This document shows positions 1 to 64,000 of a stretch of DNA of 64,000 nucleotides, one piece after another. Where the stretch lies: contig OZ316898.1 of assembly GCA_973895155.1 (NCBI GenBank), positions 20,037,292-20,101,291 on the forward strand. The letters run 5' to 3'. Position 1 is the first letter of the stretch, and each line of letters opens with the position of its first letter. The notes beneath the pieces are model-generated. The model saw only the letters and a program-made list of their open reading frames with translations, did not search any database and had not been told where the DNA came from. A program made the position numbers and the translations under genes. The stretch is from Marsupella aquatica (Eukaryota > Plantae > Marchantiophyta).

Positions 1-139
1 TCAACCCCATCAGACTCTTTATGCCCCAATCAACCCCCAAAGCCTATTTCTTACCCAAGGGACCCTCTTTTGCACTTTTGTACAGAAAATACATGTATTC
101 TCAGTATTTTCCACTACTGGGACCTTGAACCCAATTCAT

Positions 140-422
140 TTTTTATTTTTTATTTTTTATTTTTTTCCAAAAGCTGGAAGGGACCGGAACCCGAACAGCA
201 CAGCCCAGAGGACGAAAGCCGCCCCAAAAAAGCACAGCCCGGGCCAGGCCGCACACACCGAAAAAAGAAAAGAAAAAAAACCGCTAGTCAGGCCAGAAGG
301 CCCTATGTAACCACCAGGTGGTGTCAAGCGTGACAATCCACTGGTAAACATTGTTCCACTGCGCATAGCAGGTGCTCCTATTCTGTCTTTCACTATGATT
401 CTTATCCTTCTGCTTGTTGTTG
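140..422 (-). mobile_element. 5'-truncated non-LTR retroelement (LINE 3' end or SINE) with A-rich tail and 15-bp TSD
   Basis: Perfect direct repeat TTGAACCCAATTCAT at 125-139 and 423-437. On the minus strand the insert ends in an (AAAAAT)n tail at 140-166. Confidence 0.8.
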
Positions 423-2060
423 TTGAACCCAATTCATGACATCACTGTGTACGAAGACTATAGTCTACCCAAACTGTGAGTGCAAGCAACTTGACTGTCA
501 TCTTCACCGCATGGGTTAGGGCCGGCGGAGATTGTGATAACCAAAACTCTAGAATGCAAGACTAGTATGTCTTCATCCCCATCTTCATATGTTTATTGCT
601 AGCTAATGCATCCTCATAGAATGTGTTCAAGGGTTCATTGTCTCACGTTCTGTCAGTATAATTTTTGTTGGTCTTGGAAGTGAAAAGAGAAAAGTTGTTT
701 CTCTTTTTATAGGTGGTGGTTTAAGGTCCACTACATACACTAACACAACGACAATTGAGCCAAGATGTGTCATGTATGGAGCTATTAATGCAAGACCAAC
801 CCTTCCAGCATCTCCAATGCTATATTCTATTTCCTGACTGCATACATTAAATATAGCATGTTGAGTTAACTTTTATTATATTCCTGTATATGTAGCAAGA
901 GTGGTATGCCAAAATGCAAGCCCAATGGTTGCTGGGTATTTGTACTAAATCTTCAAATATACATCATGGGACACTAACATTTGGATCTTGGATAATCCAG
1001 CAATGAACCAGTCAGTATTCAAGTCAATGGGCTCAAAACCAGTTCCAATAACAAAAAATCACTAGGCTGATAACTGAATAGCAATGTACCTAACTCATAA
1101 AGATGTCTCAAAGCTTCAAAGTTGAGGACATGGCTTTAGCCCATAAACAAATGACCATGTAAAAAACAAATTTGGTTTATTAGCAGTATAGACAATGACT
1201 TACGGTCATGGTATATGACCAATCTTTATGGCAAAAAGCTATGACTTTTGAACCAACTTTACTAGATTTTGGTCAGAGCAGAGCATTAGAATAAACCCAA
1301 TCCCATAACCCTTGGAGTTGCTCTTATTAGATACCTTACGGTTTTGATTAAAAAACCATTGGTCAACACATCCAGGATAAAAGTGACCTACATTCAAGGA
1401 GCCCACTAGCAGGGGACTATGGTAGGTAAAGTTTTATCAGATTGTGCCCCAAGTTCAGATAACGTGATATAGCATGCTCATCCTGGAACATGCTTGAGTT
1501 TTTGTCTTGTAGTGATTTGAAAGGAAATAAAATATGAAAACATAACTAGAAGAATTGGTGCACAATGAAAAGTACAATCCAGGATGCTACCATGTGTGCA
1601 CTTAATTCAATTAATGACACCCATTCCAATAAAAACCATAAACTTAGGAAAGAAAGACATGAGGGGAACCTAAGACACAAATTATTTCTCTCATTCATGA
1701 GAATGTTCAAGTGGTGTAAAGTTTCATTACATCTCTAATAAATCACAAACATTAAAATTTATAAGGGGGCTGCCAAAATAAGCTCAAAATACTTCAGAAT
1801 CTTAAACATTAAAGGGGTCCATAAATTAATTAAAAATGTATATGATACACAGGTTGCCCTTTGATAAGGCACATTGAAATAAAAATATATGACAACAAAA
1901 CTCTGAGTAAGACAAATCTGAAAGGTGGATTCACCATATAGCAGTTTCAATATACTAATACTTGTAAAGCCCAAGCTGAATTTTGTTCTAGGTGACGGAC
2001 ATAGATTCCAGGAGGGAACCTGCTGCAGAGTTTCCTTCACTAAAATCCAAAAAAGCTACA

Positions 2061-2464
2061 TAACACCATTAAATGATGAACACGTTCTCATAGAATAGAA
2101 GCGAGTCTTATTTTTCACACGAAAGTGTGTTTTACCAAAGGACGAAAACCCCACGCCAAAAAGGAGTCTCCAGTCCGACACTGTACAATGTCAGTAAGGA
2201 GTAACCTGAATTAATGCATAGGTAAAGTTCTATCAGATTGTGCCCCAAGTTCAGATAAAGTGAAATATGGCTGAACACGCTAAGATTGCATATCACGCAA
2301 TAACATCATTAAATGATGAACACGTTCTCATAGAATAGAAGCGAGTATTATTTTTCACACGAAAGTCTGTTTACCAAAGGACGAAAACCCCACGCCAAAA
2401 AGGAGTCCCCAGTCCGACACGGTACAATGTCAGTGAGGAGTAACCTGAATTAATGCATAGGTAC
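2061..2464. repeat. Direct duplication of a ~165-bp segment, period ~240 bp
   Basis: taaca(c/t)cattaaatgatgaacacgttctc...gaattaatgcataggta at 2061-2224 and 2301-2464. The spacer ggtaaagtt(t/c)tatcagattgtgccccaagttcagataa also occurs at ~1425-1462. Confidence 0.85.
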
Positions 2465-4139
2465 TATGTTAACCTGTCAACGGTACAAAGTGGTGAAAGT
2501 ACTGCCAGAGTACACCGTAATGGGCGGCAGCCGCCCTGACAGAGGAAGAATGTTTTGGCCAGAGGCTGAGAGGCATGTGCCACATTCGATCATGGACCTT
2601 TCAGACCATAGGCTGACTGTGTAAGGTAGAGCTGGTACACTACTCGACAGCACTTACTAAAGCTGGGGATTCAGTATTATTTTGTATTTTTGTTTATGTT
2701 GTTTGTGCTTTTTGTGCTTTCTGACTTTTTCTGGCCCTTTGGCTATTTGCCTATTTTGCCTTCGCAGGTTGTTCCTTTGTTTTCTTTTGTTGTCCTTCTT
2801 GTATTAGGTTTACTGCACAACTTTAGATTATTCTATCACTAAAGATGTTCAGGTCTTCCCACGTTTTTCTTTTGTTGTCCTTCTTGCATTCGGTCTACAA
2901 TTTTTAATTATCTTATCACTAAAGATTGATAGTAATACCATAATTTTTATTGTATTTATAAATATGTCATAGTTTTGTAGGAAGAATACAAATTTAGCAA
3001 AAGAATGACAATATTATAGATTAGAATATCTTTAGTGTCGGTGTAGTTAAAAGTTGAATAAGTATATAGGGTGTTATGTCCCTGTGTAGTGCTTTTTGAT
3101 CTTGTGCAATGTTACATGATCTTCTAAGTGCTTTTACAAGAACTTCTGCTTCTATGGTTTTCTTTTGTTCATTTTTGGGTTTTCAGGTTGCATTGGCCTC
3201 GTTTCTATGCTTGGTAGTGTTGTCCTCTTTGGACTTTTTTGCTTTTAGATCCCTTCCTTGTAATTAGTTTATTCCCTTTTATAAAAACTGTGGTTCTATT
3301 GTATGGGTTTTTAGAGGAACTTGGGCTGAGGCAGTTCTTATTTTCTATGTGTGAGATGCAATCTTAGTCATTCAAATGTGAGAACAGGCTAGACTTCACT
3401 TTACATGAACTTGGGGCACACAATCATACTAAAGCATTGATCCTACTGTTGTAGTTTGCCAATAGGCTCCTTGTTTTGCTAATATGTGCATCGTCTTTTT
3501 TGTCAAAGGATTATACCTCCTCTTGAGGTGGTCTAAATTAATCCGTGGACCCCATGTTCATCCAAGGAATGTGTGTGATAAAGTGAAATTAATTTTCTAC
3601 AAGGCGGTAACCAATGGTTTTGAGTCTCCCGGTGATCTTGGCGTGTGCTCGTACCAAAGAGAACGCTCAAACCGATAAAGGAGATCGATCTGATTGAGAT
3701 GATCTCTTTGGTTCATCAAATCAAAGGTTGAATGAGTAGGAATGTTTTGGACGGTTTTTGCTCACACATTGGAAAAATCGTGTTTCTACCATTCCTGATT
3801 GATTGTTTGTGAGTTACGTTGAGCATTACCGCCACAAGACAGACCAGAGAACATCACTCAGCTGTTGCCAAAAGGGTGCTTGTCATTTTGGTGGGAAGAA
3901 CGCACAAAACAGACAAGTCATCACTTCACATACAGGTTTTGTAGTTTTTTTAATTTAAGAAAGCTATTGTGTGAGGGGGAGACCAATGATTGTTTCTTTG
4001 ACACAGAGGCTACATTTGGTGTCAGCTTGTGTTCAGAGTGAGCTTTGTTGAAGCCTATCAAAGGGATGCAAACAATTCAAGTCATAAAGCAAGCGATGAC
4101 AACGTAATCAAAGAAATCAATTTGTAGTGGCTAAGTTTG

Positions 4140-4680
4140 TGACGATGTTGGGATTGTGATGTCTCTTAATAGAGAAAGGGTTTCCAATGAGCCTCGGATT
4201 GACAATTTTGTCAAGTTCCATACAAGTTTTTGAATATCTTTGTCGATCCAATGAGTGTGACAATAAAAGATTTTGATCATGAGCGGGATCATGAGTTCAT
4301 GAATTCTTTTAGCATTTCAATATTGAGTCTGACATTGACAAATTTCATGTCAGATTTTGTCATGATACTAAAGAGATCATGAGATTTTCAATCTCTCTAG
4401 CTTTCTAATATGTGACATTGGTAATCAAGAATTAGAGAGATCATGAGTATCTAAATTAATTTCTCTAACTTTCCAATGAACTTAACATTGATAGATTTTG
4501 TGAAGTACTAAGGAGATGATGAGGATCTAATTTTGCTCTAGCTTAGTTTCCAATGAATGTGACATTGAGAGATTTTATCAAGACAATACTAAAGAGGTCA
4601 TGAATTCCTAAATTTTGATCTTGAATGAGTTTCCTTTCTAATGAATCGAACATTGACAAATTTTATCAAGTATTAAGGAA
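4140..4680. repeat. Degenerate minisatellite (~60-80 bp units)
   Basis: Recurrent ccaatga..gtgacattgac.aattttgtca.g.tactaa.gagatcatgag blocks. Confidence 0.65.
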
Positions 4681-6069
4681 ATTGATTATTTTTACAATGT
4701 GGAGCCAAAAGGGTTCTAATACAAGTGTACATTTCTATGTATTAGTTGTTTTAAATTTGCAAACAATTATATATTATAAACATTTTGATGTAAAACACTG
4801 ATATATCATTGACAAACATTAGAATGGTAACTTTATTTGCGCCCCCAAAATTACGTTTCTTTTGCCACAAACAGGAATGTGCCCTTTTGTTACTGTCATA
4901 ATTAAGATATTTCCTGTTTGTGGCTGGTTGTGCTGATGTGGTGCAACCTCGTGGCAGGGAATTTGCAAGGAACCTCTCATGGGGGTCCGTAATCTCATTC
5001 GACCAACCTACCACTCCTATTCCAAGTCTTTGTTTTTATTATCTCTAAACCTGTGGGCCTTTGCATTTATCATCTCCATACCTTACACATTTGGCCCAAA
5101 TAGTGTGTTTCAAAGCCTAACGTTAACAAGATAAAGCCTCCCATAACTCCAACATTACAGGAACTCCCGTAAAAGTTATGGGAGTTGATCTTCAACTACC
5201 ATAAGGAAAGCCCAAGAGCTCAAAATTTAACCCACAACTTTAGGTGCAAATCCGGAAATTCGAAAATCAATTCTCCATATTAACTTGAGAAAGCCACAAC
5301 TGAAGGCAGGTGGGCTTTGCACCTGACATGGTGATCATGGCTGCTGTATTTGAGATGGCGACTGATCAAGAATGGAGGAAAAAAGAATATAGGTAATAAG
5401 ACAGGTGAGGTCTGCCTTATGGGATGGGTCAATGCTACCTCAATGACACCATGGGGTCCTGATGGAAAATGTTCAATTTGATGCTCCCATGGCCAGTTGC
5501 CTAATAGTCTAACTACACTAACAGTACTGTAGGTAACTGTTGTAGTAGGCCCCTGAGAAACTATCCACCCACCCTGCACATGGAGAAATTTTACACATGG
5601 GGTCCACGTGGATAACGTTCAAGTTGATGCTCCCATGGACTAATTACGAATATTCTGTGACGTTGAGTATAATGTGGATCACCTGGGTTGCAATATCCCA
5701 TAGGAGCATTTTGGCGAAAGTGAAATGTTGCCAGGTTTGCTTTAGATGTGGATCTTTAGTCCATCCCACTAATGTACTGATAACAATATTCCTCTTTCTT
5801 GTCTTCTTCTTATATGGTTTTCCGGGTTACATTTGCCTCTTTTTGTTGTGTTTGGTGTTTGTCCTCTTTGGACCCATTTTTTTTTCTTTCCCTCCATTGT
5901 ACTTTGTTTATTCCTTTGTCGTTTGTTTATCTCCTTTTGGATTAATTATGGTTCTTCCCTTTTGAGTCTTTGAGGGAACTGTGTTTTTTTTTTTTCTCTT
6001 GGTGGGTCTTGTAGCCCTCGCCATTGCAATTGCCATTTTGCAGGTTGGGATACGCAGGCAGTGGGGGGC

Positions 6070-7200
6070 TATTATTATTATTATTATGTTCTTTATTTTT
6101 GGAAAAGGGGCACAGCCCGAGAAACTTTATTCAAAGAAACCAAGAGTACAACCTCCGCCAAAAGAGGGGGCAGGAGAAAGAAGGACCAAAAAGACAATTA
6201 AGGGGGCTGAAAGAGGTAGCACACCCAGAGAAAAAGAAGAAAGAGCCCCACCAGCCTATGTGCCTGGTGAGAAGAAGGCAGAAGAGAAAGGGGAGGAGGA
6301 GCATCAGAGCAAAAACGAGCACTCAAAAGCCAGAATAGCCCAATGTAAAACTCTGGAACCACCATAACTGCAAATCCACCCTAAATGCACCCAGGGTCAA
6401 TCCGGAACATAACCATAAACCACTCCAGTGGGGTTCTATTATTGTGCACTGATTTATTCACTTTCCATTGCTCTCCCTACTGTAGCATCCAGTAGTCTCT
6501 CATGCAGCCAGGGGAACTTCTCCCAATACAAAGCAGAACTGCATTACAGCTAGTGGTCAGAAATGACAAGCACATTAAAGGCAACACTCAAAATCTAAAC
6601 TCACAAGCACATTGAAGGCAACACTTTTGAGGCTGAAAATTAGTTATGACATAGTAATGTGGTGAATGGGCGACATGAAGACTAGTTTTCTAGGTTGATC
6701 ATGGTCAATACTTGTTAACAGGATCATAGGGATGCAAACGTTGTATAAAGAAATCTGCACTTGTTAATAGGTGCTCAATGAATTCATTTAAAGCAGTATT
6801 GCTTCGTCCAGGAGTTTTAGCAATTTGTTGAATTGAGTAGGCTTACACAAGTTACCTTCTTTCTCCGTTGCTTTGGGATCATGGAGTACTATTTGCAGAC
6901 TAAGGGCTATACTGCTAAGTTTGCCAATGTGTATGAATAGTCAGAAATTGTCAGCTGATTAGTTCTGTCCTGAAGCATTTTGATATCAGCACCTCAAGGG
7001 TGTACCCTCTGAGGTGTTGCCATTGCCTGGCCAGTCTATTTTAATCTCCGACCTTTCTTTGATTTCTCAGAGGTTTATGATGGCATGCAATCAACCATTT
7101 GGTGCAGGCCCTGGTGCTCAACCACACTTCAGCCTGTCACTTCATTGCTATTTCTCTGATTGTATGTACAACGCCCCCATACCTCAATCCCAGTCATAGC
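6070..7200 (-). mobile_element. Decayed LINE-like 3' fragment
   Basis: The minus strand ends tgtactc...aataaagtttctcgggctgtgccccttttccaaaaataaag, like a plant L1 3' UTR. It shares gcacagccc motifs with the 140-422 insert. No intact ORF or TSD was found. Confidence 0.4.
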
Positions 7201-8570
7201 CCCGCCTTACCTTCTGGACTGGCTGAAGCACAAACGGCAGTCAGAATCTGTCCTTAGAAGTTCCATTGGACTGGGAGAAAATCATATTCTGACTTCTCCA
7301 GATATTTTCAAATAGAGGAAAGCACAAGGAAACTCACTCTCGGGACGAAGTCGCCCTTCAGATTGTCACATAACTGTGAGTAATATGCGAGCCTGTAAGA
7401 CTCTCACAAGGGTGACAAATTTTGCGTTCGAGCTCGGGGCTAAGCTCTTAAAAAACAAGACTATCTTGAACATTTTCCCGAAACAATTTGCATGGAAACA
7501 GACCTAATACCTCAATGAAATCGAATGATTCTCCACTTCAATACATTGTAGCGCACGAAGACTTATGAAATTTCAGGGGCAGACCAGCACAAACTAAAAC
7601 GGCACTGGACAAGAGGGCACCTAAACAGAATCTCATCTCAAGAATAGGAGAGCCCGGTGGCCTAGTGGTGGCTACAGCAGCTACGTTGAGTTCTCAGTGG
7701 TTATAAAATTTGTCATTTCAGTTTTTGTTATTCACACGTTAGAAGGATTGAAGTTGGGGAGGTAAGGACTTATCTTGTGCCTAACTAGCAGGAGATTTTG
7801 GGGCAGTTATGAGGCACGTAATTGTTGCAGCAAGTTACAAAAACCATCCATAATGCTCATTACGGTACCCCCAAACGGTCATATAATCTTCACATGTGCA
7901 ATGATACAACAATTTTAATCCAACAATGTGCGTGACCTGACAATAGCTTCAGCCAAATGAGCTCTCAAACCGAAAAATGATTTTTAAACGGTCAATGCTG
8001 GAGGACTTTTGCAACCCGATCTTACAAATGCAGAACCGAAGGACGTCTCATAGGGCTTATGGGCAAACAACAGACTTTAAGATAATTACGACCAAGGTAC
8101 TATGCGATGGAAAGAGAGTATGGAGAAGAAGGTAGGAACTTAGATCTGGAAGGTACTAGAGTGTTAGGGAGCTTTTGATGATTCCTCCATGATGCGATCC
8201 GTAAGCCACTTATCATCAATTCCGTGGAATCAGACCCCATTTCCTGTTTTCGTTCTTCTATCTCGCTCCAAGTACTTTGCAAAACATTAGCCACAACCAT
8301 AACCAGTTTCGTGCCGTGGCCACACTGCCCCGCAAACACCGAAACCAGATTGAAGCAAGAGCATCCCAAGCAACGCTCCAATAGCACAAACCCTTTATCT
8401 GAAGGATAACCAGACAGTGAGAAATCCATACGTGAGAAATGCCGCCTGTATATTTCGGTGTATCTTTAAATACCATGGTGATGCAATCTCAACGACTAAG
8501 AAATTACCCGAAATAAGAGGAATCTTGGTTGACCTCGGGCAGGCAAGACGGAAACGAGATAGAACCAAGC

Positions 8571-11564
8571 TCAAGTCTTCCAAAGTCGGATTGTCATATC
8601 TGTTGATGACGTGAGCATGAAATTATCTGTGGGATGGTAGGAAACCCCAGTTACCTGCAAAAGCAAAGCATCAAATGAATGGCAAGAATGTGAGGTACCG
8701 CTCTACAAAAATGGCGTCGTCTTCGAACCTCGATAGCTTACTGAACAGCCAGATATGATTCGCATTTACTTGGAAATAAAAGATGTAGTCTAAACAAAAA
8801 TCATGGTCAGGGTACAAAATCCACATTCAGTTAGACGAAAACAATATTAATTATAAGAGTTCTAACAGGCAACCAAGTAGAGCGAGTACGCAAATTGAAA
8901 TCACAAAAGCAGGAAAAAAAGGATATAGCGAGTCATCACAATACCACAGATGCGTGAGCTTTGAAAGATGTAACTTTAGATGGATCAACAAGATCCCAGA
9001 AGTAGATACGGCCATCTTCAGATCCACTAACAATGTGAGCGTCGGAGTTGGTTAAGCAACTGTCCATCTTGAAAGACTGAAGACGATCAATGAACAATTC
9101 CAAGTTCTTAGATAAGAATCAGACGAAAGCATACCACAAAGGCTATAAAAATGAGGAGGCATGCAACTTCTCTGGAGAACAAGGACCTGGGATAGCAGTG
9201 AGAAATGGATGTTTAATAATAGTATTTGAGCTAGACTTCCACACTGGTAAATTGGGGTTCAACCTGGTTTTGGTGCCCTCTGTACTGTTGAAGTTGCTCC
9301 CCGGTTTCCCTAAACACAATTCAAGCCATTGACATGCTGCAATTTATGATCTCAAAAATTTCCTTTAAACTGTAATCCAATAACAAAAGCTTTAGGATGT
9401 TTGACCCAAGAAAATACAGTCCAGTGTACACAAGGTTATCAAGAGTCCTTAGAACCAGTACAGAGAGAAACCGCAACAGACTACATGGTCGTCAAGCAAT
9501 TCACTACGAGCTCAGATCTCCTTTCGGTTCTCTTAAGTGCCGAGACTGGCGATAGAATCAAAGAGGAAAGAGGGGGAACCACCTGTCTAGCAGGCGTAAA
9601 GTTGAATCAAGGCAGCCTGCTAGGGTACAATTGCCGTCATTTGACAGAGAGACGCTTGTTACAGAATGCCTCAAATTATCCACGAGCTGCCTGGAATAAA
9701 TAAAAGGTGCAGGAATTAGCTTTTGTCGTTCATTTGCCTATGTATGTACCCATCATACTACATGTGAAACCAGGTGAGCTCTGCCAATAATTGCCAAAAC
9801 AATGATATTGAAAAGAGAACTGTGTTCCCACCTGCCTCCTCTAACATCGAAAGTATGGACAGTTCCATCAACAGCACCTGCAATAATTTCAGTTGGGGTG
9901 ACGACCACAGACATGACACTGTCCGAAAATTCATCGATTTTCTGCAGGCACAGAAAACCTTCCATCAATATATTTATAATGCGTCTAACCGAGACTAGAT
10001 TTACGCAGGAGTCCTGTCGGCAAAGGGGATCCTTATTGCACAAAATATTTTTGTTGTTCCTTTACCTGGCTCAAGATAGCCAGCAAACAGAATCGTTGAG
10101 CGGAAAAAAAGCCGAACTGGATGGAGATTTTCCTAGAGCTTAAAATTAAATAGCTTACCTGGACAGGGTCAATACTATTTGATCTGCAGTCCCAGACTTG
10201 CACCATCTTATCATCACCCCCTGAGACAATGCATGTTGCTAATTCATGGAACTTTACAGAGTTAACCTGCAGACAAGAGGTCAACGTAAGAAGACCAGGA
10301 CAATCACCACTAGGCTCCGGCCTCTCCTTCACGAGTATCTCAGTTGTGTAGCCATGACACAGATTTGCATATCGGATGTACGAATATTCTTCCACACTAC
10401 TTTCCAGTTCGGTGATTACTCAACAGGAACAATTTCTGCCTGATGCCCCAGTACCCAACAAAACAATCACGCATTCCTGACAAGACAACCTACTGTCAAA
10501 TCCAATATCTTGATGGTAAAAGACCAAATGATTACAATGTCCATACCATCAGTACTCAATAGTTATCGATAAAAACATAAAACTCTGATGAAACCAAAAT
10601 TCAATCCACGGCATCAGAGACAAGTCACCCATCAGAGACAACAGTAATAGAGGTACCGTGTGGGACTTTTGAAAACGAAACACGCCAAAGCAAGTTTCAA
10701 CTTGAAAAGCAACACCATGACGACATTTTCTGAATGTTACTAGTAAGACTCCCCTTTGTCTCCATCACATTGAACCTCAGAGACGATATTTAGGTCGTTC
10801 AGAAAGGAAGAAGAGTAGAAATTGAAAAGTGGGCCACACAGAATGTGCAGAATCAGCTTTTGACACATTCGTGGAGTCTCCCATGGGTAATCGTGAGATA
10901 GAGGAGGAGGTTTTCTACCAAAAAACCTCCTCCACTTTTCCACACTTGAAGGAGAAACTATATGATGACGTTGGTTAGTGTAGAGACCTCTCTGTCATGA
11001 CCACGAAATTTGCGTATTATGCGGCCAGTAGAAACATCCCAGTAGAAAATCTGTCGATCTCCTCCACATGAACACAGCTTAGAATTGTCCCTGTCGACAG
11101 ATGAAGCCCAGAATTAAACCAAAATCCAGCAAGATTACGACACAGAATTGGCTTCTAACCACCCATTCACACTGTTTGTACAAGTTAGGCTCCCAATGGG
11201 CCTCTTGCACTTACTGGTACAACCACAACCTCAACCACAGGACGGTTCCCTCACTTTAAACCTCACGACCATACTTTTATTGTACCGTTCAAACAAGTAT
11301 ACGTCAAGAACCATCCTTCCGGTTCGACAAAGGTACCCAGACAGATTGGTACCTCGACGCAGCAGCATCCCGGATCTCTCTCCCATGGCCTTCATATTTC
11401 CGTATCAGCAATTGCTTGTATGGATTCCACAGCCTGAGCGAGCGATCCTTTCCACCGCTAAGGCAGTATTTTCCATCACTGTTCCATCGCACAGTCAGCG
11501 CTGCGCCCTCGTGACCACGCAGGACAGCAGCTTCCCTGCTAGGTAATTTTTCGGAGCTCAACAT
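8571..11564 (-). CDS. WDR83: WD40-repeat protein WDR83/MORG1 homolog, 300 aa, 8 exons (11564-11353, 11090-10988, 10266-10159, 9941-9832, 9690-9583, 9309-9264, 9076-8945, 8654-8571)
   Basis: All introns are GT-AG and phase-compatible, giving 903 nt. The translation includes LRGHEGAALTVRWNSDGKYCLSGGKDRSLRLWNP, DNSKLCSCGGDRQIFYWDVSTGRIIRKFRGHD, VWDCRSNSIDPVQ, SLSNDGNCTLAGCLDSTLRLLDR, YRGHQNQSFKMDSCLTNSDAHIVSGSEDG and ends IRLWKT*. These match MORG1/WDR83. Confidence 0.93.
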
Positions 11565-11831
11565 TTCACTAAACCCTCAGTACTGTTTCCACCATCACTG
11601 CCAATACTCCAATGCGGACGACACAGAGAGAAATGGAAGCAGAGTAAATGGAATGCGTGTTCTTTTGTCTACCAATTTGCTTGTTTGCTCTCTTCGCCGC
11701 CCTTTCCCGATTGCAATTGGACCGATGATGAAGGATCCTCATTAGACGGACTAGTAGTCTTCCTGGTACGGTGCGTGATGAATGTTACATTATTAGCGTC
11801 GCGCTGGGTCATTACTATGGCATTCACAACA

Positions 11832-11934
11832 AAACTCAAGCTCGAGGCTCATTAAGACTCTCCTTAAACTCAAGCTCGAGGTTCATTAAGAGTCTCCGTA
11901 AACTCAAGCTCGAGGCTCATTAAGAACCTCCGTA
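11832..11934. repeat. 3 x ~33-bp tandem repeat upstream of WDR83
   Basis: aaactcaagctcgagg(c/t)tcattaaga.tctcc.t repeated three times, ~270-370 bp upstream of the ATG. Confidence 0.9.
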
Positions 11935-11985
11935 GGTAGCTGCCCGCATACAAGCCCGGGCGAGTCAAAAAAATTCCAGTGTCAA

Positions 11986-12220
11986 TAGGGTATGAATGAA
12001 ACCCCACTTTTGGGTGGGGTGAATGTTAAAAGACTCCTTTGCTCAGTCGATTCGAACGTGACTCCCCTATCCCAGTTAGCACCTCTACCATGCAGCCCAT
12101 AGGGTATGAATGAACCCCACTTTTGGGTGGGGTGAATGTTAAAAGACTTGTTTGCTCACTGGATTTGAACTTGAGACCTCCCTTGCCCCACTGAGCACCT
12201 CTACCATGCAGCCCATAGGC
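11986..12220 (-). repeat. Tandem pair (~112-bp period) of a tRNA-derived SINE-like unit
   Basis: Two copies. The minus strand shows an A-box-like TGGGCTGCATGGTAGAG and a B-box GTTCGAATC / GTTCAAATC. No full cloverleaf. Confidence 0.5.
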
Positions 12221-13572
12221 AGCTGGTGACCATATTGAAACGTGCCCAGTATTTAACATAATTCTCACGTCACGAGAAGTGGGCAGCGGGCAGCTTAGTA
12301 CAGGCTAATGGTACACCACAAGCCCATTGGCCAAAGTTAAGGGCATGCCAGGTACCACAAACAGGCAAAAAATGTTCTGGCACAAACAATAGACAGGACC
12401 CATGTTGTTTGACACACACCATGACTGTACCTTCTTTGCACATTCCAGAAAATCATAACGTACTAATACCTCAAAAGCATATAGTCACATTGAGACATAA
12501 AGTGATGATGTGGCACATTCCGATTGGCCCAAATGTTCTTAGTCAACCAATGCCCTTAACGTTTTGCCATGAATTTTCGGTCACAAATGCTGTGTCGTAC
12601 AACACATTTGTTATGTAGTACAGTTGGACGCAAAACACTATTTTACGCGCCAATGTTTAGGGTTTAGAAAAATAAATTGCATCCCTCTATTTGTATGGTT
12701 AACGTATTTATTCTCATGTTTCTAGTGAACGGAACAAGAAGCTTTGTCATTCATTGGAATAGGAACACATTTACCAATCTCGCACCTGAGATATCATATT
12801 TTCACCATAGTGTACTCTCTAGACTAAAACAACTCTCCTCGCCTTTCCAATCCCCAACAAAATACACATCCAACACAGGAGCGGAGGAAATGAAATCAAT
12901 GGTATTTGTTTTTGTAATCTTTACTTTTATGGCAGGTAAAAAAAAAGCATAAGGAATATCTGGTGCAAAAAATTTGATATGGCAACAGCATGTCCCGTGT
13001 GAAAAATTTGGTATGGCGAAACCTATGCGACAAATTTCCTATCGTGCAATACTTCTGTTGCGAACATTTTTGACCTGGTACTACAAGAACAAGAAATGTC
13101 TAGTGTGGTGCAAAATATTTTGTAAAGCATGCCTCTAGAACTGGAGTTATCGCATCGCACAAAACAATGCAAAAAAATTGTATCGTGGGTTGGTTGGTGC
13201 AAAAACTTTGGTACCGCAGGAAATCATGTGCACAACTGAAACTTTGAGTGTGCGGAAAAATGCATTCTTTACTGAGTTGGGAAAAAAAATTATGAATTAG
13301 GGAGCCAATGGAGAGGCCAGCCATAAATTAATCCACCTGTTCCATCATTATTAGTAGGACTCCCTGAAATTAGACTTCCTATCGCCAGATACTTTTTGTT
13401 CGTCAAGCCCCCTCTATTGCCGAGAGTTCTAGCCGGCCTTGCATTAGCACAAATTGCATGCACGACTCGCTAGGAGTGTGGGAACCAATTACTGGGTTGG
13501 TAAGTTAGATGGCACCCTCGACTTTCGTGGGAGAAGGTGATGTCCTTGGGGTGGCAGGTAGGTGTGATTGTA

Positions 13573-13840
13573 GAACGTTCATAATTAGAGTACACCAAGA
13601 TCTCTTCCTTTGAAATACGAGTACTCCAACAGGGGATTTGTCCATGGAGCATTCATAAGACTACCCCGAGAAAAGATTCCTTCGATATACGAGTACCCCA
13701 ACTAGGTCCTCCAGACAATAAATAGTGTTGAGGGTGCATGAACATTCATAATTCAAGTACCCTAAGATCTCTTTCCTTTGTAATACGAGTTCTCCAACAA
13801 TGGATTCCTCCACTGAGCATTCATAACACTACCCCGGGCA
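13573..13840. repeat. Diverged direct duplication of ~95 bp (period ~167 bp)
   Basis: gaac.ttcataatt...gtac.c.aagatctc...atacgagt.ctccaaca...gagcattcataa.actaccccg occurs twice. Confidence 0.75.
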
Positions 13841-16800
13841 TATTAGGTTTGAATTGGTATGGAATCATGCCTTTCATTGCAACAATTTTTGGGTTTTTTT
13901 GTGGTCTTTGATATGTTGTGCATATTTAAATTTGACTTTTTTGTGTCCAAATAAAGTAGCTGCCCTAGGTCTCCCAATTCTAGATGCTAGGGGATGCTGA
14001 AAGTTTTGTCCCAAATTATTTTATGAATGACATGGTGGATTACTATGATGATTTTCATGTAGAGGTGTGACAAAGAGATTTGATAAAGAGAGAGTCTCAT
14101 ATACAATTTTTGTGTCTAATTCGGAATCGAATGTTGATTACTAGCATATGCTTAGAGTTTGAGTATTTTGGGACTTTGATCTATATTGATATGACATTAC
14201 ATTAGGACTAGGATGAAGATTTGAAAAGAGATTTTTCACATAGAATATATCCATACACATTTACAAGGTAGTTGATTCTCATCCAATAAACTTCAAATAT
14301 TGTAATTATAATATTTTTTTCTCTTAAAATTTCACTTGCCATAATGAGCAACTTCAATAAACTCCCAATACAAGCATGAAATTTTCATGTCTATGTACTT
14401 ATATCATAGGTTTCATAAGTCAGAGGTAAGTTCATATATATTACCTAGTACATTACATAAAACAATAGATATGCAACATACATGATATCTAGTTATTGTA
14501 CACAGTACATAATAAAAGTTTATAACGATGAGATTTAGTATGTGATCATGGTACATATTTTTTCTTCTTTGCTATGTAATATTGTAACTGCTATTTCAGT
14601 TATATTTTTTCACTCTGAGTCTCTTCATATTTTTCAGTTACACTACTCCATTAAGATCACGCCAGTTTCTTCAGTCCTAAAATTGATTATACAAGTTAAG
14701 AATTTAGAATAGACTTCAATTTCACTGCTCCACTACGAGAGTGGGTGTTGCTATCTAGTCCCCAATTGATTGTATATGTTTTCGTAAATCATTGACAATC
14801 GACACAAACTGTGAGTTATTCTCTAGTGTGCTTTAAAATCTCCACTGATTTGTGTTACATTGGAGCCTGGCACTTATGCTATTTTTTAATGTCATCAATA
14901 GCAGCATGGTGACATTATGATCAATTACAATCCTGGTCTAGCTTACAAAGCTCTCATATCATAATCTTCAATTGTTATTTTTTGCGATCATCCTTTGCTC
15001 TTTCGTTTGCTTGTGTCAATTGCTCTTAGAGTTCTACCTCTTTGCTTTCAAGGATCTGGGCAGTTCTTTTTGTTACACAATATTATTTGGCCTTTGGTTT
15101 GATCTTCTGTCCGAATTTGTTTCTCAAGAATCAACGCAAAATTATTGGATTCAAGATTCAATCACTTGAGATGGTGAAGTGATATTTTGTGTGTAAAACG
15201 ACTGGATGTCATTGGTGATGCTCATCCATTGATTTCATTTCATCACCATGGTATTGCCATTCGGTTTCATCATCAATTTATTGTTCTTCTTCTTTGCATT
15301 TGTAGTTGTGCAACAGTTTTTGACATAACCAGTGATAATTCTCATTTGGTTAAATTATCAAAACTTTTTTGTGATCTCTACTTGCTTTGTGTCTAAAGTA
15401 GTCCTTACTCCAACAATCACAATTCTCTTTGTACTTTATAGCAACCTAATAGTCTATGTTTATAGCCTGTGTGAGTGAACAAAAATAGTGTGTAAACTTT
15501 ATTCAAGAAAGCATTCGGTGAAGGAACATTTGCAACGAATTGCTAATATTGATCTTCACCTCAAGTTTGCAAAGATATATGTCATAAGCTTCACTATCAT
15601 TGTGACTATGCATGCTATTTAAATTGTTTTGTTTTGGTCAACGTATACACAACTTTGCATTCACCTAACTATTTATTGCTATTTTTTCTGCTAAGCTCGT
15701 CAGTTGTGAATTTTTCTTGGTCTCATGATAGGTCTTAAAGTAAATAGACATCACAAAATTGGCCAATACCAAACCATGGTTGAATTTCACTTGGTTTGTT
15801 TTCAAGCCCTCTACAGTCTATGGGTTTACTTACACATGACATCAGGCCAGTAACTACAACAGAGACACATATAGGTAGTATAGTTCCATCGGGTTTGAGA
15901 GTGGTTGTTCGTCATGCATCCGATCTATGGTAACTTATTCTCCGTGTTACGATGAGACAGACCATAATCCAGTGTTGGTTTGATGGGATTGTAAAGGAAA
16001 AGTCAGCACTTCCGATTTCATGGGAGGGACAGACCATGATTGAGAATTTGACTAATTAGATCAAACCCGATTTCATGTGAGTGTTGGACATTTTTGTGAA
16101 GGACATCTTGTGACTCGGTCATTTCTTAGAGATTTAAATTGATCCATTCATTAAGTTTCAAGGTATTAGTTGTATTTGTGAATGGATTGTATGTTATGAT
16201 TCAGTCTCTCACTTCCGTAACCAAGATTATTGTCATGTATTATTCTTATTACTATAATTCATTAGTGGTTGGACTATATCCATCAATATTAGGCATGAAT
16301 GAATTGAGTGAATCCATCATACCCTGGTCGGAACGTATCCTACTATCCACACAACCTAGTAAAATTTTGACATCAAAGTATTCAAGTCAATTAACTTGTC
16401 ATTAGGATAGATGATGCAAGAAAGAGTGTATAGATCTCATTTGTTTTCTTTGCTTATAATTGTGAGATTTGCATATATGCAAGTTACTTTTAAATGAATT
16501 CCAATTCTCATCAACCCTATCTTTTTTGGGGGGTAGAGTCACCCTAATTTGGTGAGTTTATGTCTCACACCAACAATATATGCAGGTCTCACAAGAAAGA
16601 CTAGAGTTAGGATAAAAAAATATTTCACTTAAACCCTCTTACTTATAAAGTCAATATGGCTTGAAACAAGAATTTTTATAATGAAGAGAACACTTTAGGA
16701 GGACAAGGGGGTTGACCTAAAGAAGGACCAAGTAAAGAAAAAAATTAAGGTAGACCTCAAATCGACCAAGTAAAAATTTTTACCATGAATTTGAGCAAAG

Positions 16801-18459
16801 GAAATTTTTTTATCCAAGATTTGTAAAGTTATTGGAAAAAATGAGAAAAAAAGCTTATCACTTCTCCATAGAGACCCTAGTGAAAGAATATGGAGAAACC
16901 TTTCTAGTTGAAAATCTTCCTATGTGGGGAAAAGAAAATTTATTAGTGAAAGACAACAATGATGCTCCACTATTGTTTTATTTGAGAGATTCTTTACGAC
17001 GCCCATTTAGAAAGAAAAATCTCACTCTTGATGGACTAAAAACTTTAGAGAAATTCATCATTCAATATCCCCTTAATAACCCAAAAAGGGGATCTTTGTC
17101 ACAAAAGCAAGAAAGAAATAAAAGATAAGAGAGTTCATCATCTAGCTTTGTAGCATGAGATTGGACATTAAAAAGATCTAGCTGTTATATCAGGTGATAT
17201 GATAAATAGAGGGTGGAAGTTAAATATATGCATGAGATTATTTTGAGAATTCACCCCATTATTCAAAATATATGAATATTATTTGAATATGTAAATAAGA
17301 AAAATTATGATAAGTATAGAAAAATATTTTCTTAGTATGGAAAAGTGGTGCCAAACCTAGTCACTCAACGCCTTCACCAATCCCAGCACTCATGCTTAAG
17401 TGTCCTTGGTGCCCGAATGTCTCCACGGAATACCTCAAGGCACCCTAGTGCCCCTTGCACCACCAGCGTCCCCCCATACGAAGTTGCACTTGCTCTCCTA
17501 TACGATCGCTACTCAACGGTCCTCATTGTCTCTTGGAAATTTTTGTTGATCTTTAATTCAACACAATTTTGTCTTTGGGACAACTTGGTCTTCAGCACAG
17601 CTTCGTCTTCGACACAACTTCGTCTTCGTTTTTGGCACAACAAAAATCTTGGGTTAGAGCTTGTGACAAGTCTAGACTCAGCTCTCCTCGGTCATATACA
17701 AATATGCTGCAACTTTGGTTTCTCTCTCATTAGCCCCCCAGGGAGACACTACTCCCCTCATATATGTTTTTGGAGACCTGTCACCCCCGGACCAACTTTG
17801 GTCCCTAAACATTTTGGTCTCCAACCCGGATCCTATCGCATATAATGGGTTACCAATTAGTTGTTTGTCGCTCCTGTTATTTTTTGGACATGACTATAAT
17901 TGAAATTTTAAAAACAATTATGAATGATTGATATTTTTACAGATTACCCATGCCACTCATTTAAAAAACCCTTCAAGATGAACAAATGTTTGCTAAAGGA
18001 GAGGGACAAAGAAATAGATGTGCAATGAGGACTGACCAACCTTAAAATATTGCAGAAGAAATAGTATCCTGTGTGATACAACATGGGCCTACCTCTAGGT
18101 ATGAATTAAATTGATTATTTTCATATTAATTGTGAGTGAAATTTTCACTTTTGAATTGAAAATAATAATTTATGTTGTTTTTGTTCATTATTAGGGGACC
18201 GCTTCCAAATAAAGATATCATTGTGTCTTCGCAAATCGAGATCAACCCACCACCTCAACGCACAAGTCGTATCGCACGCCTCCCAACTATATATGATAAC
18301 ATTTGTTGAATTTTAGTGAATAGATTAAACTTATAGCCTTATTGTTTGACTTTTAATTATATTATTTAATTTTTTATTTTGTTAAATTATTTGTTGTTAG
18401 AAGATTGATTAAGTTTTTGAGTTGGTTTTTTAATTATGAATATGATTCTACTAATAAAG

Positions 18460-19950
18460 TTAGTTACTTTGCACTTCAACTTGCATCCACCGGTGCTAAT
18501 ATATCTGGAGAAGTATATGATAATATAAAACATCTTAACATTTAAGGTGGGATCTATCATTTTATTGATTCTCTATTATATCCTGAAGTAGGGTAACCCC
18601 CAAAATTTGCTCAGCTTAATATTTATGACATTGAGCACAAAATAGAAAATAGAGGAAAGGTTATTATGCGTGAGCATAATGCATATGTGAGATCATTTCA
18701 AACTATAGCATGTGAGGTTGATAGTCAAAATGTACGCATACTACTAAAAGCTAGCAAAAGAGGTCTTGATGCTAGATGTTATATAACTTGTCGGTAGTGT
18801 TGGAGGTCGCAGCCATTATTCTGAGAGATGGAAGTGAGGAAGTTGGTCCATATGATATAATTGTATATTTGCCTGGAGGAGTTTATCATATATTTGACCT
18901 CAATCAGGCATATATTCTTTTGCATTTTGTTATACTATTTCCATACAATGAGGCAGGATGGCATATAGGCATTCAGAAATATAATTTTTCTATAGTAGAA
19001 GAAAATATTGTTATGGGAATTGAAGAGGATGTGGTGGAGAATATTATTCATGGGAGAGGTTACAACGACATGATCGATAATGATACACATACAGATACAG
19101 GGACAAGTAATATAATCCCTTTGAAGTTTGCTTCATTTAGGTTTCATACAAGGGAGGATAATCCTACAATGTGCATGAATGGTAGTAGGTTGACATGTTT
19201 TGATCGGCTTTATCAAGAGTACATGGTGGATGTTTAATATGTCATTATTCCTTGAAAGAGACCATTTTATAAATTTTGATTGTTCCCCCGTAAAAAATCC
19301 CACGGGAAGGGCGAACAGTGAAGAAGGCCCAAAAAGGCCAGACAACAGACCCGGCCACAGGGTAACCCCCACAAGTGTAGGGGCAGACCAAGGGCACAGG
19401 ACCTTATTGAGAGACATTTTTGTATAATCTTCTACTAGCAAGGGTTAGATGTAATGGGCATATTACTTTTGTCGTGACATCATCGGGGATTGTAGTCTTA
19501 TTATTATAGAGAGGTCGTGCGGTACATGCGCGTTTCAAGATTTCATTCATTGTTCACAAAAGCTCTACTTGCAAGTAAGAAATTGAAATTGTAATCATAG
19601 TGAGATAGAGTTTATGAAAATACTAATAAGTGGAATTCCAAGCTATTGGTTTGGAGGATAATATATAAATTCTATTTTTACTAATTACTTTTGTGATAAT
19701 TGTGTGCAGCATAGTAATGGAAAGTGAAACTGTATGCTTGATCCTATCCGCATTATTGATCATATGGGATAAAGTATCTACAACTCATAGACATGTCTTT
19801 GAGACTATTAGTCGGACACTTCAAGATATCATGAAGTGCAACTTGCCATTTGGGAGAAAATTAATGATCTTTGGTGGTGGTTTTTGTCAAGTGCTTCATG
19901 TTGTTTGACACGTAGATCAAACAGCCATCATTTGAGCCACCTTCAAAAGA
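18460..19950 (+). pseudogene. Helitron Rep/PIF1-helicase relic, internally deleted, many stops
   Basis: N-terminal Helitron motifs: GGIYHFIDSLLYPEVG*PPKFAQLNIYDIE, YNLSVVLEVAAII, LHFVILFPYNEAGWH, RLYQEYMVDV. PIF1 motifs: VTSSGIVVLLL*RGRAVHARFKI and LIIWDKVSTTHRHVFETISRTLQDIMKCNLPFGRKLMIFGGGFCQVLHVV. Confidence 0.88.
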
Positions 19951-20604
19951 TCTTCTATATAACTCCAATTTAGACAAAATTGTACTTTCTAAAATCCAGA
20001 ATTGATAATTTACATAATTTAAATTAAAAAATATTACATTTAATTCAAAGAATCTAACTACACCTGAAAAGGTGGTAGGGAGTGGGGAGGGAGAAGGGGG
20101 TATTCAATAAGTGTCATTTATCATCACATGATTCATTGTTTGACACATGTCAGTAATTATTGGTGGCTTAATTTTTGAGCTTCTTATTTGTTTTGAAAAA
20201 TTTTGTCAAACAGTGATTACATATGGACGTTTGCATTGAATACAACAATTTCATACTTAGGTGAAACATTTAAAGGTACTAGGGAGAAATTCAAAACAGA
20301 ACGGTGGCCTAACACTACTCAATGTGTGTACAAAATCTACACCAAAATAGGCTTGCAGCCAATCATGGCTATGCGTATTGCAAGGTGAGGTTGCTTTTTC
20401 TGAGGCTCAACTTTCTTTACCTGGTCCCAACTTCACTTGTCCCAACACTTTGACCTTTGGTTCCCTGGGTTGGCGCCCTCTTTTTGCTAACTAAATGAAT
20501 GGAATTCTTTTGGTTTTTCAAGGCAAAAAAAGAATGTGCCCCGAATACACTGATCATGTAACACATATACTGTAAGTCTCATCAAAAGTATATTACAAAG
20601 TCAA

Positions 20605-20950
20605 CCCACAATCCGCGGGGCGTAGCTCACAAGCACTACAATGATTGAGATGTTTGCAAGCACTATAATGAGAAATAATGTCCACAATCCGTGGGGCGTA
20701 GCCCACAAGCACTACAATGAAAAACAATGTCCACAGTCTGTGGGGCGTAGCCCGCAAACACTACAATGAGAAACAATGTCCACAATACATGGGGCGTAGC
20801 CTACAAACACTACAATGAGAAACAATATCCACAATCCGCGGGGCATAGCCCACAAGCACTATAATGATTGAGATGGTCACAAGCACTACAATAAAAAACA
20901 ATGCCCACAATCCACCGCGCGTATAGTCGCCCCCAAGCACTACAATGAGA
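20605..20950. repeat. ~49-bp tandem array (about 6 units) downstream of the outer FCP1 gene
   Basis: Unit ccacaatccgcggggcgtagcccacaagcactacaatgagaaacaatgt. Confidence 0.9.
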
Positions 20951-22904
20951 GTAGTCTTAATACAAGAAATTTTTTTATTGTAATCAGTGAAAATTCATAC
21001 ATAATATGAAAGCATTGATTCATAGTCTTTCATCAATGGACAAATGAGACTTAGTCTATATGATCTTTGTGAGTAGAAACTTTTAAGTTTCCATTTTTTT
21101 GAAAATTGTCCTTTAGCCTCTTTGACCAAATAGGGTAGTTGAATTTTATGTATCGATGAAAGTCTGACATACCATTTGAGACTGAAAGCTTTTGAAGATA
21201 AGGCATGAGAGTTTTTTCCAAAAACTGATCATAGAGACCATAGAATGGTTTAGGGTGCAATGATGAATAATATAACGACCCAAAACTTATAGATGTCGGC
21301 TCTCCAATCAGGACTACATTCACTAGTAGAAAACATGGTTGTTTATGACCGCAACAATGACTACCCACATGGTCTTTTTATCAAAACAATGACGCATCCG
21401 TTTCCGTCTTTCTAGACGCGTTGCATTGGACATTTGCGTCACGGTCTTTTTGGACAAATGACGCAAAAAATGTGTGGTCATTTCATGTCGTCCGAAATGA
21501 CTTAACTTACAATTTGGTCATAAATGGTGAACGGTCTGAAATGACCAAAAAAATCACCGTCGATAGTCAATCATCTTTCACCGTCAATAGTCTCCGTACC
21601 CAATTATACAATGCCATGTGGCAGTTAAAGAACATAGATCAATTGTCATTTTGGACAAGTCCAAAATGACGCATAGTATGTAACAAATCAAGTAGTGACA
21701 CATGGCTCAAATGGTATTCACCATGAGACAATAGATTTAGGTTATTTTGGACTTGTCCAAAATGACCTACTTAGAGACAAGTCATATGGGGGCACGTGGC
21801 TGAATTGAGAGTAGACACATGGAAATACATATGTCTTGAATGACTTGAGACGAGTCATATTGGACATAAATACAGATGTTCATAATGACCATGAAATAAG
21901 TCATTTTATATGTCATTTTGTGGGTCATTCAGGTCATATTTTAAATGACTTGAGTTAAGCAAATTTAAGTGGTCATATTGGACACAAACAAATGTGTATG
22001 AAGTGACCATTCATTATGTCATTGTTTGTGTCATTCAAGAGTCATGCAGGACACTCATCCAATAGATTTGCTGAATAAAAGTTACAAAATGTCATTACTA
22101 ATAATAGACATTCTCTTCATCCAAGGTACATGCATTTAAGTCAAGCAATAGTTATTCAACTCAATACAAATTTATGAAACAAAATGTCATTGAAGAAAAA
22201 CATACAAATAGTATTATCAGATGGATTGAATGTTACAATTTGAAATACATAACAACTTTTAATGTCTACAGAAAAACAAAGTTGTCACTCGTTCTACAAA
22301 ACCTACATCTATCAAGCCTACATAAACTGTTTCTTGGCCCATCTAGAATTCCACAATGCAGTGAACCAAAAATCCATTGATTGTGTACTGTGGGCATCAT
22401 TTGAGAGGTAGGTACTTGTTACATATTCATCTAAGAATTACCTACCGACCAGTCTTTGACGCCCCTTGTAGATTGCAAAACTTCTGCAGCTCTTCATTGT
22501 CAGCATTCTCCAACTCCATCCTACCCTAGCGGTAACAAAAATGTCAATTCCAGAGTAGAGCTCATCCCAACGACGCATTGGTAAGCCTTATTGTCATCAA
22601 GAACTAGCCACGTTAACAAGTAGAATATTGTTATTCCCATCATGAGATGACATATCGTTCCAATCTTTAGGTCGAAGCATCTTTGGGGAGAGCACAGCCA
22701 ACATTGAAATTCTAAATAAAGATGCCAGATAACTGAGGAGTGCAGAAGGCCTCTCAAAAATAGCCTCTTGTCACCAAAGTTGAACATACAGGAACAGAGT
22801 ACCGATAACTTAATTTCACTTCCGTCCAGGTACTAGTCATAGAGAGGATCTATTATTTACCAATCAGAAGTGCACCCAGCAAAGGGACCAGGGCCCATAA
22901 ATAA

Positions 22905-23990
22905 ATTTGGAGAAGGGAATCAATACACATTTTTCTAGGGTAGCACAGGGACCAATGGTACCTCGTTCCTGCAAGTACATTGACACATTCACTTTAAATA
23001 TACCATTGCATGCCAACAAGTTAGTAAAAAATAGCAATTTAAAACAAAGCTTATCAAAACATGTATCCCTGTCAGAATTTCACATAAAAAGTTGTATCCT
23101 TCCTGGCTTTAGAGGCAAATAACCAAGTCAACAGTCAACAATGAAGTCTGTTAGTAATAAATAATACTTGATAGTTGATAGCTTCATGATACTGGGAACT
23201 ACACGGAAATGTGTCCTTGTTAGAGTCCTTGCAATATATTATCAGCTCTGCAAGATCCTTTGACAGTCACTATCTGCAACATAAATTTTAGTACTGCAGT
23301 TTGGACATATTCATTGGACCAATCCTGCCATAATTAAAACATGACTGTGAAAATACCACAAGCATGAAAACTTACTTGAAGACACGATTGATTCCAGTAA
23401 CTAGCAAAGGTTTCATCCATCCCTGTTTCTTCTCATGGCTTTATTCCCCGATTCTTGGTGTACCCAACACTACCCACCCACAATGTCAAACGAGAGTTTT
23501 GACGGTGCATATATACCAATCATCGACCATGGTCTAATGTTCAATTATCTGTATGATAGAAGTCAGATAAATCTCATTCCACTGAAGCATGTCATATATA
23601 CTTGAAGACGAGACTGGTAGGGTGAAAGCTATTTCTTCTTATTGAACTCTGGGCCTTTCTACTTGTTGATTAATAAAAGCAGGAATGCAATAGTTTGCCA
23701 CATCAATTTTTTTACAAAACCTCAGTCAGACCTAAAGCTAGGTCACTAGATTGGAGAAGGGAAAGCACCTTTTCTAGGTGGCACAGCTACCAGTGCTACC
23801 TTGTAGCCTCATGCCCTTTGACACATTCACTTAAAATATAGCACTGCCAGCAAGTACAAACAAAAATATTAAACACAAAGCGTATGCAAGTACTTATGAG
23901 TCCTTGTAAGAATTTCACATAAAAAGTTGTGTCCTTCCTGTCTTTATAGGCAAAGCACCATGCAACAGTCAAAGATGAAGTTGGTTAATA
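22905..23990. repeat. Diverged ~250-bp direct duplication inside the CACTA
   Basis: ttggagaagggaa...ttttctagg...tgacacattcactt.aaatata...agaatttcacataaaaagttgt.tccttcctg.cttta.aggcaaa at ~22905-23150 and ~23750-23985. Confidence 0.8.
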
Positions 23991-24399
23991 TACTCAAATC
24001 AAACCTTAGCCATCCAGGAGGAATAACATGAACTAAAGATAGAGAATGATGAAAAAATAAAATCAACAGAATTTAGTGAACTCACGGTTACCATCCCAAT
24101 TATTGAGTAGATGCTCAGGCAGCGCCCTCACACTAGCTACCTAGCTATTCAATTTCAATCCACAGTCCTCGACAACTACAATATATAGAGCAAAAATTTC
24201 AATGTAAACCGTGCCATTTGAATTCCCAAAGAATCTAATAGCTTCTCTTCATCATAAGTGCCCCTAGGCTGTAGAGATGTTCCAAAAACTTTACCATGGC
24301 TGCCCTGGAGTTCACCTTGAGGGCTTATCTATGAAGTCAAAACTAAGAACATTGTCAGTTCCAAGAGCTTTTAGCTGCAAGACTACATTGGCTTACTAC

Positions 24400-24520
24400 A
24401 TCGCTTGATTTCTGGCACTGTCACAAACAGTGAATCTATCACAAATTGGATCCCTGGGATATAGAGAGATGTCTCTACAATATTAGTGGCCAGCAGAGAG
24501 AGTCTAGAGCCCATCAGATG
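24400..24520 (-). pseudogene. Captured DEAH-box RNA helicase fragment
   Basis: GSRLSLLATNIVETSLYIPGIQFVIDS resembles DEAH motif V (RKVILATNIAETSLTIPGIxYVID). Confidence 0.7.
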
Positions 24521-26899
24521 AGATCTTATGGAGCAAATAGACACGACATTTAAAGCGTTGTCCCAAGAGTTTTGAGAGCTGCCACTGGGTACAATTTTAC
24601 TGTGCACATCCTTCAATCAACAGATTTTGAAGCTACAACTTGCTGCTTATTTTTCTCCTTGAATGCCCAAAAACTTTAGACTCACATTATAAGTGAATCA
24701 TGAAACAGTGGTGATACACTACACATGACTAATGAAAGAAACCCCACAAACCGTACCCCAAGCCATCAATCCCGCTCTAGCATGATTTAATATCTACAAC
24801 ATAACCAACAAAACGGTATGTTTCTCAAATGCCATAGAAATATTGATAATATTTCAAAATTCATGCAAAAGGGAAATACAACAGCATTTACGACATGACG
24901 CTCTTTGCCGGCCAGCAAAAACATCCCAAAGATCTTGGCATTTAGGATCGAGTCTCCTCCTTCAGATCATTAATAATACAGCGAGGGATCCCAAAATCTA
25001 CTAACATGTCGATTGCCACCGGTCGAATGTGACCAAACATTGACAAACATTGGGTGATCATTTCGAGGATCGAGGAATCATCGATGCTGCTATTTGATCC
25101 AAAGCATGATATACATTGAATATCAAAATTTTCTCCCCTCTTCAAGTGGAGTATATATTATCGGAGAGAAGATGTACGGGAAAAATCAAAGTGGATGGCA
25201 GGGGCTGTCTAGAGAAAACACAAGGGAAAGTTCAATGCAATTGCAAACTAGCGATAAGGGCTCAGTCGGCGGACACTGGCAGTTGCAACTACAACTAGTT
25301 GATTAGAATCAAACCCACCCTAAAATTTGTCGTTTGAATCAAGAAGCCGAGAAGGATAATAGGACGCAGTTGCATGAAGCTCGATCCATAGCGAGAGAGC
25401 TAGAAGGTCTGCAAGCACCAAAGCCTTGAGCGCGGCATTTCTTGCGAGTGGAGATTTTGAAAATACAAAGGGAAGTAACAATATATGTTTTACACTGTCC
25501 GACTCTCCTTATGGACCTGTAAAGAGACAATAAACCAGTGTAAACCTTGGTTTTAGAACCCAACTTGCAGGTCAGCTTGACACCTGAGTCAGTTTGGATG
25601 ACCTTTGAAGTGACTATAAGGGTTGATTCCAAACCTGATATATAAGGGTGCACGTCGTGACTTACAGACCCTGTACACAAGGTGTAAACATGGTGTAAAG
25701 GAGGTATAAATCAATAGTTTTACCTCGTTCTGAGATCCATAAGCCATGTCCTTGACATCTGTACATGTACCTGCTGGAGGGGCTCTGAAAGTGAATAAGA
25801 TAAGTTGATATTGGTTAACACAAGCATACAGCTAAAAGTAGCTAGCCACAACAATGTGCTAGGCCAGGGAACCTAGCTGGACAGGTGATTTTATGTGGTC
25901 TACGTGGCTTAGACTAAGAATTTGGCTCCAGGATAGCCATCCCATGTATAGGCATGTATTGCACTCATGAACATGTCCTAAGCCAAGTAATAACCTTGTC
26001 GGTGGGTGGGGCATGATCGAGCTAGTTGGTGGCAAAATTTTTGAATTAGTAGTTTTAATCATGGCTTTCCTCGCCAACGCTAACTATTTGGGGAGACTGG
26101 AAATTTTTATTCTCTAGCATTTTTTGGATTTGGGGTACTTGTAAACAAAGTGTATAGAGTAGGGTTGTATGATACTATTTAAGGCCCTATTTTGTTGGTG
26201 TCTGATCCTCAATGACACCAACACATGTATCTAATGACTCTTGTTGGGCAGGTGTCATTTGGTGGATATGACTTAAAGTAAGTCAACTTAAAGTAAGTCA
26301 TTTGGTGGATATGACTTAAAGTGCCAATGACATGTATCTAAGTCATTTGGTGGATATGACTTAGATACATGTCATTGGCACTTATGACAGTCAAAAGCAT
26401 GACTGGCTCCAAAATGAAGTCATGTGCTGCAAGTAGTGGTACAAACGGTTGATAAGTTTCTTGTCCCATACTCCTTTTGATGAGTACCATGACTTGGGAC
26501 TAGTTGTTGGGTAACACAAAAGTTTGGAACCCCTAACGTATAAGGTTACTTAGGCTTACTCCACCATACGACAACTATATGTGTGGAGGGGCCATAAACA
26601 TTTTATAAGCCATTACCAATCAACCCAAATGAAATGAAGAAAGAGACCCTTTCCATTGTTGTCCTGCAACAACCTTGTTATCCCCTAGGGCCCACCTCTA
26701 CTTCTAGCCCCAGTTTGGTCATTATAACCTCTTTCCTCAATGACATCATGAGGGAATCCTCTAATGACCCCATTTTGGGTGATTTGGTACTCCCATATCA
26801 TAATCACAATGACATTCTAGGAGGTCATTATTTGGCATTTATGACCTAGAGTTGTTCACAAATGGCCCAATGAAGCACAAGTTTAGGGTTTAGAAATAG

Positions 26900-29330
26900 A
26901 ATCCCCATATCCCAAAGTGTTTATGCCACAAGTAGTGGATGAAGAATAGTATGTAGAGTGTCCTACACCCAGTGGACAGGTTCCCAGTTCTATGTAGTGC
27001 CACATGGCACTCTAGGGCCCACCTCTAGCCCCTAGCCCAAAACTGATCATTTGAGCTTCTCCTAAATGACTCCACAAGGGACCAATGTAATGACCACAAG
27101 TCCACTCATTTGACCTATTCTATATGACCGTTTCAATGACCCTATTTGTAGTAATTGGCATTTATGACACTCCATTGTTCACAAATGACACAATGAAGTC
27201 CTTAGACCTCCAAAGAGAGCCAACTCTAAATTCCTTGCAAAACCCTAAACCCACTCACACACACCATACAAGGAAGCACCACAACCATGCCCTAGTACCT
27301 CCAAAGAGAGCCAACTTTAGATTCCTTGCAAGGTTGGAATATTCCTCTTCCCTAAACCCGCACCCACACCATACTGAGAAGCACGACTCCCCTGCCCATT
27401 CCATTCGTGCAGCACTACCTCTTGGAGAACCCAAAACAGGTTTTATTTGCCTTTGGATGTGATGGTATTCATGCATGGTGACACTTTTGGCAAATCACTC
27501 CAAAGTCGTACGACTTGGGAGTGATTTCCCCAAAGGTGCATCATGCCTTAAGTAAACGCAAAAACATGTCTCCAAAGTGTTTATGTTGCAACTAGTGGAT
27601 GGACAATGATGAGTATAGTGTCCCGCACCTAGTGGAGGGATTCTCACCTCTATGTAGGGCCCCATGGCACTCTAGGGCCCACCTCAAGCCCCTAGCCCCA
27701 AACTGGTCATTTGTGATTTTCCTTAATGACTGCATGAGGGACCCCTCCAATGACAATAAATCAGGTCATTTGGGTTATATGACATCCAATCATGTGACCA
27801 TTTTAATGACCCTTCTTGTAGTAATTGGCATTTATGACGGGCCATTGCTCACATATGACCCAATAAAGGCCCTAGTACCTCCAAAGAGAACCAACTTTAG
27901 ATTCCTTGCAAGGTTGGTATATTCCTTTTTCCTAAACCCGCACCCACACCATACTGAGAAGCACAACTCCCCTGCCCATTCCATTGGTGCAGCACTACCT
28001 CTTGGAGAACCCAAAAATGAGTATTATTTGCCTTTGGATGTGATGGTATGCATGCATGATGACACTTTTGGCAAATCACTCCAAAGTCGTACGACTTGGG
28101 AGTGATTTCCCCAAAGGTGCATCATGCCTTAAGTAAACGCAAAAACATGTGTCCAAAGTGTTTATGTCGCAACTAGTGGTTGGACAATGATGAGTATAGT
28201 GTCCCGCACCCAGTGGAGGGGTTCTCACCTCTATGTGGGGCCCCATGGCACTCTAGGGCCCACCTCAAGCCCCTAGCCCCAAACTGGTCATTTGTGCTTT
28301 TCCTTAAAGACTACATGAGGGACCTCTCAAATGACCACAAATCCAATCATTAGACTGATATGACTCTCCATATGACAGTTTTAATGACCCTATTTTTAGT
28401 CATTGGTATTTATGACGGGCCATTGCTCACATATGACCCAATAAAGGCCTTAGTACCTCCAAAGAGAGCCAGCTTTAGATTCCTTGCAAGGTTAGAATAT
28501 TCTTTTTCCCTAAACCCGCACCCACACCATACTGAGAAGCACGACTCCCCTGCCCATTCCATTGGTGCAGCACTACCTCTTGGAGAACCCAAAAATGAGT
28601 TTTATTTGCCTTTGGATGAGATGGTATGCATGCATGGTGACACTTTTGGCAAATCACTCCAAAGTCGTACGACTTGGGAGTGATTTCCCCAAAGGTGCAT
28701 CATGCCTTAAGTAAGCGCAAAAATATGTCTCCAAAGTGTTTATGTCGCAACTAGTGGTTGGACAATGATGAGTATAATGTCCCGCACCTAGTGGAGGGGT
28801 TCTCACCTCTATGTGGGGCCCCATGGCACTCTAGGGCCCACCTCAAGCCCCTAGCCCCAAACTGGTCATTAGTGCTTGTGTTTAATGATTGCATGAGGGA
28901 CCACACAAATGACCACAAGTCCAGTCACTTGACTTATATGACAGTCCATATGACAAATTTAATGACCCTACTTGTATTCATTGGTATTTGTGATGCAAAT
29001 GTTTTTAGAAATGACCCAATAAAGATTACACTAGCTCCTTGAATGCCCCATCACTATTCATTTGCAAATTAAAATATTCCCCATCCAAACACCGGCACAA
29101 ACATGACACAATTACAACAAAGGATGACAACCTTCCATTGGTATTACCCTATTCTTGGAGAGACAAAAAGGCTTCATTTGCCTTTGGATACGGTAGTATG
29201 CATCTATATATGGAAAGCTAGGTGCATCATGCCTTAAGGAAATGCAAGACATGTGTTCAAATTGCTAATGCTGCAACCAGTGGGAGGACAATGATGAGTA
29301 TTGTGTCCCGCATTTAGTGGAAGGGTTATC
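26900..29330. repeat. ~580-bp tandem repeat, about 4 partial/complete units
   Basis: tagtacctccaaagaga.cc recurs at ~27292, ~27872 and ~28451. The ORF track shows near-identical translations at the same period. Confidence 0.93.
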
Positions 29331-32300
29331 AACTATATCAATGACTCTACAATTATGACCGGTGTCTGGAATGACTATTGAGTATTTTAATCTTCATATC
29401 CCTTGGGTTCTTTAATGACTCTATAAGTAGTCATTTATGCAATAAGTCCATAATGATTGTATGTTATTGTAAACATTGATATATCATGATTTTTAGATTG
29501 ACCCTATATTTAGTCATTTATACAACAAGTCCATAATGACGGTATGTTCTTGTAAATACTGATATGTCCTAATTTCAAGATTGACCCTAGAGTTAGTCAT
29601 TTAAGAGAGAAGTCCATAATGACGGTATGTTCTTGTAAACACTGATATGTCCTAATTTCAAGATTGACCCTAGAGTTAGTCATTATGAGAGAAGTCCATA
29701 ATGACGGTATGTTGTTGTAAACACTGATATAATCTCATTTTCAGATTGACCCTATATTTTATCATTTAACACCGTTGGTTAAAATGACGAAAATATATTT
29801 TTTGTCATTTATCACCGTTGTCCAAAATGACCCAACTAAATTTTTGGTCATTTCAATCATTGTCCAGAGTGACTATAATGGTGCTAAACACTGATTTATC
29901 ATTATTGTTATTAATTCTGTCATTTAAGACATGTGTCTAAATTGACCATTTAGGGAAATTGGGTCATTTTGGTCGCATCAGTCATTACAAACATTATACA
30001 AAATGACGCAAAAGTTAACATTTTATCATTTCAGTCTATTGGTCATTGTGGACAGTCATTCTCCTGTCATTCTTTTTGTGTCATTAGAAATTTTGGTCAT
30101 TTATTCATCTCCGTCATTGGGTGATTGGTCATAAAGGGCCCTGTTTTCTTCTAGTGATTCTCTGGTAAGTACATCGGAGCTTCTTTCATTAGAATTGTCA
30201 AATTCATTCCATATTTATTTGATTTAAGGTCTGTATGTCGACACCATAACATTTTGAAACCTTCCAAAGTCTTGTTGGTGATAAGTGGATCAAGTTGATC
30301 AACAACTTCATACCAATCAGTATGATTCCGATACCAAAATTTGATGTCAAAATATCTGGCACAAAAATTTAAAAACTCATGTACAAATGGTCTGGGAAAG
30401 ATCATTTTCCCCCGCACGGGACAAGCTGTCAAATTCTTCAATTGTCTCGATAATCGAGTTGAGAACACCAAATTGTTTTCAACATAAAAAAAAGTATTTT
30501 TTGAGTCTTAACATATTCTTCACCCTGCCCATCACAATACACTTGATAGTCAAATATTAATGTAATATGATAAAGAAAATGAAAGAAAATGAAAAATCAC
30601 CAAATCACAAACCACGGGTTGTAGGTTTGATAAAGAGAGCAATTTGAGTCCTTACATTTATTGAAAGACAATATCAGCAAACTCACTGAATTGCTTGTGG
30701 TGCTCTGGGTCACTCTCTAATCTCATTGTGTCATTAATTGACCAGACTACTTGGTTTTGTTCCCAATCCTCAACAAGTGAAGCCAAAGACCACCTCAGAT
30801 AGTTTTTCTCTATGGTTTTATGCATTGTCTCTGAGGAGTCAAGGAACATTTTAAGGAATGGAATTAGAACCCTAGGAAAAACGTTATCTGCTATTTGTCC
30901 AAGATATGACTCAGGATATAACGAAGAGTAAAATGGATTTAGACATGTTTTATAAGGAGAATCATCTGTAAGGACAATGATCTCACAATTGTAATCATAT
31001 TTGTATTGTGAACGCAAATTCACCAACTCTTTCAAGAAAATTGGTTTTTTGGTTTGATAATGTTCGCCAACTCTAACAGTATCTTGTTCAATGGCAACAA
31101 ATTTGATGTGTTTTCTATCGTCGATGGTCAACACTACTTGGAGAAGTGGGTTTAGGTTATGCAATTGCATCCATGACCAGATTGCAATATCAAAGTGGGC
31201 TATGCAAAAATCCAAAAAATCACGCAAATAAGGCCTTTGGTACACAATCTTAGACCCGACTCGAACTCCGGCACTCTGGTCAAGGTTTTTTTGTTGAATA
31301 TGCACTTAATAAAATAACTTTGTTAACATCAAGAATGAGAAGTTTTTTCAGCTGACATACACCAAGGAGAAAACTGATAAGAGAATTATAATGTTTACAA
31401 TTTGCAAATAAAATTCTTAAGATAATAGATATTCTCTTATGGAATCTCCTAATTGTCTAGAGTCTCAACTTTCTAAAGACTCGAGTTGGAAGTTTTTTTT
31501 TTAGCTGCCCAAGTTTTTGGAACTAGGAATATAAATTCCAATGGATAATGTATTATTCACATCTATAGTCCCATAAGATGCAATTTTTCCTTGTATCGCA
31601 TCTGTGATATCGATAACCTGGTGGATAAGTGCATTTCATATTAGTATTACGGACCCCAATCTAAACTTAAAATATAAAACTCAATAAAACTCAATAAATA
31701 AAAGTTTAGAAGTAATTAAATTTATCTTATGGCCCTGGAATGGGAGTGACATCTTTAATAAACAGTCAGCATAGGCTTCATCTCCTTCGATTCCTTTGTC
31801 CAAAACTTGTGTTTCCGAACAACTCGCACTAGTAGGGATATTTTGGAAAATATTTGCACACATCACTTGTGCTTCTGAACTCATTGTCTATGACAACCCA
31901 TGGTCTGCAGCCTACAGGTCATCTACGAGCACAATATTCCATATGTGAGGATCTGCCTCAAAATTGATTGTAGCCTGTTGTTTAGCTATAAGTGATTCAT
32001 ATGGTTCCCCAATTCTCTCACATGCATCTTGCAACATTTTCTTATTTCAATTTATTGATGCTTTGTCAGGTGAGTCAAGACAATCAGAGATATCCTCAAA
32101 AACAGATTTATAGTACTCCTTCCCATTCCACGCATGGAGTTTCAACTCCTCTGCAAAGTGCATTTTCCACACATCAATTGAATAAAGTCAGGTCTTGCAG
32201 TTTCCTCAAGAGTCACAACTGTCCTCAGGAATTTCCGAATTGTGACCTTTCCAACTTCATCGATTGTATCTTGTTTTAGTCCCTGCTCTGTTTCATTTGA

Positions 32301-33567
32301 TCCCTGCTCTTCTCCATCTGGTCCCTGCTCTGCTTCACTTGGTCCTTGCTCTGCTTCACCTGGTCTTTGCTCTAGTCTTTGCTCTGGTCCCTGCTCTTGT
32401 CCTTGCTCTGCTTCATCTGCATTTAGATTTCTTTCTTCATTATCTCCCTCGCTATCATCTTTGTCTTTAGGCTCTCCCTCAAAGCATGTGATGTTGATGT
32501 TCTCATCATCATTTTCATTGTCACCATCCTCCTTCTCCTCATCTGGATCCTCCTGAATGGCTTCATTTATTGTATTTGGTTTAATTTTCACTTTTCTCTC
32601 TGTAACATTGTCTGAGGCCTATCTTTTTGCTCCTCTAAGTATATTTTTCTCCACTTCTTTTCCCCTTCTTGACCTTCTTTCAAGCCGATCCAATACTTGA
32701 GTTTCAAAGGAATCATGATGCCTTTTCTTTCGTAACTTGTCACCTTTTGAGGATTCATTTGTGCTCTCCCCCTCGCCATTGCTTTCATTTTCCTTTCCGT
32801 GAGGATCTCCCTCATTTCCTTCGGATTGAGAGTAGTTCATCTTTTTCGTGGATGTTCCAAAAGGTTGGTGCTCTGGGTTTTCCTCTGAGCTTGATAAAAA
32901 TGTATCACCATCATTTCCTGTTTCTTCATTTACATTACTTCCAACACCTACATCAAGATTATTAAAGATAATTGCAATCAGAAGTAATATTAAAAAAACT
33001 CATAGACCATGGGTTCTAGACTCCCAAAGGACATGGATCAACCAATTCATTAAAAGTGGAAAATTATCAATGCTTTGGAATATTGCTTATCTCTATTTAG
33101 AATATTATAAAACCAAAATTGGAATTTAAATACCCAATTTTTGGAATTTCTTGACACACATTTTTGAATTTTTTTCATGATTTGTAATATTTGTTTATGA
33201 ATATATCAAAGTCAAAATACCTAGAAGTATTTACAATCCATGAACCTTGTATCATCCAAGACATTCTAAAGTGAAGTCAATTTTTTTGGGGGAAAGGGGG
33301 GGGGGGGCATAAAGCCTCAATACCACACAAAGAGAAGTCATTGACATACGTAATATATATTTTAAATAAATAAAATCCAAAATTGAAATGACATAAGTAC
33401 CCTAATTACCTTGCCTAATCAATTTTAGACGCAGTGCCAAGCAAGCAAAACATAAGAGTAGATTACCAACCTAAAAAATAAGTCATCTTTATACTTTTGA
33501 TAGTATAGACTTAACAACTAATTGAATCTATATAATCCTACTAAGCAAATGATATCACTCTCAATAT

Positions 33568-36500
33568 CTACCTTTGCTCTTCTATATCTATCCTTGCTAA
33601 ATAAACTTTGATTTCCTCCAGTTTCTTTTTGGGGATTTGAATGCCTTGTTAAGCTTTATTCCCTTGATATGTCCAAAAGTGCATGGCTGCTGTTGCATTA
33701 CACCATTCTTCTTTCTGCAAAATATCACATTCCCAAAGTTTTTGCTTCTTCAAACATCCTTCATATCGATCATACAATGATCTATCCTTTTTGGTGCTTT
33801 TGGGTCTCCACCATTGCAACAGAAAATCTCCACAATTTGGTAGTTCAGGGTCCATTTGAACTTTGCTCAATGCTCTTCCCATCCAGAAGCATCCTGGCTT
33901 GTTATCCTCAAATTCTTGTGTTGGATGAATAATGATGAAAACGCCTGCTTCAATATCTTCAAGAGGAACAAACCGATTGCTTTCCCTTTCAGAAAGAGGA
34001 CCCACAAATATTGTTTGACCTTCAAGAATTTCCTCATCAGCCTCACGTTGAAGGATAACAATATCTGGAGGATTCTCCCAACCCGTCACATCAAATGATC
34101 CAAGATCACTTTTATAGCCCGTACCATGTTTGGTTCGAGGCCAAAACCCATCCACCAGCGGCTGCTCTTCAATATCCACTATCTCCAAAAGGGGCTTTTG
34201 CAAAAGCTCAGTAACTGTCTTCCAATATTGCACTAAAGGAAACCTTTCCTTATATCCCTGTGAGGTCTTATCCTTCCATGTTTTCTCTATCCACTCTATA
34301 TAGTTTTTGATGTAGGCTGAAACATCTTTGGCTTTCTGAAAAAGTGTAGTTGGGATTTTGGCAAGTGGTTCTCCAATTGGAAGGACAAGTGTTTTACTTC
34401 CATCTTCAACCCATATGCATCGTCCTTGGGGTGGTGACCATGAGTCATTGATATTCTCCTTGACTTGGTACACAGGGACATTATTTTTCATTGTAAATAG
34501 GAATGCCATTGGTGCAGAGTGCCCTGCAATAGTCTTCACAAAAGCACTAACATAAGACTTGTAGCTAGCCACTTCATGGATCAATGTGGGCACTGGGTGA
34601 ATTGCTTCGTTTTCCCATACCTCTGCCATAAGTGAAAGTAGGGTTGTGACCTCACGATGCTTAAGTCGAGTGCTTACCCTAGAGAATATTGCATCAACAT
34701 CCTCATGTGTATGCCCAACCATAAGGAAAGACATGACAATACTCTCAAAGTGTCCCCTCAGAACCAACTCACTACCGAATGCCATCATGGCCCAATTCTT
34801 GTTGTCCTTTGCAGAGTTGTCCATTTGTAAGTGTAGATGTCTTGGCAATTTCTTGAACAGTGTAGTGCTACTACTATGACATTCTGCCAATCCGCTTGCC
34901 ACAATTGGTGAGACACAATCCTTGTCCACAAGTTCCCCACGATATCGATCAGTTATGACATTGTTGGCATCTAGATATCCAATTTGAAAAGCTTGCTTTT
35001 CCAATAATGCCTTGAATAAGGGGTTTGTTGCCTGATGAGAATGAACTCCAAGATCTCCACTTTTATCCCCCGAATATGCTTCCAAATCACGCAGGCACTT
35101 TGCAACGAAGGTAATAGTAAAATCTGGATCAGATGGCCACATCCCTGTCAAACTAAAGTGGGCAAAGACCCCAGGTTCCCGACCATGTGTCAACATCCCA
35201 GTCAAAGCCATTGGTAGTGGTTGACATCCACTAGCCATGCTTTTTAGTGTATCAACCATTTTAGGAATTTGGGTCTTGTTTTGATCCATCTTATCATGAA
35301 TAATGCAAAGAAGATCTTCTGGATTTCTTCTTGCCATCACCCGAGCTGCATAGTAAAGGTTTCGACGAGACATTTGTTCTTGCATGTGTTTTTCCCTTGC
35401 TGCTTCGTACCGCTCGCGAACTTCAGTTCTTCTCTCCTTCATCAACAACTCCTTCAAAGTGGTGCATTGAGTGCACTTTGCAAAAGCACTCTTCACATGG
35501 AATGAAAAATTTGCATAGTTCTCCCTCCACATCTTATAGAAAGACCCAATGGTAATTCCCTGACTCTCTTCCACCTTCATGCTCTCAACTACCTCATCAT
35601 AGATAACATCTTTGTTATAGCAAGATGGTAATCTGTAGATGATGTTTGATGTTCCCTTCTTCCCTGTGTATCTGAGATGTGGCATAGGCTCGCCAAGGGT
35701 ATTCACTACACGGTCAAGATGAGCACGAAACTCTTGTGTTGTCATCCTTGGTTTTTTGGTGCCCTTATTGCCATGAAACCCCACTTTACAACCACCCTTG
35801 TATAGATTCTCATAGTTGTAGAAGGTGCTTGTAGAAATTCCAAATATAATTGCAAATGCCATTTTGCAAATGATGCGACCTTTGACAACCATTTGTCCTT
35901 GCTCAACCATAGATCTCTCCCTCATTTCAAACACATTCATCATATGACTGATTTTGTTATCATTGTCCAAACCATAGAACTCAGTTCTGACCTCTTCAAT
36001 GTCTGTGCGGGGGAAGTTCCGACAACATTCCATTCCACACTTGCACTTCTTCATGCCCACTTGAGCTATTTTGTTCTCATCCACCTTCACACTTCTTCTC
36101 TGCTTCACTCTTTTTTCTTGGCGTGCATTTGGGTTGGCTGGTTTTCTCAACCCGCCCATGGAATAATGCCTTTTCTTTTGCTGGTACTCCATAGAAGAGA
36201 ACAAATCATCCTCATCATTATCCCCCTCTTTATGTACAGTCTGTTCATCCTCAAGTTCTGACAGAAGATCTCCAAAAAACTTGTCAGAAGGATAGAATTT
36301 CAAAGTTGCAATCGGCCATTTTACCAAGCACGGGGTTCCCACTAAAAATGTGGGAAATTCCTTCTGTTGCATGTGGATATTGCAAATCACACGTTCAACT
36401 AGCACCCCAACATGACCATCACCAAGCACTTCATTGTTTATTGCTGCTGTGGGTTGCCATGCTATGATTGATCCTCTTGCAAGCAATGTCACCCGATCAA

Positions 36501-37290
36501 CAGTATAAATCTCCACATCTTTTAAGTACCACTTGGAATGATCATTCAAATCGTAGTTGTCATCTGGTCCTTGGCTGAGTCCGCCATTTTGAATCTCAAT
36601 CGATTCACACCCATTGAATTGCTCACCAACATTATATACATTGACTATATCCCAAAGAACAACACTACCTACAGACTGCTCAATTGTCTTTATGTTAGTG
36701 TTGGGGTATGGCAATTGAGTCACCCCATGAAGTGCTTCAACCACATGGACACTAATATGCCCTGGTCCCAATAATATGTCACCACAAGTATCCTCTGGTT
36801 GAGTATTAGAAACTTCACCCCGTGCAACAACAATGCTTGTAAGTTGCAATAGCACATCATCTCCTGAACAAAATGGTGCAACCGGTTCATTGTTGGAATT
36901 GGGGACTTGGTTTCCAACAATCCTTGAATCATCAGTTCCTTCAAGTCTCACAAGGTTGGGAGTATCATTGGATGCTTTTTGGACCTGCAATGGGATGTTC
37001 TCATTTGCCAAAATGGCACTAGCACAGTCCCATATAACATATGAATGTAAAGCCTCCCCAGTGGTGTCAGCTCCTGGATTTGGGTAAGGAAGAGGTTTTG
37101 TTGGCTCAAAGATTTCAACCACCAGAACACTCATGCGGTTGTTACCCAATGCCTCAGAATGACAAGTGTCTTCTGGATTGGTCTTAAACACAACCCCCCT
37201 TGCAACCAATATATTCTCAAGATGAAGAAGTACTTCAGACCCTTGGGAGAACAAAAAATTGGCACTCCGAGTTGTAGTCATGATCTGCAT
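33568..37290 (-). CDS. Sola-type DDD transposase (DUF7869-like core), 1213-aa ORF; likely premature TAA at 33649-33651 with the natural stop at 33568
   Basis: Motifs CKCGMECC, FYKMW, AKCTQCTTLK, CIIHDKMDQNK, LHLQMDNSAKDNKN, SFLMVGHTHEDVDAIFS. The frame continues past the TAA as QGIQIPKKKLEEIKVYLARIDIEEQR*. A splice acceptor at ~37285 implies upstream exon(s). Confidence 0.85.
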
Positions 37291-37352
37291 AAAAAAATGT
37301 TAAGAAAATTACTCATGATCAGTTGAAGATGACAGGTTGTCAGGGTCCAGAA

Positions 37353-40300
37353 GAAACCTCAATATCATCGTGAGGTTTCAGGCTACTTGGATACTAAAGT
37401 GAAATTCATCCAGACACTAAACCTAGTTTTTGTGGTTAAACTTAATATGGTCCTATGCAAGTGCTTAACATGCATAGTTGGGTCAACTTTGCATTAAAAA
37501 GTCCATTATGTAGGTATAAGGCAATAATGTTAGAAATAATAGTGGTCTAGAAGGTCCGCAAGTAATTATACGGATGTGGACTGACAGAATGTTAGACTAC
37601 AATATGTTTGCGGCAATACATTCACAAGACCTACTAAGAGATTCAATTTAACCCAAAAGAATGAGAATTATTGGTCATAAAATAAAGTACAGTAGAACTT
37701 CACGATTGTCATGAGGTTTCATTTCTTGCTTCAAGAAGACTGAATTATGAATAAATGAATGAGAACAAAATGAAGTACCTATTCATCACTGTTAGATCCA
37801 TTCACTATTTTCTCTTAATGTTGATATTAATAGTTTAGTCCATGTAACTTCCATATGAATGATGGACACACACAGGAAAACTTACAACCTCAAGATGATC
37901 TTGAGGATGACAATTTATGCCTCTATATCTCAATGAACAAAACAAAACATATGTAGACCTATGTCATATTGAGCTTGGCCAAGTATGCAAATTGATGGTC
38001 ATAATTAGTTACTTTTAGTGCACAAGACAAAAATAAAGCTAAAGACTCACAAATGACTTAAACAAAGTAAAAGAAACATACCCAAAATTCAGAATCATAA
38101 ATGTCTTTGCCGCATGTGGCGAAGATAGAGTATAAGAGTGCCACCATGCGTCCTCATCAATTAGAAGACGCCCAAATGTTCATCAAACGTCAGTTCAGAC
38201 TCAACTGCAGTGTCAACATTGTCCACCATGATCTAAGAGAGTTAGAGTAGGAGGAGGGTCTTTTCATTGGTTAAATGAAGGAAAATGCTTAGACTTCCCT
38301 CAAGAAATAGTTGTAGAAAAGTGGGCACAAATAGAGAATGCAAAAGTGTGAGTAGCAGAAAAGAAAAATAAACAACTCTGAAACTGAAGTAAAATGAACA
38401 TGGGGAAGTGTTGGGCTGGGTTTGCAAATATATCTTTGAGAGCAACGGATCAGCGTGAGATGGATTGACTAATGTTGCTGAGTTTGAGTTTATTGGCGAA
38501 GACTCATTGGCCCCAGGTTTGGAGGGAATTGTCAGCTTTCATCAATAAGAATAAAGAAAAAACAAAGTTGCTTAGCACATTTTTAATATTTAAAGAATGA
38601 CGACAGACCTTTTGCTTTTGCATGCTGGATTTGTCCTCCTATATACTGTAGAGCTCTGTATTTACATGGAATCAAACGGGAGTTTCAAAAATCCTTACTA
38701 TTCATTCTGTTTTTTTAATTTTCCACTCATTGGCCCAGTTTTGGAGGGATTCGTCGACTAGCTCGCATTAATAGACTCCAAGTAAACGACATTTGCTCAA
38801 CACATATTAATTTTTAAAAATATGATGACTGAGGGACATTTTGCGATTTTTCCTCCATTATTGTACAGACTAGTGTATTTGCACGATGAGGAACCTTGTA
38901 GTAAGAATTTTTGTGTTTTTGAAATTTGAAAATTTTCAGGTTTTCCTTGTGGCTAAGTATTTTGGCTTGTTGACTTGCAATAACAAGCCGCCATCCATTT
39001 CTTAGTACTTTTTCTCCTTTTAGCAACGCTTGTTGGCCCATTGGCCTCACCAACTTCACCAACTTCTTGGACATTACTTGATTTTAGTGGAGTAGTTGGA
39101 GTTGGCATTTTTTTGCCATGGTCAAGTGTAAATCTCTCAATATTTTTTTAGAGGCCCCAAAATATGGATTTAAATTTTTGGCCAAAGACGAATGTAAATT
39201 TGACACAGTTACATTAGAGTTGTTAGGATTTGGTACCAAATAATTAGCCATATATAGATGCATGCGGTATAAGGTGTCATGTGACTTACTAAGTGTCAGC
39301 TCCGTGTGAAGAGGAGAAGGCGGCTAGAGTTGGCGGAAGTTCGATTGGGAAGTTATCAGGGGTACTTTACCAAAGAAAACTCTGTCGTTTGTTGAGGCCC
39401 TGAAAACTCATTTGTTGAGGCCCTAGCTGCCAAGAAGAGGATGATTCGTAGTGTGAGGACATCCGTAGCAAGAGCGCATGCAGGGCGTTTTTAGTGGAAG
39501 GTGAAAGGCTGTGAGGACGGCCATAGCAAGAGCGCATGCAGGGTATTTTTAGTGGAAGGTGAAAGGCTAGCAGGCGCTATTGCTGGCACGCCCTAGTATT
39601 GCTTGCAGGCCCTTGTGAGGGATCAGCCGCAAGACTTCTCCTTGTTCATGCTCACATATCTATTTAAACTCAAAATTCTCTGGACTCATTCCTCAGAATT
39701 GTGTACATCGTACGTGAGGGAGGACTATTCAAGTTAGCTACAGTACCTCTGTCATAACTGTCTGCACAATCACCAAGGTACCAACAGTTAGTGTTTATGT
39801 GGAATAGTGGAGTAGATTCCTGTTGTACTAAAGGTGCCTATTCATTAGTGTTTTCTGTATTGCTGGTAGCTACATGTGCCTTGCTCAGGCCAGACAATCC
39901 CTCTACTGTACGCATGACTGGTGAAGGAGGTGCGTATCTCATTGTCCTTATCTTATCTTGGGTTGTTATCTTATTATCTTCTTTCTCAATTGAACGTGAA
40001 CTAATGGGTGTCATGAGTCTCCTTACTGGCTCAATGCGCTTTCTCATTTGTATTTGATAAGTTTCGTGACCGGTTCAATACGCATGCGCGCTTATTATCA
40101 GAGTATGCTCTGAGGAGATTGAGTTGCATTGTATTGTTTAGGGTTTGAGTTGCTAAATTAGAAACGATGAGTTTCATGACTGGTTCAATACGAATGCACG
40201 CTTATTATCAGAGTATGCTCTGAGGAGATTGAGTTGCATTGTATTGTTTAGGGTTTGAGTTGCTAAATTAGAAACTTTGATTGAGTTTTGGTATACCAGA

Positions 40301-43300
40301 ATGAGCAAGTTTAGAGTATCTGCAAAGAATCTTTTAAGATTCTTTGATAGGTGCACGGCTTTGGCATGGCTAAGCCCAAGAAAGATCTGGTAATGATGAT
40401 AAAGCAAGCACATGTTGGGCTTTCAGGTACTTTTCATTTTCCAACCTTGCTACTTCTGTTATTTTGGCATGTATTTTTTGACATTGTCATGTTTTTTGCT
40501 TGTTAACCTCACGATCGTCGTGAGGTTTGACTATTCTAATGCTTGATTAAAGTTAGAATTTCAATTTTTTTTACTTGTTAACCTCATGATCATCGTGAGG
40601 TTTCTACATTTTCTTGCTTGACTAACTAAGATGAGGAAAGTCATTTCTACTTGCCTAACCTCATGATGATCGTGAGGTGAAGGGTCATCATTTCATGGCT
40701 TCATGAGAGGGTGAAGGACATTTTTTCTTTTCAACCTCACAATGGTGATGATCAAGGTTTCAAATTTTCATGCATGGATAGAGAATAGTAACATCTTTTT
40801 TCTGTGGATCACCTTCAGATATTTGTGAGGATTAGGGTCTTTTTTATGGTTTGGCAATAGGTTCAAGGATATTTTTGCTTGGAAAAGCTCACTATCATTG
40901 TGAAGTTTAGCCATATTTTCATGGTTTGGTGAGAGGTCAAGGAGAGTGTCAAGAATATTTTTGTTGGCAGCAAACCTCACAATTGTTGTTTCATTTCATA
41001 TTTATTTGCATGGTTTGGTTCAAGGGTTGAGCTCATGTTTTGTCATTTTTATGCTTCCATAGAAATTGTCAAGTTCTATTTTGCTTGCCAAAACCTCACG
41101 ATTATCGTGAGGTTTGCTCATTTCTGCATCATTCCACCTAGTTTATTCTCAAGAATTGGATCTGTTCATTTAATTAATGGACTTCACTTGTTTATTGTGC
41201 AAATGATTACCATGATTTGGACCCAGTATCTGAACCAAAAATTTGTGATAATGATGTATGTTTAACATACAACTATGACATTGGAGAAGAGTGGGCAATT
41301 GATATGTACCCTTACGATGGAGAAGTTCAATTGTGTTTGATTGACATAAAAAAAGATCCACACTGAATGCGACAGCACATTGTTGGTCCAATTGCATACT
41401 TGCAAATGCATTCTGAGGATCAAGTAATTGTTCTTGTAGAGAATTACACGGAAAAAAATGGTATCAGTACTTGCTTGATGCAAATACATATTGAGTGCGG
41501 TTGAATACAACTTGGATTGATGATATGCCAACCAATGTTATTTCTTTGGCATTCTTTCCTTTGGACTTTAGTTTCAAAGGTAGTTCAGATCAAGGACAAC
41601 TTTCACACCAGGAGATTGCATCTGGTTATGCTCAAGTCTTACATTTACTGAAAAGAAGGAAGCATTTCTTGTGTAGGACATTGTAGATGGAGCAGTGCAT
41701 TGAGACAAGTGGACTAACCAACATTGATATTGATCCAGCTGTTCTTTTCCATAAACTTTGGTTGCAAACAAGGTGAAGGAAGTGCCAAAGTCTTTAGAAG
41801 ATGACTTGGGAGTAGATATGTCAGAATATGAAGGGGCCAAGGCTGACGAAGAAGCGGTACCAATCATTGATCCCAGTAGAGAGGCATCTCCACAACAAAG
41901 TGAGAAGCTTGATAGTGTAGAGCCTCAAATTCAGAGCATTCTTGGAATTGTCCAACAAAAGAAGAAACAAGCTACCAAGCTTGTAGTTTCTCAGCCAAAG
42001 AGACGACCGCCAACCACCAAGGCACAAAATGTGCAGAGGAAGAGAAAATAGCCACAAGAAGAGGACAACGTGGAAGAGATTTTTGCACAACAAAGTGAAA
42101 GGATTGAGCCCATTGTACTTCAAATAGGAGGCAATGTACAGAGCAAGCCAACAATTGTGCAACCAAAGAGAAAGCCATCAACAAGAAAGAAGTCATTGAG
42201 GAAGCAACCAGATAGCAATAGGGATACAGTTGTTGATCTTGTGCAATAAGGAGCACTAATCTTACGAGAAGTGGATGACAATGAAGAGAGTGAGTTACCT
42301 GGAGCCAAAGAGATTGAAAAATCTAACAAGATTTTGCAAGAGATGAAAGATTACTATCCTTTTGGAATTATAACACATTTTGGGATTCTGGTGAAGAATA
42401 TCACGCAACCTCCTGCTATCATGTGTTATAGGAAAATTAACCTTTCTCATGTTGATGAGATAATGACTGGGATGATCTTGCATCCCGAGCAGCAACCTCA
42501 TCCTGCTGATTTAGTTCCCTACAACCCTCAGACCTTGAAGCCAATGAGTTTTGCAAAAGATGACATGACTCAATTTCAGAAATTGATGCCAAGGTTAAAG
42601 TTCTTTGCTATAAGTGGACAGCACTCTGCACTTGCCGCTCAAAGAATCTGTGAGCATGCCAAAAAACAACCTGATCTTCGAGAGCTTGCAAATAAATTGC
42701 AAGTACGTTCATCTCGCATTTTTAGTGGAGCTACACCAAAAAAGATCTTGCTGGAGTTCTCTAGTAGCTCAAATGAGATGAACAAGATTTCTGATTATAA
42801 ATCTCCATTCATTGATACTGTGGAGCATGCAAGAAATCAGTACGCTGATTTTGGTTTTCCAAAATGGCCTAAGGCGGGACAAACAGCAAGTCCAATTTAC
42901 AAGGTAAATTTTCCTTGCATAAAAGGTTTAAGTTTTTTGTACTGTGTTATTTTTCTGAATCATGAATGCAATGCCTAACTAACAACCTCACAATGATCGT
43001 GAGGTCAACTACTCATATTGAAAAGATATAGTTTGTTTTGACATGTGCAGGAATTTGAGCATACAGCAAAAATGACCATGGAGAAGAAACATCTTACTGA
43101 AGTACATTGGATACTTTTTACATCTGAGAAGTTGTATTGTTTGTGGAAGGAAGTGTGTAACAAGTGGCTTGAGGGAGAGCTTCCAGAGGGAGACTGAAAA
43201 TAAAAAAGAGTCTAAGCTTCTAACAGTTTCAAATTTCCGGAGTTTGGAGGGAGGCTTGCAAGATGATGATATCATAGCCATTCTCAAAGAGGTCGAACAT

Positions 43301-45290
43301 GGTGAAGTTCTCCTTAAGAAAGATGCTTCTTACAAAGGTGACATGCAATCTATGGAAGAGCTTGCCAAAACAACAAAAGTTCTCTCCAAACTGAAGGAGA
43401 TAATTATTGGATATTATCAAATCACTTTTTCAGACCATTTTCCTGATAAATGTACTTGGAAGGAACTATGTGATAAAATTCCCATTGATGCTAGGGAATT
43501 GGATAGATGCAGAGGAGTGGCTGGTACCAAGTACTTGATATCTTGTACTTCTCGAAATATTGCACGTGAGAAAAATATTCCGCATGGTTTAGTATCAAGA
43601 CTAAATCAACTATTTTATGATGCGTTCGGTGGAAGCCAGAGAAAGAGATTAGAGCCATTTCTAACTTTTTTCACTGACAACTTAATGACAACATGTGAGC
43701 GTGGTGCTTTGGAAGAGGTAGCTCCTTTTGTTCCTCTTGCCATTGTGGATTTTGGAAAACAAAACCAAAAAGAGTGGTCAGTATCCCAGTTGGAGGTGTT
43801 TTTTAAGTACATTGTGGAAACACCAAAAAATGATGCAATAATGATTATCATTTTTTTATTCCATGGTCATCTTTACTCCAATGTGCTAACTGCACTTTAC
43901 AATTTGCCCGATATTCACTTACATTTTGAATTTGGATCATTTGAGAGAGCCGATGGCTACATACATCCTGGGAGGTTTTTCAAAAATGAGCGGGAACAAA
44001 TAATTATTGCAGGTATATAAATTTGAAATTTGTGTTTGGGTTTGGGTTTATGATACATTGAGAAAACCTCACAATGATCGTGAGGTTTAGAATTATCACT
44101 AATTGTAGAATCTATATTTATTTGAACTTAGTAAGTTTACTGATCATTTAGTGTTTTTGGCAGCCATTTCACACAGTGCAAAACAAGATTGGGTTGACAT
44201 GTTTCCTGAAGGAGATATGAACTACCAATTTGATGAGGAAAATGATCGAGATTACCTTTCCAAAACTTGGAAGACTAATCCAAAATCTATTCCAGTGGAT
44301 GAGTCTAAAGAAGATCGAGAGGAACGCTTGAGGGAAGAAGCATTCAAGATGCTAAAAAATAGAGCTCCTCGTTATTCATTTTTGGATCAACTTGGAGGTT
44401 TAGTTAATCCTGATTGCAAGCCTGCTTGTGTGCTCAACAACATCATTCATAAATTTTCGGCACGTGGCGCTACAATTTTTGATTTCTTTTTTGGAGGATC
44501 AGTTTTGAAAAGTGCATTTGAGCTTGGAAGAGAATGCTTTGTGTATTCAGACTAAAAAAGAGAGTCTGAATTCTTGAAATTATATCCAAATATTTTGAGA
44601 ACAATTCCTAGAGTTAACAAATTTTGGGAGAAGGTTGGAAAAATCAATCGTGGTGATCCTCCTGAAGATTCAGAAATTATTGTTGAGTATGTAATTATTG
44701 ATGATAATGACGAAGATGAAGATCTTTCTAGATTTGAGGAAGGGTTGCCTGTTGTTGGTATTCCACAGGATAATCAATATCAAGCTTCTGTTTTGATTGA
44801 AAAAATCTTACAATCTTCAAGTTTGAACAAATCTTCATCAACAATGAGAAGCCAAAATGATTTGATTAACCTTGCAAGTCCTTCACAGGTAAACATCTAT
44901 TCTTCATTTTATTTGTAGTTTACTTATGAGGTATTTATATATATGTGAATATAATCTTATGTTGGAATTGTTGGGTCAAAATAGACCAATGCTTGCAGGA
45001 ATGAAGAAATTACAAGTATTGTTGAAACTGAGACTATGGAGGTAGTTGAAATAGAGCTGGAGGATATCAAATTAGGCCAGGCAGGTTCTTCTCAAAATGA
45101 GAATACTGAAAATTAAATACTTTATGTACCAGGTAGCAACTTATATTAGATGATAATTTGAATTCAAGCATGGATCATGCTTGCCATTTGAGAAACATGC
45201 TCATCTCCTTGAAAAGACAAGTATATATATGTACTTTTTATTGACTTCAGATTTTTCACTGATGCAAACCTCATGATTATCGTGAGGTTT
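37353..45290. promoter_or_regulatory. Dispersed 23-25-bp palindrome AACCTCAC-N7-GTGAGGTT, ~11 copies, non-coding positions only; function inferred
   Basis: Copies at ~37353, 37696, 37886, 40505, 40580, 40657, 40733, 41091, 42984, 44064 and 45266. The last three are in introns. Confidence 0.6.
40062..40275. repeat. 2 x ~110-bp tandem duplication
   Basis: tttc.tgac.ggttcaatacg.atgc.cgcttattatcagagtatgctctgaggagattgagttgcattg...gctaaattagaaac occurs twice. Confidence 0.9.
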
Positions 45291-46721
45291 ATGAGTGATA
45301 TTTGTACCCCAAATATGTACACAAAAGCTTGTATTTAAAAAATGCTAATACGATTATTCCTTTGAATGATTGTATCAGCCAACTATCATAAGCATTTCTC
45401 ACAATGAAATGTCACCACTTGACAATTTACAAGAAGAAGTAGGACGAAATGATTCATATTCAGACACAAGAGTACCTAGAATTGTATCTATTGAGTCACC
45501 CCTTTGGAGTGATTCATCACCTGAAGAAGGATTGTCTGTTGGAATATTTCCATTAGCACCAAAAGGTAAATATTTTGTTATCTTTTATCTGTGTTCATAT
45601 TTATATAGGATTTTGAAATTAGTTATTGTACATTTATTTTACAAAGTTCTAATTTATTTGTAATTGCATTTGTAACAGGTCAACACGATCTTGATCCATG
45701 TCACGTTTGGTCTTACCTGCCAGAAAATATAGCCCGAGATCGTAAATTACTAATTTTTGATCTTAGTGGTTTATTTTTCCGATCGCAATATCTCGGAAAA
45801 ACAATATGCACCAAGTCAATATCAACGGCAACTATGCACACATGACATGGTAACATGTGGACAATAAGACCACAAATTCATGAATTTTTGCAAAAGTGTT
45901 TCTCAAAGTTTGACATAGGAATATGGAGTTGTGGAACTGATCAAGAAGTCCAGATTCAAGTCAAGACTATCTTTGGACCCAAAAAAATTAAAAAATTTCT
46001 TTTTATCAAAAATCAACATCATGTTCAAGAAATTCTTGGGCTCAAGAATAGCAAAGGTGGACCTGTGTTTTTGAAGAACATATCAAAGTTCATTTGGGAA
46101 GAACATAGGTATTGGGATGACAAGACCACTGTGTTGATAGATGACTTACCTTATAGAACTTCAACAAATGCTTCTCATTCAACGTTATTTCCACCTACAT
46201 ATGATGGAAATCAAAAAGACAATTTTCTTTTGAAAATTTTATGGCCTTGTTTGGAAAAAATGGAAATGGCCTGTGATATCCGTGCATATCTTCAATTAAA
46301 TGAGCCAAAATGGTCCATGGAGAGTGCATCTCAAGATGAGATAATCAATGCTCATATCTATCTTTAGCTTCAAAGAAGAGGTCTTTTGAAAAAGTTTACA
46401 CCGCCATAGATGATCAAATACGCTGATGTTTTGCACATTTCTCAATACGAGATCAACTGGGGCCAGAAGCACTTGGTCACCAATATGGGAGCTGTTGATA
46501 AAATGAGTTATGAAGAGGTTTGCAAGATTGGAAAACATCTTGGAATGCGCGGTTGGCATACTGATCATGCTTATGATCTCATACGGTTTTTGTCGTTGGT
46601 TCAAATGACACGAGATCTTTCTTCAAAATTTAAAAACTTGCGTACTCGAGATGGTTGTAATCATGATAGAGAAGTAGATAGGCAGGGAAAATTAGGAACA
46701 TGCTCAAATAAGCATTGTTGA
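41687..46721 (+). pseudogene. Multi-exon cargo gene: ParB/Srx-like domain + beta-class N4C/N6A DNA-methyltransferase-like domain + acidic linker + FCP1/NIF phosphatase; several nonsense/frameshift lesions
   Basis: ParB-like: YRKINLSHVDEI..FFAISGQHSALA (~42430-42640). MTase-like: PLAIVDFG (degenerate motif IV) and VNPDCKPACVLNNIIHKFSARGATIFDFFFGGSVLKSAFELGRECFVY (44401-44550). FCP1-like: RKLLIFDLSGL, RPQIHEFLQKCFSKFDIGIWS, VFLKNI, TVLIDDLPY. GT-AG introns at ~42904-43050, 44012-44163, 44889-44984 and 45566-45678. In-frame stops at 42049, 42247, 44553 and 46365. Confidence 0.8.
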
Positions 46722-47755
46722 GAGTGTCCTTTAGTTCAATTTTCTTCAATCTTGGCCGAGCGCCATTAGATAGAGTAGACAAAGTTCAATGTGCAACTCA
46801 ATTATATATAAATATTTGGTTTCTTTAAAATTTTAAACTTTGTGATTCCCTTGAATGATCTATTTTGACCCTCATTTTGATCATGTAGTGAATAGTAGCA
46901 CTATGTATTTGATTTTCAAACACAACTACGCAAGAAGACTTGTTCATTTGAATGATGTTTCACTAGTACATTTTGAGGCATTTTACCGATTGTATTTAGA
47001 TCGGACGCCTTCAGGAAATCCGACGCGGAAATCTCACCTGTTCGATACCAAAAGAATCGCAATTTCCGATATAAATTTTATCGGAAAATGACAATCAGAA
47101 ACTAATCGGAACTACCGATACCAAAACATTCGGGAGTTCCGTCGCCTAAACTGTCGGGAAACACTATGTCCGATGCCCGCGTAATCGGATGTCTGTTTCA
47201 CGCATTTTTTGTTAGTGGAGGCGTCCGATTCTAGACCGATATTTTGGACATGGAAATGACCGATTGGTTTAACATCGGAAATGTCCGATGTTATTTGGAA
47301 CGGAAATTGCGATTATAGTAGAATCGGACTTTGCGATACGTTTGGGATGGAAAAGTACGATGATTGTGGCATCGGATATGGATCGGTATCTACCCGGAAA
47401 CTATTTGGCGAGCTTGATTGGGCCTATTTTAAATGGGGGGCTAATTGGGGGTTTAATTGGGGTGCAATTTAATTCTTTAACTGAGTTTTTATCTAGGGTT
47501 TAGAGAGGTCATTTAGTCAAGAGAGACTATCAATTTTGATTGCACACTATGTACCTTGAAACCCGGGCATGACACGGCATAACTATATCTTATATACAAA
47601 AATGAAATATCGAGGGCAAAAGTACAAAAAATGGAGAACATCTCCATGCATAGTGCCAGCTATGCTAAAGGCTGGGCATATCAAATGGACATAATGCCCT
47701 CCAACTATCCACCTCGCTAGCCTGGTACTAGATCTATACATGTCTACCTAGTCCA

Positions 47756-50676
47756 CTATCCATACAAGCTATGTCGCGTCTTCCTCTTCTTCACACGGGA
47801 ACGACTAGGCTGCTCTGCTCTATGAGTCTCTACCGCTGACACACCAGGTAGCACATCATGGTCGTGGCTACCTGATCTGCCTCCATCGTCATGTGGATGA
47901 GGTGCAGAAGCAATCTCTGGTACTCCCCCACCTCCAGATGCGCCTGAACCATGGGAAGACACTCCTTCCCCGACACAAGTGTGGAAAGAAGCCCCTCCAG
48001 CACCACCACCACTACCCCCCTCAGGCCGAGTCTCACCTCCACCACTATGACGGGAACCTCCCGACTGGGTGCCTACACCACCACTATGAATAGGATATGG
48101 TGTGGGCACATGACCACCAAGGCCCCCCCCGGACTGTCGCAAACCAGCTGGTACACTACCAGGGCTAGCCCTAAACTGATGAGGTGCAGCAACTCCACCA
48201 CTACCCCCCTCAGGGCGAGACTCACCTCCACCACTATGGCCGGAACCTCCAGACTGGATGCCTACACCACCACTATGAACAGGAGATGGTGTCGGCACAT
48301 GACCACCAAGGCCTCCCCCGGACTGTCGCGAACCAGCTGGTACACTACCAGGGCCAGCCCTAAATTGACGAGGTGCAGCAACTCCACCACTACCCCCCTC
48401 AGGACGAGACTCACCTCCACCACTACGGCCGGAACCTCCAGACTGGATGCCTACACCACCACTATGAACAGGAGATGGTGTGGGCACATGACCACCAAGG
48501 CCTCCCCAGGACTGTCGTGAACCAGCTGGTACACTACCAGGGCCAGCCCTAAACTGACGAGGTGCAACAACTCCACCACTACCCCCCTCAGGGCGAGACT
48601 CACCTCCACCACTACGGCCGGAACCTCCTGACTGGCCAACGACATGACCAGTATGAACACCAGCCCGTTGTCGAGACCCACCTGGTACAACACCAGGGCC
48701 AGTCCTCACTCGACCACCTGCTGTGGCTAGAACTCCAGACTCACTATGAACCCCTCGGTTGTGACCTACTGTGGCTGGAACCCGGGACTCACTCCGTCCA
48801 CTCCTACCGGCTAATCTCTGACAAGAAGGAGGCATATCACCTGCTCTATGCTCCATCCGGCGAGTGGAGCCACCTACACCCCGACCAGACTGGTGATGTC
48901 CACTCTCTCGGGGTCCTGACCGGCCACATGCACCAGTAGAACCTCGTACTGGAGCCTCGGCCACACTCCCCTCTGAAGCACTATCATCCTCCGCATCCTC
49001 CTCATCCTCCTCCCCCTCACCATCCTCCTCACTCTCCAAGTCCTCCTCACCCCCTGACTCATCCTGCACATAGTAACAATCTCCAATCCATATATCATTC
49101 CGCAACATACGTACCAGCATGAAGCCATCTTTCAAATCATTCTAATATCCGCACTTACCGAGGCCAACATGTCGTCCATGTGAATCTTTAGCGCCCGAGC
49201 ACCATGCTCCTTTGCCAGCTCTCTCTCTGCCGGCAACAATGGTCGTCCGTGCTCTTTCTCCTACACACCCAAACCATATGCCACCCCCAATACTAAGGTC
49301 AATTATAGCAACCCTACCCTGGCCTAATTAAACACCTATATAAACCCTTCACCGTCAAAGACCCATAAGAACACTTAGCCGTTCATGCACAAACTATTCA
49401 AAAATTTGAATATGTCCGATACTAATAGAATCGGTACCCTCGACAGTTCCGATTCTTTTTTATTGTCCGATGCTGCATCCGATACTTAGAGGATCGGACT
49501 AGAATCGGACCTTACATGCCGAAAGCAAAAAAAACTAAGGCATGATCGAGCGACCTACGGGCATACAAAGACCTGTCCCGGGTTTGGAAGGGTTAGGCAT
49601 TCGTCAATTGGCCTCAGGTGATTAGGGAGGAGGAATGCTGCTGAAGGAATGCATGGAGAGGAGGGGAATGGAGCACTTACAAAATCGGCCTTGAGACGCT
49701 GTGATCCGCCTTGCCCCATTCTGTGAGTAACCTTTGGCCTCTTTGTTACTCTCAACAGAGCTTTCATTAGCCAGGATGGTGGGTCTCCAAGCAGGGCTGA
49801 TTTTGCTGACCATTCTTCAAGTTCTTGATGCATGGGTGCAGTATTCACCATCTCTCCTTGTTCAATCTTCTTCTGAGCTGCTTGAATTTCAGCTTCCTAG
49901 CGTTGTGTGGCTTGCCAAGCTCGAACCTGCAACTCTTCTTCAAGCCAGGCACACCAAGCATTCTCAGGAATCTCACCAGCTGGGCTTCCCCCTTTCCTGA
50001 TCACCTCCTCATCCAGTTTGCATTCAGCCAGGTACTTTCGCATCTTCTCTCGTACATGATTTCGCATGTCTGCAAGTGAGACTGAGATCTTTTTGTTTAA
50101 GAATCGATCGTCCACAAACGACCCATTCGAAAATCTCTCTTTGATTTGCTCTCGAATTCGAAATCTCTCATCCTGCTTCTTCTTCCCCCAGTAGTCCATC
50201 GGGCCAAAATGAGACCTCACAATCTGCCTAACTTGACTCCCAAACAAACGATAACTCCTGGAGAGTGGAGCACCTCCCTCATTCAGAAACAATTTTGGCC
50301 TCTTGGCCCTATCCTCTGCCTTCTTTCGTTCCTCCTGAATTCTCTGTCGTTCTGCAGCCCGAGCCTCCCTCCTTAGGCTCTTCTCCTTTTGTCTTGGTGA
50401 TAGGGCTTCCACTGGCCTCTCTCTCTCGTCCTCCCTAGTGTTACGTTTCCTCTTCCTCTGCAATCTCTCCTCCTCGAGTCTGGCTTGGAAAGCTTTTTCT
50501 GCATCAGTGATGGCTACCTTCTGGGAGCTGTCGATCAGTCCTTGAGTGAGCTGGGCTACCTGCAATGCAACCTCCGGCGAGAGCCCCACCTTCTCCCTAA
50601 ACAATTGAGCCATGACTTCACCATAGCTGCTTGATGGCCCGACACCATCTCCCATCCCTCCCGCATTCCCTTCCAT
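47756..50676 (-). pseudogene. TnpA/ORF2-like (Ptta/En/Spm Transposase_24-like) gene, exons 50676-49681, 49260-49159, 49063-47756; one in-frame TAG at 49897-49899
   Basis: Phase-0 GT-AG junctions give THRMGQGGSQRLKADF|EKEHGRP, resembling the HxxGxxG...GRxP motif. PAGEIPENAWCAW lies upstream, and the tail is acidic then Gly-rich. Confidence 0.65.
47995..48700 (-). repeat. Coding tandem repeat, 189 bp (63 aa) x ~3.5, Gly/Ser/Pro-rich
   Basis: actacccccctcagg at 48011, 48200, 48389 and 48578. Confidence 0.92.
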
Positions 50677-51741
50677 CGCTATGAGCTCCGCAAAGGTATC
50701 GTGAAATGCTCCCTAAGCTTTTCCCGACTAGAGTGCCTTCGCACTTTAGTCGGGTGACCTAAAAACCCAAAATGCATAACGTCCGATACTTTCTGCATCA
50801 GAAACTCCAATTCTAGGTCAATCGGACTTAGTATCGGACCCCTCCTCCAAAGTATCGGACTTAACCCTCCCAATGTATTTTCTGATGGTTTGTGAATCGC
50901 ATGACCTTGGCATTTGGACTTTGGCATTTGGATCCCATGTATACTATAATGACCCCCTTTATGTTAGTTGGGGGTTAATTATGCTATATTGTGGGCTTAT
51001 TAGGTGTGCGGCGCAAAACGGGCATATCAACGTACAGTTGCCGTGACAAAGCTAGCACACTATTTTTTGGTGGGTATGGATGATCATTGAATGTATGTAC
51101 CCAGATCTATTTTCAGTTTGATTTTAAATGATTCCCATTTTGACCATGAGGCAATGCTATATGCATGGTGCAACTTTTGGGGACTATAAGAAGTCACAAA
51201 TTAAATTAACACTCTAGTGCCGTTTTGTGCAGTTTTGTATTTTTTGTTTTTGGAGGGTCGGGTCGTTGCTTTTCCTTGGTTTTCTTAGTAGGGTTTATTT
51301 TTGCCAATGCATTATGCACAGCGAGAGTACGCGCATCCAAAAGGTATGACATATATGATCCTCCAAAATGTATTGGAAATATTTGACATGATATATGCGT
51401 TACTTGTGGGAGTTTATAATTGGACATCCAACTCGTCATTGATTTTTATTAATTTCATTAATTATTGGTTTGTTACTTAGGTTTGCATGTATGTCATCTC
51501 ATCTTTCAACTTCCCCACCTAGCCTGTATGTGCAGGTTTTTTTGGATTGGCCTTAGCATATAGTCTAAGGCTTAGAGCCTAGTAGGCACTGTAGAGCGCG
51601 GATATCATTCAGGTACTAATTAAGTCCAACACTGCAAATTATTAACATACTATATATTTCCTGTTTGGGTTTACCTCAAGTTAGGGTGATGAATCAATCT
51701 TGCATTTTGGTAAAGACTTGTTTGTGTGTAATTGGCAGACA

Positions 51742-51972
51742 ATGTCGACTTCTGAGAGTTTGGATACAGATTCCGACTCTGACTTGTCTTCCTCTGAGGG
51801 GGACATTCCTCCTCCCCCTCAACAGCCTCGAGCACCCCCTCCATTAGGCCCTATTCCATGCTGGTGTCTTAGATGTAAAGGACTGGTGGTTCGTCAAGCG
51901 TGGCAGTCCATTGAACACATCGAAAACTATGGTCGACATGAGGGTGATTTACCGGGATATTCAGCTCGCCAA
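51742..51972 (+). CDS. First coding exon of the CACTA transposase unit (transposase-associated Cys/His motif)
   Basis: MSTSES...IPCWCLRCKG...IEHIENYG resembles the CPCxxC..H N-terminus of TnpD proteins. Phase-0 donor CAA|GTATTG at 51973. Confidence 0.7.
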
Positions 51973-52082
51973 GTATTGCTTGACATGAACTCCGCTATAT
52001 ATGATGCACTATCATAATAGTTGGCTGGTTTGAGACCTTTTAGGAGACAAGTATTAATTTTTGTTTGTTTATGATTGAATAG

Positions 52083-53045
52083 GTGCGTTGTAGGGCCCGT
52101 CCTCCATTGGTCTCTAGTCAACTATGGCATGATGCATTCCTAGCTGGTGCTAGACAGTTGCTTGCATCATCAGTTGAAGACCCCAAGCAATCATGTACCC
52201 CCGCACATGTTCAGGCAGATGTTGTTCATGAACCCATAGTGGTAGAGTTGGGGCATGGTAGGGATGATGCACCGCCCCCTACTAGGGTTCTACGCACAAG
52301 ACCACGTTCTCATAGACGTCGACAACAGCATGTAGTTCTAGACACAGACCCATCCTATGAGCACTTTAGAAGGAGTGTTATGCCTCCACCAGGGGAGGAG
52401 TACATAGAAGTTGAAGGGAGGTTGGGCTTGTCATATGTGACGGGAAAGGCAATCAGTGTCTTCAAGGATTTTGACCCTGAGAGTTTTGCGATTCCTCGTG
52501 GCCTAGCCATTGACATCCCTGTACATATATGGGGTCGGCAATGGATAGTGAAGGCATCAACCCTTGGCGGGGAGGTTGGGTTAGGCTTATTTGCTTTGGA
52601 GGACATTGAGGTCCCTCCAAAGCCTTGGCGTCGTGGCTATGATGGGGAACACCTTTTCCCTTACATTGGGCCTGTGTATACATCCAAGAGTTGGAACATC
52701 CTCTTGCGCCAACATCCAGCTTGGGGGGTATATGCATTGCAGATGGACTCAGACCCAGATGAGGTCCTAAGGAGGCCTTGGCATTGTAGGATGATTGATG
52801 GGGACCCTGTCCGTTCAGATAACATAGCTGGGTACATCAATAGTACACATGGTAGAGGGAGTGGACTCCAGCCTAATGTAGAGTGGGCTCAGATTTTTGG
52901 CCCACCCACTCCGCCTTACTATGTCACACATATGGATGATCATGTTATGACAGTAGCCATACGGACCATTAGGGCGGGTGATGAGTTTTTTTGTGACTAT
53001 GAATGGAACGCACCCACGATGGGCATTCGATCTGGCCACACTTAG
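52083..53045 (+). CDS. SET-domain lysine methyltransferase-like exon, uninterrupted 320-codon frame
   Basis: VKASTLGGEVGLGLFALEDI, FPYIGPVY, YALQM, IDGDP..NIAGYINS..PNVEW and VAIRTIRAGDEFFCDY follow the SET motif order. Phase-0 acceptor AG at 52081-52082. Confidence 0.85.
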   Translation: MRCRARPPLVSSQLWHDAFLAGARQLLASSVEDPKQSCTPAHVQADVVHEPIVVELGHGRDDAPPPTRVLRTRPRSHRRRQQHVVLDTDPSYEHFRRSVMPPPGEEYIEVEGRLGLSYVTGKAISVFKDFDPESFAIPRGLAIDIPVHIWGRQWIVKASTLGGEVGLGLFALEDIEVPPKPWRRGYDGEHLFPYIGPVYTSKSWNILLRQHPAWGVYALQMDSDPDEVLRRPWHCRMIDGDPVRSDNIAGYINSTHGRGSGLQPNVEWAQIFGPPTPPYYVTHMDDHVMTVAIRTIRAGDEFFCDYEWNAPTMGIRSGHT

Positions 53046-53154
53046 CACATATGTGTATTCCCCATTTTTGAAGTAATATAAGAATATTGTAGTTTTTTTA
53101 GGAACCCATGGGCTAACTCAAACGTATATATCTGTTTTGTGCGTTGTATGATAG

Positions 53155-56100
53155 AATGCATATGTTGAGCCGGATGTTGGGGTGTTACCACGAGCTATGC
53201 GCCAACACCTTGTGCAGGCCATGGAAGATTGGCGACATGCCTCTCTACCACCAGATGGCGATCCGGATGTTCCAGAGCAGGAACCAGATGCCTCCCAATC
53301 AAGAGTTGATGAAGATAGGGCCATGGATGACTTGATGCACCAATTCTATGACATAGAGGATGGTGATCATGACATGGCTGATGGGGAGAATATTGAGGTC
53401 CCACTTCCACATCAAGAAGGTTCAAGGAGTTCAGCCTCCAAACAGTGGGAGGAAGCACGTCAACATGCGCAAACTCGGATATTTGATGGATCACGCTTGT
53501 CTCGTCTTTCAGCAATAATGTTGTTGTTGAACTTGCAGCAAAGACATGGAGCAAGCAACCTACTTCTTGATGATCTCTTTCGGACATTGCATGATTGTAT
53601 CTTGCCAGAAGGAAACAACTTGCCAGACTCTTGGAAAGAGGCAAAGAAGGTGTTGAAGTCCATAGGTCTGCAGTACGAAGTCATACATGCTTGCGTGAAT
53701 GATTGCGTTCTGTTTAGAGGCACTTATAAAGATGCAACGTTATGTCCTACATGTGAGAAGCCTAGGTAACGTGAGGACATGTTGACGGGAAAAGTTCCTC
53801 AGAAGGTCATGAGGTACTTTCCTCTTATACCTCATTTGCGCCACCAATATAGATGTGCTGAGTTGGCTGAGTATATGGTTTGGCATTCCCAAAATCGCTC
53901 AGATATGAGTTCACAACCACCCACCATGCGCATGATGGTTGACTCCCCTGCAAACAAGTTTGTGGAGGAGAGATGGGGTGAGTTCCGAACTGACCCACGT
54001 CATGTTCGCCTAGGATTGGCAGCGGATGGCATCAGCCCATTTGCACTAGCAGGTAAGGCCCAACCATATTCACTATGGCCAGTGGTCCTTACTAATTACA
54101 ACATCCCTCCATGGATGTCCATGAAGAAGGGTCATTTGCTCCTTTTCATGATTATCCCTGGTCCTAAGCAAGTGAAAAAAATTGATGTGTACTTGCAACC
54201 ATTGATTGAGGAGCTACAAAAGCTTTGGAGTGGTGTGGATTGCTATGATGGTCGAGTGCAAACGGGGGGCTTACGTCAAGAATTTAAGTTGAAGGCCATT
54301 CTTATGTGGACCATACATGATCTTCCAGGTATGAATCTTTGTTAAATTATCCCTTCCCATAGCTAGGCAACCGTACCTAGCATACTTTGTTATGTATTGA
54401 GTTAGCTAGAAGCACATATATCTTTTAATAAACTTATTTACTTATGCATGGGATATATATTTATATGCAGGGTTTGGATATATTTCTGGCCTGACCACAT
54501 CAGGATATCGAGCTTGCCCAACTTGTGGACCTGATTTGGAAGGAATAGCGCGGCCAAAGTCAAAGACCTTGAGGAAGATAGTGTATATTGGTCACACCAA
54601 GTACCTCCCTCCAGACCATGATTGGAGGAGAGACCCCTTTTTATATGACACTGAGGATGGCCAACCAGACAGACGACCACAACCTATTCCAAAAGATCCT
54701 GCATATTGGAAAGAGGTATGGGAGAGAGTATCTAATCCAGATGACCCATTGCAATATGCCCGGTGTGGCATGACTTGTTTGTCTGCATTGTCACAACTGC
54801 CTTATTGGGCTGAGATGCCACTTAACCATTTATTTGACCCTATGCACATTGAGGGAAATGTTGGAAGGTCCTTGATTCGCCACCTATATGGAGAGAAAGA
54901 CAACAACTGGAGAGAGAGTTGTGAAGAGATGGGGATGCATGGCCCTCATGGTTTTTGGCCATCTATGGATCCCGATAATGCCCCCCTTACTATTCATCCT
55001 CCTTGGGTTTTGACACGAGGTGAGCGGACCGAGTTTCGCAAACGCATAGGGTCTATGCGATTTCCTACAGGGTATGGTGCCAATCTTCGCAAGGCATTTG
55101 GTGGACTTGACTCTCCAAAATGGCCAGCTTTCTTGAAGACCCATGATTATCATCGCTTATTGCAACATGTTATTCCAATTGCTATTATTGGATTGGGTAG
55201 TGAGGATCTTCGTGATGCCCTTTGGTCGTTGGGTAAGTTGTTGAGATGGGTGTGTCAAAAGGAGGTGAACGAGGATGAGGTTGCAGCAATGGAGGTGTTT
55301 GGAGTGGAGGTTGTGTGCAAACTTGAAAGGGCCCTTCCTCCTTCATTTTTTGATGGTCAGGTTCATTTTCTACTACATCTAGTGCGTGAGGTTGGTATTG
55401 CAGGCCCTGTACATTGTCGTTGGATGTACTGGGTAGAGCGGTACATGGGAGTGATGAAGTCCTATGTTTCAAATCGCGCAAGGGTGGAAGGTAGCATTGC
55501 AGAGCGTCATCTTGGAGCAGAGAGCATGTTTTATTGTACAAACATTATTGCTACACTTGATTCAAATGCTCCAAGCGGGTGGATAGATGAGGCATCAAGA
55601 GAAGCAGACTATGAGGATGACCGTTTGACAGGTGCAAAGGGAGAACGGCTTCTTGACCCTAGTGAGCGCACTAAACTCACTGCATTCATGTTGTATAACT
55701 CTCCAGAGATTGTTGGGGAGTGGACCACATTTTATGAGGAGGATAAGCACAATAGTCGACGACCACGCTTATTTCCCAAATTCCACATGTACATGAAGGG
55801 GAAGTTGTTAGAAGTGGATGCCTTGGTGGCTGTTGGGGAGAGTGTATCACACTTCCCAATGGTGACTGATAAGTTGCGCACCTTGGTTCATGGACCTCTA
55901 CTTACAATTACAACCAGGACTGCCATGTGGTCCAAGGGGAGACACTTTCGTGTGGAACGACTTGATGACAAGAGGGCAGCTACACAAGATTGTGGGGTGA
56001 TGGGTTGGTTCACCCAGGATTCTGTAAGTAGCAGATCTGACACAAATCCCATCCGTTCTACTATAGCTCACTATGGAAAGATAGAGGAGATCCTTGTTGT

Positions 56101-56422
56101 AAAATACCATGCGCATACAACATTGGAAGAGGTGGTGCTGAAGTGCAAATGGTTTTGGATGAATCTTGTTGGCCACAATCGAACATGTGAAGAGGATGCT
56201 TGCGGCTTCACACGACTGAAGACAGGGGCTGTCATCAGCTCAAATTGGAGGGCCTCAGATCCTTTTGCATTTCCTCATAATCTTGAGCAGGCATTCTATC
56301 TCCCTTATCCAGATGATCCTGAGTGGTCCATTGTAATGCCTTACATTCCACGATCCCGATCCATAGTCCAAGAACAGCCAAATGTAGTTGTTGTGGAAGA
56401 TTTGGAAAATGAGAACAACTAG
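53155..56422 (+). pseudogene. CACTA TnpD transposase (Transposase_21 + DUF4218 + DUF4216-like); intron 54329-54470; single premature TAA at 53767-53769
   Basis: IHACVNDCVLFR..CPTC, RHVRLGLAADGISPF, WPVVLTNYNIPPW, IDVYLQPLIEEL, WTIHDLPG|FGYISG..ACPTC, DPMHIEGN, LKTHDYH, PPSFFD, GPVHCRWMYWVERYM, EGSIAE, YGKIEEI, KCKWF, DPFAFP. Confidence 0.95.
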
Positions 56423-57532
56423 CTACTTAGGAATTTCATGGTAAAAGCTAGGTAGCTAGCACTAGCTAGACCTAATTAATGACCACTTCCCTCCATGTAT
56501 TGATTTTTTCAACATATATATGTTATCTACATTGTCATTACCATTTTTTTGTTGCATGTTACTTTACTTATATATACCACTTAAATCTCTGGGCTCTAGC
56601 TGTGGCTATATATTTGTGCTTTTAATATATATGAAATGAAAGCTTCCAATTCATTTCAAGTTGACCCTAGTTGAGTTCCCACATACTTCAAATGGAAATG
56701 GAGTCAAAAACCTATCGGAAACACAACATGCCTTAATTAGAAGCTAGGAAGATGATAAAACCCTCAAAAAACCCCGGCTCTACTGAAAACCGATATTTCC
56801 GATATTAAAAGAAACGGAACACATATGCCATACTACAGGTATCGGGAAACTTTTCCATCTTTATCACATCGGAAATGACGTCCGTTTGTAATGGGTTCGG
56901 ACACAAGTCAGAACACATTTCCGATTCCAAAAATATCGGAAATGTTTCGTCCCTAAGTTCATCGGAACCAACATGCGATATTTTATTTATCGGACGCCTC
57001 TTGCGTCGCGGCAGTCTCATTGTCCGATGCAGGTAGAATGGGAAATTCTCTGATAGTTTTTACATGGGAAACTATTTCCGATTCTAATAGTATGGGACAG
57101 TATGTGTCCGATGTAGAATTTATGGTAAATCCCCGATGCGGGGACAATCAGAGAGTACCGATCTTCTCTGTATCGGAAAGTGTTGCCGACCGAAAGAAGA
57201 GCATCGGAAAAACCCAAAATATGTACCAGTGTTTTGAATATAGTAGTCGCACTAATGGTTTTTTACTAAGATAGTAAATAATAAATTAAACTTGTACCTA
57301 CATCCCAACATGGCTGAATTTTTGAAGAATCACAAGCACATCTATCAAATTTGATAACATGTTTGGAATTTTGTTAAATCAATTTTGGAAATTTAACATT
57401 TTTTGGAATTTCTTGACATTATTTTTGGAATATTCATTACAAGTTTTGGAGAATTCAAATTCCAGTTTTAACGAATTGGTTGATATGGATATATACTCCC
57501 AAAAGACATGGATATATAATTATAAAGTCTAC

Positions 57533-60500
57533 CTTTTAGAGGACCTTCGGGCATCTTGGTTGAGAACAAGTATGTCAAGTCGGAAAAGAGAATCATGTTG
57601 TCAGCATCAAGTTTGTATTCCTTTAGTACTCGCTCTATTTCAATGTTGTTGTACTTAAGGACGCACTCACAGTGGTCAATGACATCCTCTTTCATATTTG
57701 CATAGGTTTTTTGACGTAATATTTTTGCATTAATCATGGCTTCCAATCCTTTTTAATTGGGGCATGTAGAATTGGTTGGATATAGTGCTCCAAAATATCC
57801 ACTAAGTTTGGCGTGATATGTTCGCTTACAATAGGCTTTGACCTTCACCCCTGCAGCCTAAAATTGTATAGTCAAGTTAGTGAAGAAATATGACAAATGA
57901 GGTTCAAGATATGGTGCATAAATAAATGGGGAAGAGAATTCAAGATTTCTTACCAAAAAACATTGAATTAAATTTCCACACTCTGCATGTTTTCCTGGGT
58001 CGAGGAAGAGTTTATTCAAGTACTCACAAAATGGTATACTCTTCTCGAATGCCATCGATCGCGCTGCCTCATCTTCATCAGTATCCTCAAAGTGTTTCAA
58101 AGTTCCTCGAGACAAAAATAATTCCTTAATTCTTTCTGTGAATGTATCTAAGTCGATAATTTTCACAAATTCAAAATTGAAGAATGCGTATGTCATAGTG
58201 TATGTGACATCTTCATCGTTGTTGAACAAGGACACATTTGAGATTTTGCTCCTACGACTCTGCACGTAGGTTGTTTGGAATGGAAAATATCCTGGGATGG
58301 AAACCAATTCCCTCATCATGAAAATTGATTGCACTAGATCAGAGATGTGAACAAAGACATGGTTACTTTTCCCCATCTCCTTCACTGCTTTCACGAATCT
58401 AGAATAGAAGGTCGCTCCAATGGGCCTTTCATCGCTTAGGATAGTGGAATCAAAGTAGATCAAGTCCACTCAAGGTCTTGAAGTGTTGACCATATGTTCA
58501 AAAAACTTGTCAGTTGTGAATCCTTTTCTTGAATGGAGGTGAAGAATTTCGCCAATCTTTGGTGGAACAAGGTTACCAAACTCATCGATGGACTTTTTTG
58601 TTGCAGCAACCAAATTCTTGAAGGCAACTGGGATCTCTCCTTTCATTCTACCACCACTTGAGCTCTTTTGTTGTGCCAATCTGATGAATTCCTCAGTAAG
58701 GCAACCACGTAACCTCTCCAGTTTCTCCTTTGTCAAGTGGTACTTTTGACACAGCAAGCCCATCTCATGCTTCCTTCGATTCTTCCAAAGTGAGTTGAGT
58801 TCCGTGCGCTTATTCTCCCAATGATCACCTAAGTATTCAAGCAAAAAGATTTGAAAATACCTCTTAGACTTCTTATTTAGACATAAGTTCTCCATACTGA
58901 TAAATTCCTCGGCAACATCTGCATCATAGTCTGCAGTAGAGGGCCTATTTTTTACACATGAGATCTTCTTTTTCTCGAGCAAGCATGAAGCCAATTTGTC
59001 AAGATCTTCTTCTTCCATTCCTTGTAGATCCCTGAAAAATCTTCTTGTCAACTGCCATGTTGTTCGTGTCTTGTAGTTACTGACTTCTTTTTGCAGTTTT
59101 CCATTAAATGAAATCAATTTTCCCTCTCGAGAATGCTCATACACACTCATCCATTTCTGGAAGACCTCATCCCTCATTGTAAAAATGAATGGACCTAGCT
59201 CATTAAAATGGAACGTCGTTGAGTTTCGCGCCCAGGGAATACCAATCTTTGTAGCTTCAAGAAATGGCTGCATAAAGTATTCAAAACATTTGTGTTAGAT
59301 CAATAGAAAAGGTTACAGTCCGCGGCCTGTGATAAACATTATTGAGATTACTCTCAAATTTTCACAGCATCTTTACTAGCTATAGATAAGGTTATAGCCC
59401 ATGGCTTGTGAAAAATTACCTTCCATTTGGAGCCCTTGGCTAACGCGCTGTCCTTTCGGGGGCAGCCAAACTCTTTCCAGATGGCACGAGTCTGTGAAGC
59501 AACAAGAGGAAATTTTTGCTCATCCAACCTTGTCTCTTGGATATTGTTGAGCGCTCGGGACAAGCCCATCAGGGTCACGTTGTTCTTGATGTTATAAGGA
59601 GCCCAAAACATTATTGCAGTGACCTTCCGAAGATCTTCCCAAAAAGAGCAAGTCCTCTCTTTGTCTACAAGTATCTCTTTATAAGCCATGATTGTGTGCT
59701 GTCCCCCAAGAATCCAAAAATGATAGTGGTCCTAGACATCAGAATGAGTGGGCTATTCTCCAAGTGGTGTTCCATAGTATCCTTCTTCTTTTCTTTCAGT
59801 GTCCCACTGGATTGGGACAAGGAAACACATACTTTTCCGAAAAGTTATTGCGGAGTAACCAAAAAATGAATCTTTCAATTCAACTGCATAGTCCTTGTCA
59901 TATTCCCGACATTTGACATGGTTGGGTGCGAGGTGGCATCTCTCAATTGGTACCTCAAATGTCTGGTTGTCAAAGATATTCAAAGGCTTGTAGTTTTCAA
60001 GGAAACTCTTGAACATAGCATTCACATTCTCTTTTGTGATTTCCTTTGGTGGATTTGTTGCCGTAAATCCACCCTTCTTGACGACACTAAAGATTTCTGT
60101 GTATGGCTGTTTACCTCACTCTAAAATAGCGTTCATGTATTGCGATATACTTTCTCCATCCTTCGATACTGGAGTGATAGGGAAGTTTGATCGTAGAGTG
60201 GATTCGCACAATTCAGGGCTCCCAACAAGAAACTCATCAACTTTGTTTTGTGAGAAGGAATGATATTCCTCTTTCCCAAAGCATAGTCCATGCATTTCTT
60301 TAGATTCCTTATCTTCAATCAAAACGACAACAGCTTCTTGTATGCATCCAAGATATATCAAAGTTATTCTTGAAAATGCATCCTAGAACCTCAGCATCCA
60401 TCACCACATGAAATATCTTCTTGTGCAAAAAGCATAGCCTTAAGCATTTGTTGAGGAACACCAATCCCCAAGAAATCACTGCACTCTTCTTCATCTCAAA

Positions 60501-61660
60501 GAAGATACTTGTTGTATCTGATACGATATCCTTCAAGCGTTTCCCCCGATATGACCTTATCATCTCCATTTTATCTAACTGCTCAACAGTTGAACTCTCC
60601 GTTTTGCTTTTGGAAGTGCTAGCCATGATCCCTGGAGGTCAATGACAAACAATATTAATATCCATTTCTTAAGGACCGAGACATTAAATTCTTAAGGGAG
60701 ACATTCCATTACCCATAAATTCTTAAGGGAGACATTCCAATTATAACTTGACATGCCGAAGGTCTGTCTCCCTTATGAATCTAAATTTTATGAATTTGAA
60801 TTGACACTTTTGGATGTGGTTATGGACCACGGCTTGTGACTCAGGTGATGATTAAAACTTAGAGATGCCACAGCCCACGGGTTGTGGCCTTGGAAAGTGA
60901 GGGAAACTCTATCTCAAGATGTTTGGCCATTTGAGTGAATTGACCGGATCTGCAACCTTGGGTAGGTGAGGTCCCCATTATTGGATTATAAAATAATCCT
61001 AAACCCTAAAATGTGACCTGCTTTGATGATTAATAAAGATGTTCGAGGCCACAGCCCACGGGCTGCAACCTCATGTGATGATAAAATCAAAGAGTCTAGA
61101 GGCAAGTGATGACTAAATGGAGAGAGGCAGATGATGACTAAATGTAGAGAGTCCACAGCCCGCGGCTTGTGACCTCAAGTGAGGTCTAAACATAGAGAGG
61201 CCACGGTCTAAACATAGAAAGGCCACAGCCCGTGGCTTGTGACCTCAAGTGAGGACTAAACATAGAGAGACCACGGTCTAGAAACGTACATAGAGAGGCC
61301 ACAGCCCATGGCCTGTGACCTCAGGTGAGGACTAAATTGAGAGGCCACAGCCCACAGCCTGTGACCTCACCTAAGTAAGGACTAAACATTGGGAGGACAT
61401 AGCCCGTAGCATGCAGTGACCTCAGTTGAGGACTAAATGTAGGGAGGCCACAGCCCACGGCCTGTGACCTCAAGTGAGGACTAAACGTATATATAGAGAG
61501 GCCATAGCCCGCATGACTTAATTACCACCTACAAAAGAGCTCAGTGAAAACCATACTTGTCTTTACAAAATTGGGGGACATTAAATCTTTGTTCCCCCTT
61601 CAATTGGGTCCCTTTGTTAAGTCTGTTTACTCTTGATGTAGGCAGAGTGATCACAACACC
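57533..61660 (-). pseudogene. 5' half of the outer cargo gene: ParB/Srx-like domain plus middle region homologous to the 41687-46721 gene
   Basis: FEVPIERC..CREYDKDY..FWILGGQHTIMAY, RAIWKEFGCP and TRRFFRDLQG align by eye with FGILVKNI..YRKINLSH..FAISGQHSALA, RNQYADFGFP and TVSNFRSLEG. The intron position is the same (WK|PF at 59420/59267 vs YK|EF). 59267-57533 is one frame with three stops. A small upstream exon may lie at ~61660-61557. Confidence 0.75.
60826..61515. repeat. Array of ~50-bp units with palindromic core GAGGCCACAGCCCACGGCCTGTGACCTC, in a probable intron
   Basis: About 10 copies, mostly followed by aagtgaggactaaac.tagagag. Confidence 0.9.
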
Positions 61661-64000
61661 TGCAAAAAAAGAGTTGTAGTGTGCACATCAGAACTGAATT
61701 AATATAGGGAAGGAATTTGACTATTTGGAGTATTCATGGGGAGTTGGAAATGTGAATGAGAAAATACAACATAACTACAAACTATCTTCACTAGAAGTCT
61801 GTCTCCACATCTGATCAGCAAAATATTGACAATAACACTTGGATGCCCTCTTAGTAGTGATGATACATATTCTACAATTTGAATTGCAAAAGTCACATAA
61901 AAATTACCTCAAAACTCAATCACTTTTTCACTTGCACTCAAGAAAGGAAACTTATCAAGCCAAATGAAATGGAATTATTCACATTTGCCCGGGCATTTGC
62001 CTTGAACTGCAGAATCCAAACAGACAGGAGTGATACAAATGTAAGGCATGAATTGCTTAGAACTAGTTGAGAATAGTTGAGACTTAAGCCTACATACAGA
62101 AACAAAAGTCACCTGTAGACTCAAACTTACTGATAGAACAACATGATCAAATCTTATACGATTCTAAACAAAAGTCGCATACTCAAACCTATAGATAGAA
62201 TAACAACGTCTACACATAGAACAATGCCGCCTCTCTTGACAATAGCGGGACATTCATGAAAATTTTGAAACTTTGTGCCGACAAACTCCAACACCTGAAC
62301 CCAACCTTGGGACTAGCAACCTGTACCTCAAATGGACATTTCTAGCTTGGCAAAGAGCCCTCCAAAGAAGCTTCTAGCAACGGACCATTTTAATCAACAA
62401 TCTCAACACATCCTAACATTGCACAAGACTGATTTGAACTTGTGGATGAAGACTTCACAACACAAATCAAACTTGCTTTTCGGTCCAATATGACCAGGCC
62501 AGTTAAAAAGTAGAGAACTAAACTTTTGCCCTTCCTGTCCGACCTCAACCACACTCTTAAAATTCTTTACCTCAAAATTGATTGGGCAATGAACTATGTG
62601 CGGGACTATGTGCCCCAACAATGTGTTAGAATTGGACAAGTAAAACCCCGCTTCATCAAGTAGACAGTGACAACTTACAAAGCATGGCGCCTGATCCTTG
62701 ACAATTCATGCAGTTGGAGCTCAATCTTGACGCTTCCTCACTTGCCAATAAAAGGAGACACAAAGCTCTTCTAATATGAATGCAATTATAGTGGCAAAAG
62801 AGACCTCAATGTAGAACTTTCCTGTGCAGCATAAAAACCATCCAATTGGTTTGATTGATGCATGAAAATATTGTTTGTGAAATACACAAATATGAAAAGA
62901 AATCTTAGGTGATGCTTGGTTGCAATGTTATCAATGAGTTTTGAATGAGGGACGAGAACAACTTTATTCCTTGAGCTGGACTCAACGACGTTGGGTTTGC
63001 TTTCATAGGGTACCTTAGCGAGAAAAAACAATCAGACTTTCAGACTTTTATTCCTGAGCAATCTATCTTTTATATATGTGGTAAACGTTACACAATCAAA
63101 CCTACTACTATTTTCATGTCAAGAATTCTCTTTCTTGTGCGATGGTTGTTAAAACTATACTTATTGGTGATGCACATCCATCAAGTTTGTCCACTCCGAT
63201 GTCACCTAGAGACTATTTGACAACATGACCAAAAGCAATGAGACTTTTATTCCTCGGTCTATCCTACAACTTAGTAAAAGAAGGTGTTATCTAATGATTG
63301 AATCCAAGCCATTTGGAATATTGCTAACATAATCTTACAATGATTTGTTTTGCTAAGACTCTACAGCCATTTCCCTGGATCAGCCTAAGATAATTCCTAC
63401 ACGACTTAGTTGACAGTCAGTAGGAAATGCACACGGCAAGATCGGAACCAAGATTTTGAAGAATCGTTATGAGCGTGCCGTGAGAGAGGAAGAAGATTCA
63501 TCATAAGATTGGATGGACATCAGGAAGGAGATGAGAGTATCTTAGGAAGCTGGAGAAAGGCAACAAGAATTAGTGATATTTTTTGTGATATCCACTAAGG
63601 CACGAGACAATTTTCATTGGGCCCTTATTGAAAGATGATCTCTCCCTCCCTAGTGCAACGGAATGGTGCACAATGCAACTAACAACGCAGCTACAGTTAA
63701 CATCTCTCAAGACATAGACAACACCTTACTATAGAGAGCTTTATGCGTCATTGATCTTTGAAGAGCTCGACAATTGATTTCTGATCAGACGCCAGATGGT
63801 CATAATAGTTCTTTTGGCATTGTGTCTCCCCATTGAATGTTGTTCAACGTAATTTAACTAAGTTTGGATTTGTTGAGTACAATAGTTGAGCTGGAGAGGA
63901 GAGGGTAGAGATAGTGGAGTGAGAAAATTGTTGTCTCTCTGCTGAATGCTACTCACCATAATTGAATCAAGTTTTGGACTTGCAAGGACAGAAGTTGAGC

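Follow-up and report, generated by a model that had tools for sequence, protein, structure and literature searches.

The closest described counterpart of the locus analysed here is Sola1-1_Ec32, a 21.5-kb element of the brown alga Ectocarpus, whose published description places an 1104-aa ParB plus N4C/N6A methyltransferase gene opposite the transposase and proposes that this accessory protein binds and modifies its own element (Genome Biol 2025, PMC12477816). A second parallel comes from PAG2 and PAG3, accessory genes of red-algal Plavaka elements; the inverted-repeat arrays beside the ParB-carrying gene have been suggested to be sites of self-binding (Petroll et al. 2025, bioRxiv 10.1101/2025.02.11.637652). 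ParB–methyltransferase fusions also occur in phages and plasmids, and among eukaryotic genes, N4CMT of bdelloid rotifers encodes an amino-methyltransferase fold of the prokaryote-type beta class (PMC8885841).

We analysed a 64,000-nucleotide stretch of the genome of the liverwort Marsupella aquatica (the window, to which all positions refer). Compared by description, the element within it resembles Sola1-1_Ec32 in being a giant Sola1-like transposon whose accessory gene and transposase lie on opposite strands; the accessory product has about 1000–1100 residues and consists of a ParB-like part followed by an N4C/N6A-type methyltransferase. The host here is a land plant, whereas Sola1-1_Ec32 resides in a brown alga. 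The liverwort family further differs in having motif IV of the methyltransferase replaced family-wide, and in possessing a second cargo gene, conserved and NIF-like, as well as private palindromes of 25 nt, neither of which is mentioned in the passages describing the Ectocarpus element. The resemblance to PAG2/PAG3 lies in a cargo that combines ParB-like and DNA-modification domains and in inverted-repeat arrays adjoining the ParB-carrying gene. In contrast to the liverwort element, the transposons that carry these genes belong to another superfamily (Plavaka/EnSpm); there, the ParB domain is fused to a 2OG oxygenase, and an N6A methylase is fused to SET in a protein other than the ParB one. 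This kind of cargo is thus already published for algal transposons in 2025, for Sola1 as the ParB plus methyltransferase accessory gene (PMC12477816), and the liverwort element is a land-plant example. The link to palindromes, which an earlier sequence-only reading of this DNA had considered undescribed, likewise has a precedent in the link between ParB and inverted repeats proposed for red-algal Plavaka (bioRxiv 10.1101/2025.02.11.637652).

The host element and its transposase

Positions 41687–46721 make up the cargo half of a large liverwort DNA transposon. The copy present here is decayed, Sola1-like and, without its nested insertion, about 14.2 kb long. Its features are as follows.

33037–33061, + strand: candidate left terminal inverted repeat (TIR), preceded by ATGG at 33033–33036
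33649–37290, − strand: transposase ORF, 1213 aa, uninterrupted, DUF7869 (Pfam E 8.1e-41)
37356–41113, no strand: divergent intergenic region with 8 palindromes, starting at 37356, 37697, 37887, 40506, 40581, 40658, 40886 and 41093
41758–42903, + strand: exon 1 of the ParB-methylase gene, a basic N-terminal stretch and the ParB/Srx-fold domain (SGQHS); its ORFs all lie in one frame
42904–43050, + strand: intron 1, 147 nt, phase 0, GT..AG, placed by splice signals; holds a palindrome at 42985–43005
43051–44012, + strand: exon 2, a helical linker and the N-terminal methyltransferase half with motif IV replaced by VDFG(K), placed by family alignment
44013–44163, + strand: intron 2, 151 nt, phase 1, placed by splice signals; holds a palindrome at 44066–44086
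44164–44918, + strand: exon 3, the C-terminal methyltransferase half and an acidic tail, with the natural stop TAG at 44916–44918
45268–45288, no strand: palindrome between the two cargo genes
45679–46721, + strand: main exon of the NIF/FCP1-like gene (Pfam NIF, PF03031, E 5.6e-13, 49.3 bits, cut-off 21.8)
46961–57231, no strand: nested CACTA/EnSpm element, 10.3 kb, outside the system; termini CACTAGTAC.../...GTACCAGTG
57235–57484, + strand: right-hand end of the host element; includes the right TIR (57460–57484), after which ATGG stands

The candidate ends of the element, 33037 and 57484, are formed by 25-nt TIRs that are 92% complementary (left versus right), and a 19-mer of the TIR occurs at just these two places within the window, in opposite orientation. 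The ATGG on both flanks represents a 4-bp duplication, seen in this single copy of the element. The TIR pair encloses both cargo genes, as had been suspected from the sequence. Between them and the right end lies the nested CACTA element, which is flanked by a 3-bp duplication (TTT at 46958–46960 and 57232–57234) and contains Transposase_21, DUF4218 and DUF4216 domains (Pfam). Contigs from sequencing runs break off at 46960/46961, the left edge of the insertion, and the continuation beyond 46960 in other copies corresponds to window positions 57235–57258, past the nested element.

The transposase ORF lies on the strand opposite the cargo, which bears out the divergent arrangement noted earlier. 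Its nearest Atlas cluster consists of DUF7869 proteins and is commonest in Streptophyta (score 0.97). Bao et al. reportedly described Sola transposons in 2009 as having a 4-bp target-site duplication. We call the element Sola1-like on the basis of the DUF7869 match, the 4-bp duplication and the published parallel, rather than of a comparison with Sola1 reference transposases. Taken as a whole, the locus is probably best explained as a decayed Sola1-like copy with two separate cargo genes, enzyme folds lacking their catalytic motifs, and palindromes of its own.

The ParB-methylase gene

The first cargo gene has three predicted exons, and in its product a ParB/Srx-fold domain is followed by a complete beta-class (N6A/N4C-type) DNA-methyltransferase fold. 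The order of the exons is backed by the contiguous relatives P0035 and P0053; P0035 and P0013 span the exon junctions, and in P0053 (1009 aa) the ParB and methylase parts are contiguous in one protein. The stretch encoded by exon 1, which ends at a GT donor at 42904, is contiguous in the Calypogeia fissa protein P0066. Removal of intron 2 makes the junction of exons 2 and 3 colinear with the relatives. Exon 3 contains the KP motif, the motif I sequence DFFFGG and RECFVYSD, and the end of the gene (IYSSFYL, then stop) is colinear with that of P0053 (EYGSFVKR, then stop). The start at 41687 given in the sequence-only reading does not hold, the ORF there having just 29 codons.

The window copy of this gene carries three in-frame stops and an 11-nt deletion. 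Two of the stops are in exon 1 (TAG at 42049–42051 and TAA at 42247–42249) and one is in exon 3 (TAA at 44553–44555); the deletion, at 43190–43192, breaks the frame of exon 2, in agreement with a tblastn frame change at about 43191. Contigs from two sequencing runs contain the additional letters ACA and GTATCATC at 43190–43192, which restore the frame, and the majority of copies in the runs have C at 42049 and C at 44554 (giving TCA). Three of the lesions are absent from most copies in the runs, in which the element is high in copy number. The window copy of the transposon is mutated and dead. Between diverged lineages dN/dS is 0.08–0.27, and between 98%-identical copies about 1.1: purifying selection acts on the family across lineages, and individual copies decay, the window copy included. 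What stood from the earlier description is a transposon-borne protein, ParB-like and similar to prokaryote-type beta-class methyltransferases, encoded by a gene with introns that is transcribed away from the transposase.

The ISGQH block, from which a ParB/Srx-like domain had been proposed, lies in the ORF at 42271–42978, and SGQHS is invariant in 29 relatives. An AF2 model of window positions 42271–42975 (pLDDT 84.7) was compared with known structures. The best 35 or so Foldseek matches were all ParB, Noc, PadC, KorB, Srx (sulfiredoxin) or SbnI, and the best structural match was M. xanthus ParB (7bnk; Z 10.0, rmsd 2.1 Å, 94 residues; VIA). In contrast, the window domain left ParBc (PF02195) unmatched in Pfam at E values up to 1, and neither phmmer nor the family profile retrieved a ParB chain from the PDB. 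The proposal thus stands on the predicted fold, which alone detects ParB and by which we identify the domain. As read from an alignment of the 29 sequences rather than from a residue-by-residue superposition, SGQHS(A) stands where the canonical CTP-binding arginines of ParB (GERRxRA) would be expected, and these arginines are absent. ParB-like clamping or spreading can therefore not be assumed.

The block KPxxL...DFFxGG...GRE, located in the ORF at 44151–44555, had been taken as the C-terminal part of a beta-class methyltransferase. Profile comparison bears this out in part: the window exon matches Pfam N6_N4_Mtase (PF01555) with an E value of 8.4e-5, yet its 23.0 bits lie under the cut-off of 26.7. 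The relatives score 18.5–23.5 bits, with P0033 alone above the cut-off (29.2 bits). M.RsrI is matched with E 0.006 from the window ORF and E 2.6e-6 from the family profile, and the KP...DFFxG block aligns with that enzyme. The model of relative P0011 matches beta-class methyltransferases in Foldseek with E 9e-9 and superimposes on CcrM with Z 17.6 (230 residues, rmsd 3.5 Å) and on M.BceJIV, M.MboIIA, M1.HpyAVI, M.PvuII and M.RsrI with Z 14.6–15.8. Beta-class and type III Mod enzymes account for all of its best 20 structural matches (Z 14–17.6 for the beta class); the MT-A70 family reaches just about Z 10.8. The permuted beta-class order, in which the motif IV region comes ahead of the TRD and motifs X and I come after it, is seen in P0011, where DFTR at residue 203 precedes DFFSGG at 411.

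A ParB-like N-terminal part followed by a permuted beta-class methyltransferase is also the architecture of the phage and plasmid fusions, and tblastn against phage records gave no detectable sequence match. The liverwort gene differs from those fusions and from the beta-class enzymes in its introns, in the long helical linker and the acidic C-terminal tail of its product, in the absence of DPPY, and in a ParB part that lacks the CTP-binding arginines. N4CMT is matched structurally with Z 14.2–14.5, but it belongs to the host, carries a chromodomain and has demonstrated 4mC activity (PMC8885841), whereas the liverwort gene is transposon cargo, fused to ParB, with its catalytic motif gone.

The suspicion that the catalytic DPPY survives just as IVDFG, and that the enzyme may not work, is supported by the model and the family alike. 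LAIVD forms the strand at residues 199–203 of the model and DFTR follows directly; motif IV reads VDFGK in the window and DF[SATG]R in 20 of 28 relatives. No (D/N/S)PP(Y/F/W) is found in any of the 28, both prolines and the stacking aromatic residue being gone. This loss does not prove that every methyltransferase activity is lost. The domain could still be catalytically active through an unconventional active site; it would then methylate DNA (6mA or 4mC) on the palindromes or close to them, or act on another substrate, and so give the element its own epigenetic mark. Such a reading draws on the 4mC or 6mA activity predicted, in the published description, for the Ectocarpus protein (PMC12477816). 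It also draws on the whole fold being kept, including the motif I-like, putatively SAM-binding loop (DFFSGG in relatives and DFFFGG in the window, aligning with DFFAGSG of M.RsrI) and an acidic residue after strand 2, on the motif IV Asp retained in most members, and on a dN/dS well below 1. We nevertheless consider a working enzyme unlikely: the family-wide replacement of motif IV speaks against it, as do the scores of the window sequence and most relatives under the Pfam cut-off, and inactive methyltransferase folds are known as retained binding modules, METTL14 being one. The DIRS1 methyltransferase, too, has been described as an inactive fold retained for binding (PMC4738411).

The NIF-like gene

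The FCP1-like domain proposed for this region is present, the NIF match exceeding its Pfam cut-off. The main exon encodes DLSGL and the core of the NIF domain, and also a Cys-rich C-terminal extension that is conserved; in the window it is interrupted by in-frame stops at 45843–45845, 46365–46367 and 46407–46409, ahead of the natural stop TGA at 46719–46721, and its pieces align with intact relatives of 361 aa. The related locus L002 gives a more complete match (69.9 bits, E 2.6e-19, profile positions 1–160), and all 30 Atlas neighbours of the NIF-like protein are NIF clusters. The clear profile match, with the whole domain present in relatives, likens the gene to FCP1/SCP small CTD phosphatases, from which it differs in being transposon-borne, in its extra Cys-rich extension and in the replacement of DxDxT by Dx(N/S)(G/K)x, with the second Asp and the Thr absent (DLSGL in the window, DCNG(M/L) in L002 and L003, DLNGV in L004, DLNKV in L006 and L007). 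Because this motif is degenerate, CTD-phosphatase activity is doubtful.

The sequence-only reading had fused all three domains into one spliced protein, encoded from 41687 to 46721, that would load on the element and alter how its DNA is modified or transcribed. In all seven related loci (L001–L007), NIF is instead a separate ORF 3′ of the ParB-methylase ORF, which has its own stop; the gap measures 167–556 nt, or 2.4 kb and 7.6 kb in two of them. In the window, the ParB-methylase frame likewise ends at 44916–44918, NIF lies apart, and both are broken. What could recommend a single protein is that the two cargo genes are always adjacent and on the same strand, that an acceptor-like site is conserved 5′ of the NIF exon (CAG at 45676–45678 in the window; also in L002, L003, L004, L005 and L007) and that the NIF exon has no in-frame ATG in five loci (the window, L002, L003, L005 and L007). 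However, L004 and L006 have an ATG just 5′ of the NIF core, every full-length relative stops a few codons past the conserved EYGSF-type motif, and a scan of 21 longer relatives found a NIF domain in none of them. The donor-like TTT/GTA after EYGSF in L002 and L003 is in phase 0 and the NIF acceptor in phase 1, and the join would therefore be out of frame; the window has no GT at the corresponding place, and an AATAAA lies 3′ of the stop in L002, L003 and L005. A tri-domain protein thus seems very improbable. Judged from the reading frames across these loci, ParB-methylase and NIF are two separate genes on the strand opposite the transposase that constitute conserved accessory cargo.

Private palindromes and a possible self-recognition system

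The family-specific palindrome measures 25 nt, with 10-nt arms and a 5-nt loop. The window contains 11 sites against 0.26 expected, all within 37356–45288 and thus inside the element; they occupy the promoter region between the divergent genes, both introns of the ParB-methylase gene and the gap before NIF. In Calypogeia fissa (L001), the same motif is found at equivalent places, which, together with the confinement of all 11 sites to the element, upholds the link to private palindromes proposed earlier. Other subfamilies have other palindrome sequences of the same 10+5+10 geometry 5′ of the ParB-methylase gene.

The palindrome binder could be the transposase. Internal transposase-binding repeats are common in DNA transposons, and three of the palindromes lie less than 600 nt from the transposase start; the palindromes might then be subterminal or internal transposase sites, or small hairpin insertions, unrelated to the ParB-like protein, with the cargo acting elsewhere, for example against host silencing. 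We regard this as rather unlikely, since the sites are concentrated in and around the ParB-methylase gene (both introns, 5′ region and 3′ gap) with none near the TIRs, and since ParB proteins bind palindromes. Distant subfamilies, moreover, keep a 25-nt palindrome array directly 5′ of this gene although its sequence has changed, and a like association was noted for the ParB-carrying PAG3 genes of red algae (bioRxiv 10.1101/2025.02.11.637652).

If the ParB-like/methylase-like protein is the binder, it would be a sequence-specific DNA-binding module that loads on the element's own palindromes, its enzyme folds serving chiefly as scaffolds for binding. The product of the NIF-like gene, as a phosphatase probably weak or dead, may dock on a phosphoprotein, for example the Pol II CTD; acting together, the two proteins would mark or organise the element's DNA so that it is transcribed, transposes or escapes silencing. 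We give this joint scheme of palindrome loader and docker about an even chance. It is possible, if doubtful, that each Sola1 subfamily co-evolves with a self-recognition system made up of the ParB-like/pseudo-methyltransferase, the pseudo-phosphatase and the palindromes, with the two folds acting as DNA- and phosphoprotein-binding modules. If true, enzyme folds without their catalytic motifs would let an element mark or organise its own copies in land plants, in transcription, in the transposition complex or in escape from silencing.

Old and under selection, the package combines a ParB-like/methylase-like gene and a phosphatase-like gene with private palindromes. That the loss of both catalytic motifs is itself conserved argues against the simple self-methylation idea as published and points to binding roles. 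For genome annotation, this is a warning that such domains, when met in liverwort gene sets, belong to the cargo of transposons and not to host DNA-methylation genes. Prokaryotic-type transposon accessory genes, published for brown, red and green algae, now extend to land plants.

Structure and decay of the cargo genes

The plus strand of 41687-46721 carries a series of ORFs, which we resolve into a predicted three-exon ParB-methylase gene followed by a NIF gene.

Exons, introns and lesions of the two cargo genes in the window
41758-42903, +, exon 1; in-frame stops at 42049-42051 and 42247-42249
42904-43050, +, intron 1, phase 0
43051-44012, +, exon 2; 11 nt lost at 43190-43192
44013-44163, +, intron 2, phase 1
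44164-44918, +, exon 3; premature TAA at 44553-44555
45679-46721, +, NIF exon; stops at 45843-45845, 46365-46367 and 46407-46409

The final third of the NIF exon (46410-46718) corresponds to a Cys-rich extension that is conserved in the family. The C-terminal tail of the ParB-methylase gene is shortened in the window, where the HYxWxxGPxxG C-terminal motif has weak matches only. Contigs of two DNA-like runs span 41687-46721 piecemeal, and their summed word depth reaches the hundreds, which identifies the stretch as a repeat. The possibility of a host gene is ruled out by this depth in two runs, together with the position between terminal inverted repeats (TIRs). The contigs read C at 42049, an extra 11 nt at 43190/43192 and C at 44554; three of the lesions (42049, 43190-43192 and 44554) are thus missing from the dominant copies. 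The window copy is dead. The search for sequencing runs containing this DNA turned up no RNA run, and the contigs of four runs, DNA-like in character, lacked splice joints.

Homology searches were run exon by exon rather than with the joined protein, and intact natural relatives (the proteins P0053 and P0011 and the loci L003 and L004) stood in for a repaired consensus. A search with exon 43169-44017, run to exhaustion, returned 47 relatives, the liverwort Calypogeia fissa being among their sources. Across the coding parts, DNA of the C. fissa locus (L001) and of the window shares 70-76% identity, which places the window in a different, liverwort-like genome. The long relatives comprise 901 (P0004), 830 (P0008), 798 (P0055) and 1009 (P0053) amino acids. 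In P0053, a single uninterrupted ORF runs from the ParB-like part through a helical linker to the two methyltransferase-like halves, and the exon junctions are bridged by two further relatives, P0035 and P0013. A third search, with a full-length family profile, was dominated by low-complexity words and added P0086 and P0087 only. P0053 found no match in phage records by tblastn.

Predicted folds and loss of enzyme hallmarks

The sequence-only reading had recorded an ISGQH motif, a beta-class methyltransferase C-terminal block, an FCP1-like domain and a divergent transposase, all of which are present in the window sequence. The ORF at 44151-44555 matches the Pfam family N6_N4_Mtase with E 8.4e-5 and 23 bits, under the cut-off of 26.7. 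The KP...DFFxGG block aligns with the beta-class N6A enzyme M.RsrI (E 0.006), as does the family profile (E 2.6e-6). The ORF containing ISGQH (42271-42978) had no Pfam match, and the ParB exon, searched against Pfam and PDB sequences, gave either no match or low-complexity matches; its assignment was hence reached by fold search only. Modelled with 29 relatives, the window ParB exon reached a pLDDT of 84.7, and the first ~35 Foldseek matches were all ParB, Noc, PadC, KorB, sulfiredoxin or SbnI. The model superimposes on Myxococcus xanthus ParB over 94 residues (VIA-align, Z 10.0, rmsd 2.1 Å). While CTP-binding ParB proteins carry the arginine-rich motif GERRxRA, the ParB-like domain of this element family features SGQHS instead, as an invariant motif.

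Because the methyltransferase domain is divided between exons in the window, the natural relative P0011 was modelled in place of the window protein (pLDDT 75.8). The best match to residues 167-464 of P0011 is CcrM, with Z 17.6 and rmsd 3.5 Å over 230 residues. Ranks 2 to 20 are filled entirely by N6A/N4C enzymes of the beta class or the type III Mod group, among them the rotifer N4CMT; MT-A70 enzymes rank lower (Z ~10.8).

In P0011, the strand LAIVD (199-203) leads directly into DFTR, which occupies the position of the beta-class DPPY motif. Among 28 relatives, motif IV reads DF[SATG]R in 20 and PP(Y/F/W) in none; the window has VDFGK, which bears out the earlier point that a catalytic (D/S)PPY is absent. 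Motif I is DFFSGG in the relatives and DFFFGG in the window. The DxDxT position of the NIF domain is occupied by DLSGL in the window and by DCNG(M/L), DLNGV or DLNKV in relatives. The motif IV census and the DxDxT replacements indicate, at the level of sequence, that the hallmark residues of both enzyme folds are gone family-wide. Despite this loss, both cargo genes show dN/dS of 0.08-0.27 in comparisons of diverged lineages.

The NIF gene as a separate neighbour

The NIF domain is recognized by Pfam at 45855-46367 (E 5.6e-13). It had been read as part of a single spliced ParB, methyltransferase and FCP1 fusion; we find two adjacent cargo genes instead. The window copy of the first gene terminates with ...IYSSFYL and a TAG at 44916-44918, colinear with the ...EYGSFVKR-stop of relatives. 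In the related loci L002, L003, L004, L005, L006 and L007, the ParB-methylase ORF stops a few codons past the conserved EYGSF-type motif, and a separate NIF ORF lies 167-556 nt further along the same strand, except in L006, where the gap is 2.4 kb and holds the first gene's tail. The NIF gene of C. fissa L001 lies 7.6 kb downstream, beyond an insertion.

Just upstream of the NIF core is a conserved phase-1 acceptor (CAG|GT or CAG|AT), located at 45676-45678 in the window, ~3546 in L002, ~4493 in L004 and ~3137 in L007. An in-frame ATG of the NIF exon is present in L004 and L006 and absent in five loci (the window, L002, L003, L005 and L007). The phase of the donor-like TTT|GTA past EYGSF in L002 and L003 is 0, so that a join from it to the NIF exon would be out of frame. 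Moreover, the ParB-methylase ORF is ended by its own stop, and none of the 21 longer relatives scanned contains a NIF domain. We therefore consider an in-frame fusion improbable. For the separate NIF gene, the acceptor and the missing ATG point to an additional, predicted 5' exon.

Directly 3' of the ParB-methylase stop lies a conserved TTAATAAAGATGT (L002 3301-3320, L003 3767-3790, L005 3717-3736), which includes an ATG and an AATAAA resembling a poly(A) signal and is kept across subfamilies with only ~45% protein identity.

Host element, palindromes and published parallels

Both genes are cargo of a Sola1-like element that is itself interrupted.

Host element and nested insertion in the window
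33037-33061 and 57460-57484, candidate ends of the host element, 25-nt TIRs (inverted repeat, 92%)
33649-37290, -, transposase ORF, 1213 aa, DUF7869 (E 8.1e-41)
46961-57231, complete nested CACTA/EnSpm element, 10.3 kb, termini CACTAGTAC... and ...GTACCAGTG (the latter at 57223-57231)
within 46961-57231, CACTA ORFs with Transposase_21, DUF4218 and DUF4216 (Pfam)
47756-49135, -, Gly/Ser-rich repeat ORF inside the CACTA element
52083-53045, SET-domain ORF inside the CACTA element (Pfam SET, E 6e-6)

The TIR pair has no other copy in the window, and ATGG borders it at both outer flanks; from these candidate ends, the host element measures ~14.2 kb once the insertion is subtracted. Contig loose ends reveal a break at 46960/46961, where the CACTA terminus starts, and the sequence that continues other copies past the break resumes at 57235. 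Together with the termini and a flanking TTT target duplication, this places the CACTA element inside the host element. In C. fissa L001, the 10 kb upstream held no transposase match.

A 19-nt direct repeat, ACTCCCAAARGACATGGAT, occurs on both host-element flanks (33020-33038 and 57495-57513); the element seems to have inserted into a short tandem duplication or into the flank of another repeat. Just outside the left TIR are two further NIF-like fragments (30151-31305, minus strand), which share 29-30% identity with the cargo NIF; the part at 30658-31302 matches Pfam NIF with E 7.6e-10. An acidic EQGP-repeat ORF (32142-32591) is also present. These could be remnants of another element or of a host NIF gene.

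A 25-nt palindrome with arms AAACCTCACG and a 5-nt loop occurs 11 times in the window, all within 37356-45288, where 0.26 copies are expected by chance. Of these, three sit close to where the transposase ORF starts and five precede the cargo gene; each intron holds one, and the last stands ahead of NIF. The C. fissa locus has the same palindrome upstream of the gene and in intron 1. Distant subfamilies carry palindromes of the same 10+5+10 geometry and other sequence directly upstream of the ParB-methylase gene (L004 39-144, three copies at 40-nt spacing; L005 19-43, one copy). This suggests that palindrome site and protein change together across subfamilies. Unrelated to this palindrome, 27468-28710 contains three copies of a ~79-nt palindromic unit (GCATGRTGACACTTTTGGCAAATCACTCC...), ~580 nt apart.

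The 21.5-kb Ectocarpus transposon Sola1-1_Ec32 is described as carrying a 1104-aa ParB plus N4C/N6A methyltransferase gene, which runs on the opposite strand to its transposase (PMC12477816). In red-algal Plavaka elements of Bostrychia, inverted-repeat arrays adjoin ParB-carrying accessory genes, and self-binding has been proposed (bioRxiv 10.1101/2025.02.11.637652). Iyer et al. described several eukaryotic acquisitions of ParB-linked methyltransferases (PMC4738411). The two adjacent cargo genes of the dead window copy are a land-plant example of this published kind. Relative to these published cases, what may be new is that DPPY and DxDxT have been lost across the family, that a NIF partner is conserved and that the palindromes are specific to subfamilies. 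These three features support a mechanism in which, we infer, the cargo proteins act as binding modules.
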